NCBI RefSeq assembly: GCF_026210795.1
Contig: NC_089430.1
Coordinates: 186,001 to 250,000 of the forward strand
Length of the DNA: 64,000 nucleotides
Direction: 5' to 3'
From: Rhizophagus irregularis
Taxonomy: Eukaryota
In this document: in pieces, positions 1 through 64,000 of the stretch
Layout: each line of letters begins with the position of its first letter
How positions within the stretch are numbered: position 1 is the stretch's first letter
The notes under the pieces: model-generated
Seen by the model: the letters and a program-made list of their open reading frames with translations, nothing else
The model's database searches: none
What the model was told of the DNA's origin: nothing
Translations under genes and position numbers: made by a program

Positions 1-1121
1 ACAATCTTGTTAAATAAAATTACATCAAAAGAAAAAATACTACTAATTTATACACGTCATAAATATTATATTGGCAAGGAAATATTTATACAAAGTAATG
101 ATCACATGACTTCTTGTTAATCCAAGCCAAAATAGTTCTTTTGTTTTCGACTGAGGAACAGTAACATGAAAAATTTGACAACGTTTGCCTGGTTGTTTTA
201 AATCCAATTTTATTGAATCGCATGCCAATGATTTGTACGTAAACTTAGATCCAAATTGCGCTTTCTCGTAATCGAATAATTTGACAAATAACACCCACAA
301 CGTTTCGGTTTCAGACGAATAAACTCGAGAATGGCCATATTTTTGATAAATAGGCGTAGTGATTATTTCCTTGCAGAATACAGATTTTCCTCATGTTGAA
401 CTAATTTATTGACTGATGGCAAAGAAGTTTCTCCTGTATATATATATCTGCTGATGCTCGATTAATTTGTCGACTGATGGCACGAAAGTTTCTCCTGTCT
501 GTTGATGCTCGATTAATTGTTGACCGAAGAGGATACAGAATTTCCTCTTATTTGTTGATGCTCGATTGATTTATCAAGTGAGAACACTTTGACGACAGTG
601 CTAACAACATATCTTCCAACTTTTGCAACCAAATAAATTTTATTGGTAACTTTACTTATTTTCTGTACCCAAGGCACGAGAACTTTTAAACATTACAGTA
701 TACAAGTACTGGATGCTCACAACATCGGACGCTTTTCCATTGTTACCATTAAAACATAAGGAAACAAAATGCCAGTTGTTAGGCTTTAAAAGTATCTTTG
801 TATGTATCATCACATGGATAGTTGAAAGCAGTAGAGTCAGCTTTTGTTAATAACGCAACTTTGCCCCGAATTATTAATTCAAAAACTTGGTACATTATTC
901 TACGCTATGATTCATCGAAATCATAGTCAGTCCTATCGGAAATTTCTATTAATAATATATTGTCAGTACCTTCATGTAGTTTAAACGAAAATTATACTAG
1001 CAACAGTGTTTAATTTTCGTTACCCATGTGAAATTGGTTATGGCTAGAGATGCAAAGACTTTAATAACTAGCTGCGATGACTTATGACGAATATTTTTGT
1101 GTCATATTTAAGGTCCATAGG

Positions 1122-1917
1122 TAGGGATGGAAAAAGTTCCAAATGGAGTGACTTGAGTTGGTTTTGGAGCCAAACGTCGGAACCATTTTTTAAGCCGAAC
1201 CGAGCAGCGCGAACGGAACGAATGGTTCTATGAGAGTCGACTCCGAAAGTCGACTTTGAAAGTCGGTTTGAAACCGGTTCTGTTCGTCTTATTTTATCAA
1301 ACAATAAAATTTAAAATGTATACTAAATTAATACTTGTCATTTGTCAATATATCATGATTATCAAATCTACCGTTTAATTATATTTTGTAACAGTAAGCG
1401 ATATATTTGTGTTCTGTTGAAATCGCCACATGAAAACAAATAATTGTTATTACAAATTGTCAATCTTTCTATAATAAATTTAATTAAATAAATAAACAGT
1501 TGAATTTCCACATGAAAACTTAAATAATTGTTATCTCAAACGTCATAAGCCTAAAGCGAAAAAAAATTAATGGCTTTAACAATACAAGCAACGAGCGTCG
1601 TATCAGATCGAGCGTTTTCGATCGCTGAAATGCGATTACAAAGACTCGGAATCGTTTATACCACGGCGAGGGCAAGTTTATGTGCGAAAAGTTGGATGGA
1701 TAATTTGGTAAAAGTTCCTTAATTACTATAAATAGTGAACAATTAACAGTAACAGTAACAATAACTGATAACAATAACATTGTAAATAGCGAACATTATT
1801 CTATATAACTAAATCATATTAACGAACATTTAATAATAATAAAGATATCATTTAATAAAATTTATTATTTTGAATATCGTATTCTTTGAACTAATTTGTC
1901 GAATCGACCCATCCCTA
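1122..1917. mobile_element. hAT-type MITE
   Basis: Terminal inverted repeats TAGGGATGG...CCATCCCTA flanked by a perfect 8-bp duplication TCCATAGG (1114-1121, 1918-1925); no credible ORF. Confidence 0.85.
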
Positions 1918-2149
1918 TCCATAGGTTCTGGCATGTTCGAAAACAAAGATTTTTGTAAATTTTTTGATGCGGTGGCTTATACGAATATCTCACTTGTCCT
2001 CACATACGTTAGTTTGCACCAATAAAATTTCACAAAAAACAGTATAAAACCCGAAAATGTCAGTCACGTTACTCTGTCTTGTTAACTCGCGAACGCTTTC
2101 TCTGTTCGATCGCGCAGCATAATAAAATGAGGTCATTCTTATGAAATTT

Positions 2150-2450
2150 TAACAATAAATCAAACTGAGTTGATTTTATGAGGTATTGATTTCCTTAACA
2201 AGGTTAACAAAAGAACGGAAAAAATTATCGCCATAACTAAGCAATAAATCAAACTGAGTTGATTTTTATGAGGCATTGATTTCCTTAACAGGAAACGGAA
2301 AAAATTATCGCCATCATTAACGGAGTCTATCTAATTATTTCTTAACAATAAATCAAACTGAGTTGATTTTTATGAGGCATTGATTTCCTTAACAAGGTTA
2401 ACAAGGGAAACGGAAAAAATTATCGCCATAACAAGAAGTCTATCTTATTA
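2150..2450. repeat. Tandem repeat, 3 copies of about 90-105 bp
   Basis: AATAAATCAAACTGAGTTGATTTT..ATGAGG.ATTGATTTCCTTAACA..ACGGAAAAAATTATCGCCAT recurs at about 2154, 2243 and 2347. Confidence 0.85.
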
Positions 2451-2596
2451 TTAAATATTCATGATGTATTTAAGACCCAAACTTTCTCAAAGGTGCTTCA
2501 TATTTTTTTCTCTTAACAAAAACTAATAAATACATAAAATTTTCCACAAAATTTTCTTTTGAATTTTTTTTTTTTTACTAACGTAATTATCAAGGA

Positions 2597-3946
2597 TGTC
2601 GAATGGTAAGTGTAAAACCTTACTAGTATGTTTTTTGCAAGCGAAGAAGCGGAAGCTATGTACCTTGCTTGATTTATAATTAAGAAACTGCTTCATCTAC
2701 GTCTTTATCGTCTTTATCGTTATCGTCTTTATCGTTATCGTCTTTATCGTCTTTATCGTTTTTATCGTCTTTATCGTCTTCATAGTCGTCTTTATCGACT
2801 TTATCGTTATCGTCATTATCGTCATTATCGTCATTATCGTCTTTATAGTCGTCTTTATCGACTTTATCGTTATCGTCATTATCGTCTTTATCGTCATTAT
2901 CGTCTTTATAGTCGTCTTTATCGACTTTATCGTTATCGTCATTATCGTCATTATCGTCATTATCGTCTTTATCGTCTTTATCGTCTTTATCGTTATCGTC
3001 TTTATCGTCATCTTTATCGACTTTTATTGCAAGTATACTAATATCCTTTTTTTGTACAAAAGAAAAACCGATCGCTTGTCATGGATGTGGAAAAGATAAT
3101 CATAGTGTATATTTCAGTGGAAATATACACAGTCTTTCAGCCGAAGAAATCGAAGCGTGGTTGAAGTCTATAGAAGCTCCTCCATTCGTTCACGTCAATA
3201 AAAGTATTGACCATGGGTAAGTAGTGTCTATTTATATTTTATGTCTCTTGATTATCTTGATTAACAGAATTAATAATGTCAGGTACGGAGTTGTTCATTG
3301 TAACACATATGAAGACGCATGCGTTTTTTTTCATAAAATGAAACTTAAAAAGTATTTTGGCCCATCCGAGACTGTGATGAAGTTTTCCGAAGCTAGAGAG
3401 TTTAGATCAAAAAAACTTATAGAATATAGAGAAGTAAGTTTCCTGGTTAAAATTTATCTCTATATCTCTTCTAATTTCCTATATTTCTTTTTATTTACAT
3501 TTAGATTAATCCTCAGTCCTCAACAATAACTTCAACTTTCTCTTCAACCTCTTCAATTTCCTCTTCGACCTCTTCAACTTTGATCGCTTCTTCTGCTTCG
3601 ATGATTTCTACTTCTTCAATTCCTATGACCACTTTGAAGCCCTCTTCGGATCAATCAAAGAATGATACACCAATTCCAGTAACAGACTTAACTCAAATAC
3701 CATCTAAAAAGGTACTTGGTGCTTAATTATTTCTTGTGTTTTATTTCAATAATATTGATAATAAACTTTTTTTTTTCTTTGAAAAAAAAGCAAAAATTAG
3801 AAATTGATTGTCTCGAATGTGCCAAACTAAATAACCAAATTGACTCTTTAAAATCAAAAGTAATTTCTTTACAAGACGATTTGGTTACTGCTCAAAAAAA
3901 AATCATAGCGTATCAAGATCTCATCGTCGAAAGTCAAAAAAAGTAA
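2597..3946 (+). pseudogene. Multi-exon hypothetical gene: Ser/Leu microsatellite tract, possible RRM-like segment, C-terminal coiled coil; in-frame stops in the repeat tract
   Basis: ATG then a GTAAGT donor; (TCGTCTTTA)n tract reads SLSSLS; later exons give KPIACHGCGKDNHSVYFSGN...EEIEAWLK, YGVVHCNTYEDAC and CLECAKLNNQIDSLKSKVISLQDDL; TAG codons lie in the Ser/Leu frame. Confidence 0.5.
2698..3022. repeat. Microsatellite (ATCGTC(T/A)TT)n, 9/6-nt units
   Basis: Directly visible. Confidence 0.95.
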
Positions 3947-4329
3947 AGTGACTTTCATGTAAAAACGATTTAAGATGATCTTTAAGTGTTAAAAGTCAAT
4001 GATCGTTGACCAGTTTTTTTTTATCCCTTTTCCGCAGTTTATCATTTGATACTGCAGTATTTTCTTTTATTGGATCATAAACTAATATAAAGATTATGAA
4101 TAGTAATGATAAAAAGAAAAGAAAATTATAGTTCTTTAAACAAGTCATTCAACTAGTTAAATTTTTTCTTTTTATTTTTACCCTTTGTCATTATATTTAA
4201 ATTTTGTAGCAATGAAAATATGTATAAAATAAAAAAAAAACAGTGCGATTTATATTAGTTGAAAATTAAGTTTATTATTAAAATATGGAAAGCAATAAAA
4301 AAAAATTTTATGTAGATGTATTTTGTGTT

Positions 4330-4821
4330 TTAAGGTGTTTCAAAACCAAAAATCAAGTGTCCAACGTTCATCCGGATCAAAATTTATATTAGTATCCATG
4401 TCACATCTACAACTCACAGCAACACTCGATATATAAACGGTTAGATCGAAGTTTACTTTCACTAAAAACAAGATTCTGATAAATAAATGTAGTTAGCTTT
4501 CAGTTAAATAGTTTTTAAAAAGAAATGAAAAGGATCATTTACCTGAAAAAAATTATTAACGTCTAACAGCTTTGATAGGATCATATATAAGGGAGCATAG
4601 AGGATTTTTATTTTTTTTAATGAAAAATTTTCATTTTAACAATCAGTATAAATAAAAGAATCATACGAGTGTCATTATTGTTAACTCCATCCCATGTTAC
4701 TGTTGCAGCTAATTTATTTTTCCCAACTTTTTCGACGGTGAACGGTGAAGGTATAAATTGTCTTGGAGTCAGTCACAAAGAGAAGGGAAAGAACAAATAC
4801 AAGAATGATACTTAAGTTCAT
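4330..4821 (-). pseudogene. Degenerate small secreted-protein gene
   Basis: ATG at 4821 gives signal-peptide-like MNLSIILVFVLSLLFVTDS; a frameshift leads to IPSPFTVEKVGKNKLAATVTWDG; GT-AG bounded short introns follow. Confidence 0.4.
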
Positions 4822-5041
4822 TAATCATCTTTAACAATATTTGTACGGTATTATTGATTAACATGTTATATAATCTTAAATGTTAATCTTTAAATGAATT
4901 TCATTTATTTATACAATACAGTATATTAAAAAACAAATTACAGTATTTTTGTTTGTTAAAATAAATATAAGAAGTAGTGTATTTATCTAAAAAAGAAGAA
5001 ATAATTTTTCGCGGCGTTCATAATTTGAAAAAAATTGAAAC

Positions 5042-5330
5042 TAGGCCTGTTCAATTCTGATCGTTCGGGTTTTTTGATCGAAAATCCATTAACCAATCCT
5101 ATCATGTGATCAAATCAAAATTGAGTACTTTGATCGGCTTATTGAACGCAATGAACGGTCACCTTATTTTTCGTATGATAAAATATTTTTCTTTTTTAAA
5201 AATGGCAAATAAGAAATACCATAAAGATATGTTAAACTTTTTGAGGGCGCGTATTAAAATGAAACTGATCAGGTCACAATTTCATCATCAATTCAAACCC
5301 GATCAAAATCCCGAACAATCAGAATTGAGA
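5042..5330. mobile_element. MITE remnant
   Basis: Inverted repeat CAATTCTGATCGTTCGGGTTTTTTGATCG / CGATCAAAATCCCGAACAATCAGAATTG; no clear target duplication. Confidence 0.55.
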
Positions 5331-5620
5331 CCATTATGAGAAATCGTATCCTTTCTCATGAAATAAATGTTTCATAATTTTCGTTTATAAGTGAACCGTT
5401 TATTTATCTCTCCGATTTCTGGTATCTTATATTCTTGAATATCCAGCTGCCCTTTTAAGGTTAGCAATCTTTGTTTTGTACACTACTCTGTTCTTGTCAT
5501 AATATTAAAATAAAAATAAAATAAAAAAATGTAAGCATAGAACTATATCGAAGGGTGGGTCACGTAACCTCTGTATTTTATTCGTATAATTTGGCCATAG
5601 TTATTACCTTTCTAAAGTAA

Positions 5621-5993
5621 GGCTGCTCCAATTTGATAGTTTGTTTAACGTCCTAACTTTATATAAAAATTGAGGGGGGGGAGGGGGTCAAATTAAGTAA
5701 ACATTTAAAAATAAACATAGTTTTTTCTTTATCACTCAATGCATTTTTACTAAAAATACATCTTAATTTATTACAGATAATGCAATTAATAAGTTTACAT
5801 ATATTACTTTTATTAATTATACCATTTTCTTTGGTAGATTCAATTACACTGGAAAGAAATTCTTTTAAATATTATACAGATCGGTGATGTTATTATAAGT
5901 CACGTGATATAACATATGTTTGTTTATTTTTAAAAATTTTTCAAAAATGAGGGGGGTGGGGTACGTTAAACAAACTATTAAATTGGAGTGGCC
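5621..5993. mobile_element. PIF/Harbinger (Tourist)-type MITE
   Basis: About 31-bp TIR GGC(TG/CA)CTCCAATTT(G/A)ATAGTTTGTTTAACGT with TAA on both flanks. Confidence 0.85.
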
Positions 5994-6079
5994 TAAGAAT
6001 AAAAAAAAAATGTAAGGAATATTGATTTCACCACGTGACTTCTAAATGCTTCTTGTGTTACTGCATAAAGGGTCTAGAG

Positions 6080-6989
6080 TAGTGCTTCGATCCATGCACG
6101 GATGAAACCGCGGTATCCGGATATCCGAAAAAAAAAAATAGCTATCCGGATACCGCGGTTTTATCCGGATAAAATATCCAGATAGAAAACATCCGGTTTG
6201 ACCCGTTATCCGGATAAAAAAAATTATAAAAATTTTTTTTTAATCATTTAAATTACTTATTTATTGAAATTATTATCTATTAAATTACCATTTGTTAAAA
6301 TCATACTAAAATTACTAGTAGAATATTCAATGGTCGGTAGTAATTCAGGCCATCTATAATGCCAGCCCGAATTTTGCGAAATTGATATTTGTCAAGAGGC
6401 AGCAGTATCCGGTCCAGCTAAACAAAATTTGGGATTTTTGTAATTTTGGCCACCATTATATGATGTTTGGCCCAAATTACTGTTGATTTATGATTTAAAA
6501 AAAAAGATTTTTTCTAATAGTTAGGTTGAATTGATTAATTTTATATTACAAAATAGTATATAAATCTAATAAAAATAATTAGTTTATGCATAATCTTCCA
6601 TTATTTTACGATTTTAATGTGTTTTTATATTTATAATAACAGATAATGTATTTATTGCAAAATTTTATGTTTCTCAAATTTTCAAAAAATTGACATAATT
6701 CAGGCAAATTCGTAGTGCCAGCCGAAATTAAAATTTTATTTTATTTAAAATTAATAAAATATCACTAATTTCGTTAAAAATATCAAGTCAAAATTTAATT
6801 AAGTTAATGCCACTGATATTATTTGTTAAGATCGATCAATGAAAAAATTTTTTTAAATTTAATCTTATCCAGGTTTTGGTTTCTATCTGGATATATCTGG
6901 ATTTATACCTGAACTGGATAATCTGGATAAAACCTGGATAATTTTTTTAATTTATCCGGATAACGGTTTCTACCTGGATCGAAGCACTA
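6080..6989. mobile_element. hAT-type MITE
   Basis: Perfect 14-bp TIR TAGTGCTTCGATCC; 8-bp flanks GTCTAGAG / GTCAAGAG; many subterminal TATCCGGATA motifs. Confidence 0.85.
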
Positions 6990-7070
6990 GTCAAGAGTGT
7001 AATTTACAGTCATTTAGCATTTCAAACTTCTGTTTTCTAGTAATAAATAAAAGTAGTTTCATTTCGAATA

Positions 7071-7447
7071 TAGAGTTTGGAATCGATTAAGGTTAATCAA
7101 TTAATTAATCGACTAAGACGGTTAATCAATTAAGGTATCTCAAAAATTGGTTAATCGATTAAAATTATCAACCCATAATTCTGGTCAAATTATCTAATGC
7201 AGCCCAGAGCTGTGATTTTTGGTCACATGTTCTCCGAACTTGGAAGAATTTGTATTAATTTTTTAATGATAATAATAATAAATAAGACTTTCCTATAACT
7301 AAATGTATGATCAAAAACAATTTGGTGCAATCTGTGGTCAAAAAAAAAATTTTTAATATTTTAATATTAATCGATTATTAATCGATTAGGGCCCTTGGTT
7401 AATTGATTATTAATCAATTAAGGCTTTTTGGTCAGTTCCAACCTCTA
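7071..7447. mobile_element. hAT-type MITE
   Basis: TIR TAGAG(T/G)TTGGAA; subterminal TAATCGATTA repeats; degenerate flanks TTCGAATA / TTCGATGA. Confidence 0.7.
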
Positions 7448-8898
7448 TTCGATGAAACTAGAGAAATACTGTTTTAAATGATTTAAAATTTACTATTTAT
7501 TAAAACTATTAAAACGCATATACTGTAACTCTTCTTAAAATTACATTTGCAAAAGAAAGGATCTGGCAAAAACTTCTTACTATGGCGTAAATTTTTCACT
7601 GTTATTGGTGAACGTAATGTAAATATATTGGTTTAATGTAAGGCCAGACCAATTTGATTTTCCGTTTAACAAAATCCCCCCAAAATTTTAATTTAAATAG
7701 ACACCAAAAAAGCAAAAATTCATTAATTTTTTTAGATCTTCTCTCCTCCCTCTCAAAAATTTGTCTCTTACTATACATATTAAAAAAAAATTTTTTTTAT
7801 ATAATATTCCCCTCACTATGGAAATCTAATTTTTAGATATCTTTTTTTTTTTACTTTTTCCTCATATTTTCAAAATTTAATATTTAATAGTAAAAAATAA
7901 TTTAAAAAATTTTGTAAATTATTTTTAACCCTTTCTCCCCCCTCTCTTTTTTCAATAAAACTCTTGTTAAACCAGTGTTTGGCAAATGACTTGAAATGAA
8001 CAAATGACTCAAATGACAAGTCATTTGTCATTTGTCATTTGCAACTCAAATGACCTGTCATTTAAGTCATTTGAAAAATATTAAATATTCTGAGAATTTT
8101 TATTAATTATTTTGTTTATTTTTAATTAAGAAAACAAAAATATTAAAACAAAATTGGTTTAATATATATAATCAAAAAAGTTCCAATAGTAGTAAAGATT
8201 TTTAATCACGTGATTTTGTTATTATTTTTACAGGTTATTATTTGTTAATAATAATATTATTATAATTATTTCACTAATGATCATTTTATCCACACAGATA
8301 AAAGTTAATTAATTTTGCAATAAAATATTTAATTGTAACACATGTAGTGGATTCCATTTTTCACCATTTTTATATATAATTGTTGTCTTTATTTAATCAT
8401 AAGATGGCCATAATATTTATTTATGCATATAATTATATAATAAAATTATATATAATAAATAACATATCAAATATTATCACTTTAATAATTATGGTTGTAT
8501 TATTTATTATTTTCAGATTACAGTAAAAAATAAATACTTTGGTGAAATTGATTCTGTTATTTTATTTTTATTTTTAGAAAACAGAAAAGCGAAACAGTAG
8601 ATTCAATTACGCGGACAACATAAAATGAGTCTATATGTAATTCTATCACTACACGTCAAGCCACCCCGAAGCGTGACAAATTCTGTCCTTTATAGATATA
8701 GGTGAATACGAGTCAGAACCAAGAACTTTTCCAAGAACACCCACCTAATAGCACTAGTCGAGCCATAAAAAATAAAAATAAACTATCTAATGTCAAAGAC
8801 ATATTTTAGAAAACTATTTTGTAAAATAAGAAATAAATCTATATTATTGAACCCTATATTATCCCTATAAGTCCCGAATGTAAATAATTACTTGTCAT

Positions 8899-11800
8899 TT
8901 AACGAATATGGGCGTGATGATCATGGAAGATACCGTCCCTATAATAAGGAGTTGTAGCAACGTGTCGATGATTATAATTTCGACACGGAGATGAATTTTG
9001 AGTGGAAACGTCTGGAGCAGGAGGAGGAGGAGCTCTTTTCTTTTGTCGTTGTCTATAAAATCTTTTTTTGTTTTTAGTAATGGATAAAGTACTTTCCCAT
9101 TGTTTAATTAAGGAAGCACGACGTGACCAAATAAGTGTATCAATTGAAGACATTAAAGTTGAAAAAAATTTCAAAAATAAAGAAAATCGTAATTTTTTGT
9201 CTTTAATATAATTATAAAAAATTAATGTAAGGTCACTCAGGACCAAATGATGTATAAGTAAATATCCTGGGTGTGATTGTGGTAAAATATCATCAAAGGT
9301 CGTGTTAAAAAGAGGAGAACTACGTATAGTATCATCCAAATCGAAACCTGCATCTTTAGTATTCGTTATAATAAGTTCTTGTAAATCATGAGCAGCTTGT
9401 GTTAATATATTAATAATTTGATTTGAGTGTTCCTTGCACAAGCCCACGTGTACATTATCATCGCGAGCATAAGCGCATTCAATACATGGTATACTACCGA
9501 GAGAGTACAGACGAGGATAATTACGTTGTTGTATATCAATTGTCAGATATATAAAATTACATTTTTTAATTCTGTTTCCTTGTTGTTTAGAAACTTTGAT
9601 GCTACACAGAGCATCATGATCATTAGAATTTAACCATTCAAGGTGTTTTTCATTTATTAAGAAAAAGATTAAGTCCCATATTAAAAAATTTGATTGCTTC
9701 AATTTTTGTCGTGGGCTGACGATGCCTGATTGCATACGCGTATTGAAAATATTAATACAATTGGCTGAGTCAGTATAAATGTTGATTCTACAATTGAAAG
9801 GAGATATTATAAGTGCCGTGAGTATACCCATACTTTCACTTTTGGAAGAGGAAGGGAAAAAGACAGTAGATCCTTTGAAGTTAATTCGCGGTGTAAAAGG
9901 TTGAACCTGGGTCCATCCGTATCCACTAATACTATGGGTAGTGCCAATATACTGGACGGAACCATCTGTATAAAATGTTAATAAAATTTCTGATTCTAGT
10001 TTTTTGGCACAAGATTTTAATTCTATTTTGAGATCTGGGTGGCAAATTAAAGCGTGATCAATATGATTATCTATATTATTCGAGGGTGAAGAAGTATTTG
10101 GTGTTAAAGTAACGTCTAAAGGACGTTGTGAAGAAGTATTTAAAGGGGATTTATCTATTTTTATAAAATGTTCATACGCAATATGTCTAAGAGTATGAAA
10201 AGGTTTCGTAGCTACTACGAAAGTTTGGTGATTATAATATTCTAATAACGATTTGTATTCAAAAGAGGATTTTTTAAAAATATTAAATAACAATAATTTT
10301 TGTGTTCTTATTGCAATAACGTATGTTGGACGAGTGTCATGCGGATAGTAGGAATGTAAAAGGCAGCCCTTACACGCAATAAGGCCAAGTAATTGTTTTT
10401 TGGGTGTTAAATTATTATCGTGATGGGTTTGTTGGGGTATAAAATGTTGTAAATAAGAAATTGAAGTTGAACGATCTGTATCTTGTGATAAAGTTTTTCC
10501 AAAAATAACTTGTTTTTGTACATTATTCCAGTGTATTGACCATTGTGATTTAGGTATAGTAATAGCTGGGATAATTGAAGGTGATTTGTGTGTTCTACTG
10601 ATGTCACACACAACATCGTTAAGAGGGTGGATTAAGCGTAAATTATTACTAAGTACATAATTGTCCGTTAGTTTTTTGTACCATGTTGGGATTGGTCCGC
10701 TGTAATTGTTATTATTGTTTCTTTTTACATCAGGCCATGAAAGTAAATAGTTTCCATCTGATGAAATGACCTGATCCATATAGATAATATTTTTGGCTTT
10801 TAAAGATTGAATGTCAGCGGTAGAAAGATCTGACATATAATCTCGTATAGGGGTATTTCCTCCTAAAATGTTGATATCAAATGTGAAATTAATTGAAAAT
10901 CCATAATGATTTATTAATCCTAACGCTTTAGTTAGGTAGGTAGGCTTTGCAATATGGTCCATGTATGTATTAATGTTGGACCGAATAGTAGAATACCAGA
11001 TTTCTAATATCGTGTTGTATATTTTCTGAATCGCTATTTCACGAAGTACCAGTGTATTAAAAAGTGCACCTAAAATATTAAGTTGTTATTTCATTTGTAT
11101 ATCAAAGAAGTTGTTAATAGATTGAAACATGTTGTTGTAAATAATATTATCCGCTGTGTTCGATGAAAGGTTCAAACATTGTTTGAATAATCTCTTTAAT
11201 GGTCCCATCAGAGACTGACATTGTTTTAGATTGAGGATCGTATGTTGAAAAATATACTCCAATTTTGGTATAACTATTTTGTTAATAATATATTGTATAT
11301 GGTGATGCGTCAATTTTTTGTTTTTCATGATGTTGTAATGAGCCATCACTATTTGTTTGCCCTTTTGTATCGTTTGTGTTTGTTTATCTAATGCGTTGAT
11401 ATATAAGCCCAAGATGCGTTCACCTTTATTGCGTGACGTGATGGGTATTTCATATGGTCGATTGTTAATTGTAAGGGTAATATTTGGTTGTTTGATGGAG
11501 CGATCATTTGTTAAAATTTTGTATTTATCCATATTAACTTTGATATTATTAAGATCGTAAAAGAATTGGCTATTGATAATTTTTCTTCGATTTGTAATTG
11601 CGAAGAGCCAAACCATGTAGTGTCGTCTAAGTAGTCCACTACAGAGATATCATATGTATGAATGATATCATTATCTTTGTGTTAACAATTTTTCTTTTGT
11701 ATCGCAAAAGTAGAATAGTGTGAATGAGTCAATTGATTGATACGATGAAACATCAGATCATAATATATATTCCAAAGGAGTGGTGAAACAACTTCGCCTT

Positions 11801-14273
11801 GGTCGATGCCTTGGAGAACTGCATAAGATGGCATCAAGCCGTTCGTGGTTATGATTTCATTATATCTATCAGTGAATAAATTAAGAAAAAAAGTGATAAT
11901 AATATCAGGGATTTTTGGCCGTTCTAGTGCCAATTTCAATAATCGTAAATCGACGTGATCGTATGCTTTTGATAAATCTTGTAATACGATCCAGATGGGT
12001 TTTTTCTTAATACGTGCGTGTTCTATTAGATGTTGTGTAATCATAAGTGGTTCTAAAGTTGATTGGCCTAAGACGTCCGCTTTGTTATTGAATTGCAAAA
12101 TTGGGTGTTTAGAAAGCGCTTGGTTTAACCTTGTCAAGATAATGTTGACTAACAATTTCCTGGGAATTTCCAAGAGAGTTATAGGCCTTGTATTGGTTAA
12201 TTTACAATTCCAATCGTGTAGTTTCGGTATCAGAAAGAGTAAAGCATGTTTCCATTTATTTGGAATCACTTTAAGTGTTATGCAAGCGTTAAATATTTTA
12301 ATGAGAATCATTAAAGTTTCCTCGTGTAAATGGGTGATGTCTTCGTATGTGATTTTAGAAGGACCTGGCGCTTTATTGTTGTTCAATTTTTTAAAAATGG
12401 AGGAAAGGTCCATTAAAGTAATTGGTTCAATTAAATTATTCCACCATTCTTCTTTGATATTTTGTAAAGTATGATCATAATGATCTTTCCAATCTTGTGG
12501 CAGGGAGTCTAGGTTCATAATATCCTTGATATTTGGAGGCCCCGCTTGATGTTGGAAATGTTTGATGGCTTCTTTTTCTATAATTTCTGGATTATTAGTA
12601 AATACATAATCACCTTTGTTGTCGATGAATGAAAGTCTATCAAGCACGATACGACGTGGTTTACGATTTAAAATAGAATTAATCATTTTGGTTTGATTGT
12701 GTTGTAAATTATCATTACGTTCTATAACATAAGAACTTATTTTGTCTGAAAGGTGTTTATCATACGCAGATTTGTAAGCGGTCTTCATTGTATGATATAA
12801 TTGGTAAATTTCATCCTTTGTTGATACAAAATTATAAGGAGTAACAGTTGATGGTAAAGTAATTGATAATTTGTTGAAGTCTAATAAGACTTTAAGGCGA
12901 GGGAGGTATTTCATCCATCCTTCGTAGTAGGTATTCCATATATGTTGTGGGATGTTATGTAAAGTTGATAATGTGGGTGTAAAGTTCAATTTGAAACGGA
13001 TTTTAATATGTTTGAGATTTAAAAATTGTTTGACTTGATATAAAAGAATCACGTGATTATTCATCTGTCGTAATTCTAAAGGCAAATCTATATTTGATGA
13101 TGTATTTGAGTTAATAGTTTTTTGTGGTATAATGTCCTCTTTGAGTTCGATTAATGTTTTCTCAAAGAGATCCCATTGTCAGTTTAAGGATGTTTTGTTA
13201 TTAATCTGTTGTGGTTCTTTAGAAAATCTTTTTTTGAATGTTGAGCAGCTACGATTCGTATATGAGGACCATAATTCTTTAGTCATTTGGTCGTATTTGA
13301 AGAATTTTTTAGCTTCTTCATTCCGCTTGTTGAAAGGAAGGACATTCATGAACTTATCAAATAGATGTTTGTTTCTTGAATCGAAAAAAGTTTTTTCTAA
13401 AAGGGTTATAACAATGTTATGATCAGTATTGAAAAAAGATTGTGGTATCGATTGTGTATAAGAATGAATTGATTGTTCTAATAGATATGTATTTCCAAAA
13501 TGATAGTCAATTCTATTTGTGTTATGAGTTGAATTGTTATCTAAAGATTCTTGGTGATATTTAATCATATCTTTGTATCCGTTATTTTTAAGTAAACGGA
13601 TGGAAGGATAATTCGGATCTGATTTATTTTTTGTTGTTACATTAAAGTCGCCGATAACAATGGCGTATGAATTTTTGGTGTTGTTGGATTTGGTAATTAA
13701 TTTGTTCAATTTGTCGACGCAAATAGCGCTGATTTTAGATTTGGTGATATCATTCTTAGGGCTAGATGGTAGGTAGCAGCAAGTCACATTCAGTTGTTTT
13801 GATTTCTTGAAACCGAAGATGAGATTGATGATACGTCCTTCGAGAAATTCTGTATGTTGTAAATGTTTTTCCATTTTATCGGTAATCATGATGGCGACTC
13901 CTGAGCCTTTATTTGAACCAGAAGTGTCATGAACTATGTATATAAAATTGTTAGGTAAAGTAGGATGTTTGTGTTTGTTAATAATAGTGTTTGATTGATC
14001 TCCAAAGAGACCAGTTTCTGATAGACCAAGAATATCAAAATTGTGTCCGACAAAATAATTAATGATGTCGTTAAGTTTGTTGTTGAAGGCTGTTTGAATA
14101 TTAATGCTGCCTATTTTGATATAATCGATAAAAAAATTTTTATTAATATTTTCTTGATTGATCACGTGCAAATTTGTAATGTGTTCTTCATTGATCAAGT
14201 GATCGGAAGTTTGTGAGAAAGAATGTGAAGTATTAGGAAAGGGGTCAGATATATTTAAGTTGTTGTATGACAT
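8899..14273 (-). pseudogene. LINE ORF2 polyprotein (AP endonuclease, reverse transcriptase, RNase H, C-terminal Cys/His), broken by stops and frameshifts
   Basis: APE motifs GSINI, LGLSET, GSGVAI, GDFN, RIDY, TDH; RT motifs KAPGPSKI, RPITLLE, QDLSKAYD, GIDQGEVVSPLLW, YLDD (about 11625); RNase H motifs FYTDGS and IYTDS. Confidence 0.92.
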
Positions 14274-14389
14274 TTTTAAAGTAAATTGAAAATTGAAATG
14301 TGTGTAAACCAAAAAATTGGGATAAAAACAATAAGGGGAATCAAACATTATGTCCGATTTCTTTATGATTATAAAGAATAAATCACAAT

Positions 14390-16508
14390 TTAAACCTGAG
14401 GTTTATTACCGCAATTGAATGGGTTAAGTATGAAGCTTGATTGTCCTGAGGTATCTTGTTCAGACGCTTCATATGTGTTTTCAATGATGCCTGTATCGGA
14501 GACCTCCCCAGATTCAGTATAATATTCGTCTGAGAGTGGGAGTGCATTACTGTCTTCCATGGCCGGTTCGGCAGATGGTTGGATGAACCATTTTTTCACC
14601 TCTTTTAGAGGAGTTTTTTTGTATGGGATACTAGTACGCTTGGCTTTTCTGACTGGTTGTAGTCGAAGGGGTGAGGTTTGTGATACTTGTAAGGTGTCAA
14701 TGAGTGTTTGCATTTGTGTCATCAAGCTTTTGTGTTGATTTTCTAGACTACCTTGTCTCTGTGTGAGCAAGGCTATGTTAGTGTCAATCGTGGTCAATTG
14801 TTGATGATGTGATGAGTATTAATCCGTGAACGTTTGGTGGGAACCTTGTAGTACGTTAACATGATTTGTTAAAGTAGTAATTTGTTGTTCCATATGTGCG
14901 ATTTTGTTTAGGATTTCTTAAGGAATTTGTTGTTGAGTCCAGGATGAAGTAGACTTTTGATGTGTCCCGTCCAGGTTTTTCTTAATGTTATTATAGGATT
15001 GTTTTTGTTTTCCTTGTGTATCAGGTTGAGGGCGAGATTGTATGTTTGATTTACCAGAATTATTATTGGCTGGAGAGTCTTATGACGTGGTTATAATTTT
15101 GTCTAGTTGTTTCATTGATCATTATGCATTCCTTGTTACGCATGATGAAACGTTTTTTGAAAATTTTTCGTTCATTTTTGTCTAAGGTGAAATCTGTACT
15201 AGTACAGTTTTTATATTCGTGTATGTGACTACCATATACATTACATGTTTTTTTGGTATTTGTGTAAGGAAAAATAAAGATTGTATATTCTCCAAATTTT
15301 GTACCCGTGATTGTAGTGTAATCTTTTTTAATATCATCAGAGTGAACGTATATAAATGCGTTCTTGAAGAATGATGAGCGTGAGGTTTGAGTAAATGTAC
15401 ACGTTCGTCCCTTTAGATGTGTAACTAAAGGGCTTAAATCTTTTGCGTTCGTGTTTAAAGGTAAACCAGTGATTTTATAGAAAGCAGAGGTTTGTTGTGT
15501 GTATATTGGATGTTTCGGATTGCCTGGTAGGATTCTGGCTACTGAGTCCTTAATAACTAAGCACCAGTCTTGTTCTAATAGGTAATCTGCCGCTGCTTTG
15601 TCTTCAAAGCTAATTATTAGTTATTTATAGCTCAGCTTGATAAAAATTGGTTTGTCATTTTTGTTCCGGTTTTGGATTTTTTGAGGTAGTTTTCTAATTT
15701 CTTTGTAAGTTGCGATTCTTTTTCCCGTTACGTTAGTTATTTGTTTTATTAATAATGTGACATCGTAATTGATAGGGATATCTAATATTTTGATGATCGT
15801 GTTATCTTGTAATTGGAGTTTACGTTCAATTAAGGTATCTATATTTTGTTGTGTATATTCATAAATTTTAACATTTTGAAGTTCTGGAGGTGATGTTTTG
15901 ATAAGGTATGACAATTTGTCTTTAGTCGACACAGATATCATATAAAATTTGAATGTCATTTTTTTGAGGGATCTAACTTTAATAAAGTCTTTGTCTCCGA
16001 CAAAGATGTTGTTGAGTTTTTGTAAAATTTCTTTGTCTGTAAGTTTTGGCGGAAAACTATCTCGTGGGATAAACCCTTCAAAAGAAGTTTGTGCTTGTAT
16101 ATTTGAGGCTGAGAATATGTTGTCGATCATGGGGATTTCCTCGATTGGTGGTGGATTACCGTTAATGGATGTAGATCCTTCTAAAGGTTGTTGTGTATCA
16201 TTAATCGTTTCAATGATTGGTGCAGTTGGTAAATGGGCGTTGAAGTCACGTGTTTCTGAGGAATTTTTCCCAGAGACTTGCTCCACGGAGGAGGAAGTTC
16301 GAGAAGGTAAAGTCAAAGCAGGCTCGGCTGTCTTCTGACTATTTTCGTTGTTTGTTGTAGATATGTTCGACATTTTTCTATTTCTATTATTATTAACGTT
16401 AGGAGCGAAAGTTCTATATATATCTTCTTTGTCGGTAGAAAAATGATATGTTTTTTCGATATTTTTTAGAATTTTTTGAGAAAACTTGGAACGAGTGTTT
16501 TTACTCAT
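14390..16508 (-). pseudogene. LINE ORF1 (gag-like nucleic-acid binding protein), disrupted
   Basis: Upstream of ORF2 on the same strand; degenerate zinc knuckle CNVYGSHIHEYKNC near 15205-15245; coiled-coil C-terminal fragment 14390-14797. Confidence 0.75.
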
Positions 16509-18531
16509 GTAAATAATGTAAACAAGAGTGTAGAGTCCAAAAAATCACAAATTAGATCAGGTTTGTATGTAGAAAAAATAGTTTATATAGTATATTTCTT
16601 TAGCTAAAAAAATGGTCAGAGTGATCATTCTCCAGAGTTTCCCGAAGTTTCCGAAATTGATTCTGTTTGTGATTATTTCGATTACGTCCTTCCTTTTTTG
16701 TACATCACATGATTATAAATTGTCCAATAATCTTTAAATATTTTAATGACAAATGATCAAATAACAAAGGACGCAAATGACAGCCCAATCATTTGGAATT
16801 TGTCATTTCACGAATAATTCAAATGCCAAATGCCAAATGAAGGGGTGTCATTTGACCAAATGACTCCTAATCCGAAAAATGGTCAAATGACCAGGTCATT
16901 TCTGAATACTGTGTTAAACAGAAAATCCTATTCGTCTGGCTTAATGCACCATTTTAATCACCCTTATTAACTTTCTATTATATAATTTTTTATTTCCTAG
17001 ATTATAGTTGCCCATTTTGACGATGCCAAGTGGCACTTAGTATATTTCAAACTTATGTGGACGAAAATGTAAGTTGTTTAAATCGAATTTACATATGTGT
17101 ATCTTTTTTATGGTTTTAATATATTAATATTAGTTGGTTTATTTATATCGTAGGAAGAAGAAAATTATTATTGCTGCGCTTGGTCTATTGATCTGAATGG
17201 CACATTTGTCATTACTACGCACCTCCTCATGCTTGTTCTCCCAGCAAGTGCTACCATTATAATATGCTATTGGAAGGCTATAGGGAGACGATTTGTACAC
17301 CTGTCAGGTCAGATTTTTTATGCCCAGAGGTGGGAGCGCCATTACTTGCTGTTACTGAAGCTACAGGAATTATTATAATTCTAAACACTAAGTGTAGGAT
17401 CGGCTATAAAAGTATAATAACAAAATTATATTACAAATTGATTTAAATGGAATTTGAACATCATGATATTTGGTTTCTTTGCTTTGGAATTTCATATGAC
17501 TATCAAATGCTTGCAACGGGAATCAAGCAAGGCAAATTTATATATGGGATTTTCAGGATATTATTCCACATTATATTGATTACTATATCGAAAAGAAAAA
17601 AGCAGAGTATTCGGGAACGAAAAAGGAAAAAGCTGTAAAAAGAAAGGCAGTACTTCCATTGTTAATAAAAAGATTAGTGACAATACTGATGCATTAGTAA
17701 GTGGAAGTTCTTATGTAAGTGAAAGAGCATATATTAAGAAACCTATTATCCTTGAATCATTTTCATGCGAGAGCATAATTCGACAAGTTGATTTTTCAAA
17801 AGATAGACAATGCTTTGATTTGGTGTTAGAAAGATGTTGGAAATAAAGCGATTGGAAATGATGCGATTAATGGCAATAGCATAAATCATCAATAAGACAT
17901 TTAATTGAAATTATTAACCAAGCGCGAAGTAAAGCTTGATCTCATAAATCAGCTTGTATAGTATATTTTGTATTACGCAAAGCTACTACCACAAATTATA
18001 TCTCATCAGTACTTACGTGAGAATTTGGCATAGAATTTAATTAATTTAGAAATTTTATTATCAATAATGGACAAAAAACATACGTACAAAAAAAAAATCA
18101 AAGATAGTAAATGTTCAATTCCCGCAAACAATGGTGGTTGTATAACTGATAATTTTTTATTTAATAATTTAAATACATAAGTAGTAATTATAATGATTTT
18201 ATTTAATAATTTAATAAATAAATTAATAATAAAATACGATGATATATATAAAAGGCTCAATGACATTTATCAATTTATCATGACTGCAACTACAAATTGT
18301 AATTGTTTCTAGTGATATAAAGATTCATTTCGATGATACAAGAAGAACATTCTTATTAAAATAAATTCACAAATAGAGTTATAGGATCACCGCCCAACCT
18401 TCTTTTTATATATTTAACTGAACTGACAAAATGACGAAAATTTGTTATTGAGTCGTTTATTTATATTTATCTGGTCACGGACTTGCTAATCTAAAATGGT
18501 GTGTCCAATTTTATAAAATCTTTTAAATAAC

Positions 18532-18620
18532 TAGAGGTCCGGACCGGTCCTCAAATCATGAGCCAAAGACCATGAAGACCAGTCCTAGGATCGGTCTTTG
18601 CCAGGACCGATCCAACCGTA
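18532..18620. mobile_element. MITE end fragment with GGACCGGTCC motifs
   Basis: Same motif family as 34128-34744; the other end was not found. Confidence 0.4.
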
Positions 18621-20309
18621 TAAATAACCAAAATATTTTTCTATAGTTAGGTTTGTAAAGTTTGATATTTTTTTTAGAATTTTTTTTTGTCTAATGTTCA
18701 CGTGATAATCGCCAATCGTTTGATTGGCTAATAGTTCAGATTGTATAAAAAAATCTATTATGCCATTTATGTATCGTTCAGCTAGTATATATGAGACTGG
18801 ATCCGTTAATCCGGATATCCAATTTTGGGGTCGTCTAAATATTCAATGAAGTATTTGATAACAATTATACCTAATTTTTGAAATAGTATATATAACATAT
18901 TAGGATCGTGCTACAACTTCATGATTACTTGTTGTAATGGTTGTATAAAAATAATAAATATTAACAATATTTGTATGGACAAATTTTGTTTAATATATCG
19001 AATACTGTAGATTATTATATGAATGAGAAATTATGTGACAATGTTGTGGTGAAACAATGGGTAAGTTTCTCCATAAAGACGAGATTGAATATGTAGTAGT
19101 GATATTACTGCGCCTTAATCTCTGAAGGAGAAAGTCATGATTACGTTTCTATAGGAAAAAATGATTTTTGAGATTTTAAGAAATTATACATAAATTGTGT
19201 TTTGGAGATTAGATTTCTATCACACTGTTACAAAATTCATATTCAAATAAAAATTGTATGTTTCGTAACTTTGTTGAATTTATTACTCTTTTATGATTGG
19301 GGCGCAATTGATTCACCGCACAGAAATGCGCCACTCGCACAGCGATTTTTTGATGAAAAATAAATACTGATGTGAAGTATATTTTTGATGTACAAATTAT
19401 TTACTAAATTTACACAAAATAGTTTTGTTTGAGAAATATTTGTTGATTATCAAGATGCACTGCAAAACTACAGAAGAACAGTATTTAGGATTGCTTGATG
19501 TATTTTAGGAGAAAAAATTTCTACATTTCTAATGAGAAAGAAACGTTTTTATGCTACAGAAGTAATGATACATCATGCATCTTGCTAATAGGAGACTGAT
19601 TCTGGAATGGTTATCTGCTTTTCATGCAATTAATTTGCATACACTAGAATATCCTACATGGAAATAGGTGAAAAACTCGCATATAATGGAAAGTTTCAAC
19701 CAAGAAATTCAGATAGGTTGGTTTTGATGGAGCGCATATAAAAATGTATCTGGGCTACAGCTTGTACTGGAAACAAGTTTTGCAAGCTAAATTTCATGAA
19801 AATATGACAAGTGATCCCATTGGATAGATTAACGGCATTCCATCAATATGATTTGATCCATTTGGTAAATTTCGACGCAAAAAACCATCCATTAATCTCG
19901 GAATTAATTTCAGCAATAAATATGACTATATTAAAGAAAATTAACTATAAATATTTTTATGGCTGGAATGCTTTAGACGCATCAGGCAGAAACAATCTAT
20001 AATCCCTTCCTCTTCCAAAGAAGTATAGCTTCGAGGGAAGATTTGATTAATAAGTTTTGGGATAATAACTCAGAGATGCGATACTAGAAGTATCCATTAA
20101 ACATAAATGGGCGGGACGGATTGATGAACATTGAGATTCCGTAGAAAAAGGAGATAGAACAGGGACTTAAATTAAATATATTATTTGAAAAATTATAACT
20201 TGACAACAAATTTTGTTAAATAGAAAGCAAATAAACATATTTTGTTATATTTATTTATAAGTAAATATATCTTTTCTTTTCTTTTAGTTAAATCAATTTT
20301 ATTTTACAG

Positions 20310-22990
20310 ACACGCCGTATTGAATTATCCACCGAATTTATTTTAATGATTCCGTAAATGCTTCAAGTGAATGAGTGATTTGTATACCTGAAGTACCTAA
20401 AGGAATGATACATTATGTTATTTAATGCTTTAAATCAACGTACTATATTCAAGCACACAATAACTTACTTTCACCCGTTGTTGTATTTTCACCTGTCGAT
20501 GGCGTCGGTGGCGTCGGCAGTGTTGGTGGCGTTGGTGGCGGTGGTGGTTCATAATTTAACTGAGGAATCTCATTAGTAACAATGGAAGCAATTTTTCCTT
20601 CGGAGAAATCACGCATGATATCAAGTTCGTCTATCATAGTTAAATGTATTAGAATCAACAAGTTTGACACACATCGCTTAAATATCGTACTTACACAACC
20701 AATTTTGGTAGTCATTAATGTGGATTGTATTCCATTCGTCAGCTAATATATGAATTAGTTAATTACAGCGTCAAAAACAATTTGATAAGGGTTAGCATCT
20801 TACCTTCGTCTTCATATTTTTTATCATCATTATCAGAATTTGTGCCTACAATAAGTTGTATAAAGTGAGTTTACCACATAACCTTTTAACTATAAATATA
20901 TCGAATATCAACAATACCCGAATCTGTTACCTTTTTTTATTTTCGCTGCCAGTTTTTCTATGATGGGATCTTTAATAGTTTGTGTTTTTACAGATTGACT
21001 CGCATATTCAACGTTAGAATCGTGTACTTCGTCAAATGAATTTTGTTTGTTTGTGATAAACTGTTGTATGGTGTCCGGTAAGGGAGTTTTGTTGAACTCA
21101 TTAAGCCAGAATAATATTTTTTGATACAGATCCTTAGTAGTTGGACGTTTATCTGGATCTTTGTCCCAACATTTTTGCATCAATTCCTTGTAATCTGGTG
21201 GTGTTTCATCAAGAATCTTCGGACGAAGGTTTTCACATATCTCTCTAGCCAAGTATTTATCATATACACGATCATAGAATGGATATTCTTTCGAAGTAAT
21301 GAACCACATAATTATTCCAATACTATAGACGTCTGATGCTTGGGTGTAAGGTTCTCCATTTAAAACTTCTGGAGCTATGAATGGTAAAACGCCAAATATC
21401 TCATCAGATGATGTTACATCATCAACTTGACGACAAAGACCTAAATCAGACACAGAAATGGTCCTTCGGTAATGGAGGAGATTTCCTGGGTGCAAATCAC
21501 GATGAACCAACCCTCTAATATGAATATCAGCTAGTCCGTATAAAATATGTCGTAAAATATCTAATTTGTTTAACCAATTCAGTCTTTTTTTCATGTAATT
21601 TCTTAAATTGCCTCCGTGGGCGTAAGGAAAAACCATGATATATTCATTAGTCTTAGGATTTTTTGAGATACCATAGCAACGAAGCACTGTACTAGAAGAT
21701 GACTTGATATAGGCAGTGACCTAAAATAATTAATGTACAAATGGTTAATATAATAATTCAAGCTATCCACGTCTTTATAAATGCTTATGTTACCTCTTCA
21801 AGAAACTCTTTACCGATGTGTATTGAATTCTTGAGTTCTTTTAAAGCTACAGGTGTGTTTGGATATCGAACTCTCTTTCCAAGAGCATAATCCCAGGTAC
21901 CGAGTCCTTCAACCCAATTGGCTTTATAAACATTCGCATAAGCACCACGACCTACGAATTCAACATTAACAAATTTTTCATAAGGGATCCATTGTATAAA
22001 TCCATTTGGATATTTGATAGAAAGCTGAGAGTCATGGATAATTTTATCGAACTCTGGATTGCCACTTCCCCAATTGGAGAACTGTTTTTTAAACTGTTCA
22101 ATATCACAGAACTTGCACCATTTAATAAATACATATGGTCTGTTGCATACAAAGCATTGTTGTGCTTGATTACTATAAGCTGGAGTCCTAGCCATTCGTA
22201 TCCTATTGAGCTTGAGAACTGTTTTATCAAGCAGTTCACGATATTCTTTAATCTTATCTTCGGTTGCAGTTATGTCATCTTGATATATGTTCAGATTAAC
22301 ACCGATTTCAATGAAAAGATTCTCTATCTGATACATCGTGTTGAGTCTATGAATAAGAATATTGTTTGATAATTTGGATTGAGTACGTGAATCAAATCTA
22401 CTTAACAATGAACGTTATTTAACTTACTTCGAGAAAAAACCCAAGTTACAACAACCTCGGCTTTTGGTATGATAAGAATGCTTAAAAAGACGATATATCA
22501 GAGGATGAAAGCTTCCACCTGGTAGACTCAATTTACTCAATTTCGAAAGTTGACTGAGGGTTTTGTTAATACTATCTTTGTTTTTCTGAGTAGTCTCCTC
22601 GAAAAGCTTTCCAAACTCATCACATTTTTTCTGATAATCTTCGAATTCATCTATACAGGTTCTCCAGCCGGAAATAAATTCCTTTGCTATGGCATACCTT
22701 TCTTGATAAGTTTTATCGTCTTCCTTGCCCTTAGGAGGTACTTCTGATGGATAAGAATTGTCTATATTTGACTGGGCTAATTTTATTTGACCTTTCCGGT
22801 TTACCCAAGCTTTTACTTCGTTTTTGAGCTTCAAGTTCTCCTCTTGTACATCTTTAGCTTTTTCATTAAGAGAGCGAAGCTTCTTTTGGTTTTCGTTAAA
22901 TCCTTCTAACTTATCTTTTAACAATCCATTGGAGTCGAATAGAGAAGTAAAATCATCAGCGCTAAACTCCGTATTCTCCGTATTGTCCAT
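20310..22990 (-). CDS. Multi-exon TKL-type protein kinase with N-terminal coiled coil and Cys-rich pre-kinase segment
   Basis: GRGAYA, VALK, HRDLHPGN, SDLG and APE intact; CxxC..WCxxC..NWGSGN..QWIPYE segment; introns near 22400, 21721-21793 and 20850-20929; 3' end approximate. Confidence 0.85.
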
Positions 22991-23230
22991 GTTAGTAAAT
23001 TCAGGAGTTGCTTGATACCTATTATAAATAATACAATGTGACGCAAAAAATAAGCACCGTGCAACATTGGGTGTAACTGATAATAGATTTAATATATACC
23101 GGCACTAACACAATATATTCCCGAGTATATGATAAAGTAGTATGGTACGATATGATATAATAAGTAAGGTATGTAACCTTTGGGTATGATTAATCACATT
23201 ACAGTTGTATTATAGACAAAATGAATACAA

Positions 23231-23266
<36 letters not shown>

Positions 23267-24627
23267 GTTATTTCCGTACCTAATATATACAGTACATCCA
23301 GAGAAACAGTACGGTAAGATCGGCGGGTAAAGTTACCTAAAAAATCAATAAAGCATAATTAACAAATACACAAGAACATTCCATAACAAAATAAACACCT
23401 TGCCGATATTTCTTATTTTAGGAATTTCCAAGTAAGTTGTCTGTGTAAGGCCCCCTGAATATGGCGAACTTGATGTACAGTTACACAATATTAGACATCT
23501 TCTTTAGGTCAAATGCGATCATGTGTAGTTAATTTTTGTCGTACACCAAATAAAATTGGAAATATGTTTTGTCCAGGCTGATCAAAAGAAGTCCCCCATT
23601 TTTTTTTTGGAGATATTCGCGTAAAAAGTTTCGCGTAAAATATATAAAATTTAATTATTATTTTAATTATAAAGACTTAAAAATTCCTTCACATCTTCAA
23701 ATATTTAACAATTAAAACTTATTAAATTTATAACTATTCTAATAACTATCTAACTATCCTAAGAAATCTATTATGAATCTGGACAACACTATATTCATCA
23801 TTAACGAATTAATGAAGAATATTTGTTATATATCTATCATTTATTTCAAACACTTCAAATTTCTGATAATTATAAAGTAAAATCTATTTGGAAAAAGTTT
23901 AGGAAAGATGGTTAGTCAGTTGTATACAAGTATTAGAGTAATTAAAAAAAAAATCAAACACGTAAAAGTAATACTTTTTAACTATATAATAATAATAATA
24001 TTTCACTTTTTTTAAATAAAAGCAAATAAAACTTACTTGCAATAAAACTCTCCCGGTTTCTTTCTTGAGATTTTTTGATCCGTTCCTTTCATTTTTGATC
24101 GGTTCCTCAGTTTATTACATATTAAAAAGTTTTGTTCGGGGAGTTGAAGATATTTAGGGATCGACAATAATTCTCATGATTATATGACATTTATGTCACA
24201 CATAACAAAAAATAGGGCACACTATTTTTTTGATCAGACCGATATGTTATTTCATTCACTTTATACACTTCAACGGTTCAACTAAATTTCTATATTTCCG
24301 TTCATTGTGCGTATGCGTGTTTTTTGTGTGTAACTGTCAACTCATTTTTCTTATTATAAACAAATATACGAAATAATAAAAATCAATGCTAGATGCAACA
24401 TGTTGCAATTCTATTGGTTATCAATACATGTAGTATTCAGCCACTTGAAAGATTAACGCTGATATATCCATATCAAGCAATATATATTATCCGGATAGAC
24501 GGATGGTTTGCCTTTCTAAATATTGTTTTTATCTGATATCAAAAATACCAAAATCATATAAATATGAAAGGTCACTGCTATGTACTTTTCTCTAGTATTT
24601 GCAAATGTTAAAATTTTACAATCTAAA

Positions 24628-26821
24628 ATGACCACGAGAAGCGCCGTAATTAATGCCACGGAAATATGTGTTACGACGGGTGTTATCGTCGGTGGTGTAA
24701 TACCCGTTGTCAGCGGTGCAATCACAGCTATTGATAGAATAACGTGTTTAATTCAGAAAGCTATGTTTAATAAGGCCCTCTGCGCCTTTATTGGAGAGCG
24801 CTTAGATAATGCAAGATTGACTCTGAAAGAATCTGCTAATGACATAGACGAGAAAGTCCTGGAGCGTTATTTAAAAGTGTTAAGAGAAATTGAAGACGAT
24901 ATTAAATTGATATCTGAAAGTAAACAAAAATTCAAACTTTGGATACTTACAAAGAAAGTTGTAAACGCCAAAGAGGTAAATTTTATTGTGAAATTAAGAC
25001 GTTGCTATTAAATCTTCTGTTTTGTTTCAACGTATACCTTGCATATATTCAGGTTGAAGAAAAGCTTATAATACTATATAAGAAACTCGATGCTGCCAAT
25101 GATGAACTCTTTTTATCGGTCTTGAAAGGCACGCATCAAATCGTTACGAAAATGAAGGATGAGATACCGGAGCAACTTCGAAAGCTCATCCGAATACTTA
25201 CCATGAAACTTGACATTGATGATTTGAAAATAAGTGATTGGCAAATCAATGATGTTATTTTAGACAATAAAAAGATAAGCGAGTTGCGCAATCAGCCAAA
25301 AGTTATTCGGGGTAATATTTCGAAGAAAAAATTTCTCACACAGGACGTTGCGCAAAAACTTCTCGATTCTTGTGATAGTAATTCTTGTAAAATTATTAAT
25401 ATGCTCAAGTTGTTAGCTGATTGTAAAAATGTCATAGAATTGTAAGTGCTGTTCATGAGTTGCTTTACGTGCTTTTCTCTCCGTTTAAATAACCTCGTTT
25501 ACTTATAGTTTCGGTATCTATAAATTGAGCGGCGATCAATACTTGATCACTGAATGGTGCGAACATGGTAACCTTGAAGAATATTTGTTGCGAAATCCGG
25601 GGCTCGACTGGAATGTAAAAGTCAACATCGCTACAGGTATAGCTAATGGGGTAGTATTCTGTCATGATCGAGATATCCTCCACCATGATATTAGGAGCTC
25701 CAATATAATGCTTGATGCACATTTGTGCCCAAAGCTCTCGAACTTTGAACTGAGCCGAAGAGAACAAGATAATACTGTTCCTGGTCTTCAATTGGCAGAC
25801 GCTGCTAGGTATTGTACGGATTGTTACAGTTTTCTGGAATTTGCCGCTGATAAATAATGCTTGTAATAAAACATACTTTATAGATACATGGCACCTGAGA
25901 AAATCAAAGATAAAAAGAATCCTTACACGAAAGAGTGTGACATTTTTAGGTAAATTATATATGGTCTTCTTCTAAGATATAAAGGATCGATCAATAACTG
26001 ATGTATCACGATCTTATAATTCTTGTAATAGCCTTGGAATTGTCCTTTGGGTAATTGCTATGCAAGAAAAGCCGTACGCAAACATTAAGAGCTTCCAAAA
26101 AATCGAGGACTCTGTCATGGAAGGAAACCGCCCGAAACCTGTAGATGAAAACATTCCAATTAAATACCAGAATATCATGAAAAAGGCATGGGATAACGAT
26201 AGCAATTACCGCCCGGTAGCAAGTATAATGTATGAGGGGCTTTCCAAGTGTTTGGAAGATGATGACGTTTATCCTGTGAAGGATGAGCCTAAAGATTTAA
26301 CACTAAATTCGGATAGTGACAACATTCAACTTGATGAAGCCGGATTATACAAAAAAGCAGTTGGCTATCATCAAAGTCAAAAGCGCGAAGAAGCCTTTCG
26401 CATTTTCTATGAATTAGCAAATGTCGGTCACAAAGAATCGTTGTTTTACCTCGGCTATTACTATGCAAACGGGTATATCGTATCTAAAGATAATAAAAAG
26501 GCTCTCAAATATTACAGAGAGTCCGCTGATAAAGACTGCAGTGATGCAGTATATCACTACGCGGAAGCCTGTCTAAAATTGGCTCATGAGTATATGGAAA
26601 AGGCAATAAAACTTGGACAGTTTAAGGCAGGCATAAAATTAGCTGAGTATAATATCTCTCAAACTTGTTCACAGGATAAGTGTCACAAACTCTTGGGATA
26701 CTTAGATGCTGATGAGGTTAGACTGAGCAAACTGAAACCAAAGGTAGCGGAGTTGTATCGAGAAAGAATCGAAAGATTACGAAATGAGATCAAGCAGATG
26801 CAAAATCAACTAACTAAATAA
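24628..26821 (+). CDS. MLKL-like protein: N-terminal helical bundle + pseudokinase + Sel1-like repeats
   Basis: Exons 24628-24975, 25053-25441, 25509-25808, 25884-25949, 26032-26821; no Gly-rich loop, VAQK, HHDIRSSN, SNFE in place of DFG, APE; Sel1 motif SLFYLGYYYANG. Confidence 0.8.
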
Positions 26822-29800
26822 CGATAAGTTTATGATAATCTTGAGTTAGAATTTGACTTTTATTCTGTAGACGATCTTAATTAAATTAAAAAAAAATCAC
26901 TATCAAATTTAGAGTTGATTATTTAGTAGTTAAATTATTATCAATGCTTTTGCAAATTATTTGTTTACATTACTTTTTAATGACAGAATAAGAAATTTCT
27001 ATGTTCAAATTATACAATCCAAATTAATAAAATAATATTCTGTGAAATTTCTATTCATATTGTATCAATTTATTATTAGTCCGAATATAATCTTGTCATA
27101 GATAAAAATTTTCATTTTCGCGGAAAGTTTCCAAATTTTTCCAATTTACACGATGTACTTTTCCAAATTCTCCGAAATCAATTTCTTGAACGTTACTAAA
27201 ATGTTTGTAATAGTAATAATTTACATGATGTATTATTATTCTTCAATCCAACTAATCCATTAATTTGAATTTTCTGTAGCTGCATTTCAGTAAAATAAGA
27301 TGTGGGCCAAATAATATTTATTTAAAATTATCGACAAATATAATTAAGTTAAAATTTGTTTACTGAACACAAATTTCAATATTTAAAGAAAAAAAAAAAG
27401 ATATATATGCGTACATATTAATCAACGAAAACTTCTTTCTAAAGCTGTAAATGGTTTAGTCGATCTTTAAATTATATAGTACATGGAATTTTGTACAATA
27501 GATTAATTTTCCCAGACTAACCTGATTGAAACCGTCGATGATGTACCAAATAAACCTTAACGCTCACCTTCTTTTTTTACTTTGGTACCTTAGAATTTGG
27601 GGTAAGGGTAAGATATTTTAGGATTAAGATGATTGGGATCATCGGATCATTTTTTTAGTAGTGAATAAATATAGGTCGATAGTTACTCTAAACTTATGGT
27701 TAGAAATGTGCAAAATGAAATTATTATTGAAATTTGAAAAGTTAATTCTGAGCTATCACATGTTATTATTACAATCTTTTAATATCATTTGATAATCCCT
27801 TAATCCCTGATTCCCTGTATAAAATTCCTAATTTCAACTTTGAACTTAACTGTATTACATTAAATTAGTGTATTTACAAATCATAAAATAGGGAGTATAT
27901 TTTTAACAATCTTATCTAATATTCTTTTTTTTCGTGCACCACTTTGTCTAGCACGAATTGATTGATTGTTTGAAAAAAAAAAAATTTATTTATTGCATCA
28001 AGGACGCGATATAATAATACACATTTACAAGATCGATGATAACTTTGAATAAGTGACCAATATTTTATTCTTTTTTGAATGTATATAAAAAAAAAAGAAA
28101 AGGAAATAAGCATATAATAAATCACGTGATCCGATGATTTTAGTTTTGACGCAATCAAAAACACACTATAAAGCATACGTAATTGATTTTAATAAAATAT
28201 ATCATGAGTTTACTAGAAATATTGAAATTTACTCTGTATTTGACATTTTCATGCATTTCTTGCATAATAATTTCTGCTGTTGTTAGTGCAACTGCGTACT
28301 ATTGCGTCTATTCCTTAATATATTCGTCACGGTTCTTATCCCTCTCTTCAACTTTATACATTAAATTTGTAGCGCTTTGTATATTTTATGCGCCCTTTGT
28401 CTATTAGGTCTATTAGACCTAGTTCTAATTCTTAAATCACTTAAACCTTCCAAGTAAAAAAACTGCATTCGAATTGTATTGTCTAAAAAGTAGAGAATTT
28501 AATTAATAAAATACGGGGGAAGTATAAATCATAAAACAGATCTTTACATGAATTTTCTTTATCAAAAGTTGGTTTGACACTTTAGTATAAAGTAAATTTT
28601 ACTTTTTTGGACTTTGTATATACGTAAGTTTAGAAGTTATGTGTAAAAAACTTTACCACATATAAAACATTTTTTATTTCTTTAGAAAAGGTGTCAAACT
28701 TTAAGTGCATTTGTATATATTTAGCTTTATATTTGAAAATATATTTAAGAAATACATACTTGTCTATAAAGGAAATATAACAAAATTTCCCCGATTTTAA
28801 TAGTTAATTAAATTCTCTACCTTTTATGCGCACTATTGCACTGCTGAAAATAATAAAAAATTACCTTTATTATAACTTATTAAATGATTTTTATGTTTTA
28901 GAAATCATTAAAATTTATTCACTAATAATTATTTATACAAGAGTGAAATTAATCACTTATAAAACCCTTGCTTTCACATCTTTATACGTCATGTACATTA
29001 GTGCCTGTTCAAGGCGACCTTGTTTTCCTTCGTAATCATCTTTTAAAAAATAATGGTTAGGAGAGGGTCTCTTAGTAAGTTGAGCTAGTGAGATAAAAAC
29101 TCTACGCTTTCCATAACTATCATCACATTATTATAGGTCAAATGTAATTTGAACGGTAGTACCGGAAATAACTATAGCGTTAAAAGATGCATTATTTCTA
29201 TAATTAATTATTAAAATTAATAATTTACAAACATTTAAATTAAAATATTTTATTAATAATCTTTAATATTTAAAATATTTGAGAATTTTTCTGTAATGAA
29301 TTAGGTAAAATTAAGAAATTATAATAATATTTGAAAAATGAAAATAAAAGTCAAGTGCATTTATTGACGTTCATCACATTTACCTATCATTTCCCGACTC
29401 AACTTTATTTTGTCGAATTGTCACAGTCCATTTTGCCGGAATATTTTAAAGATTTATTCACGCAATATTTATCTTATTATAAGATCATTTTTTTTGTTCT
29501 CTTTATACAGAACTCAATTATGAATAATTATATATAAAATAATGAAATTTCGTTTATTGATTAAAGTTATAAAATTGATACAGCAAGGATGCGTGCACAG
29601 GTTATTTGAAAAAATAGCGGTCAGAAAATTTCTTGGTGAAAATGACGATTAGAAATGGTGTCATATGCGTACATGAATGAAATGTAAAGTATATGTATGA
29701 GGTTAATCATCGGATTATTATAGCTAAAGGTTTTTCAATATTTGAATTGTATTATGCAAAACGTGCAATTCACATGATAATTAATTTTTATTTATCACCC

Positions 29801-30047
29801 CAACTGCTAATACTGAATTTGGATTTATTTTAGCCTATTTTTCATATTTTTTCCCATGTTATCAAGCAATCTATGTTTTAAGTTTTTGATTATCATGTCA
29901 GATGATCGATAAAGATGCGGCGATTACAAATAAGGATTCTCAGACTAACCAATAACGTCAATTAATGAAATTTCAGCTTTATTAAATGATACGAACAAAG
30001 AAATTTTTTTTTTCTTTTATTTTTTTTTCAAAATAAATTTATTTACC

Positions 30048-32642
30048 ATGTCTGACGATACCAGTGTTGATTATTCGGCTGATATTGATTGGATTGAAGA
30101 AGCTATCACTAAAAAGTATTTTAAATATTATGAATTCGAGAATTTTAACAATATTCAGGAAATTGGTTCGGGAGGTTTCGGAAAGGTTTTTCGCGCAAGT
30201 TGGAAAAATTCGGGACAGTATTTAGCCTTAAAAACTTTTTTTAATTTTGACGATGCTACAATTAAAGGGATCGCTCGTGAGGTAATTAGTTATATTTATT
30301 GTATATATAATTATATAACATTTTCTTTAAAAAAATCTTAATATGATTAGTTATTCTTTCTATATATTAATTTTTAATTAGTTAAAACTTCAACGTGAAG
30401 TTGATTTTCATAATAATATTATTCGTTTCTTTGGAATTACAAAATATGAGCCAGGTATAAACTTTTTATATTATTATGCCTTTTTATCGTTTTAACGTCC
30501 CTCAAGATTTAACATTGCTGTGACGTAAACATTATGCTCTTTTTTAAAAAAAAAATTTTTTTTTTTTACTATTAGAAAGCGAAAATAATCTATTGAACTT
30601 GAACCGGTATTCATTTGTAATGGAATATGCTGATAATGGCACGCTTCGAAAATATTTGAAGAATAATTTCGATAGTATTACTTGGAAAGATAAATTAAAT
30701 ATGGCTTACCAGCTGGCTAGTGCCGTTTCTTGTTTACATAATGAGGGAATTGTGCATAGTGATTTGGTAATTATTTTAAATTATATAATTTTTTTTTTCT
30801 TGTCGCATTCTACCCTTCTATATCATTATGTTAATCCTAATCCATTACGTTTAACGTATATTAAGAATTAATAAGTATTATATTTATTTTTATGATAGCA
30901 CTCCAATAATATCTTGGTTCTTAAGAATAAGATTAAATTGGCTGATTTTGGACTGTCAAAGAGGATTGAAGAAACGTCCAGTCGGCAATCTTTCAAATTA
31001 TTTGGTGTTATTCCTTATATTGATCCAAAAAGATTAATGGATCAAGAATACAAATTAAATGAAATGAGTGATATATATAGTGTAGGTGTATTATTATGGG
31101 AGTTATCTAGTGGTAAGCCACCTTTTTATAATGATGGTGAAGCGTATGATATTGGTTTAGTTGTTGAAATTTTACAAGGTATTAGAGAAGAACCTATTCC
31201 TGATACACCCGAGGCTTATGTTGCGCTTTATACTGGTAAATATATTCTTCAAATAATAAATAATAATAATTATTAATATTATTGATATTTTAATAACAAT
31301 TTCTTTTTAAATCTAACGGTAATTTTTTTTACCAGAATGTTGGAATAAAGAACCAGTTCTTCGTCCAGCTATAAGTGAAGTGCTTGATCAATTGAAAGCA
31401 ATTATTTTTTCAGTCGACGAAACTAATGAAAATGATTTATATAATACTGTAAGTCAACATCAAGAAGACGGGCAAAGTAAACAAGGCGGACAAGAAAATA
31501 AAAATAATGAGGAATCAATAGACGATGAGAATTCATCATTTGTAAATTCATTATTAATAGGCATAATAGCTGATGAATTATCTAATCTTATTTTTAATGG
31601 TGAGAAAAAATTGGAAGTATCTACCATTTGTAATTCTTGTGAAGTTTATAACATCAAATCAGTAGAAGTTTATAAGTGGTTATTAGATAATCAATATGAT
31701 CCAAATCATATTTTTTTACTTGGAGCTTTTAATTATTTAGGAATTGGAACTGATGTTAATAAGGAAAAGGCGGTTGAATTATATCAAAAAGCGGCAGGCT
31801 TAGGACATAGTGTAGCTCAATATAATCTTGCTTGTATATATAAAGAAGGAAAAGTTGTATATCGAGATAATGAAAAAGTTTTTAACTTGCTAAAAAAATC
31901 ATCTGAAGGAGAATACTTAAACGCAATAAATATGTTAGGAGAATGTTATCATAAGGAAATCGGAACCGATATTGACAAAGAAAAAGCTTTTGAGTTATAT
32001 CAAAAAGCAGCGAATTTAGGGCATAGTGTAGCTCAATATAATCTTGCTCGAATGTATAGAAATGGAGATGGTGTTGATAAAGACAATGACAAAGCTTTTG
32101 AATTTGCTACGAAGTCTGCTGAAGGGAAAAATTTAAATGGAATAAATTTATTGGGAATTTTTTATAGTAAAGGAGTTGGAACTAGCGTTGATAAGCAGAG
32201 GGCATTTGAATTATATAAAACGGCATCAGATTTAGGACATAAATCAGCTAAAAGTAATCTTGCAATTTTATATAAAAAGGGAGAAGGTACTGAACAAGAT
32301 TATGAAAAAGCTGCTGAATTATATAAACAATTATATAGTGAAGGATATTCAAATGCATTTGGAATATTATTAGATTGTTTTGATGTTGATACTGAAGAAA
32401 AAGATGAAATGAAGGAAACGTTTGGAGGGAAATCAACAAGTTTAATTAATATTTTTATTGATGGAATGAGTGAAGAGGAAAAACTTAGCGTTCATGAGTT
32501 TGTAGCAAAACTTGGAAAACCATTGAGCATTATTAATCCTATTGAAGTCGTTGAAAATTATAAAACTGGGGAAGGAATTTTTAAAAATGCAAAAAATTTA
32601 TTTTACAGAAGTGCAGATGAGATTAGAAAACTTAAGAATTAA
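30048..32642 (+). CDS. TKL-type protein kinase with C-terminal Sel1-like repeats
   Basis: Exons 30048-30281, 30382-30454, 30576-30766, 30899-31235, 31336-32642; GSGGFG, LALK, HSDLHSNN, DFG; about six Sel1 repeats (AQYNLA...G.G). Confidence 0.92.
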
Positions 32643-32779
32643 TAGATATAATATATATAATATTCAAATTTTTTTTAAAAAAAAAATGTTAAAATATTAA
32701 GACTTCATATTAAATAAAATTCCTTGGCGTCACTTAGAAATACCACATTATTGTCACGTGATACTTCAGAATTTTTTTA

Positions 32780-32920
32780 TATACAATTGTTCAACTACAT
32801 TTATGACAATTTCAATTTTTACACAGATGGATCCGACCTGGCCTTGGGAACACAAGATTGCGCTAGCGTTTCGGATGGGTTCAAATTCACCCTTCACCCC
32901 AAAATTTCAATTCAAAGGTA
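32780..32920 (+). pseudogene. LINE RNase H fragment
   Basis: FYTDGS..LGT, then frameshifted FGWVQIHP..KFQFKG, matching FYTDGSVQYIGT...YGWTQVQP..RINFKG of the LINE at about 9900. Confidence 0.7.
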
Positions 32921-33125
32921 GGTCCCACAGTCTAAACGTGAAACTGAGACAATATTATTATAATATTATGCGCTATTATTACATTACCTTATAATAATAC
33001 AGCACGAATTTATACGGAATTTAATACAAGGATACATACTCCGGTTTCAAGTCCTCGAAAACAGTTGAAAAAGAAAAGCTTTCTCTTTTTTTTTGGATCG
33101 TAATCTCAATGTTCCACTTTATAAC

Positions 33126-33647
33126 GGGTCTGGTTCATTTCACTGACAATTATTTCACCGACAATCATTTACCGACATAAAAAATTAATATTGAATATGA
33201 GATATTTTATTATAAAACTTTTTTTTTTAGATATTTAGTTTAGATTTAATTAGTATTGATACTTTACTTTCATCTTAGACGAGTTAGTAGATAGAATAAC
33301 ATATAATTATATCTATTGTATTTTTTTTATTTTTTTATATATGTTATTATAAATTTCATTAAAATAATAAAAACTAACAAAAAAATATATATATAATAAA
33401 TTTTTTACAGTAATACATTTATTAAAAAAAAAAAACTAATGTAAAAAGTAGTAGTTTTTTGTATTTTATAAAATCTAACAAAGAAATACGTGTTACTAAC
33501 AAAAAAAAATCCCCATTTCACATAAAGATACAGTATATGTAAAAATATTAATAAAATTTTTATATTTAATTTTATATGTCGGTGAAATAACCCTGTCGGT
33601 GAAACGTTTGTTCTGTGAAGTAATTGTCGGTGAGTTAAACGCGACCC
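33126..33647. mobile_element. MITE with GGGTC termini (possibly Mutator-type)
   Basis: Long imperfect TIR containing TTCACCGACAA repeats at both ends; no clear target duplication. Confidence 0.65.
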
Positions 33648-34127
33648 CTCACATTGTTTTGTTTTTATTTCGCAATTTTATTTTTCTTGTGCGTGCTATT
33701 TTGTTTATGTTAACTATTATAGCTTTAATTTTCCTTATCGTTATCTTTCCACCAGAATAAAGTTGACTTGATTTACAGTTTTCTATTTGTACAACTTTCG
33801 ACCCTATATATAGTCTCTTGTGGTCTGTACTGAAACTTTCTTTACTCTGTGAAATAAAAATAAAAATAAAATAAAATTGTTCAATCTATGTGCAAATAGA
33901 ATATAATACTAAAAGTAAATCCGCCCTTGAACAACCGTTCACCGATTTAAAAGTTTCATACATTCTCTTAACAATATATACCTCAAAAGATTGTTTTGAC
34001 TGACTCAAACGTATTAAGAAATGCAGGAGATTACAAAGAAGGAATTACCTTCTATGATAGGTAGCAAACATCTAATAATTGATGCGAATAAAATTAACCA
34101 ATCACAGCACGGATAGACAGACATTTG

Positions 34128-34744
34128 AGGGGTCGGTCCCAGGAAATGTATCGGTCTTGGGACCGGTCTTCGGTTTTCGGTCCGAGATTTGAGGACCGGT
34201 CCGGACCGAGACCGATTATATAAAATTATCATTTAATATAAAAATGTTAAATTATATATTATTAATAAAGTTTTCTTTTAAAAATATCAAAATTTTCATA
34301 TGTTGGTATTTTGCAATATCAATATCATTCGATTCCTCATTGATGCTTTAAAATGTTAAAGACTTAAAGTACGAGAAATAAAAATTTTTCGTATATGCAA
34401 TTATTTTGTGTTACATGGTCAGCATCAATTTGATAATTTACTTTTATTCCCGTTGCAATTTTTTTTCATATTTTTTGATGGTTGTAAAAATTCTATCCAG
34501 TATTTTACTCTTAAACTTTGAGATTTGACAACAAAGGTAACTGGTAATAAATAATAAATTAATCTCATAATTTTTAGTGCGACCTGTATTTCATTATCTC
34601 GTTGATCCAACCCAACAATACTGCTATTATAAATAAGATAATTTAAAAAATTTTAAGGATCGGTCAAAAGACTGGTCCGGTCCTGGCTGAAAGACCGGTC
34701 TTTTTTGGGACCGGACCGGACTGGACCGGACTAATCCAACCCTA
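34128..34744. mobile_element. hAT-type MITE remnant with GGACCGGTCC subterminal repeats
   Basis: Right end CCAACCCTA; motif clusters at both ends; left terminus eroded. Confidence 0.6.
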
Positions 34745-35938
34745 TCTTGAACTAGAGTAAAGTTATCTTCGTGGTGACTTGGTTTACAATTTTATATTAG
34801 TATTACTTTTGGTTCTATTATGTAGTATCTTTGTAATCGTTACTGAATCTTTATTTACTCTGTGAAACAAAAATAATTTTTAACATACAATTGATTCAAT
34901 GAGTTTTAGTTGGATTTATTCACGATAATATTTTAGGTTGATGACGAGGACTCAAATCGTCAGCATCAACAACTTCAGAAAGACTATTTCATCGCCACCA
35001 TCTTCCAGAATATTATTTATATATTATTCTGAGAAGATTTAAATAATTGGTTCTTAATTTTATGTCAGAAAAAGGAAGTAATTATTTTAATTGGTTTGTA
35101 TTTTTCATTCTTCTAAGTCGAAATCAGGAAATTAATATTTTGATTAGTTCTTTATATCTTAAATATAACGTATGGGATTTCATTGGGATAGAAACTTAGA
35201 ATTTATTTTCTTTCTTGAATTTTTCATTTCATTTTTATTATTCAATTTTATTTTGAAACTCGGGAATTGTTATAATTGTTTCGTAGCATGAGGCGGCAAA
35301 CGTCTTTATGACGTGCTCAAGTCCTACACCATGAAAATCGTTTTGAACCGAACAGGAACCGGCTCGAAATCGGGTTATCATCATTACGTAACAGACAGGG
35401 CAATCATTGATCATCGTCACATGCTCTACTTGTGTCTTAAATTTGACGCATGTACTGTAACAGCTCATATTTTTATGAGGCCGGTCCCAACCCTAGACTA
35501 CAAACATGAGAAGCATTAAAGAAGACCTAATAACCAATTTTAATCAAAATTAAAATTTTTGTACGCATAATTAAATCACTTAGTATTTACGCTATTACAC
35601 ATTCTGCGTAAAATCTAAATAAATTTCCAAAAAATATTTATAATTGTTACAAGCACGTCTACATATAGTTTTGGTGTTCATACAAATTGCGATTTTTTTG
35701 ATTTTTTTGATTTTTTTTGTAGCAACAAATCTTTATTTCTATGTAAAATAATTGTTTATAAGATAATTGTTCATAATTTTTATATAAATAACTTGTTTTC
35801 TCTAATATGATCTTTTTTTTTTAAAAAAAAAAGAAAAAAAATTGATAAGTTGTCAAAATGTTCAATTTGGCATTTAATAAATTTGAGAGACTTTGTTGGA
35901 GATAATAAATTAATTTAGGCATTGAAATTCTTAAAGTC

Positions 35939-36980
35939 TTACTCAAAAGACTCTATCAACTTATTTATAGGATTCTCATCTGAAGCATCAAGTTCTTCTA
36001 TATACTGATGACCTAATTCTAAGAGATAAGGAACACTTTTGTAATCATCCAAACTTATTTTTTCTTCAAACCAAACCTGCCATCGTTGATAATGATTTCC
36101 CAATAAACTATACATTGAACGATCAGTATTGCCTTTCTGTTGTGGTAGCACTACTTTGTGAAGATTTTGTGCCCAAAAAAGATTACCACGATATAGATCA
36201 GGATTTAAAGGGTTAGGCATATAGCCCCCTGTACCTAAAGAAAGCACGGAAATCTTTTCTTTTGCTACATTATACTGAATAGCTTTTTCATATGCCGCCA
36301 TTGCTGGATTATTAAGATGTAAGGCTCCGTCTATGAAAAAGCCCCTGCCCTTTATCTCATAAGGCGGAAAAAAAGTGGGCGCAGCCGTTGTTGCCATTAA
36401 AGTATCAAAAAAAGTGTCATTTGAGTAACCAGGACGATCATCCATAACGTGTAAATAAATGTGTACGTGTTAAATTATTTTCATCTACTGCAGGAATAAC
36501 TAGTTCTGTAAGTGCTTTATTTAAACGCACATTTCCGAAATGATTAAAAAACAATGAATTGCGATCTTTGTCTGTATATCTTGGCTTGAACAATTTCCAT
36601 GAATCATTTTTGGTAAACAAGTCTTTTACTTGGTTCTGGTAAAGATTTAATATATCTGAAGCTGAAAACTTTGGTCTTGAATTTGAACATTTATAATATG
36701 GCACGTTATTTTCATCATACATTATTTCCCAGGATGGTACCGATAGCCCAGCAGCAATAATCCCTCCTGTTGATGTTCCAGCTATCATATTAAATAAGCA
36801 AGAAATGGGTCTATGTGTGCGATATTCTATCTCACTAAGCCATAAGGCAGGTAATATTCCACAAACACCCCCTCCATCAATTGAAAGAATATTATAAGTG
36901 GGACTCTCTTTACCATAAGAACTCTTTAAGTAATCCATTTCATATTTAATAGTCTTTTTTCCTTTTTCGTAACAATCCAT
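35939..36980 (-). pseudogene. Patatin-like phospholipase, frameshifted and 5'-truncated by a transposon
   Basis: LSIDGGGVCG, AGTSTGG, AAPTFF, FIDGA, LSLGTG; frame break near 36440; coding-like sequence stops at the CCCTATG terminus at 36981. Confidence 0.88.
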
Positions 36981-38809
36981 CCCTATGAAAAAAGCCTGTG
37001 TGATTTTTGTTGAAAAAACATCCAATTAAATTCACTATGATTTCTGTATATTTGACCATACAATAATTGTGCTAAAAATTGCAATAAATCACACAATAGT
37101 TGTATGGCAATCATACAATAATTATCCAATTTATGACCTGATTTTATACAATTATTGTCTAATTTTTGAGCCAAATTTCGGGCCGAATTTTAGGAATTAT
37201 TCTGGGCCGAATTTAGAAATTATTGTGAGCCGAATTTTAGGAATTATTAGGAATTATTATGGCCGAATTTAGGAATTATTGTGCCGAATTTAAAAATTAT
37301 TGTGGGCTTTTTGGGCTGAATTTTAGGAATTATTCTGGGCCGAATTTAGAAATTATTGTAATTATTGTGAACCGAATTTTAGGAATTATTAGGAATTATT
37401 ATGGCCGAATTTAGGAATTATTGTGGGCCGAATTTAAAAATTATTGTGGGCCGAATTTTAGGAATTATGATTACAGTAAGTCAAAATTTGGTCAGTAACG
37501 ATTAACGACAAGCAAATTTATAAAGTGAAATTATGGATTTTTATTAATTTAAATATAAAATATACAAAATAAAACACTATATTTGATATGAATTATAAAT
37601 GTAGAAAACTATAAAAAAATATAAAAATATATATATAATAATTAATAAATAATATACTATCGCTGTATTAGATATAAACTATAAATTAAAACTATAAATG
37701 TATAAAGAAAATAAAATCAAATATCAAATAAATGTTAATAGCATGATTAGCGAATTAATAATATTAAAGAAAGTAAAGTAAATTATTGGTATAAGTAAAT
37801 TATTAATATTAAAAATAAAAAAGTATGAAGTTAGTAAAGAAAGCAAAATTAGAATTAGTAAGTAGTATGGAAAGTAAATTGTTAGCATTTGTTAGCGTTA
37901 GTAATAATAAAAAAAAAGAAAGTAAAATAAATTATTGTAAGTAAATTATTAATATTAAAAATAAAAAAGTATGAAGTTAATAAAGAAAGCAAATTAGTAA
38001 GTAGTATGGAAAGTAATTGTTAGCGTTTGTTAGCGTTAGTGATAATAAAAAAAAGTATAAAGTTAGTGAAAAAAGTAAGTTAGTAATTGAAATGTAAAAA
38101 AGTTAGAAAATAAATAAAAGGATAAAAAAAAATAAATTTTCTTACCGAAAAGAAAGTTTGAAGAAAAGAAAGTTTGAAGAAAAAAAGTTTGAAGGAAAAA
38201 AAGGTTAAAAAAAATAAACAAATATTTTCTGCGTAGTGAAAAAAGCAAGTTAGTAATATTCAAATGTAAAAAAGTTAAAAAATAAATAAACGAAAAGAAA
38301 AGTTTGAAGAAAAAAAGTTAAAAAAAAATAAACAAATATTTTCTGCGTTATATTTATTTTGATGATCAGATCACGTGTATAATATAATTTAATTTTAATT
38401 GGACGATCAGATCACGTGTATAATATACATAATTTTAATTGGACAATTTCCTTTATTTTCCAAACTAACCGGATAAGTAGTGACACAAAATTTTAACTAA
38501 CGAAAAATGAACTTTTAAACTTTAATTTTGCATTATCGTTACATTGTTACAAAATTTCATTACAAAAGCAATACGACACAAAAATTTACTTTATTTAAAA
38601 TATGCATATTATGTGCTATTCAAGGATTATAGATTCACAAAAGTACCCGAAATGATAAATTTGTCAAAATGTGATTCGTCTAGAATATATCTTTTATATT
38701 CAGGGGTTGCAAAATTTTGGTTTCTTTTTCTTTTTTACATATTGTTATCTCTAATTTATGAAATAAAATAAAATATTAGTATTTGTAACTAATTAATTTC
38801 AAATTAAAT

Positions 38810-39942
38810 AACTTACTTTATTATTTTCGTTATAATCTAAAATAAAAATAAAAATTAATTGATTATTATAAAAAATTTTTTGTAATATAAAATGAAAAAA
38901 TAAGTATTAATTATTACCTTTTCGCGGTTGATTGGAAATCCGCCCAGATTTTTTTCTTTCATTTTTTTTCTTCCCGCTCTTTCCGCTGACATTTGTATTG
39001 GTATTGTCAACGTCTGTATTATTATCGTTATTATCAGACTTCAAGAAAAGTTTAAAAGAGATATAACTGAAGTTAAAAATATGTTGCTTTAACAAAATGC
39101 TTATACTATATATATTATACCTTATCTGATAAATCATCTGCAGTTCCACTACTACTAATGACCACTTTGTTTTTAATTTTATCTCTAGTGATCACCGATT
39201 TATTCTTTTTTAAAATAACTTCCATTTCCTTCTTCTTTAGTCTTTTTTGGTGAGCACCTTTTATAAAATTCAAAAATTAATATGTATTTATTTTTATAAA
39301 TAAATATAATTCAAAAGGTGAAATTATTATTTACGTTTATTGTTCATCGAGCGGCGAAATAATTCTTTGATAGCCCAATCTCCTGTTGTTTTGGGAAAAT
39401 GACTATTATTTCCTTTGAACTGAAAAAAGAATTTTGTTAAATGTATTATAAATGTATTGATTTAAAATATGATTAAATGATTAATTTACAATATACTCAC
39501 CTTCTCAATAATTTTTAATATTGCTCTCCTCTCCTGCTTTTCCCAGGACGTTTCAACATCGATATACGCTTCAATTAGGTCACGTATACTTGACTAGTAA
39601 AATATATAAAAGTTAAATCCTAAAATGACAATACATGAATTATATCAACAATTACATATTTATATATTACAAACTTTGTAACCATTAAATTCCTCATTAT
39701 TCAGGTTTAAAATTTTTGCAATATTAATATAAGCACCGGTTGGTTTGGAAATTGATACAGTTTCATCCACCACTTTTTCTAGAATTCTCTATATTTATAA
39801 TTAAAACTTAATATTGTTAAAAAGAGATCAAACTGCAATATAAATGCTAAACTTAACTTACATTTTGTTGAACAGGAAGATCTGACGATTTTTTTGATTG
39901 ATTAAGAACGGTTATTTTATTTAATTTTTTGTTAGTAGCCAT
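38810..39942 (-). CDS. Multi-exon accessory gene divergent from the transposase (putative DNA-binding protein)
   Basis: Spliced reading MATNKKLNK...ISKPTGAYINIAKILNLNNEEFNGYK..SIRDLIEAYIDVETSWEKQ...FPKTTGDWAIKELFRRSMNNK with GT-AG introns; 3' part uncertain. Confidence 0.6.
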
Positions 39943-40412
39943 AACAGAAAAATTCAAATGTAATGAAGAGAAATTCAGATAGAACGAAGAAAACGAAGAA
40001 AAAAAAGAATGAATTAAATTTCTCTGAATTTATATTAACTTGACGAGGTTTTTTTTTTAAAAAAAAAGGTAGAAACATTAGCGATTTTTCCTAAAAAGGA
40101 AAGATAAATGAATAATTTTTTTTTAAAAAAAAAGACAGAAACATCATCGACATTTCTTAAAAAAGAAAAATAAAATGATCAAATTTTTTCTAAAAAAATT
40201 GATAGCGATATTGTGTACAAAAAAGGAATATAAAAGGGTTTTTATAACATCTATTTTTAGCTATTTCAACAGTTACGGTAGAGTTTTTTAAATAAAGAAT
40301 AATAAAATGAATAAACGATACAAATTATTATAATCGTGTGTGACTTAATAAAAATATGAAGATTTTCCACTAGATTTAGTATTTTTGGGAAATTGGTATC
40401 AGAAGTTTCCTA

Positions 40413-40445
<33 letters not shown>

Positions 40446-40802
40446 GTAGAAACATTATCGATTTTCTTAAGATTTTTTAAAAAAAATTGACAATATTTGA
40501 CAGCAATATTGTATACAAAAAAGGAATACAAAAGGGTTTTAAAATTGACAATATTTGACAGTAATATTGTATACAAAAAAGGAATACAAAAGGGGTTTTT
40601 ATATCATCTATTTATAAAATTACACGGCTATTTCATCATAAGACGACCAGTCAAGGTAAAGCGATCATTTTTTTTTTTTAAAAAAAAAAGAACAATCTTT
40701 TTTTTAAAAAATGACAGCATTCGAAGTACGAAAAAGGAATACAAAGGAGGTTTTCATATCTATTTTTAAAATTACACAGCCATTTTATCATAAGATTTCA
40801 AC

Positions 40803-41009
40803 CCCTATAAAAAATTTTTATCCGAATTTTTCCATTATTTCTTCGTGTTTTCTGTGTCTTCCGTAAAAATTCGTGTGAAAATGACACATTCACGGATATC
40901 GAGATGAAAATTTCCATGATTTAAAGCTATTATTAATTCCATTAAAATGATACATTCATAAAAAAAAACATGGAAAGATAAATAAAATATGGATCAGATT
41001 TTTACAGGG
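40803..41009. mobile_element. Small CCCT-terminated MITE
   Basis: CCCTATAAAAAATTTTTATCC versus CCCTGTAAAAATCTGATCC; target duplication not evident. Confidence 0.55.
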
Positions 41010-42619
41010 ATGTAATACTTATTTAAAATAATAGTTATTTAATTTGATGATTTTTTTTGAAGACAAAAAAATAGTGATAGTATTACTGTAGATTAAGTGT
41101 TAGATCCTCGAACGAGGATAATTTTTTTTAAGATGATTAATTTATCGTTAATCGCAACGAAATAAATAGGTGTGTAAACACTAGTGTAAAGATGTATGTA
41201 AAGAGGTATGTATAATGCTTTTTTTTAAAAAAAAAATAGGCAGAAACATTATCAATTGTTCTTAAAAAAAAAAATAATCTTTTTTTTTAATACAATATTC
41301 GAAGTACAAAAAAGGAATACAAAAGTCTATTTTTAAATTACACAGCCATCTTAAAACGACAATATTTAACAGGAATATTTGTGTACAAATTATTCCGAAT
41401 AAAGATAAATCAAAATTTTTTAGCTTATAAAATCTGAAACATAAATTTTATGCAGTGTGAAAAAAAAAAGTATTTTAGTTTTTAATTTTTATAAATCTTG
41501 TATAGTGTAAAAAAAAAGTGTTTATTTTTTATAAATTGTGAAAAAAAAGTATTGGAAAAAAAATGTCGAATAATAAAGTATTATGTATATGTTCCAAATG
41601 TAAAAAAAAAGGATCAGATAATATTGGTAAATATGTGCATCCTACTACCAAATGGAGACATATTAAAAATGCAAAAAAGAATTATAATTTTAGCGACAAC
41701 GATGATGATAGCGACGATCACAGGTCGAACAGATGTCATTGTCGCAAAATTTGCCTGGAATTTTTCTGGCAAATTGAGAATTATCCCGGTAAATTGAGGT
41801 AAATTGTGTTACAATTTTGGGATAATGGAGGTCTTACAATTTGGCAAATTTTGTCAAAATGGCGACAATCCTACACAATTCCTAATTCAAATGTTGAGAA
41901 ATTTTTCAGAAATTTTAGTCAAATTTTTAGTAATTTTATGCAAACGTAATGAAAATTGTGGTGAATTTAGTCAAAATTTTTAGTAATGTTATGTAAACGT
42001 AATGAAAATTGTGGTGAATTTAGTCAAATTTTTAGTAATTTTATGCAAACGTAATGAAAATTGTGGTGAATTTAGTTAAATTTTTAGTAATTTTATGCAA
42101 ACGTAATGCAAATTGTGGTGAATTTAGTCAAATTTTTAGTAATGTTATGTAAACGAAGTGCAAATTGTGGTGAATTTTTAGCAATATTAGGCCAATGTTA
42201 TGTAAATTGTGATGAATTTTTTGTAATGATACGTAAATTGCAAATTTGAAATAAAAACTTTCCATTGTTGCACAATTTACCGGAAAAATTCTGGTAAATT
42301 GTGCATTTTTTTGTCAAATTTTGGAAAAATGGACCATTTTACCAAAATTTAACTTTCAAATGCTAGAAAATTTTTAGCAATTTTAGACAATTGAGTGACA
42401 ATTGTTTGACAATTTTTGGACAATTGAGTGTAAATGTAATATTTTTAAGACAATTTCTGACAATTGAGTAATAATTAAGCAACAATTTTGAGTAATTTTA
42501 TACAAATTTTATAACAATTTATTGATTCTAATTTTATTAACAATTTATCTAATTATTCAATTATAACGTGTAATTAAGTACAATAATGTTAAAAAAAACA
42601 AACATCAAAAAAAAACAAA

Positions 42620-44310
42620 AAGTTTCGAAGGTTAATCTTCGAAACTCACCAAGCAAGGAGCCAAAGAACTATTATCTTGTTACAATAACCTACAAAAAAA
42701 GAAAACCATTCAGTTAGAATGTTTCTTAAAGATAAAACAGAAGTTTCGTAACGAAACGTACGAAACTTACCATTTCAGAAGCCATATCCAATACCTGAAC
42801 GTAAAGTAATGGCTTCTATTCAACAATGGTTTTACGAGATTCATGTTACCTAAGTTAGCTTCCCAGATATCCCGAACCTACAAAAAAGAAAAGGAACGTT
42901 AGTAAACGGTTCCTAATAAAAAAAAATTAAGTTTCATGATATTTGTCATGAAACTCACCATTTAAACTGAAGTTTCGAAGTTATACTTCGAAACCTACAC
43001 GTTATCCAAACCCAAGTTCGAATCTGGAGGGGAGGGACCTACAAAAGAGAATAAAGAAATGTTAATAAAACATTTCTTTAAAAAACAAACTGAAGTTTCG
43101 CAACGTTTTTTTTGTTGCGAAACTTACCAAAGTCAAGTATCCCGCTCGAACCTACAAAAAAAAAATAGAAAAGAAACGTTAAAAAACGTTTCTAATAATA
43201 AAAAAAAAACACGGTAAGTTTCGTTGCGAAACTTACCATTTTCACTTTCCAATGATACCCGAATTGGAGACCTACAAGAAATGAAAAAGTAAAAGAAACG
43301 TTAGAACGTTTCTTAATTAAAAAAAACAAAAAAGATAAGTTTCGTTGATGAAACGAAACTTACATTTTTCCGTTTCGGAATCCTAGAGCACCGGAACCTA
43401 CAAAAAAAGTAGAAGAAACGTTAGAGAACGTTTCTTAATTAAAAAGAAAATAAAATATTTTAAGTTTCGTTAAAACGAAACTTACATGTTAACGTTTCGG
43501 AATCTTGGAGTACCAGAACCTACAAAAAAAGTAAAAGAAACGTTAGAACGTTTCTTAATTAAAAAAAATATAATATAATAAGTTTCGTTAAGTTTCGTTA
43601 AAACGAAACTTACATTTTCCGTTTCGGGAATCCTGGAGCACCGGAACCACCGAACCTACAAAAAAAGTAAAAGAAACGTTATAGAACGTTTCTTAATTAA
43701 AAAAATATAATATAAGTTTCGTTAAAACGAAACTTACATTTCCGTTTCGGCCATTAATGAATATTCATGCTGAAACTTGGCGTTCTCCTGAACCTACAAA
43801 AAAAAGTAAAAGAAACGTTAGAACGTTTCTTAATTAAAATAAAAATATAAATATAATTAAGTTTCGTTAAACTTACATTTCCGTTTCGGAATCGAGGAGG
43901 GCCATTAATGAATATTCATGTGAAACTTGGCGTTCTCCTGGACCTACAAAAAAAAAGTAAAAGAAACGTTAGAACGTTTCTTAATTAAAATAAAAATATA
44001 AATATAAGTTTCGTTAAACGAAACTTACATTTTGCCGTTTCGGAAACCTGGAGTACCGGAACCTACAAAAATAAAGTAAAAGAAACGTTAAAACGTTTCT
44101 TAATAAAGAAAAAAATAAAAAAAAAATAGTTTCGTAAGATAACAAACTTTACCCGACTTCTCCAAATGTAACGATAATTGCCATACCAACGGGAAATGGG
44201 AAAGGTGAGGGGAAGGACGAGAGAGAGGGAAGTGGGGAGAGAGAGGGAAGGAGAAACGAGAGGGAGGGTGACGGGAAAATGGTGAGAAGAAGGGAAGAGC
44301 GAAATAAACT
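42620..44310 (-). ncRNA. Putative spliced non-coding transcript with 11 repeated structured introns and short exons
   Basis: Introns at 44152-44063, 44028-43944, 43876-43794, 43737-43656, 43613-43520, 43485-43398, 43363-43272, 43236-43152, 43127-43039, 42958-42878, 42770-42690; typically GT(A/G)AGTTTC...(C/T/A)TAAC...pyrimidine tract-TGTAG. Transcription is inferred. Confidence 0.7.
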
Positions 44311-44339
44311 AAATTAGTTTTTTTTTTAAACTCTAAAAA

Positions 44340-44476
44340 AAAACTGCGGCTGCGGCTGCGGCTGCAATAGTTTATTTTTAGTATTTTTAGGTTAGTTAAA
44401 AAATGAACTGCGGCTGCGGCTGCAGTTTAACCAAGTTCATGTCACGTGATACACGTGACATGTATTTTATATAAAT
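44340..44476. promoter_or_regulatory. Putative (possibly bidirectional) promoter
   Basis: Two (CTGCGG)n tracts, perfect dyad CATGTCACGTG-ATA-CACGTGACATG (44438-44462) with two CACGTG boxes, and TATA-like TTTTATATAAATA. Confidence 0.5.
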
Positions 44477-47400
44477 AGGGGGCTTTTCCCCGAAACTTTT
44501 TTTTTTCTTTTTTTTATAATTTTTTTAATTTAATGATAGATGTATATATATACTTATATATATACATATATATATATCTATCTAATAAACTTTACGAAAA
44601 GCCCCTCCTCTGTAAACAGGTAGAGGCCATAAAGTACCTATAGGGGGAGAGCCATTGCTGCTCCCTCCGCCTGTTTATAGTGACAAAAAGAGGGAGTCTT
44701 CAGTAGTAAGGTTTAGTATTAAATTAAACAACATATCACAACACATCGTGTTGTTACATTGTTAATATTAACAATGTGTTTAATGTTAAATAATGCGTTT
44801 AGAATATAAATATTATAAATTTAATAATGTCCGTAATTTACAAATAAATAAAAATTATCATCAATTTTAATGTAATTAAGTGTAATTCTACGTTATCCAA
44901 TGTAATTGTAATATTTTTTTGTGTTTTTTAGTGCAATTCCGCGTTTTTTAGTGCAATTCCGCATTTTCTAGCATAATGTTACATTTTCCAGCATAAATAA
45001 AAATTATCCTAATAATTTTAATGTAATTAAGTGTAATGCTACGTTATTCAGTGTAATTGTAGTATTTTTTTGTGTTTTTTAGTGCAATTCTGCATTTTTT
45101 AGTGCAATTCCACATTTTCTAGCATAATGTTACATTTTCCAGTATAACGCGAAATTTTCTAAAAAATATGATAATTGTGGTACTTTTTAGTGTAATGCTA
45201 CATTGTCTAGTGTAATTGTGGTATTTTTTAGTTCAATTCCACATAATCTAGTATAGTGCTACATTTTTCAGTATAATTTAATGTAATGTAGAATTTTCCA
45301 AAAAATGTGATAATTGTGATACTTTTTAGTGTAATTTGGTGAAATGCTACATTTTCCAGTGTAATGCTATATTATTGAGCATTTTCCAAAAAAAAATTGT
45401 AACATTTTAACATTCTGACGAAAATGAAACATTTGACCAAAAAAACATAAAATTTGCTGAAAATATGCAACATTTGACAAAAAATATAGAATTTTCATAA
45501 AAAATGCACCATTTGCTAGAAAATTGGAATATTTGACAAAATTTGATTTTAATTGACAATGTTACAACAATTTTATGAAATGTTGTTACAATGATATCAC
45601 ATTGGAGATAAAATGTGGCATTTTCATAAAAATGCACCATTTGCAAGAAAATTGGAACATTTGACAAAAAAAAAGCAAAATTTGATTTTAATGACAATGT
45701 TATAACAATGTCACAAAATGTTACGAAATGTTACATTTGAGATATAATGTAGCATTTTCCCAAAATTTCATAAAATTTGCTAAATCGGACAATGTTGTAA
45801 CAATGCTATTCCAAAAAATTGCTCAGCGTAATGCAGCATTTTCCACAATTTCCCACCATTTTCCAGAAAAATGTGGAATTTGCATTTTTTGAATTTTGGA
45901 CAATGGTGCCCCTTCGACCTGTGGATGACGATAGCGATAATGATGATAATAATAATAATAATAACGATCATGATGACGATAATAATGATAACGATAATGA
46001 TGATAATAATAACGACCACGACAAAGACCACGATGACGATAATGATCACGATGACGACCACGATAATGATGGCGATAATGATGATAATAATAACGACTAC
46101 GACGATAATAATCATGATGATAATGATGTAGAATATAAACAGTAAGTATTAAAAAGAATATTTCTGTTATTCGTTAACTAATAATGATTATTAAATGTTT
46201 TATATTATATTTTAATTGTAATGATGATAGGAGGAATGAACTTGATAATAGATCTTCAAGATCTCCTACTCCCGTTTTCATAGTAATTGATGATGATTGC
46301 TATGATGACAATCAAGAACACCATGACAATCGTGACAATTCTGATGAAAAAACAGAATCATCAACTGCAACTGAATCTGAATCTTATGAAAGTTTATATG
46401 ATTCTTTTGATGATAATAATACGTTTGAAGTATTACAAAAAGGACTATATAGTAGCGATAATGAATCATCTGATGACGGTATTAATTTAACAGAAGATAA
46501 TATACGCAATATTTATTTATTTATTTAAATTATTTATTATTAATGCAAATACATATTATTTGTAGGGTCTAATATTGTAGGGTCTAATATTAATAGTATT
46601 AATGATGAAGTTGCTAGAGGTTTACGTCTTCTTGAAGTAAAAACTCGACAAAATATTACTGATGCAGCCTTTAAAGAAATTGTTACTGCAGCTAGTGGTA
46701 ATTTTACAAGTCAATATACACTAATAAAAACACTTAAAAATATAGTTCCTATTAAACCAATTTGGGTTGATATGTGCATAAATTCATGCTGCGCTTTTAC
46801 TGGTAATTTGAAAACATTAAATAAATGTACTTATTGTAAAGCTGAACGTTATCAAGAAGGAGGACGACCAAGAGCACAAGTAGCATATTTTTCAATTCAG
46901 AATCGATTTAAAATTCAATATCAAGATCCAACACGCGCAAAACAATTACGTTATCATTCTGAATATATTACCAGAGAAGATGATGGTGCTATTGGCAATG
47001 TATTTGATGGCTCACAATATAAATATCTATCCCAAGAGGGATATTTTCAAGATGATCGTGATATTGTACTTTTAGGTTCTGTTGACGGTTATCAACTATT
47101 CAAACAAAAATGTAATGATTGTTGGATAGTTTTATTTATTAATGCTAATTTGCCACCCCATCAATGTGTAAAAAAAGAAAATTTACTTATTACTTCAATC
47201 ATCCCGGGTCCTAAAGCTCCAAAAAATTTTAATTCTTTTATGAAACCAATAGTTGAAGAATTATGCTTATTAAATGGTAATTTTAATTACATACATTATG
47301 ATAAAACTTAATGATAAAAAAAAATATATTAAAAATAATTGTAAATTTGTAAATTTGTAGATGGTGTTGAATGCTATGATGGTGCTACGAATGAGAATTT

Positions 47401-49869
47401 CCTCCTAAAAGTTACGGTACTTTCCTGGTCTGGAGATACTCCTGGATTGTCAAAACTTGCTTGCTTAACTGGACATAATTCATACATGGCATGTCGTTAC
47501 TGTGATCTTCGAGGGATATATAATAATCATGTATATTATCCTACAACACCACCATCAATTGAAACATATAAAACTTATAATCCATCAGATTTACCAAAAA
47601 GAACTCATAGAGATTATAAGATAAGAATTGAACAAATAACGACAATACCGCCATCAAGAACACACGATACATTAATTTCTGATTTAGGTAAATAATAAAT
47701 CTATTGCAACATAATTTTTTTTACTATAAAATTAATAATTATTATTTTGAAATAGGTGTTACAGGACGTAGTGTTTTATTAGAAATAGAAACAACTCGAT
47801 TTCCTACATGTTTTCTAATAGATATTATGCATTTGTTTTATGAAAACATCGCATTATATATGTTAAAACATTGGATGGGTTGTTTTTTTAAAGATTCTAT
47901 TCTTAATGATCAGCTATATGTAATTAACAACAAACAATGGACTGAGATTGGGATTGAAATGGAAACTATAAGAAAATCCATTCCAACTGATTTTGGTCGA
48001 TCACCACGAAATATCTTACATCACCATAATGGTTACAAAGCAGAGGAGTGGGCTTCATGGATAACCTTATATTCTTTACCTTTATTAAAAGATCGTTCGC
48101 CAGAAAAATATCTTAAAGGTTGGTCCTTTTTTGTTAAAGCTGTTCAGCTTTGTCATGATCAAGAAGAAATAAGGAAATTATTATTGCTATTTTATCAACA
48201 TTATAAACGGTATATATATTACAACATTTATTTATTTATTTGAATCTTTATTGTTTTTTTATTAAAATAATATTATTTTTAGTTATTATTATCAGTTTTT
48301 GGCTGCCCGACTAAGTGTAATGAAAGTATGCTTTCATTATATTTTACATGTTGCTGATAGCATTCAGGATACTGGACCATGTTGGTCAACATGGCAGTTT
48401 CCTATGGAACGTACTTGTGGAATGTTACAACCGCTAGCAAAATCACGTCTCCATCCATATAAAAATCTAACAAACAATGTATATTTGTTAGAATTATTTA
48501 ATAATTTGTGTTATTTTAGAAAATTTTATGATCAGATTTTTCCTTCTATACCTTGTAAAGAGTATAAAGAGCACCTGGTTTATACAAATGAGAATTATGA
48601 AGAAGAATTTCAATCCCTATAAAAAATATATATACAGTTAGTATACTGTATTTTCGTATTTTGCGAACAGTATATTTATAGTATTATTACCGTATAATTA
48701 CAGTATTTTCACATACTGTATATATTCGGTATTCTGCACACCGTATCATATATACGGTTTGCATACAGTATATTTTTCCAGTTTCACCCGTATGTTTTAT
48801 ACTTGTAAACAGTAGAAAAACCGTATGTTTTATACCAATAAACAGTATATTGTTTTATATTTTATATTGCGAACAGTATACTTTTCCAGGATAAACCGTA
48901 TATTTTATACTGATAAACAGTACTTTTTTCCAGTTTAAACTGCATATTTTGTACTGATAAATAGTATATATTATTCAATTAAATCGTATATTTTATATTT
49001 GCAAACAGAATTTAAAATGCATTTATAATCAATAAAATTTTTATTAAATAATATTAAATATACAAATATTTTTTTATAAATAATATAAATAAAAAACTAG
49101 TATAAAATAATATACTATTTGTAAAAAAAATAATATTAGCAAAATATAAACAAAAAAAAAAGAAATTTAATTAGTAATATTATCATTATTTTAAATATAA
49201 AAAAGGAATAATAAAAGGTTAGTAAAAAAAAAGAAATTTAATTAGTAATATTATCATTATGTTAGTAATATTATTAATATATTAGTTAGATATAAAAAAG
49301 TAATAAAACGATAGTAGTAATATTAGTAATATATTAAAAAAATTAAATAAAATACATAAAAGTAAAAAAAAATATAATTAATATATGTTAACATATAATA
49401 TTAATATAAAAATAAAAACATAAAACGGTGTACATATAGTTGTTTAATTAATATTGTTAAAATTCACCATTACAATTCCAGAGAGATATTAGTGAAAGTA
49501 ATTGTTAATTGATATACGAGCATATCACTTTTTGTATAATTAGTAGTTTGGTACAAATATATATATTATATATTATCAAAATAAGTTTTTTATTTAATTT
49601 TTATTATTATATGTTAAAATAATTTTGGTATTCATTTTTATTGTCTTTTTTTTCTAAAAAAAAAGAAGAGAAAAGAATATTTTTGAAAAAATAAACAAAA
49701 AATAAACAATAACGTGTTATTAATGCATGTGATCGGCGATCAGCTGAATTTTAATTGGTTAAATATAGAAATGCGAAAATTAAAAAGCAGAAGTATTTTT
49801 TTTAAAATTTAAATCATACAGATTGTTTTTAAAGTTTAATTAGTAATTTAAAAGTTCTTTTTTTTTAAT

Positions 49870-51765
49870 AAGAAAATTTGTAAAAATTTTTCTTAATACT
49901 GCTTAATTTTTAAATTAAAGCCTTAATACTAAATTAGCTAAATTAGAATTAAGAAAAATTTGTGAGAATTTTCTTTGATACTGCTTAATTTTTAAATTAA
50001 AGCTTTAATATTAAATTAGTTAAATTAGAATTAAGCAGTATTAAGAAAAATTCGCAAGAATTTTCCTTGATACTGCTTAATTTTTAAATTAAAGCCTTAA
50101 TACTACTAAATTAGTTAAATTAGAATTAACATATGGACTGATTTATGGAATTAAGTTTTTATATTCAAAAAACTAACTTTATTAAGAAAATGCTAATACA
50201 ATTTACATGAAAATGATAGATTCACACCGCTGATATAAATAAAATTGATTTGATTATATTATTTTTTGATTTTTTTAATAATATCATTAAAATTAAAAAA
50301 TTTAAATATAATTGTCATGACAAAATATTGAATAACTTAACGTGTATGTGTGCTAGACGAATGAATTTATATTCATTAGAAAGAGGTAATCAAGAGCTAT
50401 CCATAAACCAAATATCACATGAATTGGATCACAAGTTGCTGAATAATTACGTTCAATATATTTATTTTTAACCTTTGACTTTGATCGTTAATATCTTCAC
50501 ATCTAGTAATTCGATTTGAATAATCTTTTTTCGTTCAGGTAGAGTAGATTCTGGGCTTTCATATGAATATAAATATATGTGTTTAGCATACATGTACGCC
50601 GAGATATTAACGATTTTGTTAATTGAATAAAACTCTGACACAAAAATTTTTAAAATTATAATTCTTACCAAAAGATGATCTTTACAGGTATTATTGGGCT
50701 CTTTTTACTTTACTTAACAAGTTTTTATTTGCCATTTCTGTTTTAAATTGAATAAATTAATAAAATCAATTTTAAAAAGTAATTAACAAGTAGAATAAAA
50801 TTAGTATAGTAAAAAACAAAAAAAAACATCTCAAAAACTCTAAATCATAACTCACATTTTTATTTTGTATATATTTTTACTAAAAAAAAGAAGGGAATAA
50901 GGTTAAAAATAAATGAAAAAAGATTTTTCTAATTAATAAAAATTATTAATATTTGTTTTCTTACTTACTGATTAAAAAAAACCTGCTATATATGCCTATA
51001 AACTTTTCTAAGTCACCTAACAAAAATCTGATTGAAAAGTGATTGAAAAGTGATTGAAAAAGAAAGTAGTTGCCATTGTTATTTTTGAATAAACGTTAAA
51101 AAATTTTTTTTTTATTTTTTGATAGATTTAGATCATCTGATTATGTAACACATACAATTTAAGCTTGTGAAACATAATTCTTGTTAAAATGTGCAAATCT
51201 TTATGTTTGGCTAATTTCACGAATTGGCAGATATAAGCAGTATTAAGAAAAATTCGCAAGAATTTTCCTTGATACTGCTTAATTTTTAAATTAAAGCCTT
51301 TATACTAAATTAGTTAAATTAGAATTAAGCACAATAAGCAGTATTAAGAAAAATTCGCAAGAATTTTCCTTGATACTGCTTAATTTTTAAATTAAAGCCT
51401 TAATACTAAATTAGTTAAATTAGAATTAAGCAGTATTAAGAAAAATTCGCAAGAATTTTCCTTGATACTGCTTAATTTTTAAATTAAAGCCTTAATACTA
51501 AATTAGTCAAATTAGAATTAAGCAGTATTAAGAAAAATTCATGAGAATTTTCCTTGATACTGCTTAATTTTTAAATTAAAACCTTAATACTAAATTAGTT
51601 AAATTAGAATTAAGCAGTATTAAGAAAAATTCGCAAGAATTTTCCTTGATACTGATTAATTTTTAAATTAAAACCTTAATACTAAATTAGTTAAATTAGA
51701 ATTAAGTAGTATTAAGAAAAATTCATGAGAATTTTCCTTAATACTGCTTAATTTTTAAATTATAA
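49870..51765. repeat. 92-bp palindromic tandem repeats in two blocks (49870-50130, 51235-51765)
   Basis: Unit contains AAGCAGTATTAAGAAAAATT-cgcaag-AATTTTCCTTGATACTGCTT; spacing 51428 to 51520 is 92. Confidence 0.9.
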
Positions 51766-51964
51766 TTTATAAAAATGATTTATAATTAAGTTTTGAATTT
51801 AGTATTATCAATCGGACTTTGAACTTAAAAATTAAACAGTATTAACAAAAATTCTTGTGAATTTTTTAATAATTGTGATTTTACATCAGTGAGTTTTAGG
51901 GTAGTACATATTAGCAGATACTAGTATTGTTTGATGCTTTAAAGTGTAGAAAAACTTACTCTAT

Positions 51965-53907
51965 CACACGTCAAATAAATAAAAATTGGCTGATTTTTAG
52001 CTATATTTGTCCGATTTGTGACTTTTTACAGCCGTATTACCAATTCTTAACCACATTTTTCAGTTTTTTCACTATACAAAAAAATTGTATATACATTATG
52101 AAATATATATTTTTATAAAAAATTATATTGTAATATTGAATTAAAATTTAAAAAATATTTTATTAAGCAATATTAAATAAAAAACTAATCTTAAATAATT
52201 AAATTTTAAACAAAATACATTAAGAATATAAATTTACTTGTAATTTAATGTAATACGCACAATTATAAAAAATTAATAACTCCACAAATATTAACTGTGC
52301 CTTCATTAAAATAAATATTCAAGTAGATTCTAAGCTGCTGAACAATTTTTAATTAATAAAAGAAGTCGATTTACTTTGGCTAAAGTGCTTAAAATACGCT
52401 CTGAAGTAACAAAATGGAAAAAATAAAATTCGTAAATGAGTACCGTTGTGAAAATCGTGAATAACTCCACAAATATTAACTGTACCTTCGTAAAAATTAA
52501 TATCCAAGTAGATTTTGACCTGCTGAACAACTTTCAATTAATAAAAGAAGTCGATTTACTTTGACTAAAGTGCTCAAAATACGCTCTGAAGTGACAAAAC
52601 GGAAAAAAATAAAATTCGTAAATGAGTACTGTTGTGAAAATCGTGAATAACTCATCAAGTATTAACTGTACCTTCGTAAAAATTAATATCCAAGTAGATT
52701 TTGACATGCTAAACAACTTTCAATTAATAAAAGAAGTCGATTTACTTTGACTAAAGTGCTCAAAATACGCTCTGAAGTGACAAAACGGAAAAAAATAAAA
52801 TTCGTAAATGAGTACTGTTGTGAAAATCGTGAATAACTCATCAAGTATTAACTGTACCTTCGTGAAAATTAATATTCAAGTAGATTTTGACATGCTAAAC
52901 AACTTTCAATTAATATAAGAAGTTGGTTTACTTTGGATAAAGTGCTCAAAATACGCTCTGAAGTGACAAAATGAAAAAAATAAAAGTCGGGAATGAGTAC
53001 TGTTGTGAAAATTGTAAATAACTCATCAAGTATTAACTGTACCTTCGTGAAAATTAATATCCAAGTAGATTTTAACCTGCCGAACAACTTACAATTAATA
53101 TAAGAAGTTGATTTACTTTGGCTAAAGATCTCAAAATACGCTCTGAAGTGACAAAATGAAAAAAATAAAAGTCGTGAATGAGTACTGTTGTGAAAATTGT
53201 AAATAACTCATCAAGTATTAACTGTACCTTCGTGAAAATTAATATCCAAGTAGATTTTAACCTGCCGAACAACTTACAATTAATATAAGAAGTTGATTTA
53301 CTTTGGCTAAAGATCTCAAAATAAGCTCTGAAGGTAAAAAAATTTGTAACTTAATACTACTGTATAATATAAAAAATGTAAATAATTCCAAAAATATTAA
53401 CTGTACTTTTATGATCTTAACAGTTTTAAACTTACTAAACTACTTTTAATTAAAAGAATAAGATTTACTTCAGCCAAAATGCTCAAACCATACTTTGAAA
53501 TATATGTAAAAAAAATATAATATTTGTTTATATTTTAAATTATGAGTTATTTAATTTAAATGTATTTATATTTAAGAAAAAAAATATTTTAATTCTATTT
53601 TATAAAGTATTTAAAAAGTATTTTAGTAAAGTTTTTAAGGCAAAAAAATAATTATAACTGAAATAAAAAAAAAATCTAAGTTAATAAATAAATATTAAAC
53701 CGTAATACATAATCACATGTTATATATTAAAATCGAAAAATCCTATTACAAATAACCAAAATCGGCAATTTCATGTTAAAAATCAGAAATATTATATTAA
53801 AATCAGAAATATTTATTAAAATCGGAAATATTATATTAAAATTGCCAAAAAATCAGACAGCCATATTAAAAAGGGCAAAAATCTGATTTTTATTTATTTG
53901 ACCTGTG
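51965..53907. mobile_element. Nested CACA(C/G)GTC-terminated non-autonomous element
   Basis: 22-bp TIR CACA(C/G)GTCAAATAAATAAAAAT; TAT on both flanks. Confidence 0.8.
52270..53480. repeat. About 186-bp tandem repeat, about 6 copies
   Basis: TAT(C/T)CAAGTAGATTTT at 52501, 52687, 52873, 53058 and further copies. Confidence 0.92.
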
Positions 53908-54516
53908 TATATCTGTAGAAAATACGTTATAAACGTATAAATTTTAATATACTGTAGAATAATACGTATACCGTATCCTTTATTTACAATATTTTTGTGA
54001 ACCGTATACAAAATACTGATATACAGTAGAAATGATATACGTTATAGACGTATGAATTTAATATAGTATCACACAGTATGTTTACCGTATACTTTATTGT
54101 ATTTTTTACTAAGCACATTTTGCGAACAGTATACATTATACTGATATGCCATATGTAAAAATGCAAACTGTATCAAAAATACGTATATACAGTATAAAAA
54201 CTGTATACATATTTTTTATAGGGAATGGCCTTCTAAAACATACACTCTTACATTCCAAGAAGTTAAAAAAATAAAAGATCATTTATGTGTAATAGATGAT
54301 CGTGCATCAGAAATGCGATTAAATGTATGTATTAGTATTATTTTATTTTATGTTATTTTATTTTCAATTTCGCGATAGTATACTTTTAATGTGATAGTTA
54401 TTGATGATCACTTTCCAAATAAATGTACTTTTTCACTTAATTTGGTATTTGTTGTGTGATCTTCAAGTATTTTTTCAGAAATTTGGAAGTGTGCAACGTG
54501 AACTTTAGAGTTCAAA

Positions 54517-57500
54517 TTTATATATATATAATATGCATATGCATATGCATATTCGCAATTTCAATAATAATACATTATTTAATGCTAATATTTCAAAAAA
54601 TATTGCTATATGCAAATATTGCTTCTTTTGACATTATTAGAATAAAATCATAAATTGGACACTTCTGTAATACTCTTATTGCTTGTTAAGTTTAATTATC
54701 AAATAATAAACTTTTGTAAAAAAAAAATTTTGTTGATCATCTTTTTTCTTTGATCATCGTCAAAGAGATAAATAAAAAAAAATTAAAAAAAAATTAAAAA
54801 ATGAAAAAACAATTAAATTTAGAGTAAATTTATTCATCGCACGTGCGATGCATCGCCACTTTCCTTTTTTGTAAATTATTTATGTTGATCAACCTGCTTA
54901 TACATCGCCACCCCCCTTAAAATGGCAATGATAAACATAAAAATTTGCATCGCACGTGCGATAAATAAATTATTTCTTAAATTTAATTAACATTTAATTA
55001 AATAATGAAGTTTTTACTAAAATTTATTAAATAAAAATAATATATTGTTTAATTATTTTATCCATTACAATATAATTTTTATATTAAAAAATTAAACCAA
55101 TAATACTAGTGCGTTGATCATTTCAATGATCAAAACATTGAATAATAAAAAAGCTCTGAACAGTTCCAATTTTCAATTCTTTTTTAATTGGTCAGAATCA
55201 TTTTCACGTAATAACTCACCATCCAGTGATCGTAGAAAGACGATTAAGAGCTCATTAGAATCCTCTTATTGAGAGCTTTCAAATGATGCCAAAATCATCA
55301 TTTTAGCATCGATAGATGGCGAGTTATTTTGACACATTATCAAAAAAAATAAAAATTAGAACCATTTGGCCAGGAGCTTTAAACAATACGCAAAATAATA
55401 TTATGTACTGATTATTGACATTTACTGAACATTATTCACTCAAGAATTGCTCATTGTATTGTTCAATGCTATATTATTTTTTGTAGAATTATTTTACTTT
55501 TTATTCAATACTTATCAATTTTTAAACTTTACAAAAAATTTAATACATATTTAATCAAAGGTCATCTAATTTAACTTCAAGAAACTTTCAGTTAGTAAAG
55601 TTAACCCAAAATTAAATTTTTCATAAAATTTTATCCATTTAACTTTTATAAACCTAAATTAAATATGTGTTATATGTTCAGATAATCCAAATTTATCAGA
55701 AAATAAAAAAATTTTTTTTATTATATTCAAAAACAAAGATAATAACCAATTCTTTTTTTCAATCACTTTTCAATCACTTTATTGTTAAAAAAAATTAATA
55801 AATATATAAAGTGGTTATTTTAAACAGTAAGTAAAAAAAAATTATTATTCATAAGTAAAAATTATTTTTTATTTGTTTTAACTTCAGTTCCCTACTTTTT
55901 TTTATATAAAATATTAAAAATATAAGCTATAATATAAGATTTTTTATTTTTTTTAAGTTAATAAGATTCTAAAATTTTTTTTTGATAAGAAATGATAACT
56001 TTATGTCAGTTTATGCAATTAACAAGTTCATTAATATCTTGGCATTCACATATGCTAATCAAATAATTTTAAACTCATTTGAAAGGTAAGAATGTACTTT
56101 ATTTTAGCATTACTAGGCATGGTGATATCAACAATCAAAGATAAAAATTAAAAAAAAAATATATTGAATGAATTTGCTCAGCAACCAGTGAATCAATTCA
56201 TTTGTTTTTGGATTCATTAGATAGGTCTTAATTTTCTCTTTTGGATGAATATAAATTCATCCATTTATCTTACATAGACATCAAGTTATTTGCAATTTTG
56301 TTCCAAGAATTTTATAATGATTATTTAAATTTTAATAATGGTGTATTAAAAAAAATATGATTAACAATTTTATTCATAAATTATTATTTTGTGCAACTGG
56401 TAATTTGGTAAAGTTTGTTTTTTAGAGTCAAAAAGTGCTAATTCCAAAAATTGGCATATATGAACAAATGATATGCTTGGGGACGAAGTCCCTCTTATTT
56501 AAGAAATAAATAAAGTTAAAAAAATTAAAAACGTATAGATGATCATGCAGATCTTGTGATAATCAATTAAAAAAGTGTTAGACGAAATTTTTTTTCAAAA
56601 ATTTAAAATTTTTTCTTTTTTTATAAAAACATCATAAAATTTTTTTTACATTTTTTTCTATTTGTAAGATTAAATATTTGGATATTACATAATTACAAAT
56701 TAAAATTATAAGTGTATTTCTTTTAAAAAATACTGTGATATTTCATAAAAAATATTTTTTTTTACTATTTTTATTTTTAAACTACTTGAATTTATAATTA
56801 ATGAAAGAATTAATTTAAAATTCATGTTATTTCAAATTTTTGTCAACTCAGTTCTTAATTTTTATATTACATTTTTTTTTATATAAAATTTTTTTAAATT
56901 AAACTTATTTTTCCAAACACACTATAATCTCCACTTTGGACAAATGAAATCAACTTTATTTATTAATTGAAAGTTGTCCAGGCGGGTTAAAAGCACTTGA
57001 ATATTAATTTTCATGAATGTAGATGTAGTGCATAGAGAAGATTGCATTTTTCTTGATGATATTAACTCTCTTTTCTGTTTTTTTTTAATTTAGAGCGTAA
57101 TATCTCCACTTTAGACAAATGAAATCAACTTCATTTATTAATTGAAAGTTGTTCAGGCGGGTTGATTCTACTTGAATATTAATTTTCACGAACATAGGTG
57201 TAGTGCATAGAGAAGATTGCATTTTTCTTGATGATATTAACTCTCTTTTCTGTTTTTTTTTTAATTTAGAGCGTAATATCTCCACTTTGGACAAATAAAA
57301 TCAACTTCATTTATTAATTGAAAGTTGTTCGGGTGGGTTGATTCTACTTGAATATTAATTTTCATGAATATAAGTGTAGTGCGTAGAGAAGATTGCATTT
57401 TTCTTGATGATATTAACTCTCTATCTTTTCTGTTTTTTTAATTTAGAGCGTAATATATCCACTTTGGACAAATGAAATCAACTTTATTTATTAATTGAAT

Positions 57501-58458
57501 GTTGTTCAGGTGGGTTGATTCTACTTGAATATTAATTTTCATGAATGTAGGTGTAGTGCATAGAGAAGATTGCATTTTTCTTGATGATATTAACTCTCTT
57601 TTCTGTTTTTTTTTTAATTTAGAGTGTAATATCTCCACTTTGGACAAATAAAATCAACTTCATTTATTAATTGAAAGTTGTTCGGGTGGGTTGAAACCAC
57701 TTGAATATTAATTTTCATGAATGTAGGTGTAGTGCTTAAAGAAAATTGCATTTTTCTTAATGATATTCTGTTTTTTTAATTTAGAGCATAATATATCTAC
57801 TTTGGACAAATGAAATCAACTTCATTTATTAATTGAATGTTGTTCAGGCGGGTTGATTCTACTTGAATATTAATTTTTATAAGATTTCGTTTTTTTGTAG
57901 CTGTATTAACTTTAAAACACTTATTACAACTTACATCATTATTTTAAATCATAGGAATTAATTTATATTATTGGCTAATTATAATCACATTGATACTAAG
58001 GATTTTTTTTTATTTTTATATTTGATTTAATAATTTAATAAAATATTATTAAAATCAAATTCATATAAATGCAACTAATATTAATAATTGTAATTTAAGT
58101 AGTAAATTCATTAACCAAATCATGTAAATTCTATGCTTAAAGTATGTAATTTCTGTGATCAAATCAATATAAATTCAGCATAAATTATGGTTAAATCATG
58201 CAAATGATGCATTTTGTAATATGGAATTGTGCATTTTCTGTATTCCTATATAGATTAGAAATATTATTTTTAAGAAAAAATTGTATAAAACCTTATTAAA
58301 AACATGATTTTTTATAGGATCTAATTATAATAAATTTTATTATTCAGTAATATTTTAGTGATTTTACATACAATTCAATTTATTTATATCAAAGAATTTT
58401 TTTAATTATAAATGTTATATTTGGGGGACGAAGTCCCCCGGCAAATCGCATATTCTAG
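54517..58458 (+). mobile_element. Non-autonomous Helitron-like element in a transposase intron
   Basis: 3' hairpin GGGGGAC-GAA-GTCCCCC (58423-58439) then CTAG and a flanking T; candidate 5' end A|TTTATATATATATAATATGC (TC decayed to TT, inferred); internal hairpin copy near 56480. Confidence 0.7.
56925..57880. repeat. About 176-bp tandem repeat, about 5.5 copies
   Basis: CCACTTTGGACAAAT-like motif at 56931, 57106, 57282, 57459, 57635, 57797. Confidence 0.92.
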
Positions 58459-59559
58459 TTTAAAATTAAATATTGACTAATATTTACATTTTTTACATTT
58501 TTTAGGATTTTGAAACCAATGGAACAAAATTTGGTCGTTTAATAACTTCCGATGGTCGAGTAATTGGGTCAGAATGGATACGTAGAAATAAAGACTGGGC
58601 ATGAATTAATTACACTGTTTTGGTTAGTATTTAATGCAATATAATCATTTATTAATTTTGTAAATTAATTTTGTAAGTTTTATTTAATAATTTTCATTTT
58701 AGACCCGTTTAGAAATTGACAAATGGGCTCACTTACCAAGTGCAATCCCAGAATTCGTAATTAAATCATTTTACGCTCAGGTTAATTATTTTTTTTTATA
58801 CGGATATATGGATCAGAAAATAATGCTAGCGAACGTAACATGGACAAATGAAGTTAATGTAGATTCATTAGGTACAACTTCCTTTGTAGGTGATAGTTCT
58901 ACACAATTTATTGATGTTACTGCAATCAATAGATGTGTAGGTTTTATGAAATTGGGACGTAAAACATATATTATTGATAAGGAATGTATGGAAGAATAGA
59001 AATAAATAATTTAATTAAAAATTGTCAAATAATCTGAAATTGTATTACGCGCGATGTGTATGTCGGATTTCTTAAATAAAACTTTCTTAAATAAAACTTT
59101 CTTAAATAAAACTGTAGGGATATTATACGTAATTTCAATCTAATAAAATTAGAAATAAACGTCTGCCTTACTTACCGTTAAAATCTGAATAAGTATTTGC
59201 AATAGTTCTCAAATAAGTATAGAATTCTTTACCGATATCTGGACTAACAACAGACGTATTTATTATAACAGACTGCATAGACGACGTATTGTAATGTATT
59301 ATAATAACGTTTATAAATAAAATTGTTTATAGTTAAATATAACAATTAGGCAGGCATTCATTTGGCCAATTTAGCCTTTATAATAAAAATCGCGTTAATA
59401 TTATAGCAATGATAATAATATAAAAATTTTTTTTATTAGAATGAATAATATTAATTAATTAATTATTAAAACGTTAATATATACTAAGCAATAAGCAATA
59501 ATTATAATAATATGAAATTAATTAATTAACATCAAGCCTCGCAATTTAATTAACATTAA

Positions 59560-60390
59560 TTAATCATCATCGATTTCCCAAATTGCGAGGCTTGCGAGGC
59601 TTGATTGAAAACCTCCTTCTTCTTCCTCAAATATTTGAACCACTTCCTGTTCCTGATCCTGCTGCTGCTGTTGCTGTTGCCTTTGTTGATCCTGCTGTTG
59701 CTGTTGCTGTTGCCTTTGTAATTTTTGATCCTGATCCTCCTGATTCTGATCTTGATCCTGCTGCTGTTGTTGTTGGCTAAGTAATTTTTTTTGATCCTGA
59801 TCTTGATCCTGATTCTGATCCCGATCCCGATCCCGATACTGCCGATTCTGATCCCGCTGCTGTTGCTGTTGTTGTGTTTGTGACTGTTGCCGTTGCAATT
59901 GTGTTTGTGACCGTTGGAATTGCAATCCTAAAAATATTATTTAGAATTTAATATTATTTAGAATTTAAAAAAGAAATTAAAACACTTTACAAGATGATTC
60001 AAAAGTTAATACTTGGTTTTTTCCAAAACTTATTTCTGAATTCTAAATAATATCTTTCTCCGTTTCTTGTTATTTTTCCCCTCGGATCCTTAATAATAGA
60101 TAATTCCATACTCTAAAGATTATAAATTAGTATATTAGCCTACATTTGAAGAGATAATGACAATATTGTATAATATTATATTGAATATTTACCCGACAAT
60201 CCTTTACAATACCATGGAATTTTTCGCTCGCTTGACGTCCTGTATAAACTGTTTTGAATCTTTGGTTGATTTTTCCAGCAGTTGAGATCCACCAAGCTCA
60301 CTTGCAATTACCACCGCCAAGCGAGTGGTAATGTGCATTACCTTCTTTCCTTTCATCGATGAGCATTCTTACTTTGTCGTCAGTCCACAT
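59560..60390 (-). pseudogene. Myb/SANT-like (trihelix/MADF-type) DNA-binding protein with Gln-rich tail; premature stop
   Basis: MWTDDKVRMLIDERK...K*AWWISTAGKINQRF...TGRQASEKFHGIVKD; GT-AG introns; Q/D-rich last exon 59560-59927. Confidence 0.7.
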
Positions 60391-60659
60391 AATGTTAATT
60401 GAAATTGAAATATTTTTTTTTTTGAAGAAAAAAAATTTTGAATTAATTTTTTTTAAAAAAAAAATGTAAAATGGAAACGAATGAATTTGATTTAATTTTT
60501 TTTTTCATAAATTAAATAATACTTACGTTTTAATGATGTAATAAATATCAATAAATTAAAAAAAGTCTAATAAATAATATTACTTATTAATGATGTAATG
60601 AATTACTACGCTGATTGATCAAATTGAATTACTTATGTTTATGTGTAATTCTGCAATTT

Positions 60660-60780
60660 TACCCGCGACTCACCCGTGACTCACCCGCAATAATATAATA
60701 CTTATAATATACTGAACACCGCGACTCACCCGCGACTCACCCGCGACTCACCCGTGACTCACCTGTAACTCACTCGCAAC
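60660..60780. repeat. (CGCGACTCACC)n short repeats
   Basis: About 7 copies of an 11-mer in two clusters between the two divergent cargo genes. Confidence 0.85.
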
Positions 60781-61587
60781 ATTACTAAACACTTTATAAC
60801 CATCTTTCTATAAAAAAAATTACACAAATTTGAACCTTTTTATCAATTGAAAAAAAGAATTTAATCACTTATTACTTTATCAACAGCGGCCTCAATTTCG
60901 AATGGTATGTGATTACAAAATGATGATCTAATACTCAACAGCGGCCACCTCAATTCAAATATATTCGAATGGTATGTGATAACAAAATGATGAATTTACC
61001 TTAAGTGCTCGCTAGACGTTTCAATGATTTTGGTTTAGTTTTTAACAAAATGTAATACTTCATAACTAAATGTACAAGCATTTGACCTGACCACTGGTCT
61101 ACCATTATTTTTTTGCGTCATTGATTTTTTAAATGCGCCATTTATTATTTTTGCGCTACTATTTATTTCACAATTGGATTTCTTATATGACCGATATGCA
61201 AAATTGCATGTGATATTTTAATAAACGTTTTGCACTATATGTGTATTCTGCAGTTAGCCCATTATTTTATTTATATAGTTAAATTTATAATACTAGATTA
61301 TTAATTATTACACCAAAATTCTAAAAAATACTACGTATATATATATAATGGAATATTCCCTAATTTAGAAATTTACCATGATTTTAAAATTTTTTCCGTA
61401 CAAAAAAAATTTTTTTTCCATGATTTTTTACTAAAAAAAAAAATTCTCCTAATTCCATGATTTTTAATTTTTTTTTACCTCCTTATAAAAAAAAAAAATA
61501 AATAAAATGGATTTTATTTCAAGTCTCTCACCTTTCTCGCGTCTCTCACCTTCTTCGTATCTCTTACCTCGCTTCTAATTCTAAAAA

Positions 61588-61602
61588 ATGAATACCAATA
61601 AT

Positions 61603-61633
<31 letters not shown>

Positions 61634-62421
61634 TTCTATTTGCTTATCAAACAACAATGCAGGAGTTTAAAGAAGGAACTAACTCTATTCATAAAACGAC
61701 GCTTAACGCGCTTATTAATAACTTGCAGTAAGTAAAATAATTAATAAAAGAAATAAATAAAGTAAAAAAATAGATAAATAAATAAATAAATAAAAGAAAA
61801 ATCTTTAATTATAATCTTATAATCTTAAAATACATTTTTTGTTTTTTGACGACTTGTAATAAACAGACCACCAGTATTTGGAAGTGGGAAAACTTCTACG
61901 TTTAGTTCGTTCGGAGTACCTTCGTTTGGAGCACCCTCGTTCGGAGTGCCTTCGTTTGGAGCACCCTCGTTCGGAGTACCTTCGCCTTCGTTTGGAACAC
62001 CCTCGTTCGGAGTACCCTCGTTCGGAGTACCTTCGTTCGGAGTATCCTCGTTCGGAATTGGTAATAAAATTAATAAAATTTGTTTTTTTATATATATATA
62101 TATTTAACAACTTTAAAACAACTTCTATTATATTATTATAGCTGCGGCAAGAGCAGCAACAATAGCAGCAACGACCACAGCAGTAACAAATGTACCAACA
62201 CCAATAACAACCGCACCAACAACAACAAGTGCACTAATATTAGCTGCACAAACACTACCAACCGCATCAACAACCGCATCAACAACATCACCAATACCAA
62301 CCGCATTAACAACTACTGCTGCATCAACCGCAACAACAGCAGCTATTGCAACAACAACAATAGCAGCAGCAACAACAACATATCACCAGTCTCCATCAAT
62401 TCCATCATACTGGCCTTCTTT

Positions 62422-62476
<55 letters not shown>

Positions 62477-62534
62477 CAAAAGCAGCAATAGCAACAGCAA
62501 CAGCAACAGCAGCAATAGCAACAGCAACAGTGAG

Positions 62535-62579
<45 letters not shown>

Positions 62580-62923
62580 CAAAAGCAGCAACAGCAAAAG
62601 TAGCAACAGCAGCAATCACAGCAATCGCAGAAACGGCAACGGCAGCAACAACGTCAACAGCGCCGACAGCGCGAATGTTTTGAATCAACGGGTAATAGAA
62701 TTTATTAATTTAATGTAAAAGTAAATTTTATAAATTATTTAATAATAAAATTTTTAAATTAATAAAAATAGGAGCTGTTTGCTATTATTGTAATGATAAT
62801 CATTACATCTTCGCTTGTACTAAAATACCGAAAGAGTATAAAGGCCATTGCGTTAATTGCTGGGCGGACGATCATATGGTTATGAGTTGTAATAATGTTA
62901 AAATAAAAGAGCCTTGGCTCTAA
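61588..62923 (+). pseudogene. Low-complexity protein: poly-N, PSFG repeats, Thr/Ala tract, poly-Q, two C-terminal zinc knuckles
   Basis: Exon about 61865-62060 reads FGVPSFGAPSFG repeats; last exon 62773-62923 gives CYYCNDNHYIFAC and CVNCWADDHMVMSC; TAG/TGA codons interrupt the poly-Q frame. Confidence 0.65.
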
Positions 62924-63239
62924 AAATTTTTTATATTTTGTGGGTAAAATTTTTTTAGTACTAATGGCTTAGAATTTAAACTAATTTACAAAATTTTTTT
63001 TTCAGTTTTTAGTATCTGGAATCGATTAGTATCTGAATATCTGGGTTGGTTGGTTTTAAAAAAAAAATTTTTTTAATATAATTTTGTAAGTAAAAATTTA
63101 AAATAATTAGTTATTTTTTTAAATTTAAAAAACTAATATTTTTAATTTTTTAACTCCTTTTTTTCTCCTTTTTTTTTAATCTTTTTTAATTTTAGGTTAG
63201 ACTAAAAAGAATTATTTTTTTTTTTTTTTTTGAATTATG

Positions 63240-63400
63240 CTATGCTCGAACTATTTTTCGGGATTAATAAAAAATATTCGATTGGGGTCGAACTATTTTA
63301 CCGATTGGGGTCGGATTAATCTTGAAAAATGTTCGATTATATTATCCGATTGGGGTCGGATTAATATTTTAAAAAATGTTCGATTGGGGTCGAACTAATA
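63240..63400. repeat. CGATTGGGGTCG(A/G)A short repeats
   Basis: Four full copies plus partials; resemble transposon subterminal repeats. Confidence 0.75.
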
Positions 63401-64000
63401 ATAAAAAAAAAATTTTTCTTTATAAAATTATATATTTATTTTCATATATATTATTTTTAATATTTTTTATTTATTAATATTATACAATTAATACTAATTT
63501 TTTTGTCAGATGTATTAAATTAATTCGCAATTCGTAAAAAAAGTAATAAATGAAAAGATTTACATTAATTTTATATAATGATCGGTTAATAGTGATAATA
63601 AAATGTGTTAATACTAAGAATCAAATGCGTTAATACAAAGAATCTCTAACCGTTTTAAATCTAAACATGAATAAACGACCCATAAAATTCGTTTCTGTTA
63701 GCCAAATAATATGTAAATTATAAGATGTAACTTCAATTTGTATTAGACCACTTGCAATATTAATCCCGTCAATTACTAAATTTCTTGTTGTAATACAAGA
63801 TGTCTTTGCAGATTCTGTAAAAATTTTTCTTTATTGATTTTTTAGGACCCAGAAATATATATATAGGGGTCAGGTGGCGTAATGTGAAAAAATAGAATTT
63901 ACAATAGAATTTACTATTTTTTCAATAATATTTTTCTAAAATTTCACTTTTTAATCCTTAGAAATTTCTTCAATTAATACTAATTAAATAAGTACGTACA

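What the first reader, a model, noticed from the sequence alone, without database searches (positions are those of the whole stretch)
42620..44152. CRISPR-like array in which the repeats are spliceosomal introns and the spacers are micro-exons
Seen: on the minus strand, 11 complete 81-94 nt units plus a 12th donor at 42649. Each starts GT(A/G)AGTTTC (first unit GTAAAG), has a branch-point-like (C/T/A)TAAC and ends in a pyrimidine tract-TGTAG followed by GT. Spacers are 34, 67, 56, 42, 34, 34, 35, 24, 80, 107 and 40 nt. Splicing from the upstream ATG at 44184 gives a stop after about 34 codons, and most exons are not multiples of 3. Known: introner elements generate similar introns but are dispersed across coding genes, and snoRNA host genes are non-coding with functional introns. 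Inference: a non-coding host transcript whose products may be the excised structured introns, or a splicing-dependent locus; I know of no described system with this layout.
Basis: partly seen in the sequence, partly recalled or inferred. Interest (0 to 1): 0.92.

Follow-up and report, generated by a model that had tools for sequence, protein, structure and literature searches.

The report
Fungal tandem chain of hairpin introns
In a mycorrhizal fungus, eleven look-alike introns, each predicted to fold into two hairpins, alternate with tiny exons in a multi-copy and likely non-coding repeat whose copies databases file as unknown proteins; it is not CRISPR-like, but it would be an undescribed kind of repeat worth testing for a role in RNA silencing.

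Summary
In detail: 11 GT-AG units (81-94 nt) and all 11 spacer lengths are as stated. Each unit is predicted to fold two hairpins, one over the 5' splice site and one around the branch point (median z -5.0; 14 control introns -0.07). The sequence matches Rhizophagus irregularis gene models. The CRISPR analogy fails: five spacers resemble exon 1 or each other at 60-88%, so exon and intron were duplicated together. The unit is a family: all 44 soil-metagenome loci scanned hold two or more units, none a single one. Anchored on the hairpin alone, 85 of 90 units have an acceptor, and the branch motif is strand-specific (60 vs 1). Protein coding is unlikely: exon lengths ignore frame, 8 of 10 indels shift frame, 2 of 15 variants are synonymous, and public models read the same exons in different frames. 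Splicing evidence is thin: two junctions (4 and 3 reads) from related copies in one run, none for this copy; poly(A) reads often keep intron sequence. Best reading: a likely non-coding, inefficiently spliced repeat transcript. Not found in 10 literature searches.

The parts
44153..44330 (-). pyrimidine-rich first exon (5' end not mapped; 44330 is my working limit); ATG at 44184
   Evidence: public models begin here in more than one frame
44063..44152 (-). intron 1 (90 nt, GTAAAG donor)
43944..44028 (-). intron 2 (85 nt)
43794..43876 (-). intron 3 (83 nt)
43656..43737 (-). intron 4 (82 nt)
43520..43613 (-). intron 5 (94 nt)
43398..43485 (-). intron 6 (88 nt)
43272..43363 (-). intron 7 (92 nt); its acceptor position is joined to an exon-5-like sequence in 4 reads of run X22 from a related copy
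43152..43236 (-). intron 8 (85 nt); the following 24-nt exon is present or absent in paired public models
43039..43127 (-). intron 9 (89 nt)
42969..42998 (-). orphan donor-like hairpin inside exon 9 (likely relic of a truncated unit)
   Evidence: sequence
42878..42958 (-). intron 10 (81 nt); absent in 3 reads of run X22 from a related copy
42690..42770 (-). intron 11 (81 nt)
42620..42649 (-). 12th donor with hairpin and no acceptor; likely relic in the terminal exon
   Evidence: similar ends in L010 and L020
42650..44062 (-). exons 1-11 between the introns (34, 67, 56, 42, 34, 34, 35, 24, 80, 107, 40 nt; 35-55% GC against 18-30% in introns)
46544..48622 (+). context only: CACTA-type transposase pieces (Transposase_21), divergent from the array
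   Evidence: E 1.7e-14 for 46544-47311

Best explanation
The array is a chain of eleven similar GT-AG introns and short exons, likely built by tandem duplication of one exon-plus-intron module and likely transcribed as a non-coding RNA that the major spliceosome would splice slowly, because one predicted hairpin hides each 5' splice site and another brackets each branch point. Shown: the anatomy, the relatedness of the exons, the occurrence in arrays in all 44 loci scanned, the strand-specific splice signals and the lack of a kept reading frame. Partly shown: splicing (two junctions, related copies, one run) and intron-containing poly(A) reads. Inferred: growth by unequal crossover or slippage; spread of whole arrays in transposon-rich DNA; selection on the intron's architecture rather than on the exons. 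Most likely role (inferred, about 1 in 3 within this reading): a cis-acting one, in which retained introns with a stalled spliceosome route the transcript to RNA silencing or decay, as the retained intron of the fission-yeast dg ncRNA does.
For: Exons are related, 60-88% for exons 1/4/5/6/7, and introns 69-93%. 273 model hits in 44 loci, at least 2 in each (counted from the table). Of 90 distinct self-complementary cores anchored without any splice signal, 85 have a YAG 8-28 nt downstream (shuffled mean 22, max 35), 67 have a GTRAG upstream (shuffled 9.5), and CTAAC lies on the T-rich strand in 60 against 1. Folding z median is -5.0 (11 units) against -0.07 (14 inferred control introns); donor +3..+8 pairing is 0.73-1.0. 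Across 85 units 92.5% of cells pair, with 31 two-sided changes against 11.8 shuffled. Non-coding: exon lengths mod 3 are 25/25/19 of 69; 8 of 10 length differences are not 3n and synonymous excess is P=0.10; 2 of 15 variants are synonymous; exons 7 and 8 are read in two frames across 32 public models (19 vs 7, 17 vs 7); 6 of 7 chains of 7 or more introns have stops in all frames. Splicing: loose ends in X22 at 43271 (4 reads) and 42957 (3 reads) match exon 5 (24 of 30 letters) and exon 10, compared by eye.
Against: No joint at any of the 11 introns in the rows shown for three raw-read runs (191, 259 and 77 reads; 24-30% of each run read; 4 joints and 85 loose ends not shown). X22 is only guessed to be RNA, and a DNA copy lacking the intron was not excluded. 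The reads give no strand. RNAalifold found no consensus structure on the gappy alignment. G-U against A-C cells are 27:11 in hairpin 1 but 18:24 in hairpin 2, so RNA-level selection on the stems is not established. Stem conservation is partly built in by my parser. Some relatives carry long runs of units lacking a donor (L010, L011, L040). Some alleles carry an open frame of 127-219 aa, and exons have fewer stops than shuffles (18-26 in most frames, 13 in one, vs 44). There is no direct evidence for a silencing role.
Confidence: 0.5

Rival explanations
1. A neutral or selfish DNA repeat. An ordinary exon-intron piece was amplified in tandem, palindromes were perfected at DNA level (template switching, recalled mechanism), signals are re-seeded by duplication, and splicing is incidental.
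For: No G-U over A-C excess in hairpin 2. Stem extensions differ freely between copies. Substitutions are mostly transitions (49 of 66). Donor-less runs exist. Palindromes also occur outside the array (24 vs about 11 in shuffles). The surroundings are transposon-rich.
Against: 85 of 90 acceptors are kept, and branch motifs are strand-specific, while arrays are only about 63-72% alike over long matches and loops and linkers vary. L008 keeps 15 spaced introns of which only 1 has the 5' hairpin.
Confidence: 0.25
2. A young Rhizophagus orphan protein gene made of micro-exons; the window's allele is a pseudogene (two stops and a one-base difference against other alleles).
For: Public models join these exons: 9 of 11 consecutive junctions were found among 43 models. 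Several alleles have an open frame through exons 3-11 (P0014, 127 aa; P0007, 219 aa). Paired models differ by the in-frame 24-nt exon. At least four tags of one annotation (OCT59_) hit.
Against: The 34-nt repeat exons shift frame one after another, and models use different frames. 13 of 15 variants change the residue and 8 of 10 indels shift frame. No Pfam family in 4 models. All 25 homologues are R. irregularis models.
Confidence: 0.1
3. A host transcript whose products are the excised structured introns (agotron-, mirtron- or snoRNA-host-like).
For: Intron length 81-94 nt and stable folds fit the agotron size class (PMC4869172, abstract and section 9). The intron, not the exon, is the conserved part.
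Against: No C box in 11, a D box in 1, no 3' ACA in 11. No Rfam hit at gathering score. Stems are about 7-14 bp and the ends do not pair as one long mirtron hairpin. Introns are GC-poor (18-30%), whereas agotrons are GC-rich.
Confidence: 0.1
4. Introner or introner-like elements that inserted repeatedly into one gene.
For: Many similar, structured introns with canonical signals (PMC3609843).
Against: 0 of 44 loci hold a single unit. Flanking exons are co-duplicated. No terminal inverted repeats and no evident target-site duplication beyond the splice-site letters. Length is like that of ordinary introns here (67-158 nt controls).
Confidence: 0.03

Closest known systems
Same-gene intron duplications (SGD) by segmental exon+intron duplication in fungi (PMC3609843)
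   Same: Near-identical introns in one gene with flanking exon sequence co-duplicated.
   Different: The paper reports at most 16 SGD members per species, with folding energy like ordinary introns. Here there are 11 in one locus and up to about 30 model hits on one contig, strongly structured, multi-copy, likely non-coding.
Introners and introner-like elements (PMC3609843, PMC11282704)
   Same: High-copy, sequence-similar spliceosomal introns with stable predicted structure.
   Different: These occur only in tandem arrays in my sample, with no TIR or TSD, not in unrelated coding genes, and are not longer than ordinary introns.
Schistosoma micro-exon genes (MEGs; bioRxiv 10.1101/2023.06.21.545858)
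   Same: 10-20 very short exons in a row; exon skipping in annotated isoforms.
   Different: MEG exons are mostly multiples of 3, introns are 0.1-5 kb, and products are secreted proteins. Here exons ignore frame, introns are about 85 nt and similar, and coding is unlikely.
Fission-yeast centromeric dg/dh ncRNAs with retained introns (PMC5322907)
   Same: Repeat-derived non-coding RNA with an inefficiently spliced intron; a possible working model.
   Different: One intron rather than a chain of duplicated hairpin introns; the silencing role is shown there and untested here.
Agotrons (PMC4869172) and snoRNA host genes (recalled)
   Same: Short structured introns of 80-100 nt; intron more conserved than exon.
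   Different: No Argonaute data, GC-poor, no snoRNA boxes.

Membership tests
CRISPR array | unique, unrelated spacers | tested here: not met
   exons 1/4/5/6/7 are 60-88% alike, exons 2/3 81%
CRISPR array | short (about 25-50 nt, recalled) near-identical repeats | tested here: not met
   81-94 nt units at 69-93% identity
U2 spliceosomal intron | GT donor, branch motif, pyrimidine tract and YAG in order on one strand | tested here: met
U2 spliceosomal intron | excised in transcripts | tested here: inconclusive
   two junctions from related copies in one run (4 and 3 reads); none for this copy
Introner / ILE | many similar copies with stable structure | tested here: met
Introner / ILE | dispersed singly in unrelated genes | tested here: not met
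   0 of 44 loci with a single unit; a sample from one exact-pattern scan, not a genome
Introner / ILE | TIRs and TSDs (most, not all, families) | tested here: not met
   ends of 11 introns inspected
Same-gene segmental intron duplication | flanking exons duplicated with the intron | tested here: met
Same-gene segmental intron duplication | folding energy like ordinary introns | tested here: not met
   z -5.0 vs -0.07
Micro-exon genes (MEG) | exons mostly multiples of 3 | tested here: not met
   2 of 11 in the window; 25 of 69 in the family
Micro-exon genes (MEG) | secreted protein with signal peptide | not tested
   no signal-peptide predictor was run; coding itself is doubtful
snoRNA host gene | C/D or H/ACA boxes in introns | tested here: not met
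Agotron / mirtron | excised intron bound to Argonaute or cut by Dicer | not testable with these tools
   no small-RNA or Ago-IP data available
dg-type silencing ncRNA | retained intron needed for siRNA and heterochromatin | not testable with these tools
   only intron-containing reads of unknown strand

The most novel reading that the evidence does not exclude
Arbuscular mycorrhizal fungi carry a family of dedicated non-coding 'intron chains'. The exons are mere spacers and the selected unit is a two-hairpin intron that holds the spliceosome back, so that the transcript becomes a platform for small-RNA production or heterochromatin in transposon-rich regions, or releases stable intron RNAs.
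Probability: 0.2. Interest if true: 0.85.

Novelty: new variant of a known kind. Interest (0 to 1): 0.55.

Why it matters
R. irregularis is the model mycorrhizal symbiont, and two-thirds of its repeats are unclassified (PMC11075540). This family is currently annotated as dozens of 'hypothetical proteins', so it may inflate counts of orphan genes. It gives a natural series of structured introns for testing how hairpins over the 5' splice site and around the branch point affect splicing, and how repeated introns arise without introner transposition. If slow splicing feeds RNA silencing, it would link splicing to repeat control in a fungus with a large repeat load.

Tried and rejected
No whole genome is held, so copy number per genome is not known. 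No RNA holder listed. Viral contigs gave 0 matches for the unit pattern and for a spacer stretch. The genome-contig search gave no answer. Rfam gave 12 weak hits, none near gathering score. RNAalifold gave no structure. My first pair count had helix 2 out of register (58% paired) and was redone. ESM Atlas gave no usable hit, which is no evidence. Three look-ups of earlier findings gave nothing. A fixed transposon carrier was considered: flanks differ (TET/JBP, kinase, unnamed ORFs), so it is not supported. A shared promoter motif was found in only 3 of 45 loci, two of them the same contig. P0004 and P0005 were dropped as chance hits. Rows dropped: L034 or L035 (one contig); L019 (probably chimeric); 20 of 102 distinct introns lacking a GTRAGY donor or over 105 nt before alignment A1; only 15 exon variants of the 40 rows shown were classified (48 rows hidden). 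Control introns were inferred from ORF breaks and some may be wrong. No structure prediction or complex job was run.

Full report
Observation. The minus strand between 44152 and 42690 holds 11 units of 81-94 nt that start GT and end TGTAG, followed by GT, with spacers of 34, 67, 56, 42, 34, 34, 35, 24, 80, 107 and 40 nt and a 12th donor at 42649. The donor motif occurs 10 times in the window, all in the array, against 0.16 expected. Splicing all units from the ATG at 44184 gives 34 codons and a stop, and no frame of the spliced product stays open. A covariance model built from 85 units finds the 11 units and the 12th in the window, and otherwise only weak hits.

Anatomy. Each unit is predicted to fold a 5' hairpin that pairs donor positions +3 to +8 (probability 0.73-1.0) and a second hairpin whose loop ends in the branch motif. 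Among 78 family units with a branch motif the commonest context is TACTAAC, mostly 23-28 nt from the acceptor. Folding z has median -5.0 for the 11 units and -0.07 for 14 control introns inferred from ORF breaks in the window. On 85 aligned units the two helices are 92.5% paired, with 31 two-sided changes against 11.8 in shuffles. That count is inflated by relatedness and by my parser, and RNAalifold found no consensus on the same alignment. G-U against A-C cells are 27:11 in hairpin 1 (P=0.014, with 5 from the A/G choice at donor +3) and 18:24 in hairpin 2, so it is open whether the stems are selected as RNA or made at DNA level.

Not CRISPR-like. Exons 1, 4, 5, 6 and 7 are 60-88% alike and exons 2 and 3 are 81% alike; introns are 69-93% alike. 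The repeated unit is exon plus intron.

A family. One exact-pattern scan of metagenome contigs gave 45 loci, many redundant. In 44 of them (one duplicate left out) the model finds 273 units, at least two in every locus. Long matches to the window's array are about 63-72% identical; that these contigs are other Glomeromycotina is an inference. Anchoring only on the self-complementary core, 85 of 90 distinct cores have a YAG 8-28 nt downstream (shuffled mean 22), 67 have a GTRAG upstream (9.5), and CTAAC lies on the T-rich strand in 60 against 1. Common descent contributes to these counts. Some arrays begin with runs of donor-less units. L008 keeps 15 introns of which 1 has the 5' hairpin. In run X5, 186 contigs lie on the stretch, several with other spacers between units.

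Organism and annotation. The 35-aa translation of exon 10 is 100% identical to an NCBI Rhizophagus irregularis model. All 25 homologues of model P0002 are R. irregularis hypothetical proteins, among them four OCT59_ and several RIR_jg tags. Among 43 models, 9 of 11 consecutive junctions are found (similar exons make some calls ambiguous). These are predictions; I could not see their read support. PMC10234402 describes RNA-guided annotation (passages), but the tag OCT59 is not in its text and its supplement could not be read; it may bear on the splicing and small-RNA questions.

Coding test. Exon lengths mod 3 are 25/25/19 among 69 distinct exons. Of 24 nearest-neighbour exon pairs 14 are equal in length, 8 differ by non-3n and 2 by 3n; best-frame synonymous changes are 25 against 21.5 simulated (P=0.10); 2 of 15 read or contig variants are synonymous in the models' frame. 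The same exons are read in different frames by different models. Six of 7 chains with 7 or more introns have stops in all frames. Four models have no Pfam family. Against this, some alleles carry 127-219 aa open frames, and exons are poorer in stops than shuffles in every frame.

Expression. In three raw-read runs 191, 259 and 77 reads were laid; 171, 228 and 76 fit only in part, so most come from related copies. No listed joint skips a predicted intron (4 joints and 85 loose ends were not shown). In run X22, 4 reads join an exon-5-like sequence (24 of 30 letters) to the first base of exon 7, and 3 reads run from exon 9 into an exon-10-like sequence; I compared these by eye. X22 is only guessed to be RNA, and intronless DNA copies were not excluded. 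The two poly(A) runs hold reads with intron sequence; first mates fall on both strands, so direction is unknown.

Context. A CACTA-type transposase lies 2.4 kb upstream on the other strand. A short look-alike of its presumed start lies on the far side near 41740, with weak inverted matches between the flanks. Plavaka (CACTA) elements are reported as prevalent in this species (PMC11075540, passages). Relatives' flanks differ, so no fixed carrier is shown.

Mechanism. Most likely (0.5): a module of exon plus intron was duplicated in tandem, whole arrays were copied around transposon-rich DNA, and the non-coding transcript is spliced slowly because the hairpins compete with spliceosome binding, giving retention and skipping. 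A cis role in silencing or decay is my preferred purpose, by analogy to the dg ncRNA (PMC5322907, abstract) and to stalled-spliceosome siRNA synthesis in Cryptococcus (recalled); it is untested. Rivals: neutral repeat 0.25, orphan protein gene 0.1, host of intron RNAs 0.1, introner 0.03.

Known kinds. It meets the definition of same-gene segmental intron duplication but not its small scale or lack of structure (PMC3609843, first third of the text and passages). It fails introner membership (PMC11282704, passages), MEG membership (bioRxiv 2023.06.21.545858, passages) and snoRNA-host tests. Agotron status is untestable here (PMC4869172, abstract and section 9). Ten searches (listings only, plus passages of PMC12155092) found no description of these arrays; the library lacks most subscription papers.

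Verdict. Real, multi-copy and apparently undescribed; a new variant of duplicated structured introns, likely non-coding. Interest 0.55, held down by thin splicing evidence and no functional data.

Noticed in passing
window 43754-43787: This 34-nt part of exon 3 is matched by 41-64 reads per run in all three raw-read runs, with the same unlike flanks on both sides: a separate, more highly expressed locus shares this segment. No match in viral contigs or the 45 loci.
   Followed up: partly
L010:1-560, L011 (5' half of the array), L040:700-1660: Long runs of about 50-nt repeats made of a T tract, GTAG and an exon-like piece with no upstream donor hairpin; the GTAGGT at each joint could serve as both acceptor and donor.
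   Followed up: no
L034:711-2189 (-): TET/JBP oxygenase ORF (PF12851, E 1.7e-09) about 1 kb downstream of two tandem arrays, each followed by a similar perfect hairpin.
   Followed up: partly
window 41690-41800 (-) and 45850-45960 (+): Two similar presumed CACTA gene starts point away from each other with the array between them.
   Followed up: partly
window 8899-16544 (-): Decayed LINE-type retroelement with reverse transcriptase and RNase H pieces.
   Followed up: no
window 35939-37025 (-): Patatin-like phospholipase split over two frames.
   Followed up: no
window 44349-44426: Long GCAGCC-rich inverted repeat just upstream of the first exon (alignment).
   Followed up: partly
L019:691-1098: Array contig joined to GC-rich bacterial-looking ABC transporter sequence; probably a chimeric assembly.
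   Followed up: partly
window 49869-53333 and 56927-57877: Tandem repeats of 92, 185 and 176 nt; the 92-nt type also flanks arrays in L009 and L027.
   Followed up: no

Follow-up and report, generated by a model that had tools for sequence, protein, structure and literature searches.

TnpA of En/Spm and VANC of the VANDAL elements are transposon-encoded proteins that bind arrays of a DNA motif, and some non-coding genes act as intron hosts, as in the case of snoRNA hosts and mirtrons. In Cryptococcus, stalled spliceosomes are linked to RNAi. Passages of PMC12730594 give CAC..GTG ends and 3-bp target duplications as features of EnSpm transposons, include fungal EnSpm elements and report Tet_JBP genes as known transposon cargo in fungi. 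Template switching is marked by stem extension and loop inversion according to parts of PMC8794818, and about two thirds of the repeats of Rhizophagus irregularis are unclassified according to parts of PMC11075540. Here we describe a locus of this fungus that shares features with several of these systems, within a window of 64,000 nucleotides (contig NC_089430.1, positions 186,001 to 250,000).

The locus is an array of 12 tandem GT-AG introns on the minus strand (42549-44152), with intron lengths of 81-101 nt and exons of 24-107 nt between them. Donor, branch motif, pyrimidine tract and acceptor signals are present in all 12, the branch motif being unclear in intron 12. The earlier note had placed the array at 42690..44152; a twelfth intron lies outside that range, at 42649-42549. 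A cryptic acceptor (T-tract and TTAG/TAAG) recurs 55-60 nt past the donor, directly before the hairpin at the branch motif, and a branch point is not evident for it. The array consists of the following parts, hairpin 1 being the stem at the donor and hairpin 2 the stem at the branch motif:

44063..44152, minus strand: intron 1, predicted; with the donor GTAAAG, a weak hairpin 1 and an intact hairpin 2
43152..44028, minus strand: introns 2-8, predicted; exons of 34-67 nt; the units most alike
44028-43944, 43876-43794, 43737-43656 and 43613-43520, minus strand: introns 2-5 individually, predicted
43485-43398, 43363-43272 and 43236-43152, minus strand: introns 6-8 individually, predicted
43039..43127, minus strand: intron 9, predicted; extended hairpin 1 and a CpG-type double change in hairpin 2
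43093-43125, minus strand: extended hairpin 1, 12 bp
43052-43080, minus strand: 12-bp stem TAAAGAAATGTT/AACATTTCTTTA
42972..42998, minus strand: orphan donor-like hairpin (GTAGGT...) inside an 80-nt exon
42878..42958, minus strand: intron 10, predicted; GTGAGT donor, double changes in hairpin 1 and hairpin 2
42930-42955, minus strand: stem AGTTTCATGA/TCATGAAACT
within 42958-42878, minus strand: stem AGGAAC/GTTCCT, with one bulged C
42690..42770, minus strand: intron 11, with spliced reads; an intact hairpin 1 and a branch A that is predicted to lie in a loop
42549..42649, minus strand: intron 12, with spliced reads; hairpin 1 intact, no hairpin 2
42621-42646, minus strand: stem AGTTTCGAAG/CTTCGAAACT

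The hairpins over the splice signals are genuine. Every stem quoted in the earlier note is found in its place on the minus strand, and the extended hairpin 1 in 43127-43039 is present as well, except that the final A-C of the version given there does not pair. Exact matches to hairpin 2 occur eight times in the window, all within the array, and none of 100 shuffles contained any. The predicted folds are stable: z scores were -3.0 to -6.6 for five array introns, while -0.25 and +1.29 were obtained for two ordinary predicted introns; all 12 range from -1.8 to -6.1, compared with -2.1 to +1.4 in a set of 10 ordinary predicted introns. Donor positions +4..+6 are predicted to be paired in 11 of the 12 introns (p at least 0.91) and the branch A in 10 of 12 (p 0.85-1.0), so that both signals are predicted inside stems, as the note had it, with the frequent exception of G+1 and T+2, which often remain unpaired in these folds. 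The loops had been described as varying freely; this is untrue for hairpin 2, where 60 of 72 loops end in CT or TT and thereby complete the branch motif.

The earlier note overlooked that the array is the cargo of a transposon. The array fills a 4,205-bp element (41719-45923) that holds no transposase, protein matches to transposase being found only outside the element. The element and its surroundings are laid out as follows:

41563..41718, plus strand: codons 1-52 of the host transposase gene; proteins P0006-P0008 have the same N-terminus at 100% identity
41716..41718 and 45924-45926, plus strand: target site duplication GAT, left and right of the element
41719..41729, plus strand: left terminal inverted repeat CACAGGTCGAA, 11 bp perfect, with an imperfect match up to ~33 bp
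41730..42548, no strand assigned: left AT-rich subterminal repeats, 52-bp period
44340..44470, minus strand: putative promoter block, with a CACGTG double palindrome (44438-44462) and GCAGCC repeats
44844..45912, no strand assigned: right AT-rich subterminal repeats with 20-, 41-, 128- and 151-bp periods, loosely inverted relative to the left set
45913..45923, minus strand: right terminal inverted repeat CACAGGTCGAA, 11 bp perfect
45924..48613, plus strand: host Transposase_21 gene from residue 52, with further pieces at 54223-54324 and 58506-58996

The terminal inverted repeats begin with CAC, and three matches at one mismatch were reached in none of 100 shuffles. The match to Transposase_21 proteins with the label Rhizophagus irregularis resumes at 45924, at 97-99% identity, and two of these proteins, P0007 and P0008, run through the insertion point, residue 52 mapping to both flanks. 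This empty site in R. irregularis proteins indicates that a true insertion took place, with duplication of 3 bp. The inverted ends, the GAT duplication and the Transposase_21 gene split at codon 52 fit a non-autonomous EnSpm/CACTA transposon, of which three features are found: inverted ends that begin with CAC, a target duplication with an empty site, and subterminal repeats without an internal transposase. An autonomous element with the same ends was not found within the window, nor was a partner for a third end, CACAGGTC, which lies at 53897-53907 on the minus strand with one mismatch. The block upstream of intron 1, with its CACGTG and GCAGCC motifs, is probably a promoter; it recurs upstream of a related metagenome array (L071), and GCAGCC repeats are also found in another (L063). 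At the other side, the joint 42548/42650 shows that the spliced RNA ends somewhere within the left subterminal repeats.

The third CACAGGTC end is situated inside a second insertion in the same transposase gene (48615-54223), which has inverted ends CCCTATAAAAAATAT, AAT flanks and 92-bp and 185-bp tandem repeats. A third gap in the transposase match (54325-58505, 4.2 kb) holds a 176-bp tandem repeat, and no inverted ends were found for it. Other short palindromic clusters, ATCCGGAT, CAAATGAC and GGACCGGTC, are located at 6105-6171, 7983-8074, 16847-16891, 18588-18613 and 34160-34721, and are probably the ends of other transposons. The window also contains a broken LINE-like element with RVT_1 and RNase H, kinase and Sel1 genes and a patatin gene (8899-16544, minus strand; 20908-32642; 35939-37025), a content typical for R. 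irregularis. A 15-bp tandem repeat at 61907-62056, TCGTTCGGAGTACCC, is similar to the exon motif of the array.

A metagenome scan for hairpin 1 returned 105 loci, of which 38 AT-rich loci with the same architecture were kept and 67 were dropped as unrelated. By a rough grouping, the 38 fall into about 11 groups, and their sequences suggest that they come from mycorrhizal fungi. Since the scan needs one perfect hairpin 1 per locus and the parser expects GTRAGY-like donors, conservation figures for this family lean high. Two scans of viral contigs for the family gave no locus in one case and two unrelated loci in the other, and a scan of genome contigs gave only three unrelated loci, which were bacterial and GC-rich.

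Flanks were scored in 21 loci, and transposon-like ends were found near the arrays in five of them (L019, L071, L063, L015 and L039), many contigs having short flanks. In L019 and L071, CACAGGTC is located upstream of the array. L063 carries its intron array inside an element with a CCCTATA end that matches the second insertion of the window, and L015 and L039 have repeat-rich ends by their arrays, which look hAT-like. This suggests that one intron array is carried by several transposon families. A portable non-coding module of tandem consensus introns in mycorrhizal fungi, swapped among CACAGG-, CCCTATA- and hAT-like transposons and bearing a branch hairpin that acts as a splicing switch to steer RNAi and methylation, is an idea we consider rather unlikely; if true, the module would allow its transposon to mimic a spliced gene or to detain the spliceosome.

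Some related arrays hold extra acceptor-only units or other intron types. Long donor-less, acceptor-only runs (T-tract, TAG, then ~30 nt rich in TTCG) stand amid full introns in L054:1034-3896, L012, L013 and L052. Other unit types are seen in L065 (minus strand, first 700 nt), L071:1350-2223 and L004, comprising a GGCGTT/AACGCC branch stem, a GGAATC/GATTCC variant and hairpin-free units; the second intron type of L065 is present in two copies and places the branch motif in the GGCGTT/AACGCC stem, with 7-8 of 9 pairs. In L080 (3-1277, minus strand), a Tet_JBP dioxygenase frame (E 1.3e-09) lies downstream of two arrays.

We aligned reads from three poly(A) RNA runs chosen by their species label (X19, X20 and X22), together with DNA contigs (X15), to 42400-44470. 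X19 (191 aligned reads, with approximately 24% of the run covered) contained two CT..AC joints, which skip the 81 nt of intron 11 and the 101 nt of intron 12, with 3 reads each. Two introns were thus seen spliced in one of the three RNA runs, in agreement with the reading of these introns as spliceosomal. Both joints were absent from X20 (261 reads), X22 (77 reads) and the DNA contigs, and none is listed in the three RNA runs for the other ten introns. Most RNA reads align over part of their length and derive from paralogues, so missing joints say little; the spliced reads may themselves derive from a sister copy of the array. A 34-nt exon piece at 43754-43787 is the sole match of 41-64 reads in each of the three RNA runs, the reads continuing elsewhere, which suggests a better-expressed related transcript at another place.

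It is conceivable that the stems mask consensus splice signals in the RNA, leading to slow or conditional splicing, retained introns, and stalled spliceosomes or small RNAs that tune transposon silencing, a proposal that we regard as unlikely. In its favour, donor positions +3..+6 have a median pairing of 0.93 in 108 family introns compared with 0.37 in 10 predicted ordinary introns (p=0.001), and the predicted stability of hairpin 1 (-10.7 kcal/mol) exceeds that of the U1 duplex (-5.4 to -9.2 kcal/mol). L065 and L004 have branch stems as well, of other sequence. In yeast, parts of PMC12350175 report a depletion of stems from canonical splice sites, so the present layout is unusual; that paper saw no association of such stems with the spliced fraction. 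Both spliced introns carry hairpin 1, which therefore does not stop splicing. They also both lack an intact hairpin 2, and many RNA reads cover array introns, as masking would predict, with few molecules, low depth and paralogues mixed in.

ATG frames in the RNA predicted after splicing reach at most 44 codons, and a coding array was accordingly rejected; 2 of the 11 inner exons have a length that is a multiple of 3. A protein search with the frame of one metagenome array (L057) retrieved just three near-copies and a weak atlas lead, and a search with the array frame from the window retrieved none, which counts for little. On the plus strand, an H/ACA arrangement was also considered and rejected, as the ACA stems from the exon/donor junction and reads ACC in most copies.

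The earlier note held that the pairing is kept by compensatory changes, maintained by selection or by a repair process. We assessed this with a set of 108 non-redundant family introns, of which 82 have the partner arm of hairpin 1 and 72 have hairpin 2. Most core cells are invariant (1153 unchanged), and 17 double Watson-Crick changes stand against 134 one-sided or broken pairs (37 G-U, 48 A-C and 49 other). Double changes do exceed column shuffles that ignore relatedness, in hairpin 1 (6 versus 2.8, p 0.04) and in hairpin 2 (11 versus 3.7, reached by 0 of 5000). The claim is thus borne out only in part. CpG transitions account for eight of the 17 double changes, and seven affect the outer, non-CpG pair of hairpin 2. 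When a covariation tool was applied to the 39 of 72 hairpin 2 copies with 4-nt loops (37 distinct), 6 cells were found versus 3.9 expected, a value reached in 85 of 500 shuffles, and it returned one pair only, with a score equalled by a slid control. The covariation check thus gave an excess in the full count but no significance for the hairpin 2 core.

Selection on the RNA is not supported by these data. G-U pairs are not favoured over A-C pairs, neither overall (37 versus 48, p=0.28) nor at CpG pairs nor outside CpG (8 versus 19), and the antisense strand has a more negative z score than the sense strand in 12 of 12 array introns. Pairing is lost in 56 of 308 CpG cells and in 46 of 842 other cells. 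Among the 108 introns, 42 have both hairpins, 27 only hairpin 1, 17 only hairpin 2 and 22 neither, the last class being inflated by some false introns among those parsed; one or both are thus missing from 66. In L039, hairpin 2 is kept in just 1 of 10 introns, which suggests that the hairpins are dispensable.

The repair process proposed in the same note is the better-supported branch. Inner extensions of hairpin 1 covary (77 pairs from 31 distinct inserts, versus 15.6 when shuffled and 26.1 when swapped); reverse-only and complement-only insert controls were not counted, as the first letter of the inserts is G and the last is C. One array, in L080, contains an exact inversion of the loop (GCAAA/TTTGC), a single case, and re-copied arm pieces occur in 7 of 25 long hairpin 1 inserts; such marks are ascribed to template switching in parts of PMC8794818. 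Hairpin 2 showed no loop inversion among its 29 non-palindromic loops. Altogether, the family shows that apparent compensatory change can arise from CpG decay together with DNA copying.

The stems could alternatively be by-products of an inverted CpG motif (GAAAC[G]TT, AACGTT pairs) bound by a transposon protein, possibly keeping the element unmethylated, with GAAACGTT as the docking motif and putative target of EnSpm accessory proteins; we hold this to be improbable. GAAAC/GTTTC reaches a density of 33 per kb in the array versus 0-3.6 elsewhere, the changes in the stems are strand-symmetric, the arrays lie inside transposons and the CpG observed/expected ratio is 2.05 in the array versus 0.78 in the host transposase. 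The Tet_JBP gene that follows the L080 arrays would also suit such a role. AACGTT pairs are mostly 10 bp apart in other arrays but mostly 8 apart in the window, and the GAAAC[G]TT motif is absent from the subterminal repeats of the element itself (0 and 1 copies). Splice signals, T-tracts and acceptor-only units are strand-specific, later units of L071 lack the motif, and no binding protein was identified. Spacing peaks of hairpin 1 at 10 and 19-20 are explicable by 9-nt arm-plus-loop duplications, and helical phasing of hairpin 1 was rejected on that account.

A reading in which the intron itself is the active unit, either as a mobile introner or as a small-RNA intron (mirtron or snoRNA) with the exons as disposable spacers, appears very improbable. 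Intron motifs do persist while exons diverge between arrays, and the stable predicted folds resemble those of fungal introner-like elements in parts of PMC3609843. However, the exons of one array are homologous to each other, which makes exon plus intron the repeated unit and speaks against a mobile intron; all copies in the window lie in the array with homologous exons, the metagenome copies are also arrays, and no solitary copy in an unrelated gene was found in the window. The ends of the array introns are not inverted relative to each other. As for small RNAs, the stems of the array, at 9-13 bp, are short substrates for Dicer, and each intron has two local hairpins and an unpaired 3' end, a layout unlike that of a mirtron or an intronic snoRNA. 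An Rfam search gave no family over the array and two sub-threshold miRNA matches, both outside it.

We give about an even chance to the array being the interior of an EnSpm-ended insertion that has grown by tandem duplication of exon plus intron, its hairpins renewed by template switching or slippage and not by selection for an RNA mask. One unit of a micro-exon and an intron would have been tandemly duplicated into the array, with the donor, the branch YTAAC and the T-tract/AG kept by selection or recent descent. The short inverted motif GAAAC[G]TT is arranged as reverse, forward, forward, reverse, and its arms would be renewed by template switching and slippage; as each splice signal overlaps one arm of the inverted motif, arm-to-arm copying would keep rebuilding the partner arm. 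It is tempting to speculate that an intron-rich, CpG-rich, gene-like transcript helps the transposon to stay unsilenced, but this is the weakest step and a doubtful one; the CpG ratio, which would fit it, is also explained by the youth of the array. Against renewal by DNA copying stand the two introns seen spliced, which are those without an intact branch hairpin, the excess of double changes in hairpin 2 over shuffles, the different sequence of the L065 branch stem and the lack of loop inversion in hairpin 2. Template switching and selection on the RNA can act together, and template switching, masking and docking can coexist.

Literature searches, and passages of 10.1101/2021.03.30.436303, yielded no description of hairpin intron arrays. 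The words intron, hairpin and palindrom have no occurrence in the available text of PMC11075540, whose curated repeat library and supplements may hold the element. A non-autonomous EnSpm element with an intron array as cargo is apparently an undescribed variant, and one unclassified repeat of R. irregularis is now given a defined anatomy. Its introns also occur naturally with a donor or branch hairpin or without one, and this series would allow the role of stems over splice signals to be tested with deep RNA-seq, small-RNA and methylation data that already exist. If splicing of the cargo affects silencing, transposon control in an important symbiont of plants would be tied to splicing.

In comparison with known systems, the array resembles snoRNA hosts and mirtrons in its non-coding exons and conserved intron interior, but lacks an Rfam match and, on the sense strand, a C/D or H/ACA layout. 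Unlike the stalled-spliceosome RNAi of Cryptococcus, it has consensus splice signals and not weak ones. With the TnpA sites of En/Spm and the VANC arrays of VANDAL it shares a short motif in two orientations, repeated in the non-coding parts of a DNA transposon; here, however, the motif is fused to the donor and the branch point and is absent from the subterminal repeats. The element agrees with non-autonomous EnSpm/CACTA (CMC) transposons in its short inverted ends that begin with CAC, 3-bp duplication, long subterminal repeats and lack of an internal transposase, and in being nested in a Transposase_21 gene, and differs from them in its interior, where 12 introns and their micro-exons form an array that has a putative promoter of its own. 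The length of the element, 4.2 kb, is above the limit of 1 kb that parts of PMC11075540 give for MITEs in the curation of R. irregularis. Fungal introner-like elements and duplicated introns, as described in parts of PMC3609843 and PMC11282704, likewise comprise many similar GT-AG introns with a branch point, a pyrimidine tract and a stable predicted fold, whereas the present unit includes an exon and is tandem, not scattered in coding genes. The present introns, 64-105 nt long across the family, also have two local hairpins in place of end-to-end pairing. With hairpins made by template switching, as parts of PMC8794818 present them, the stems share perfect pairing, stem extension, paired changes and loop inversion, and they differ in that they overlap splice signals and are found in the multi-copy cargo of a transposon.
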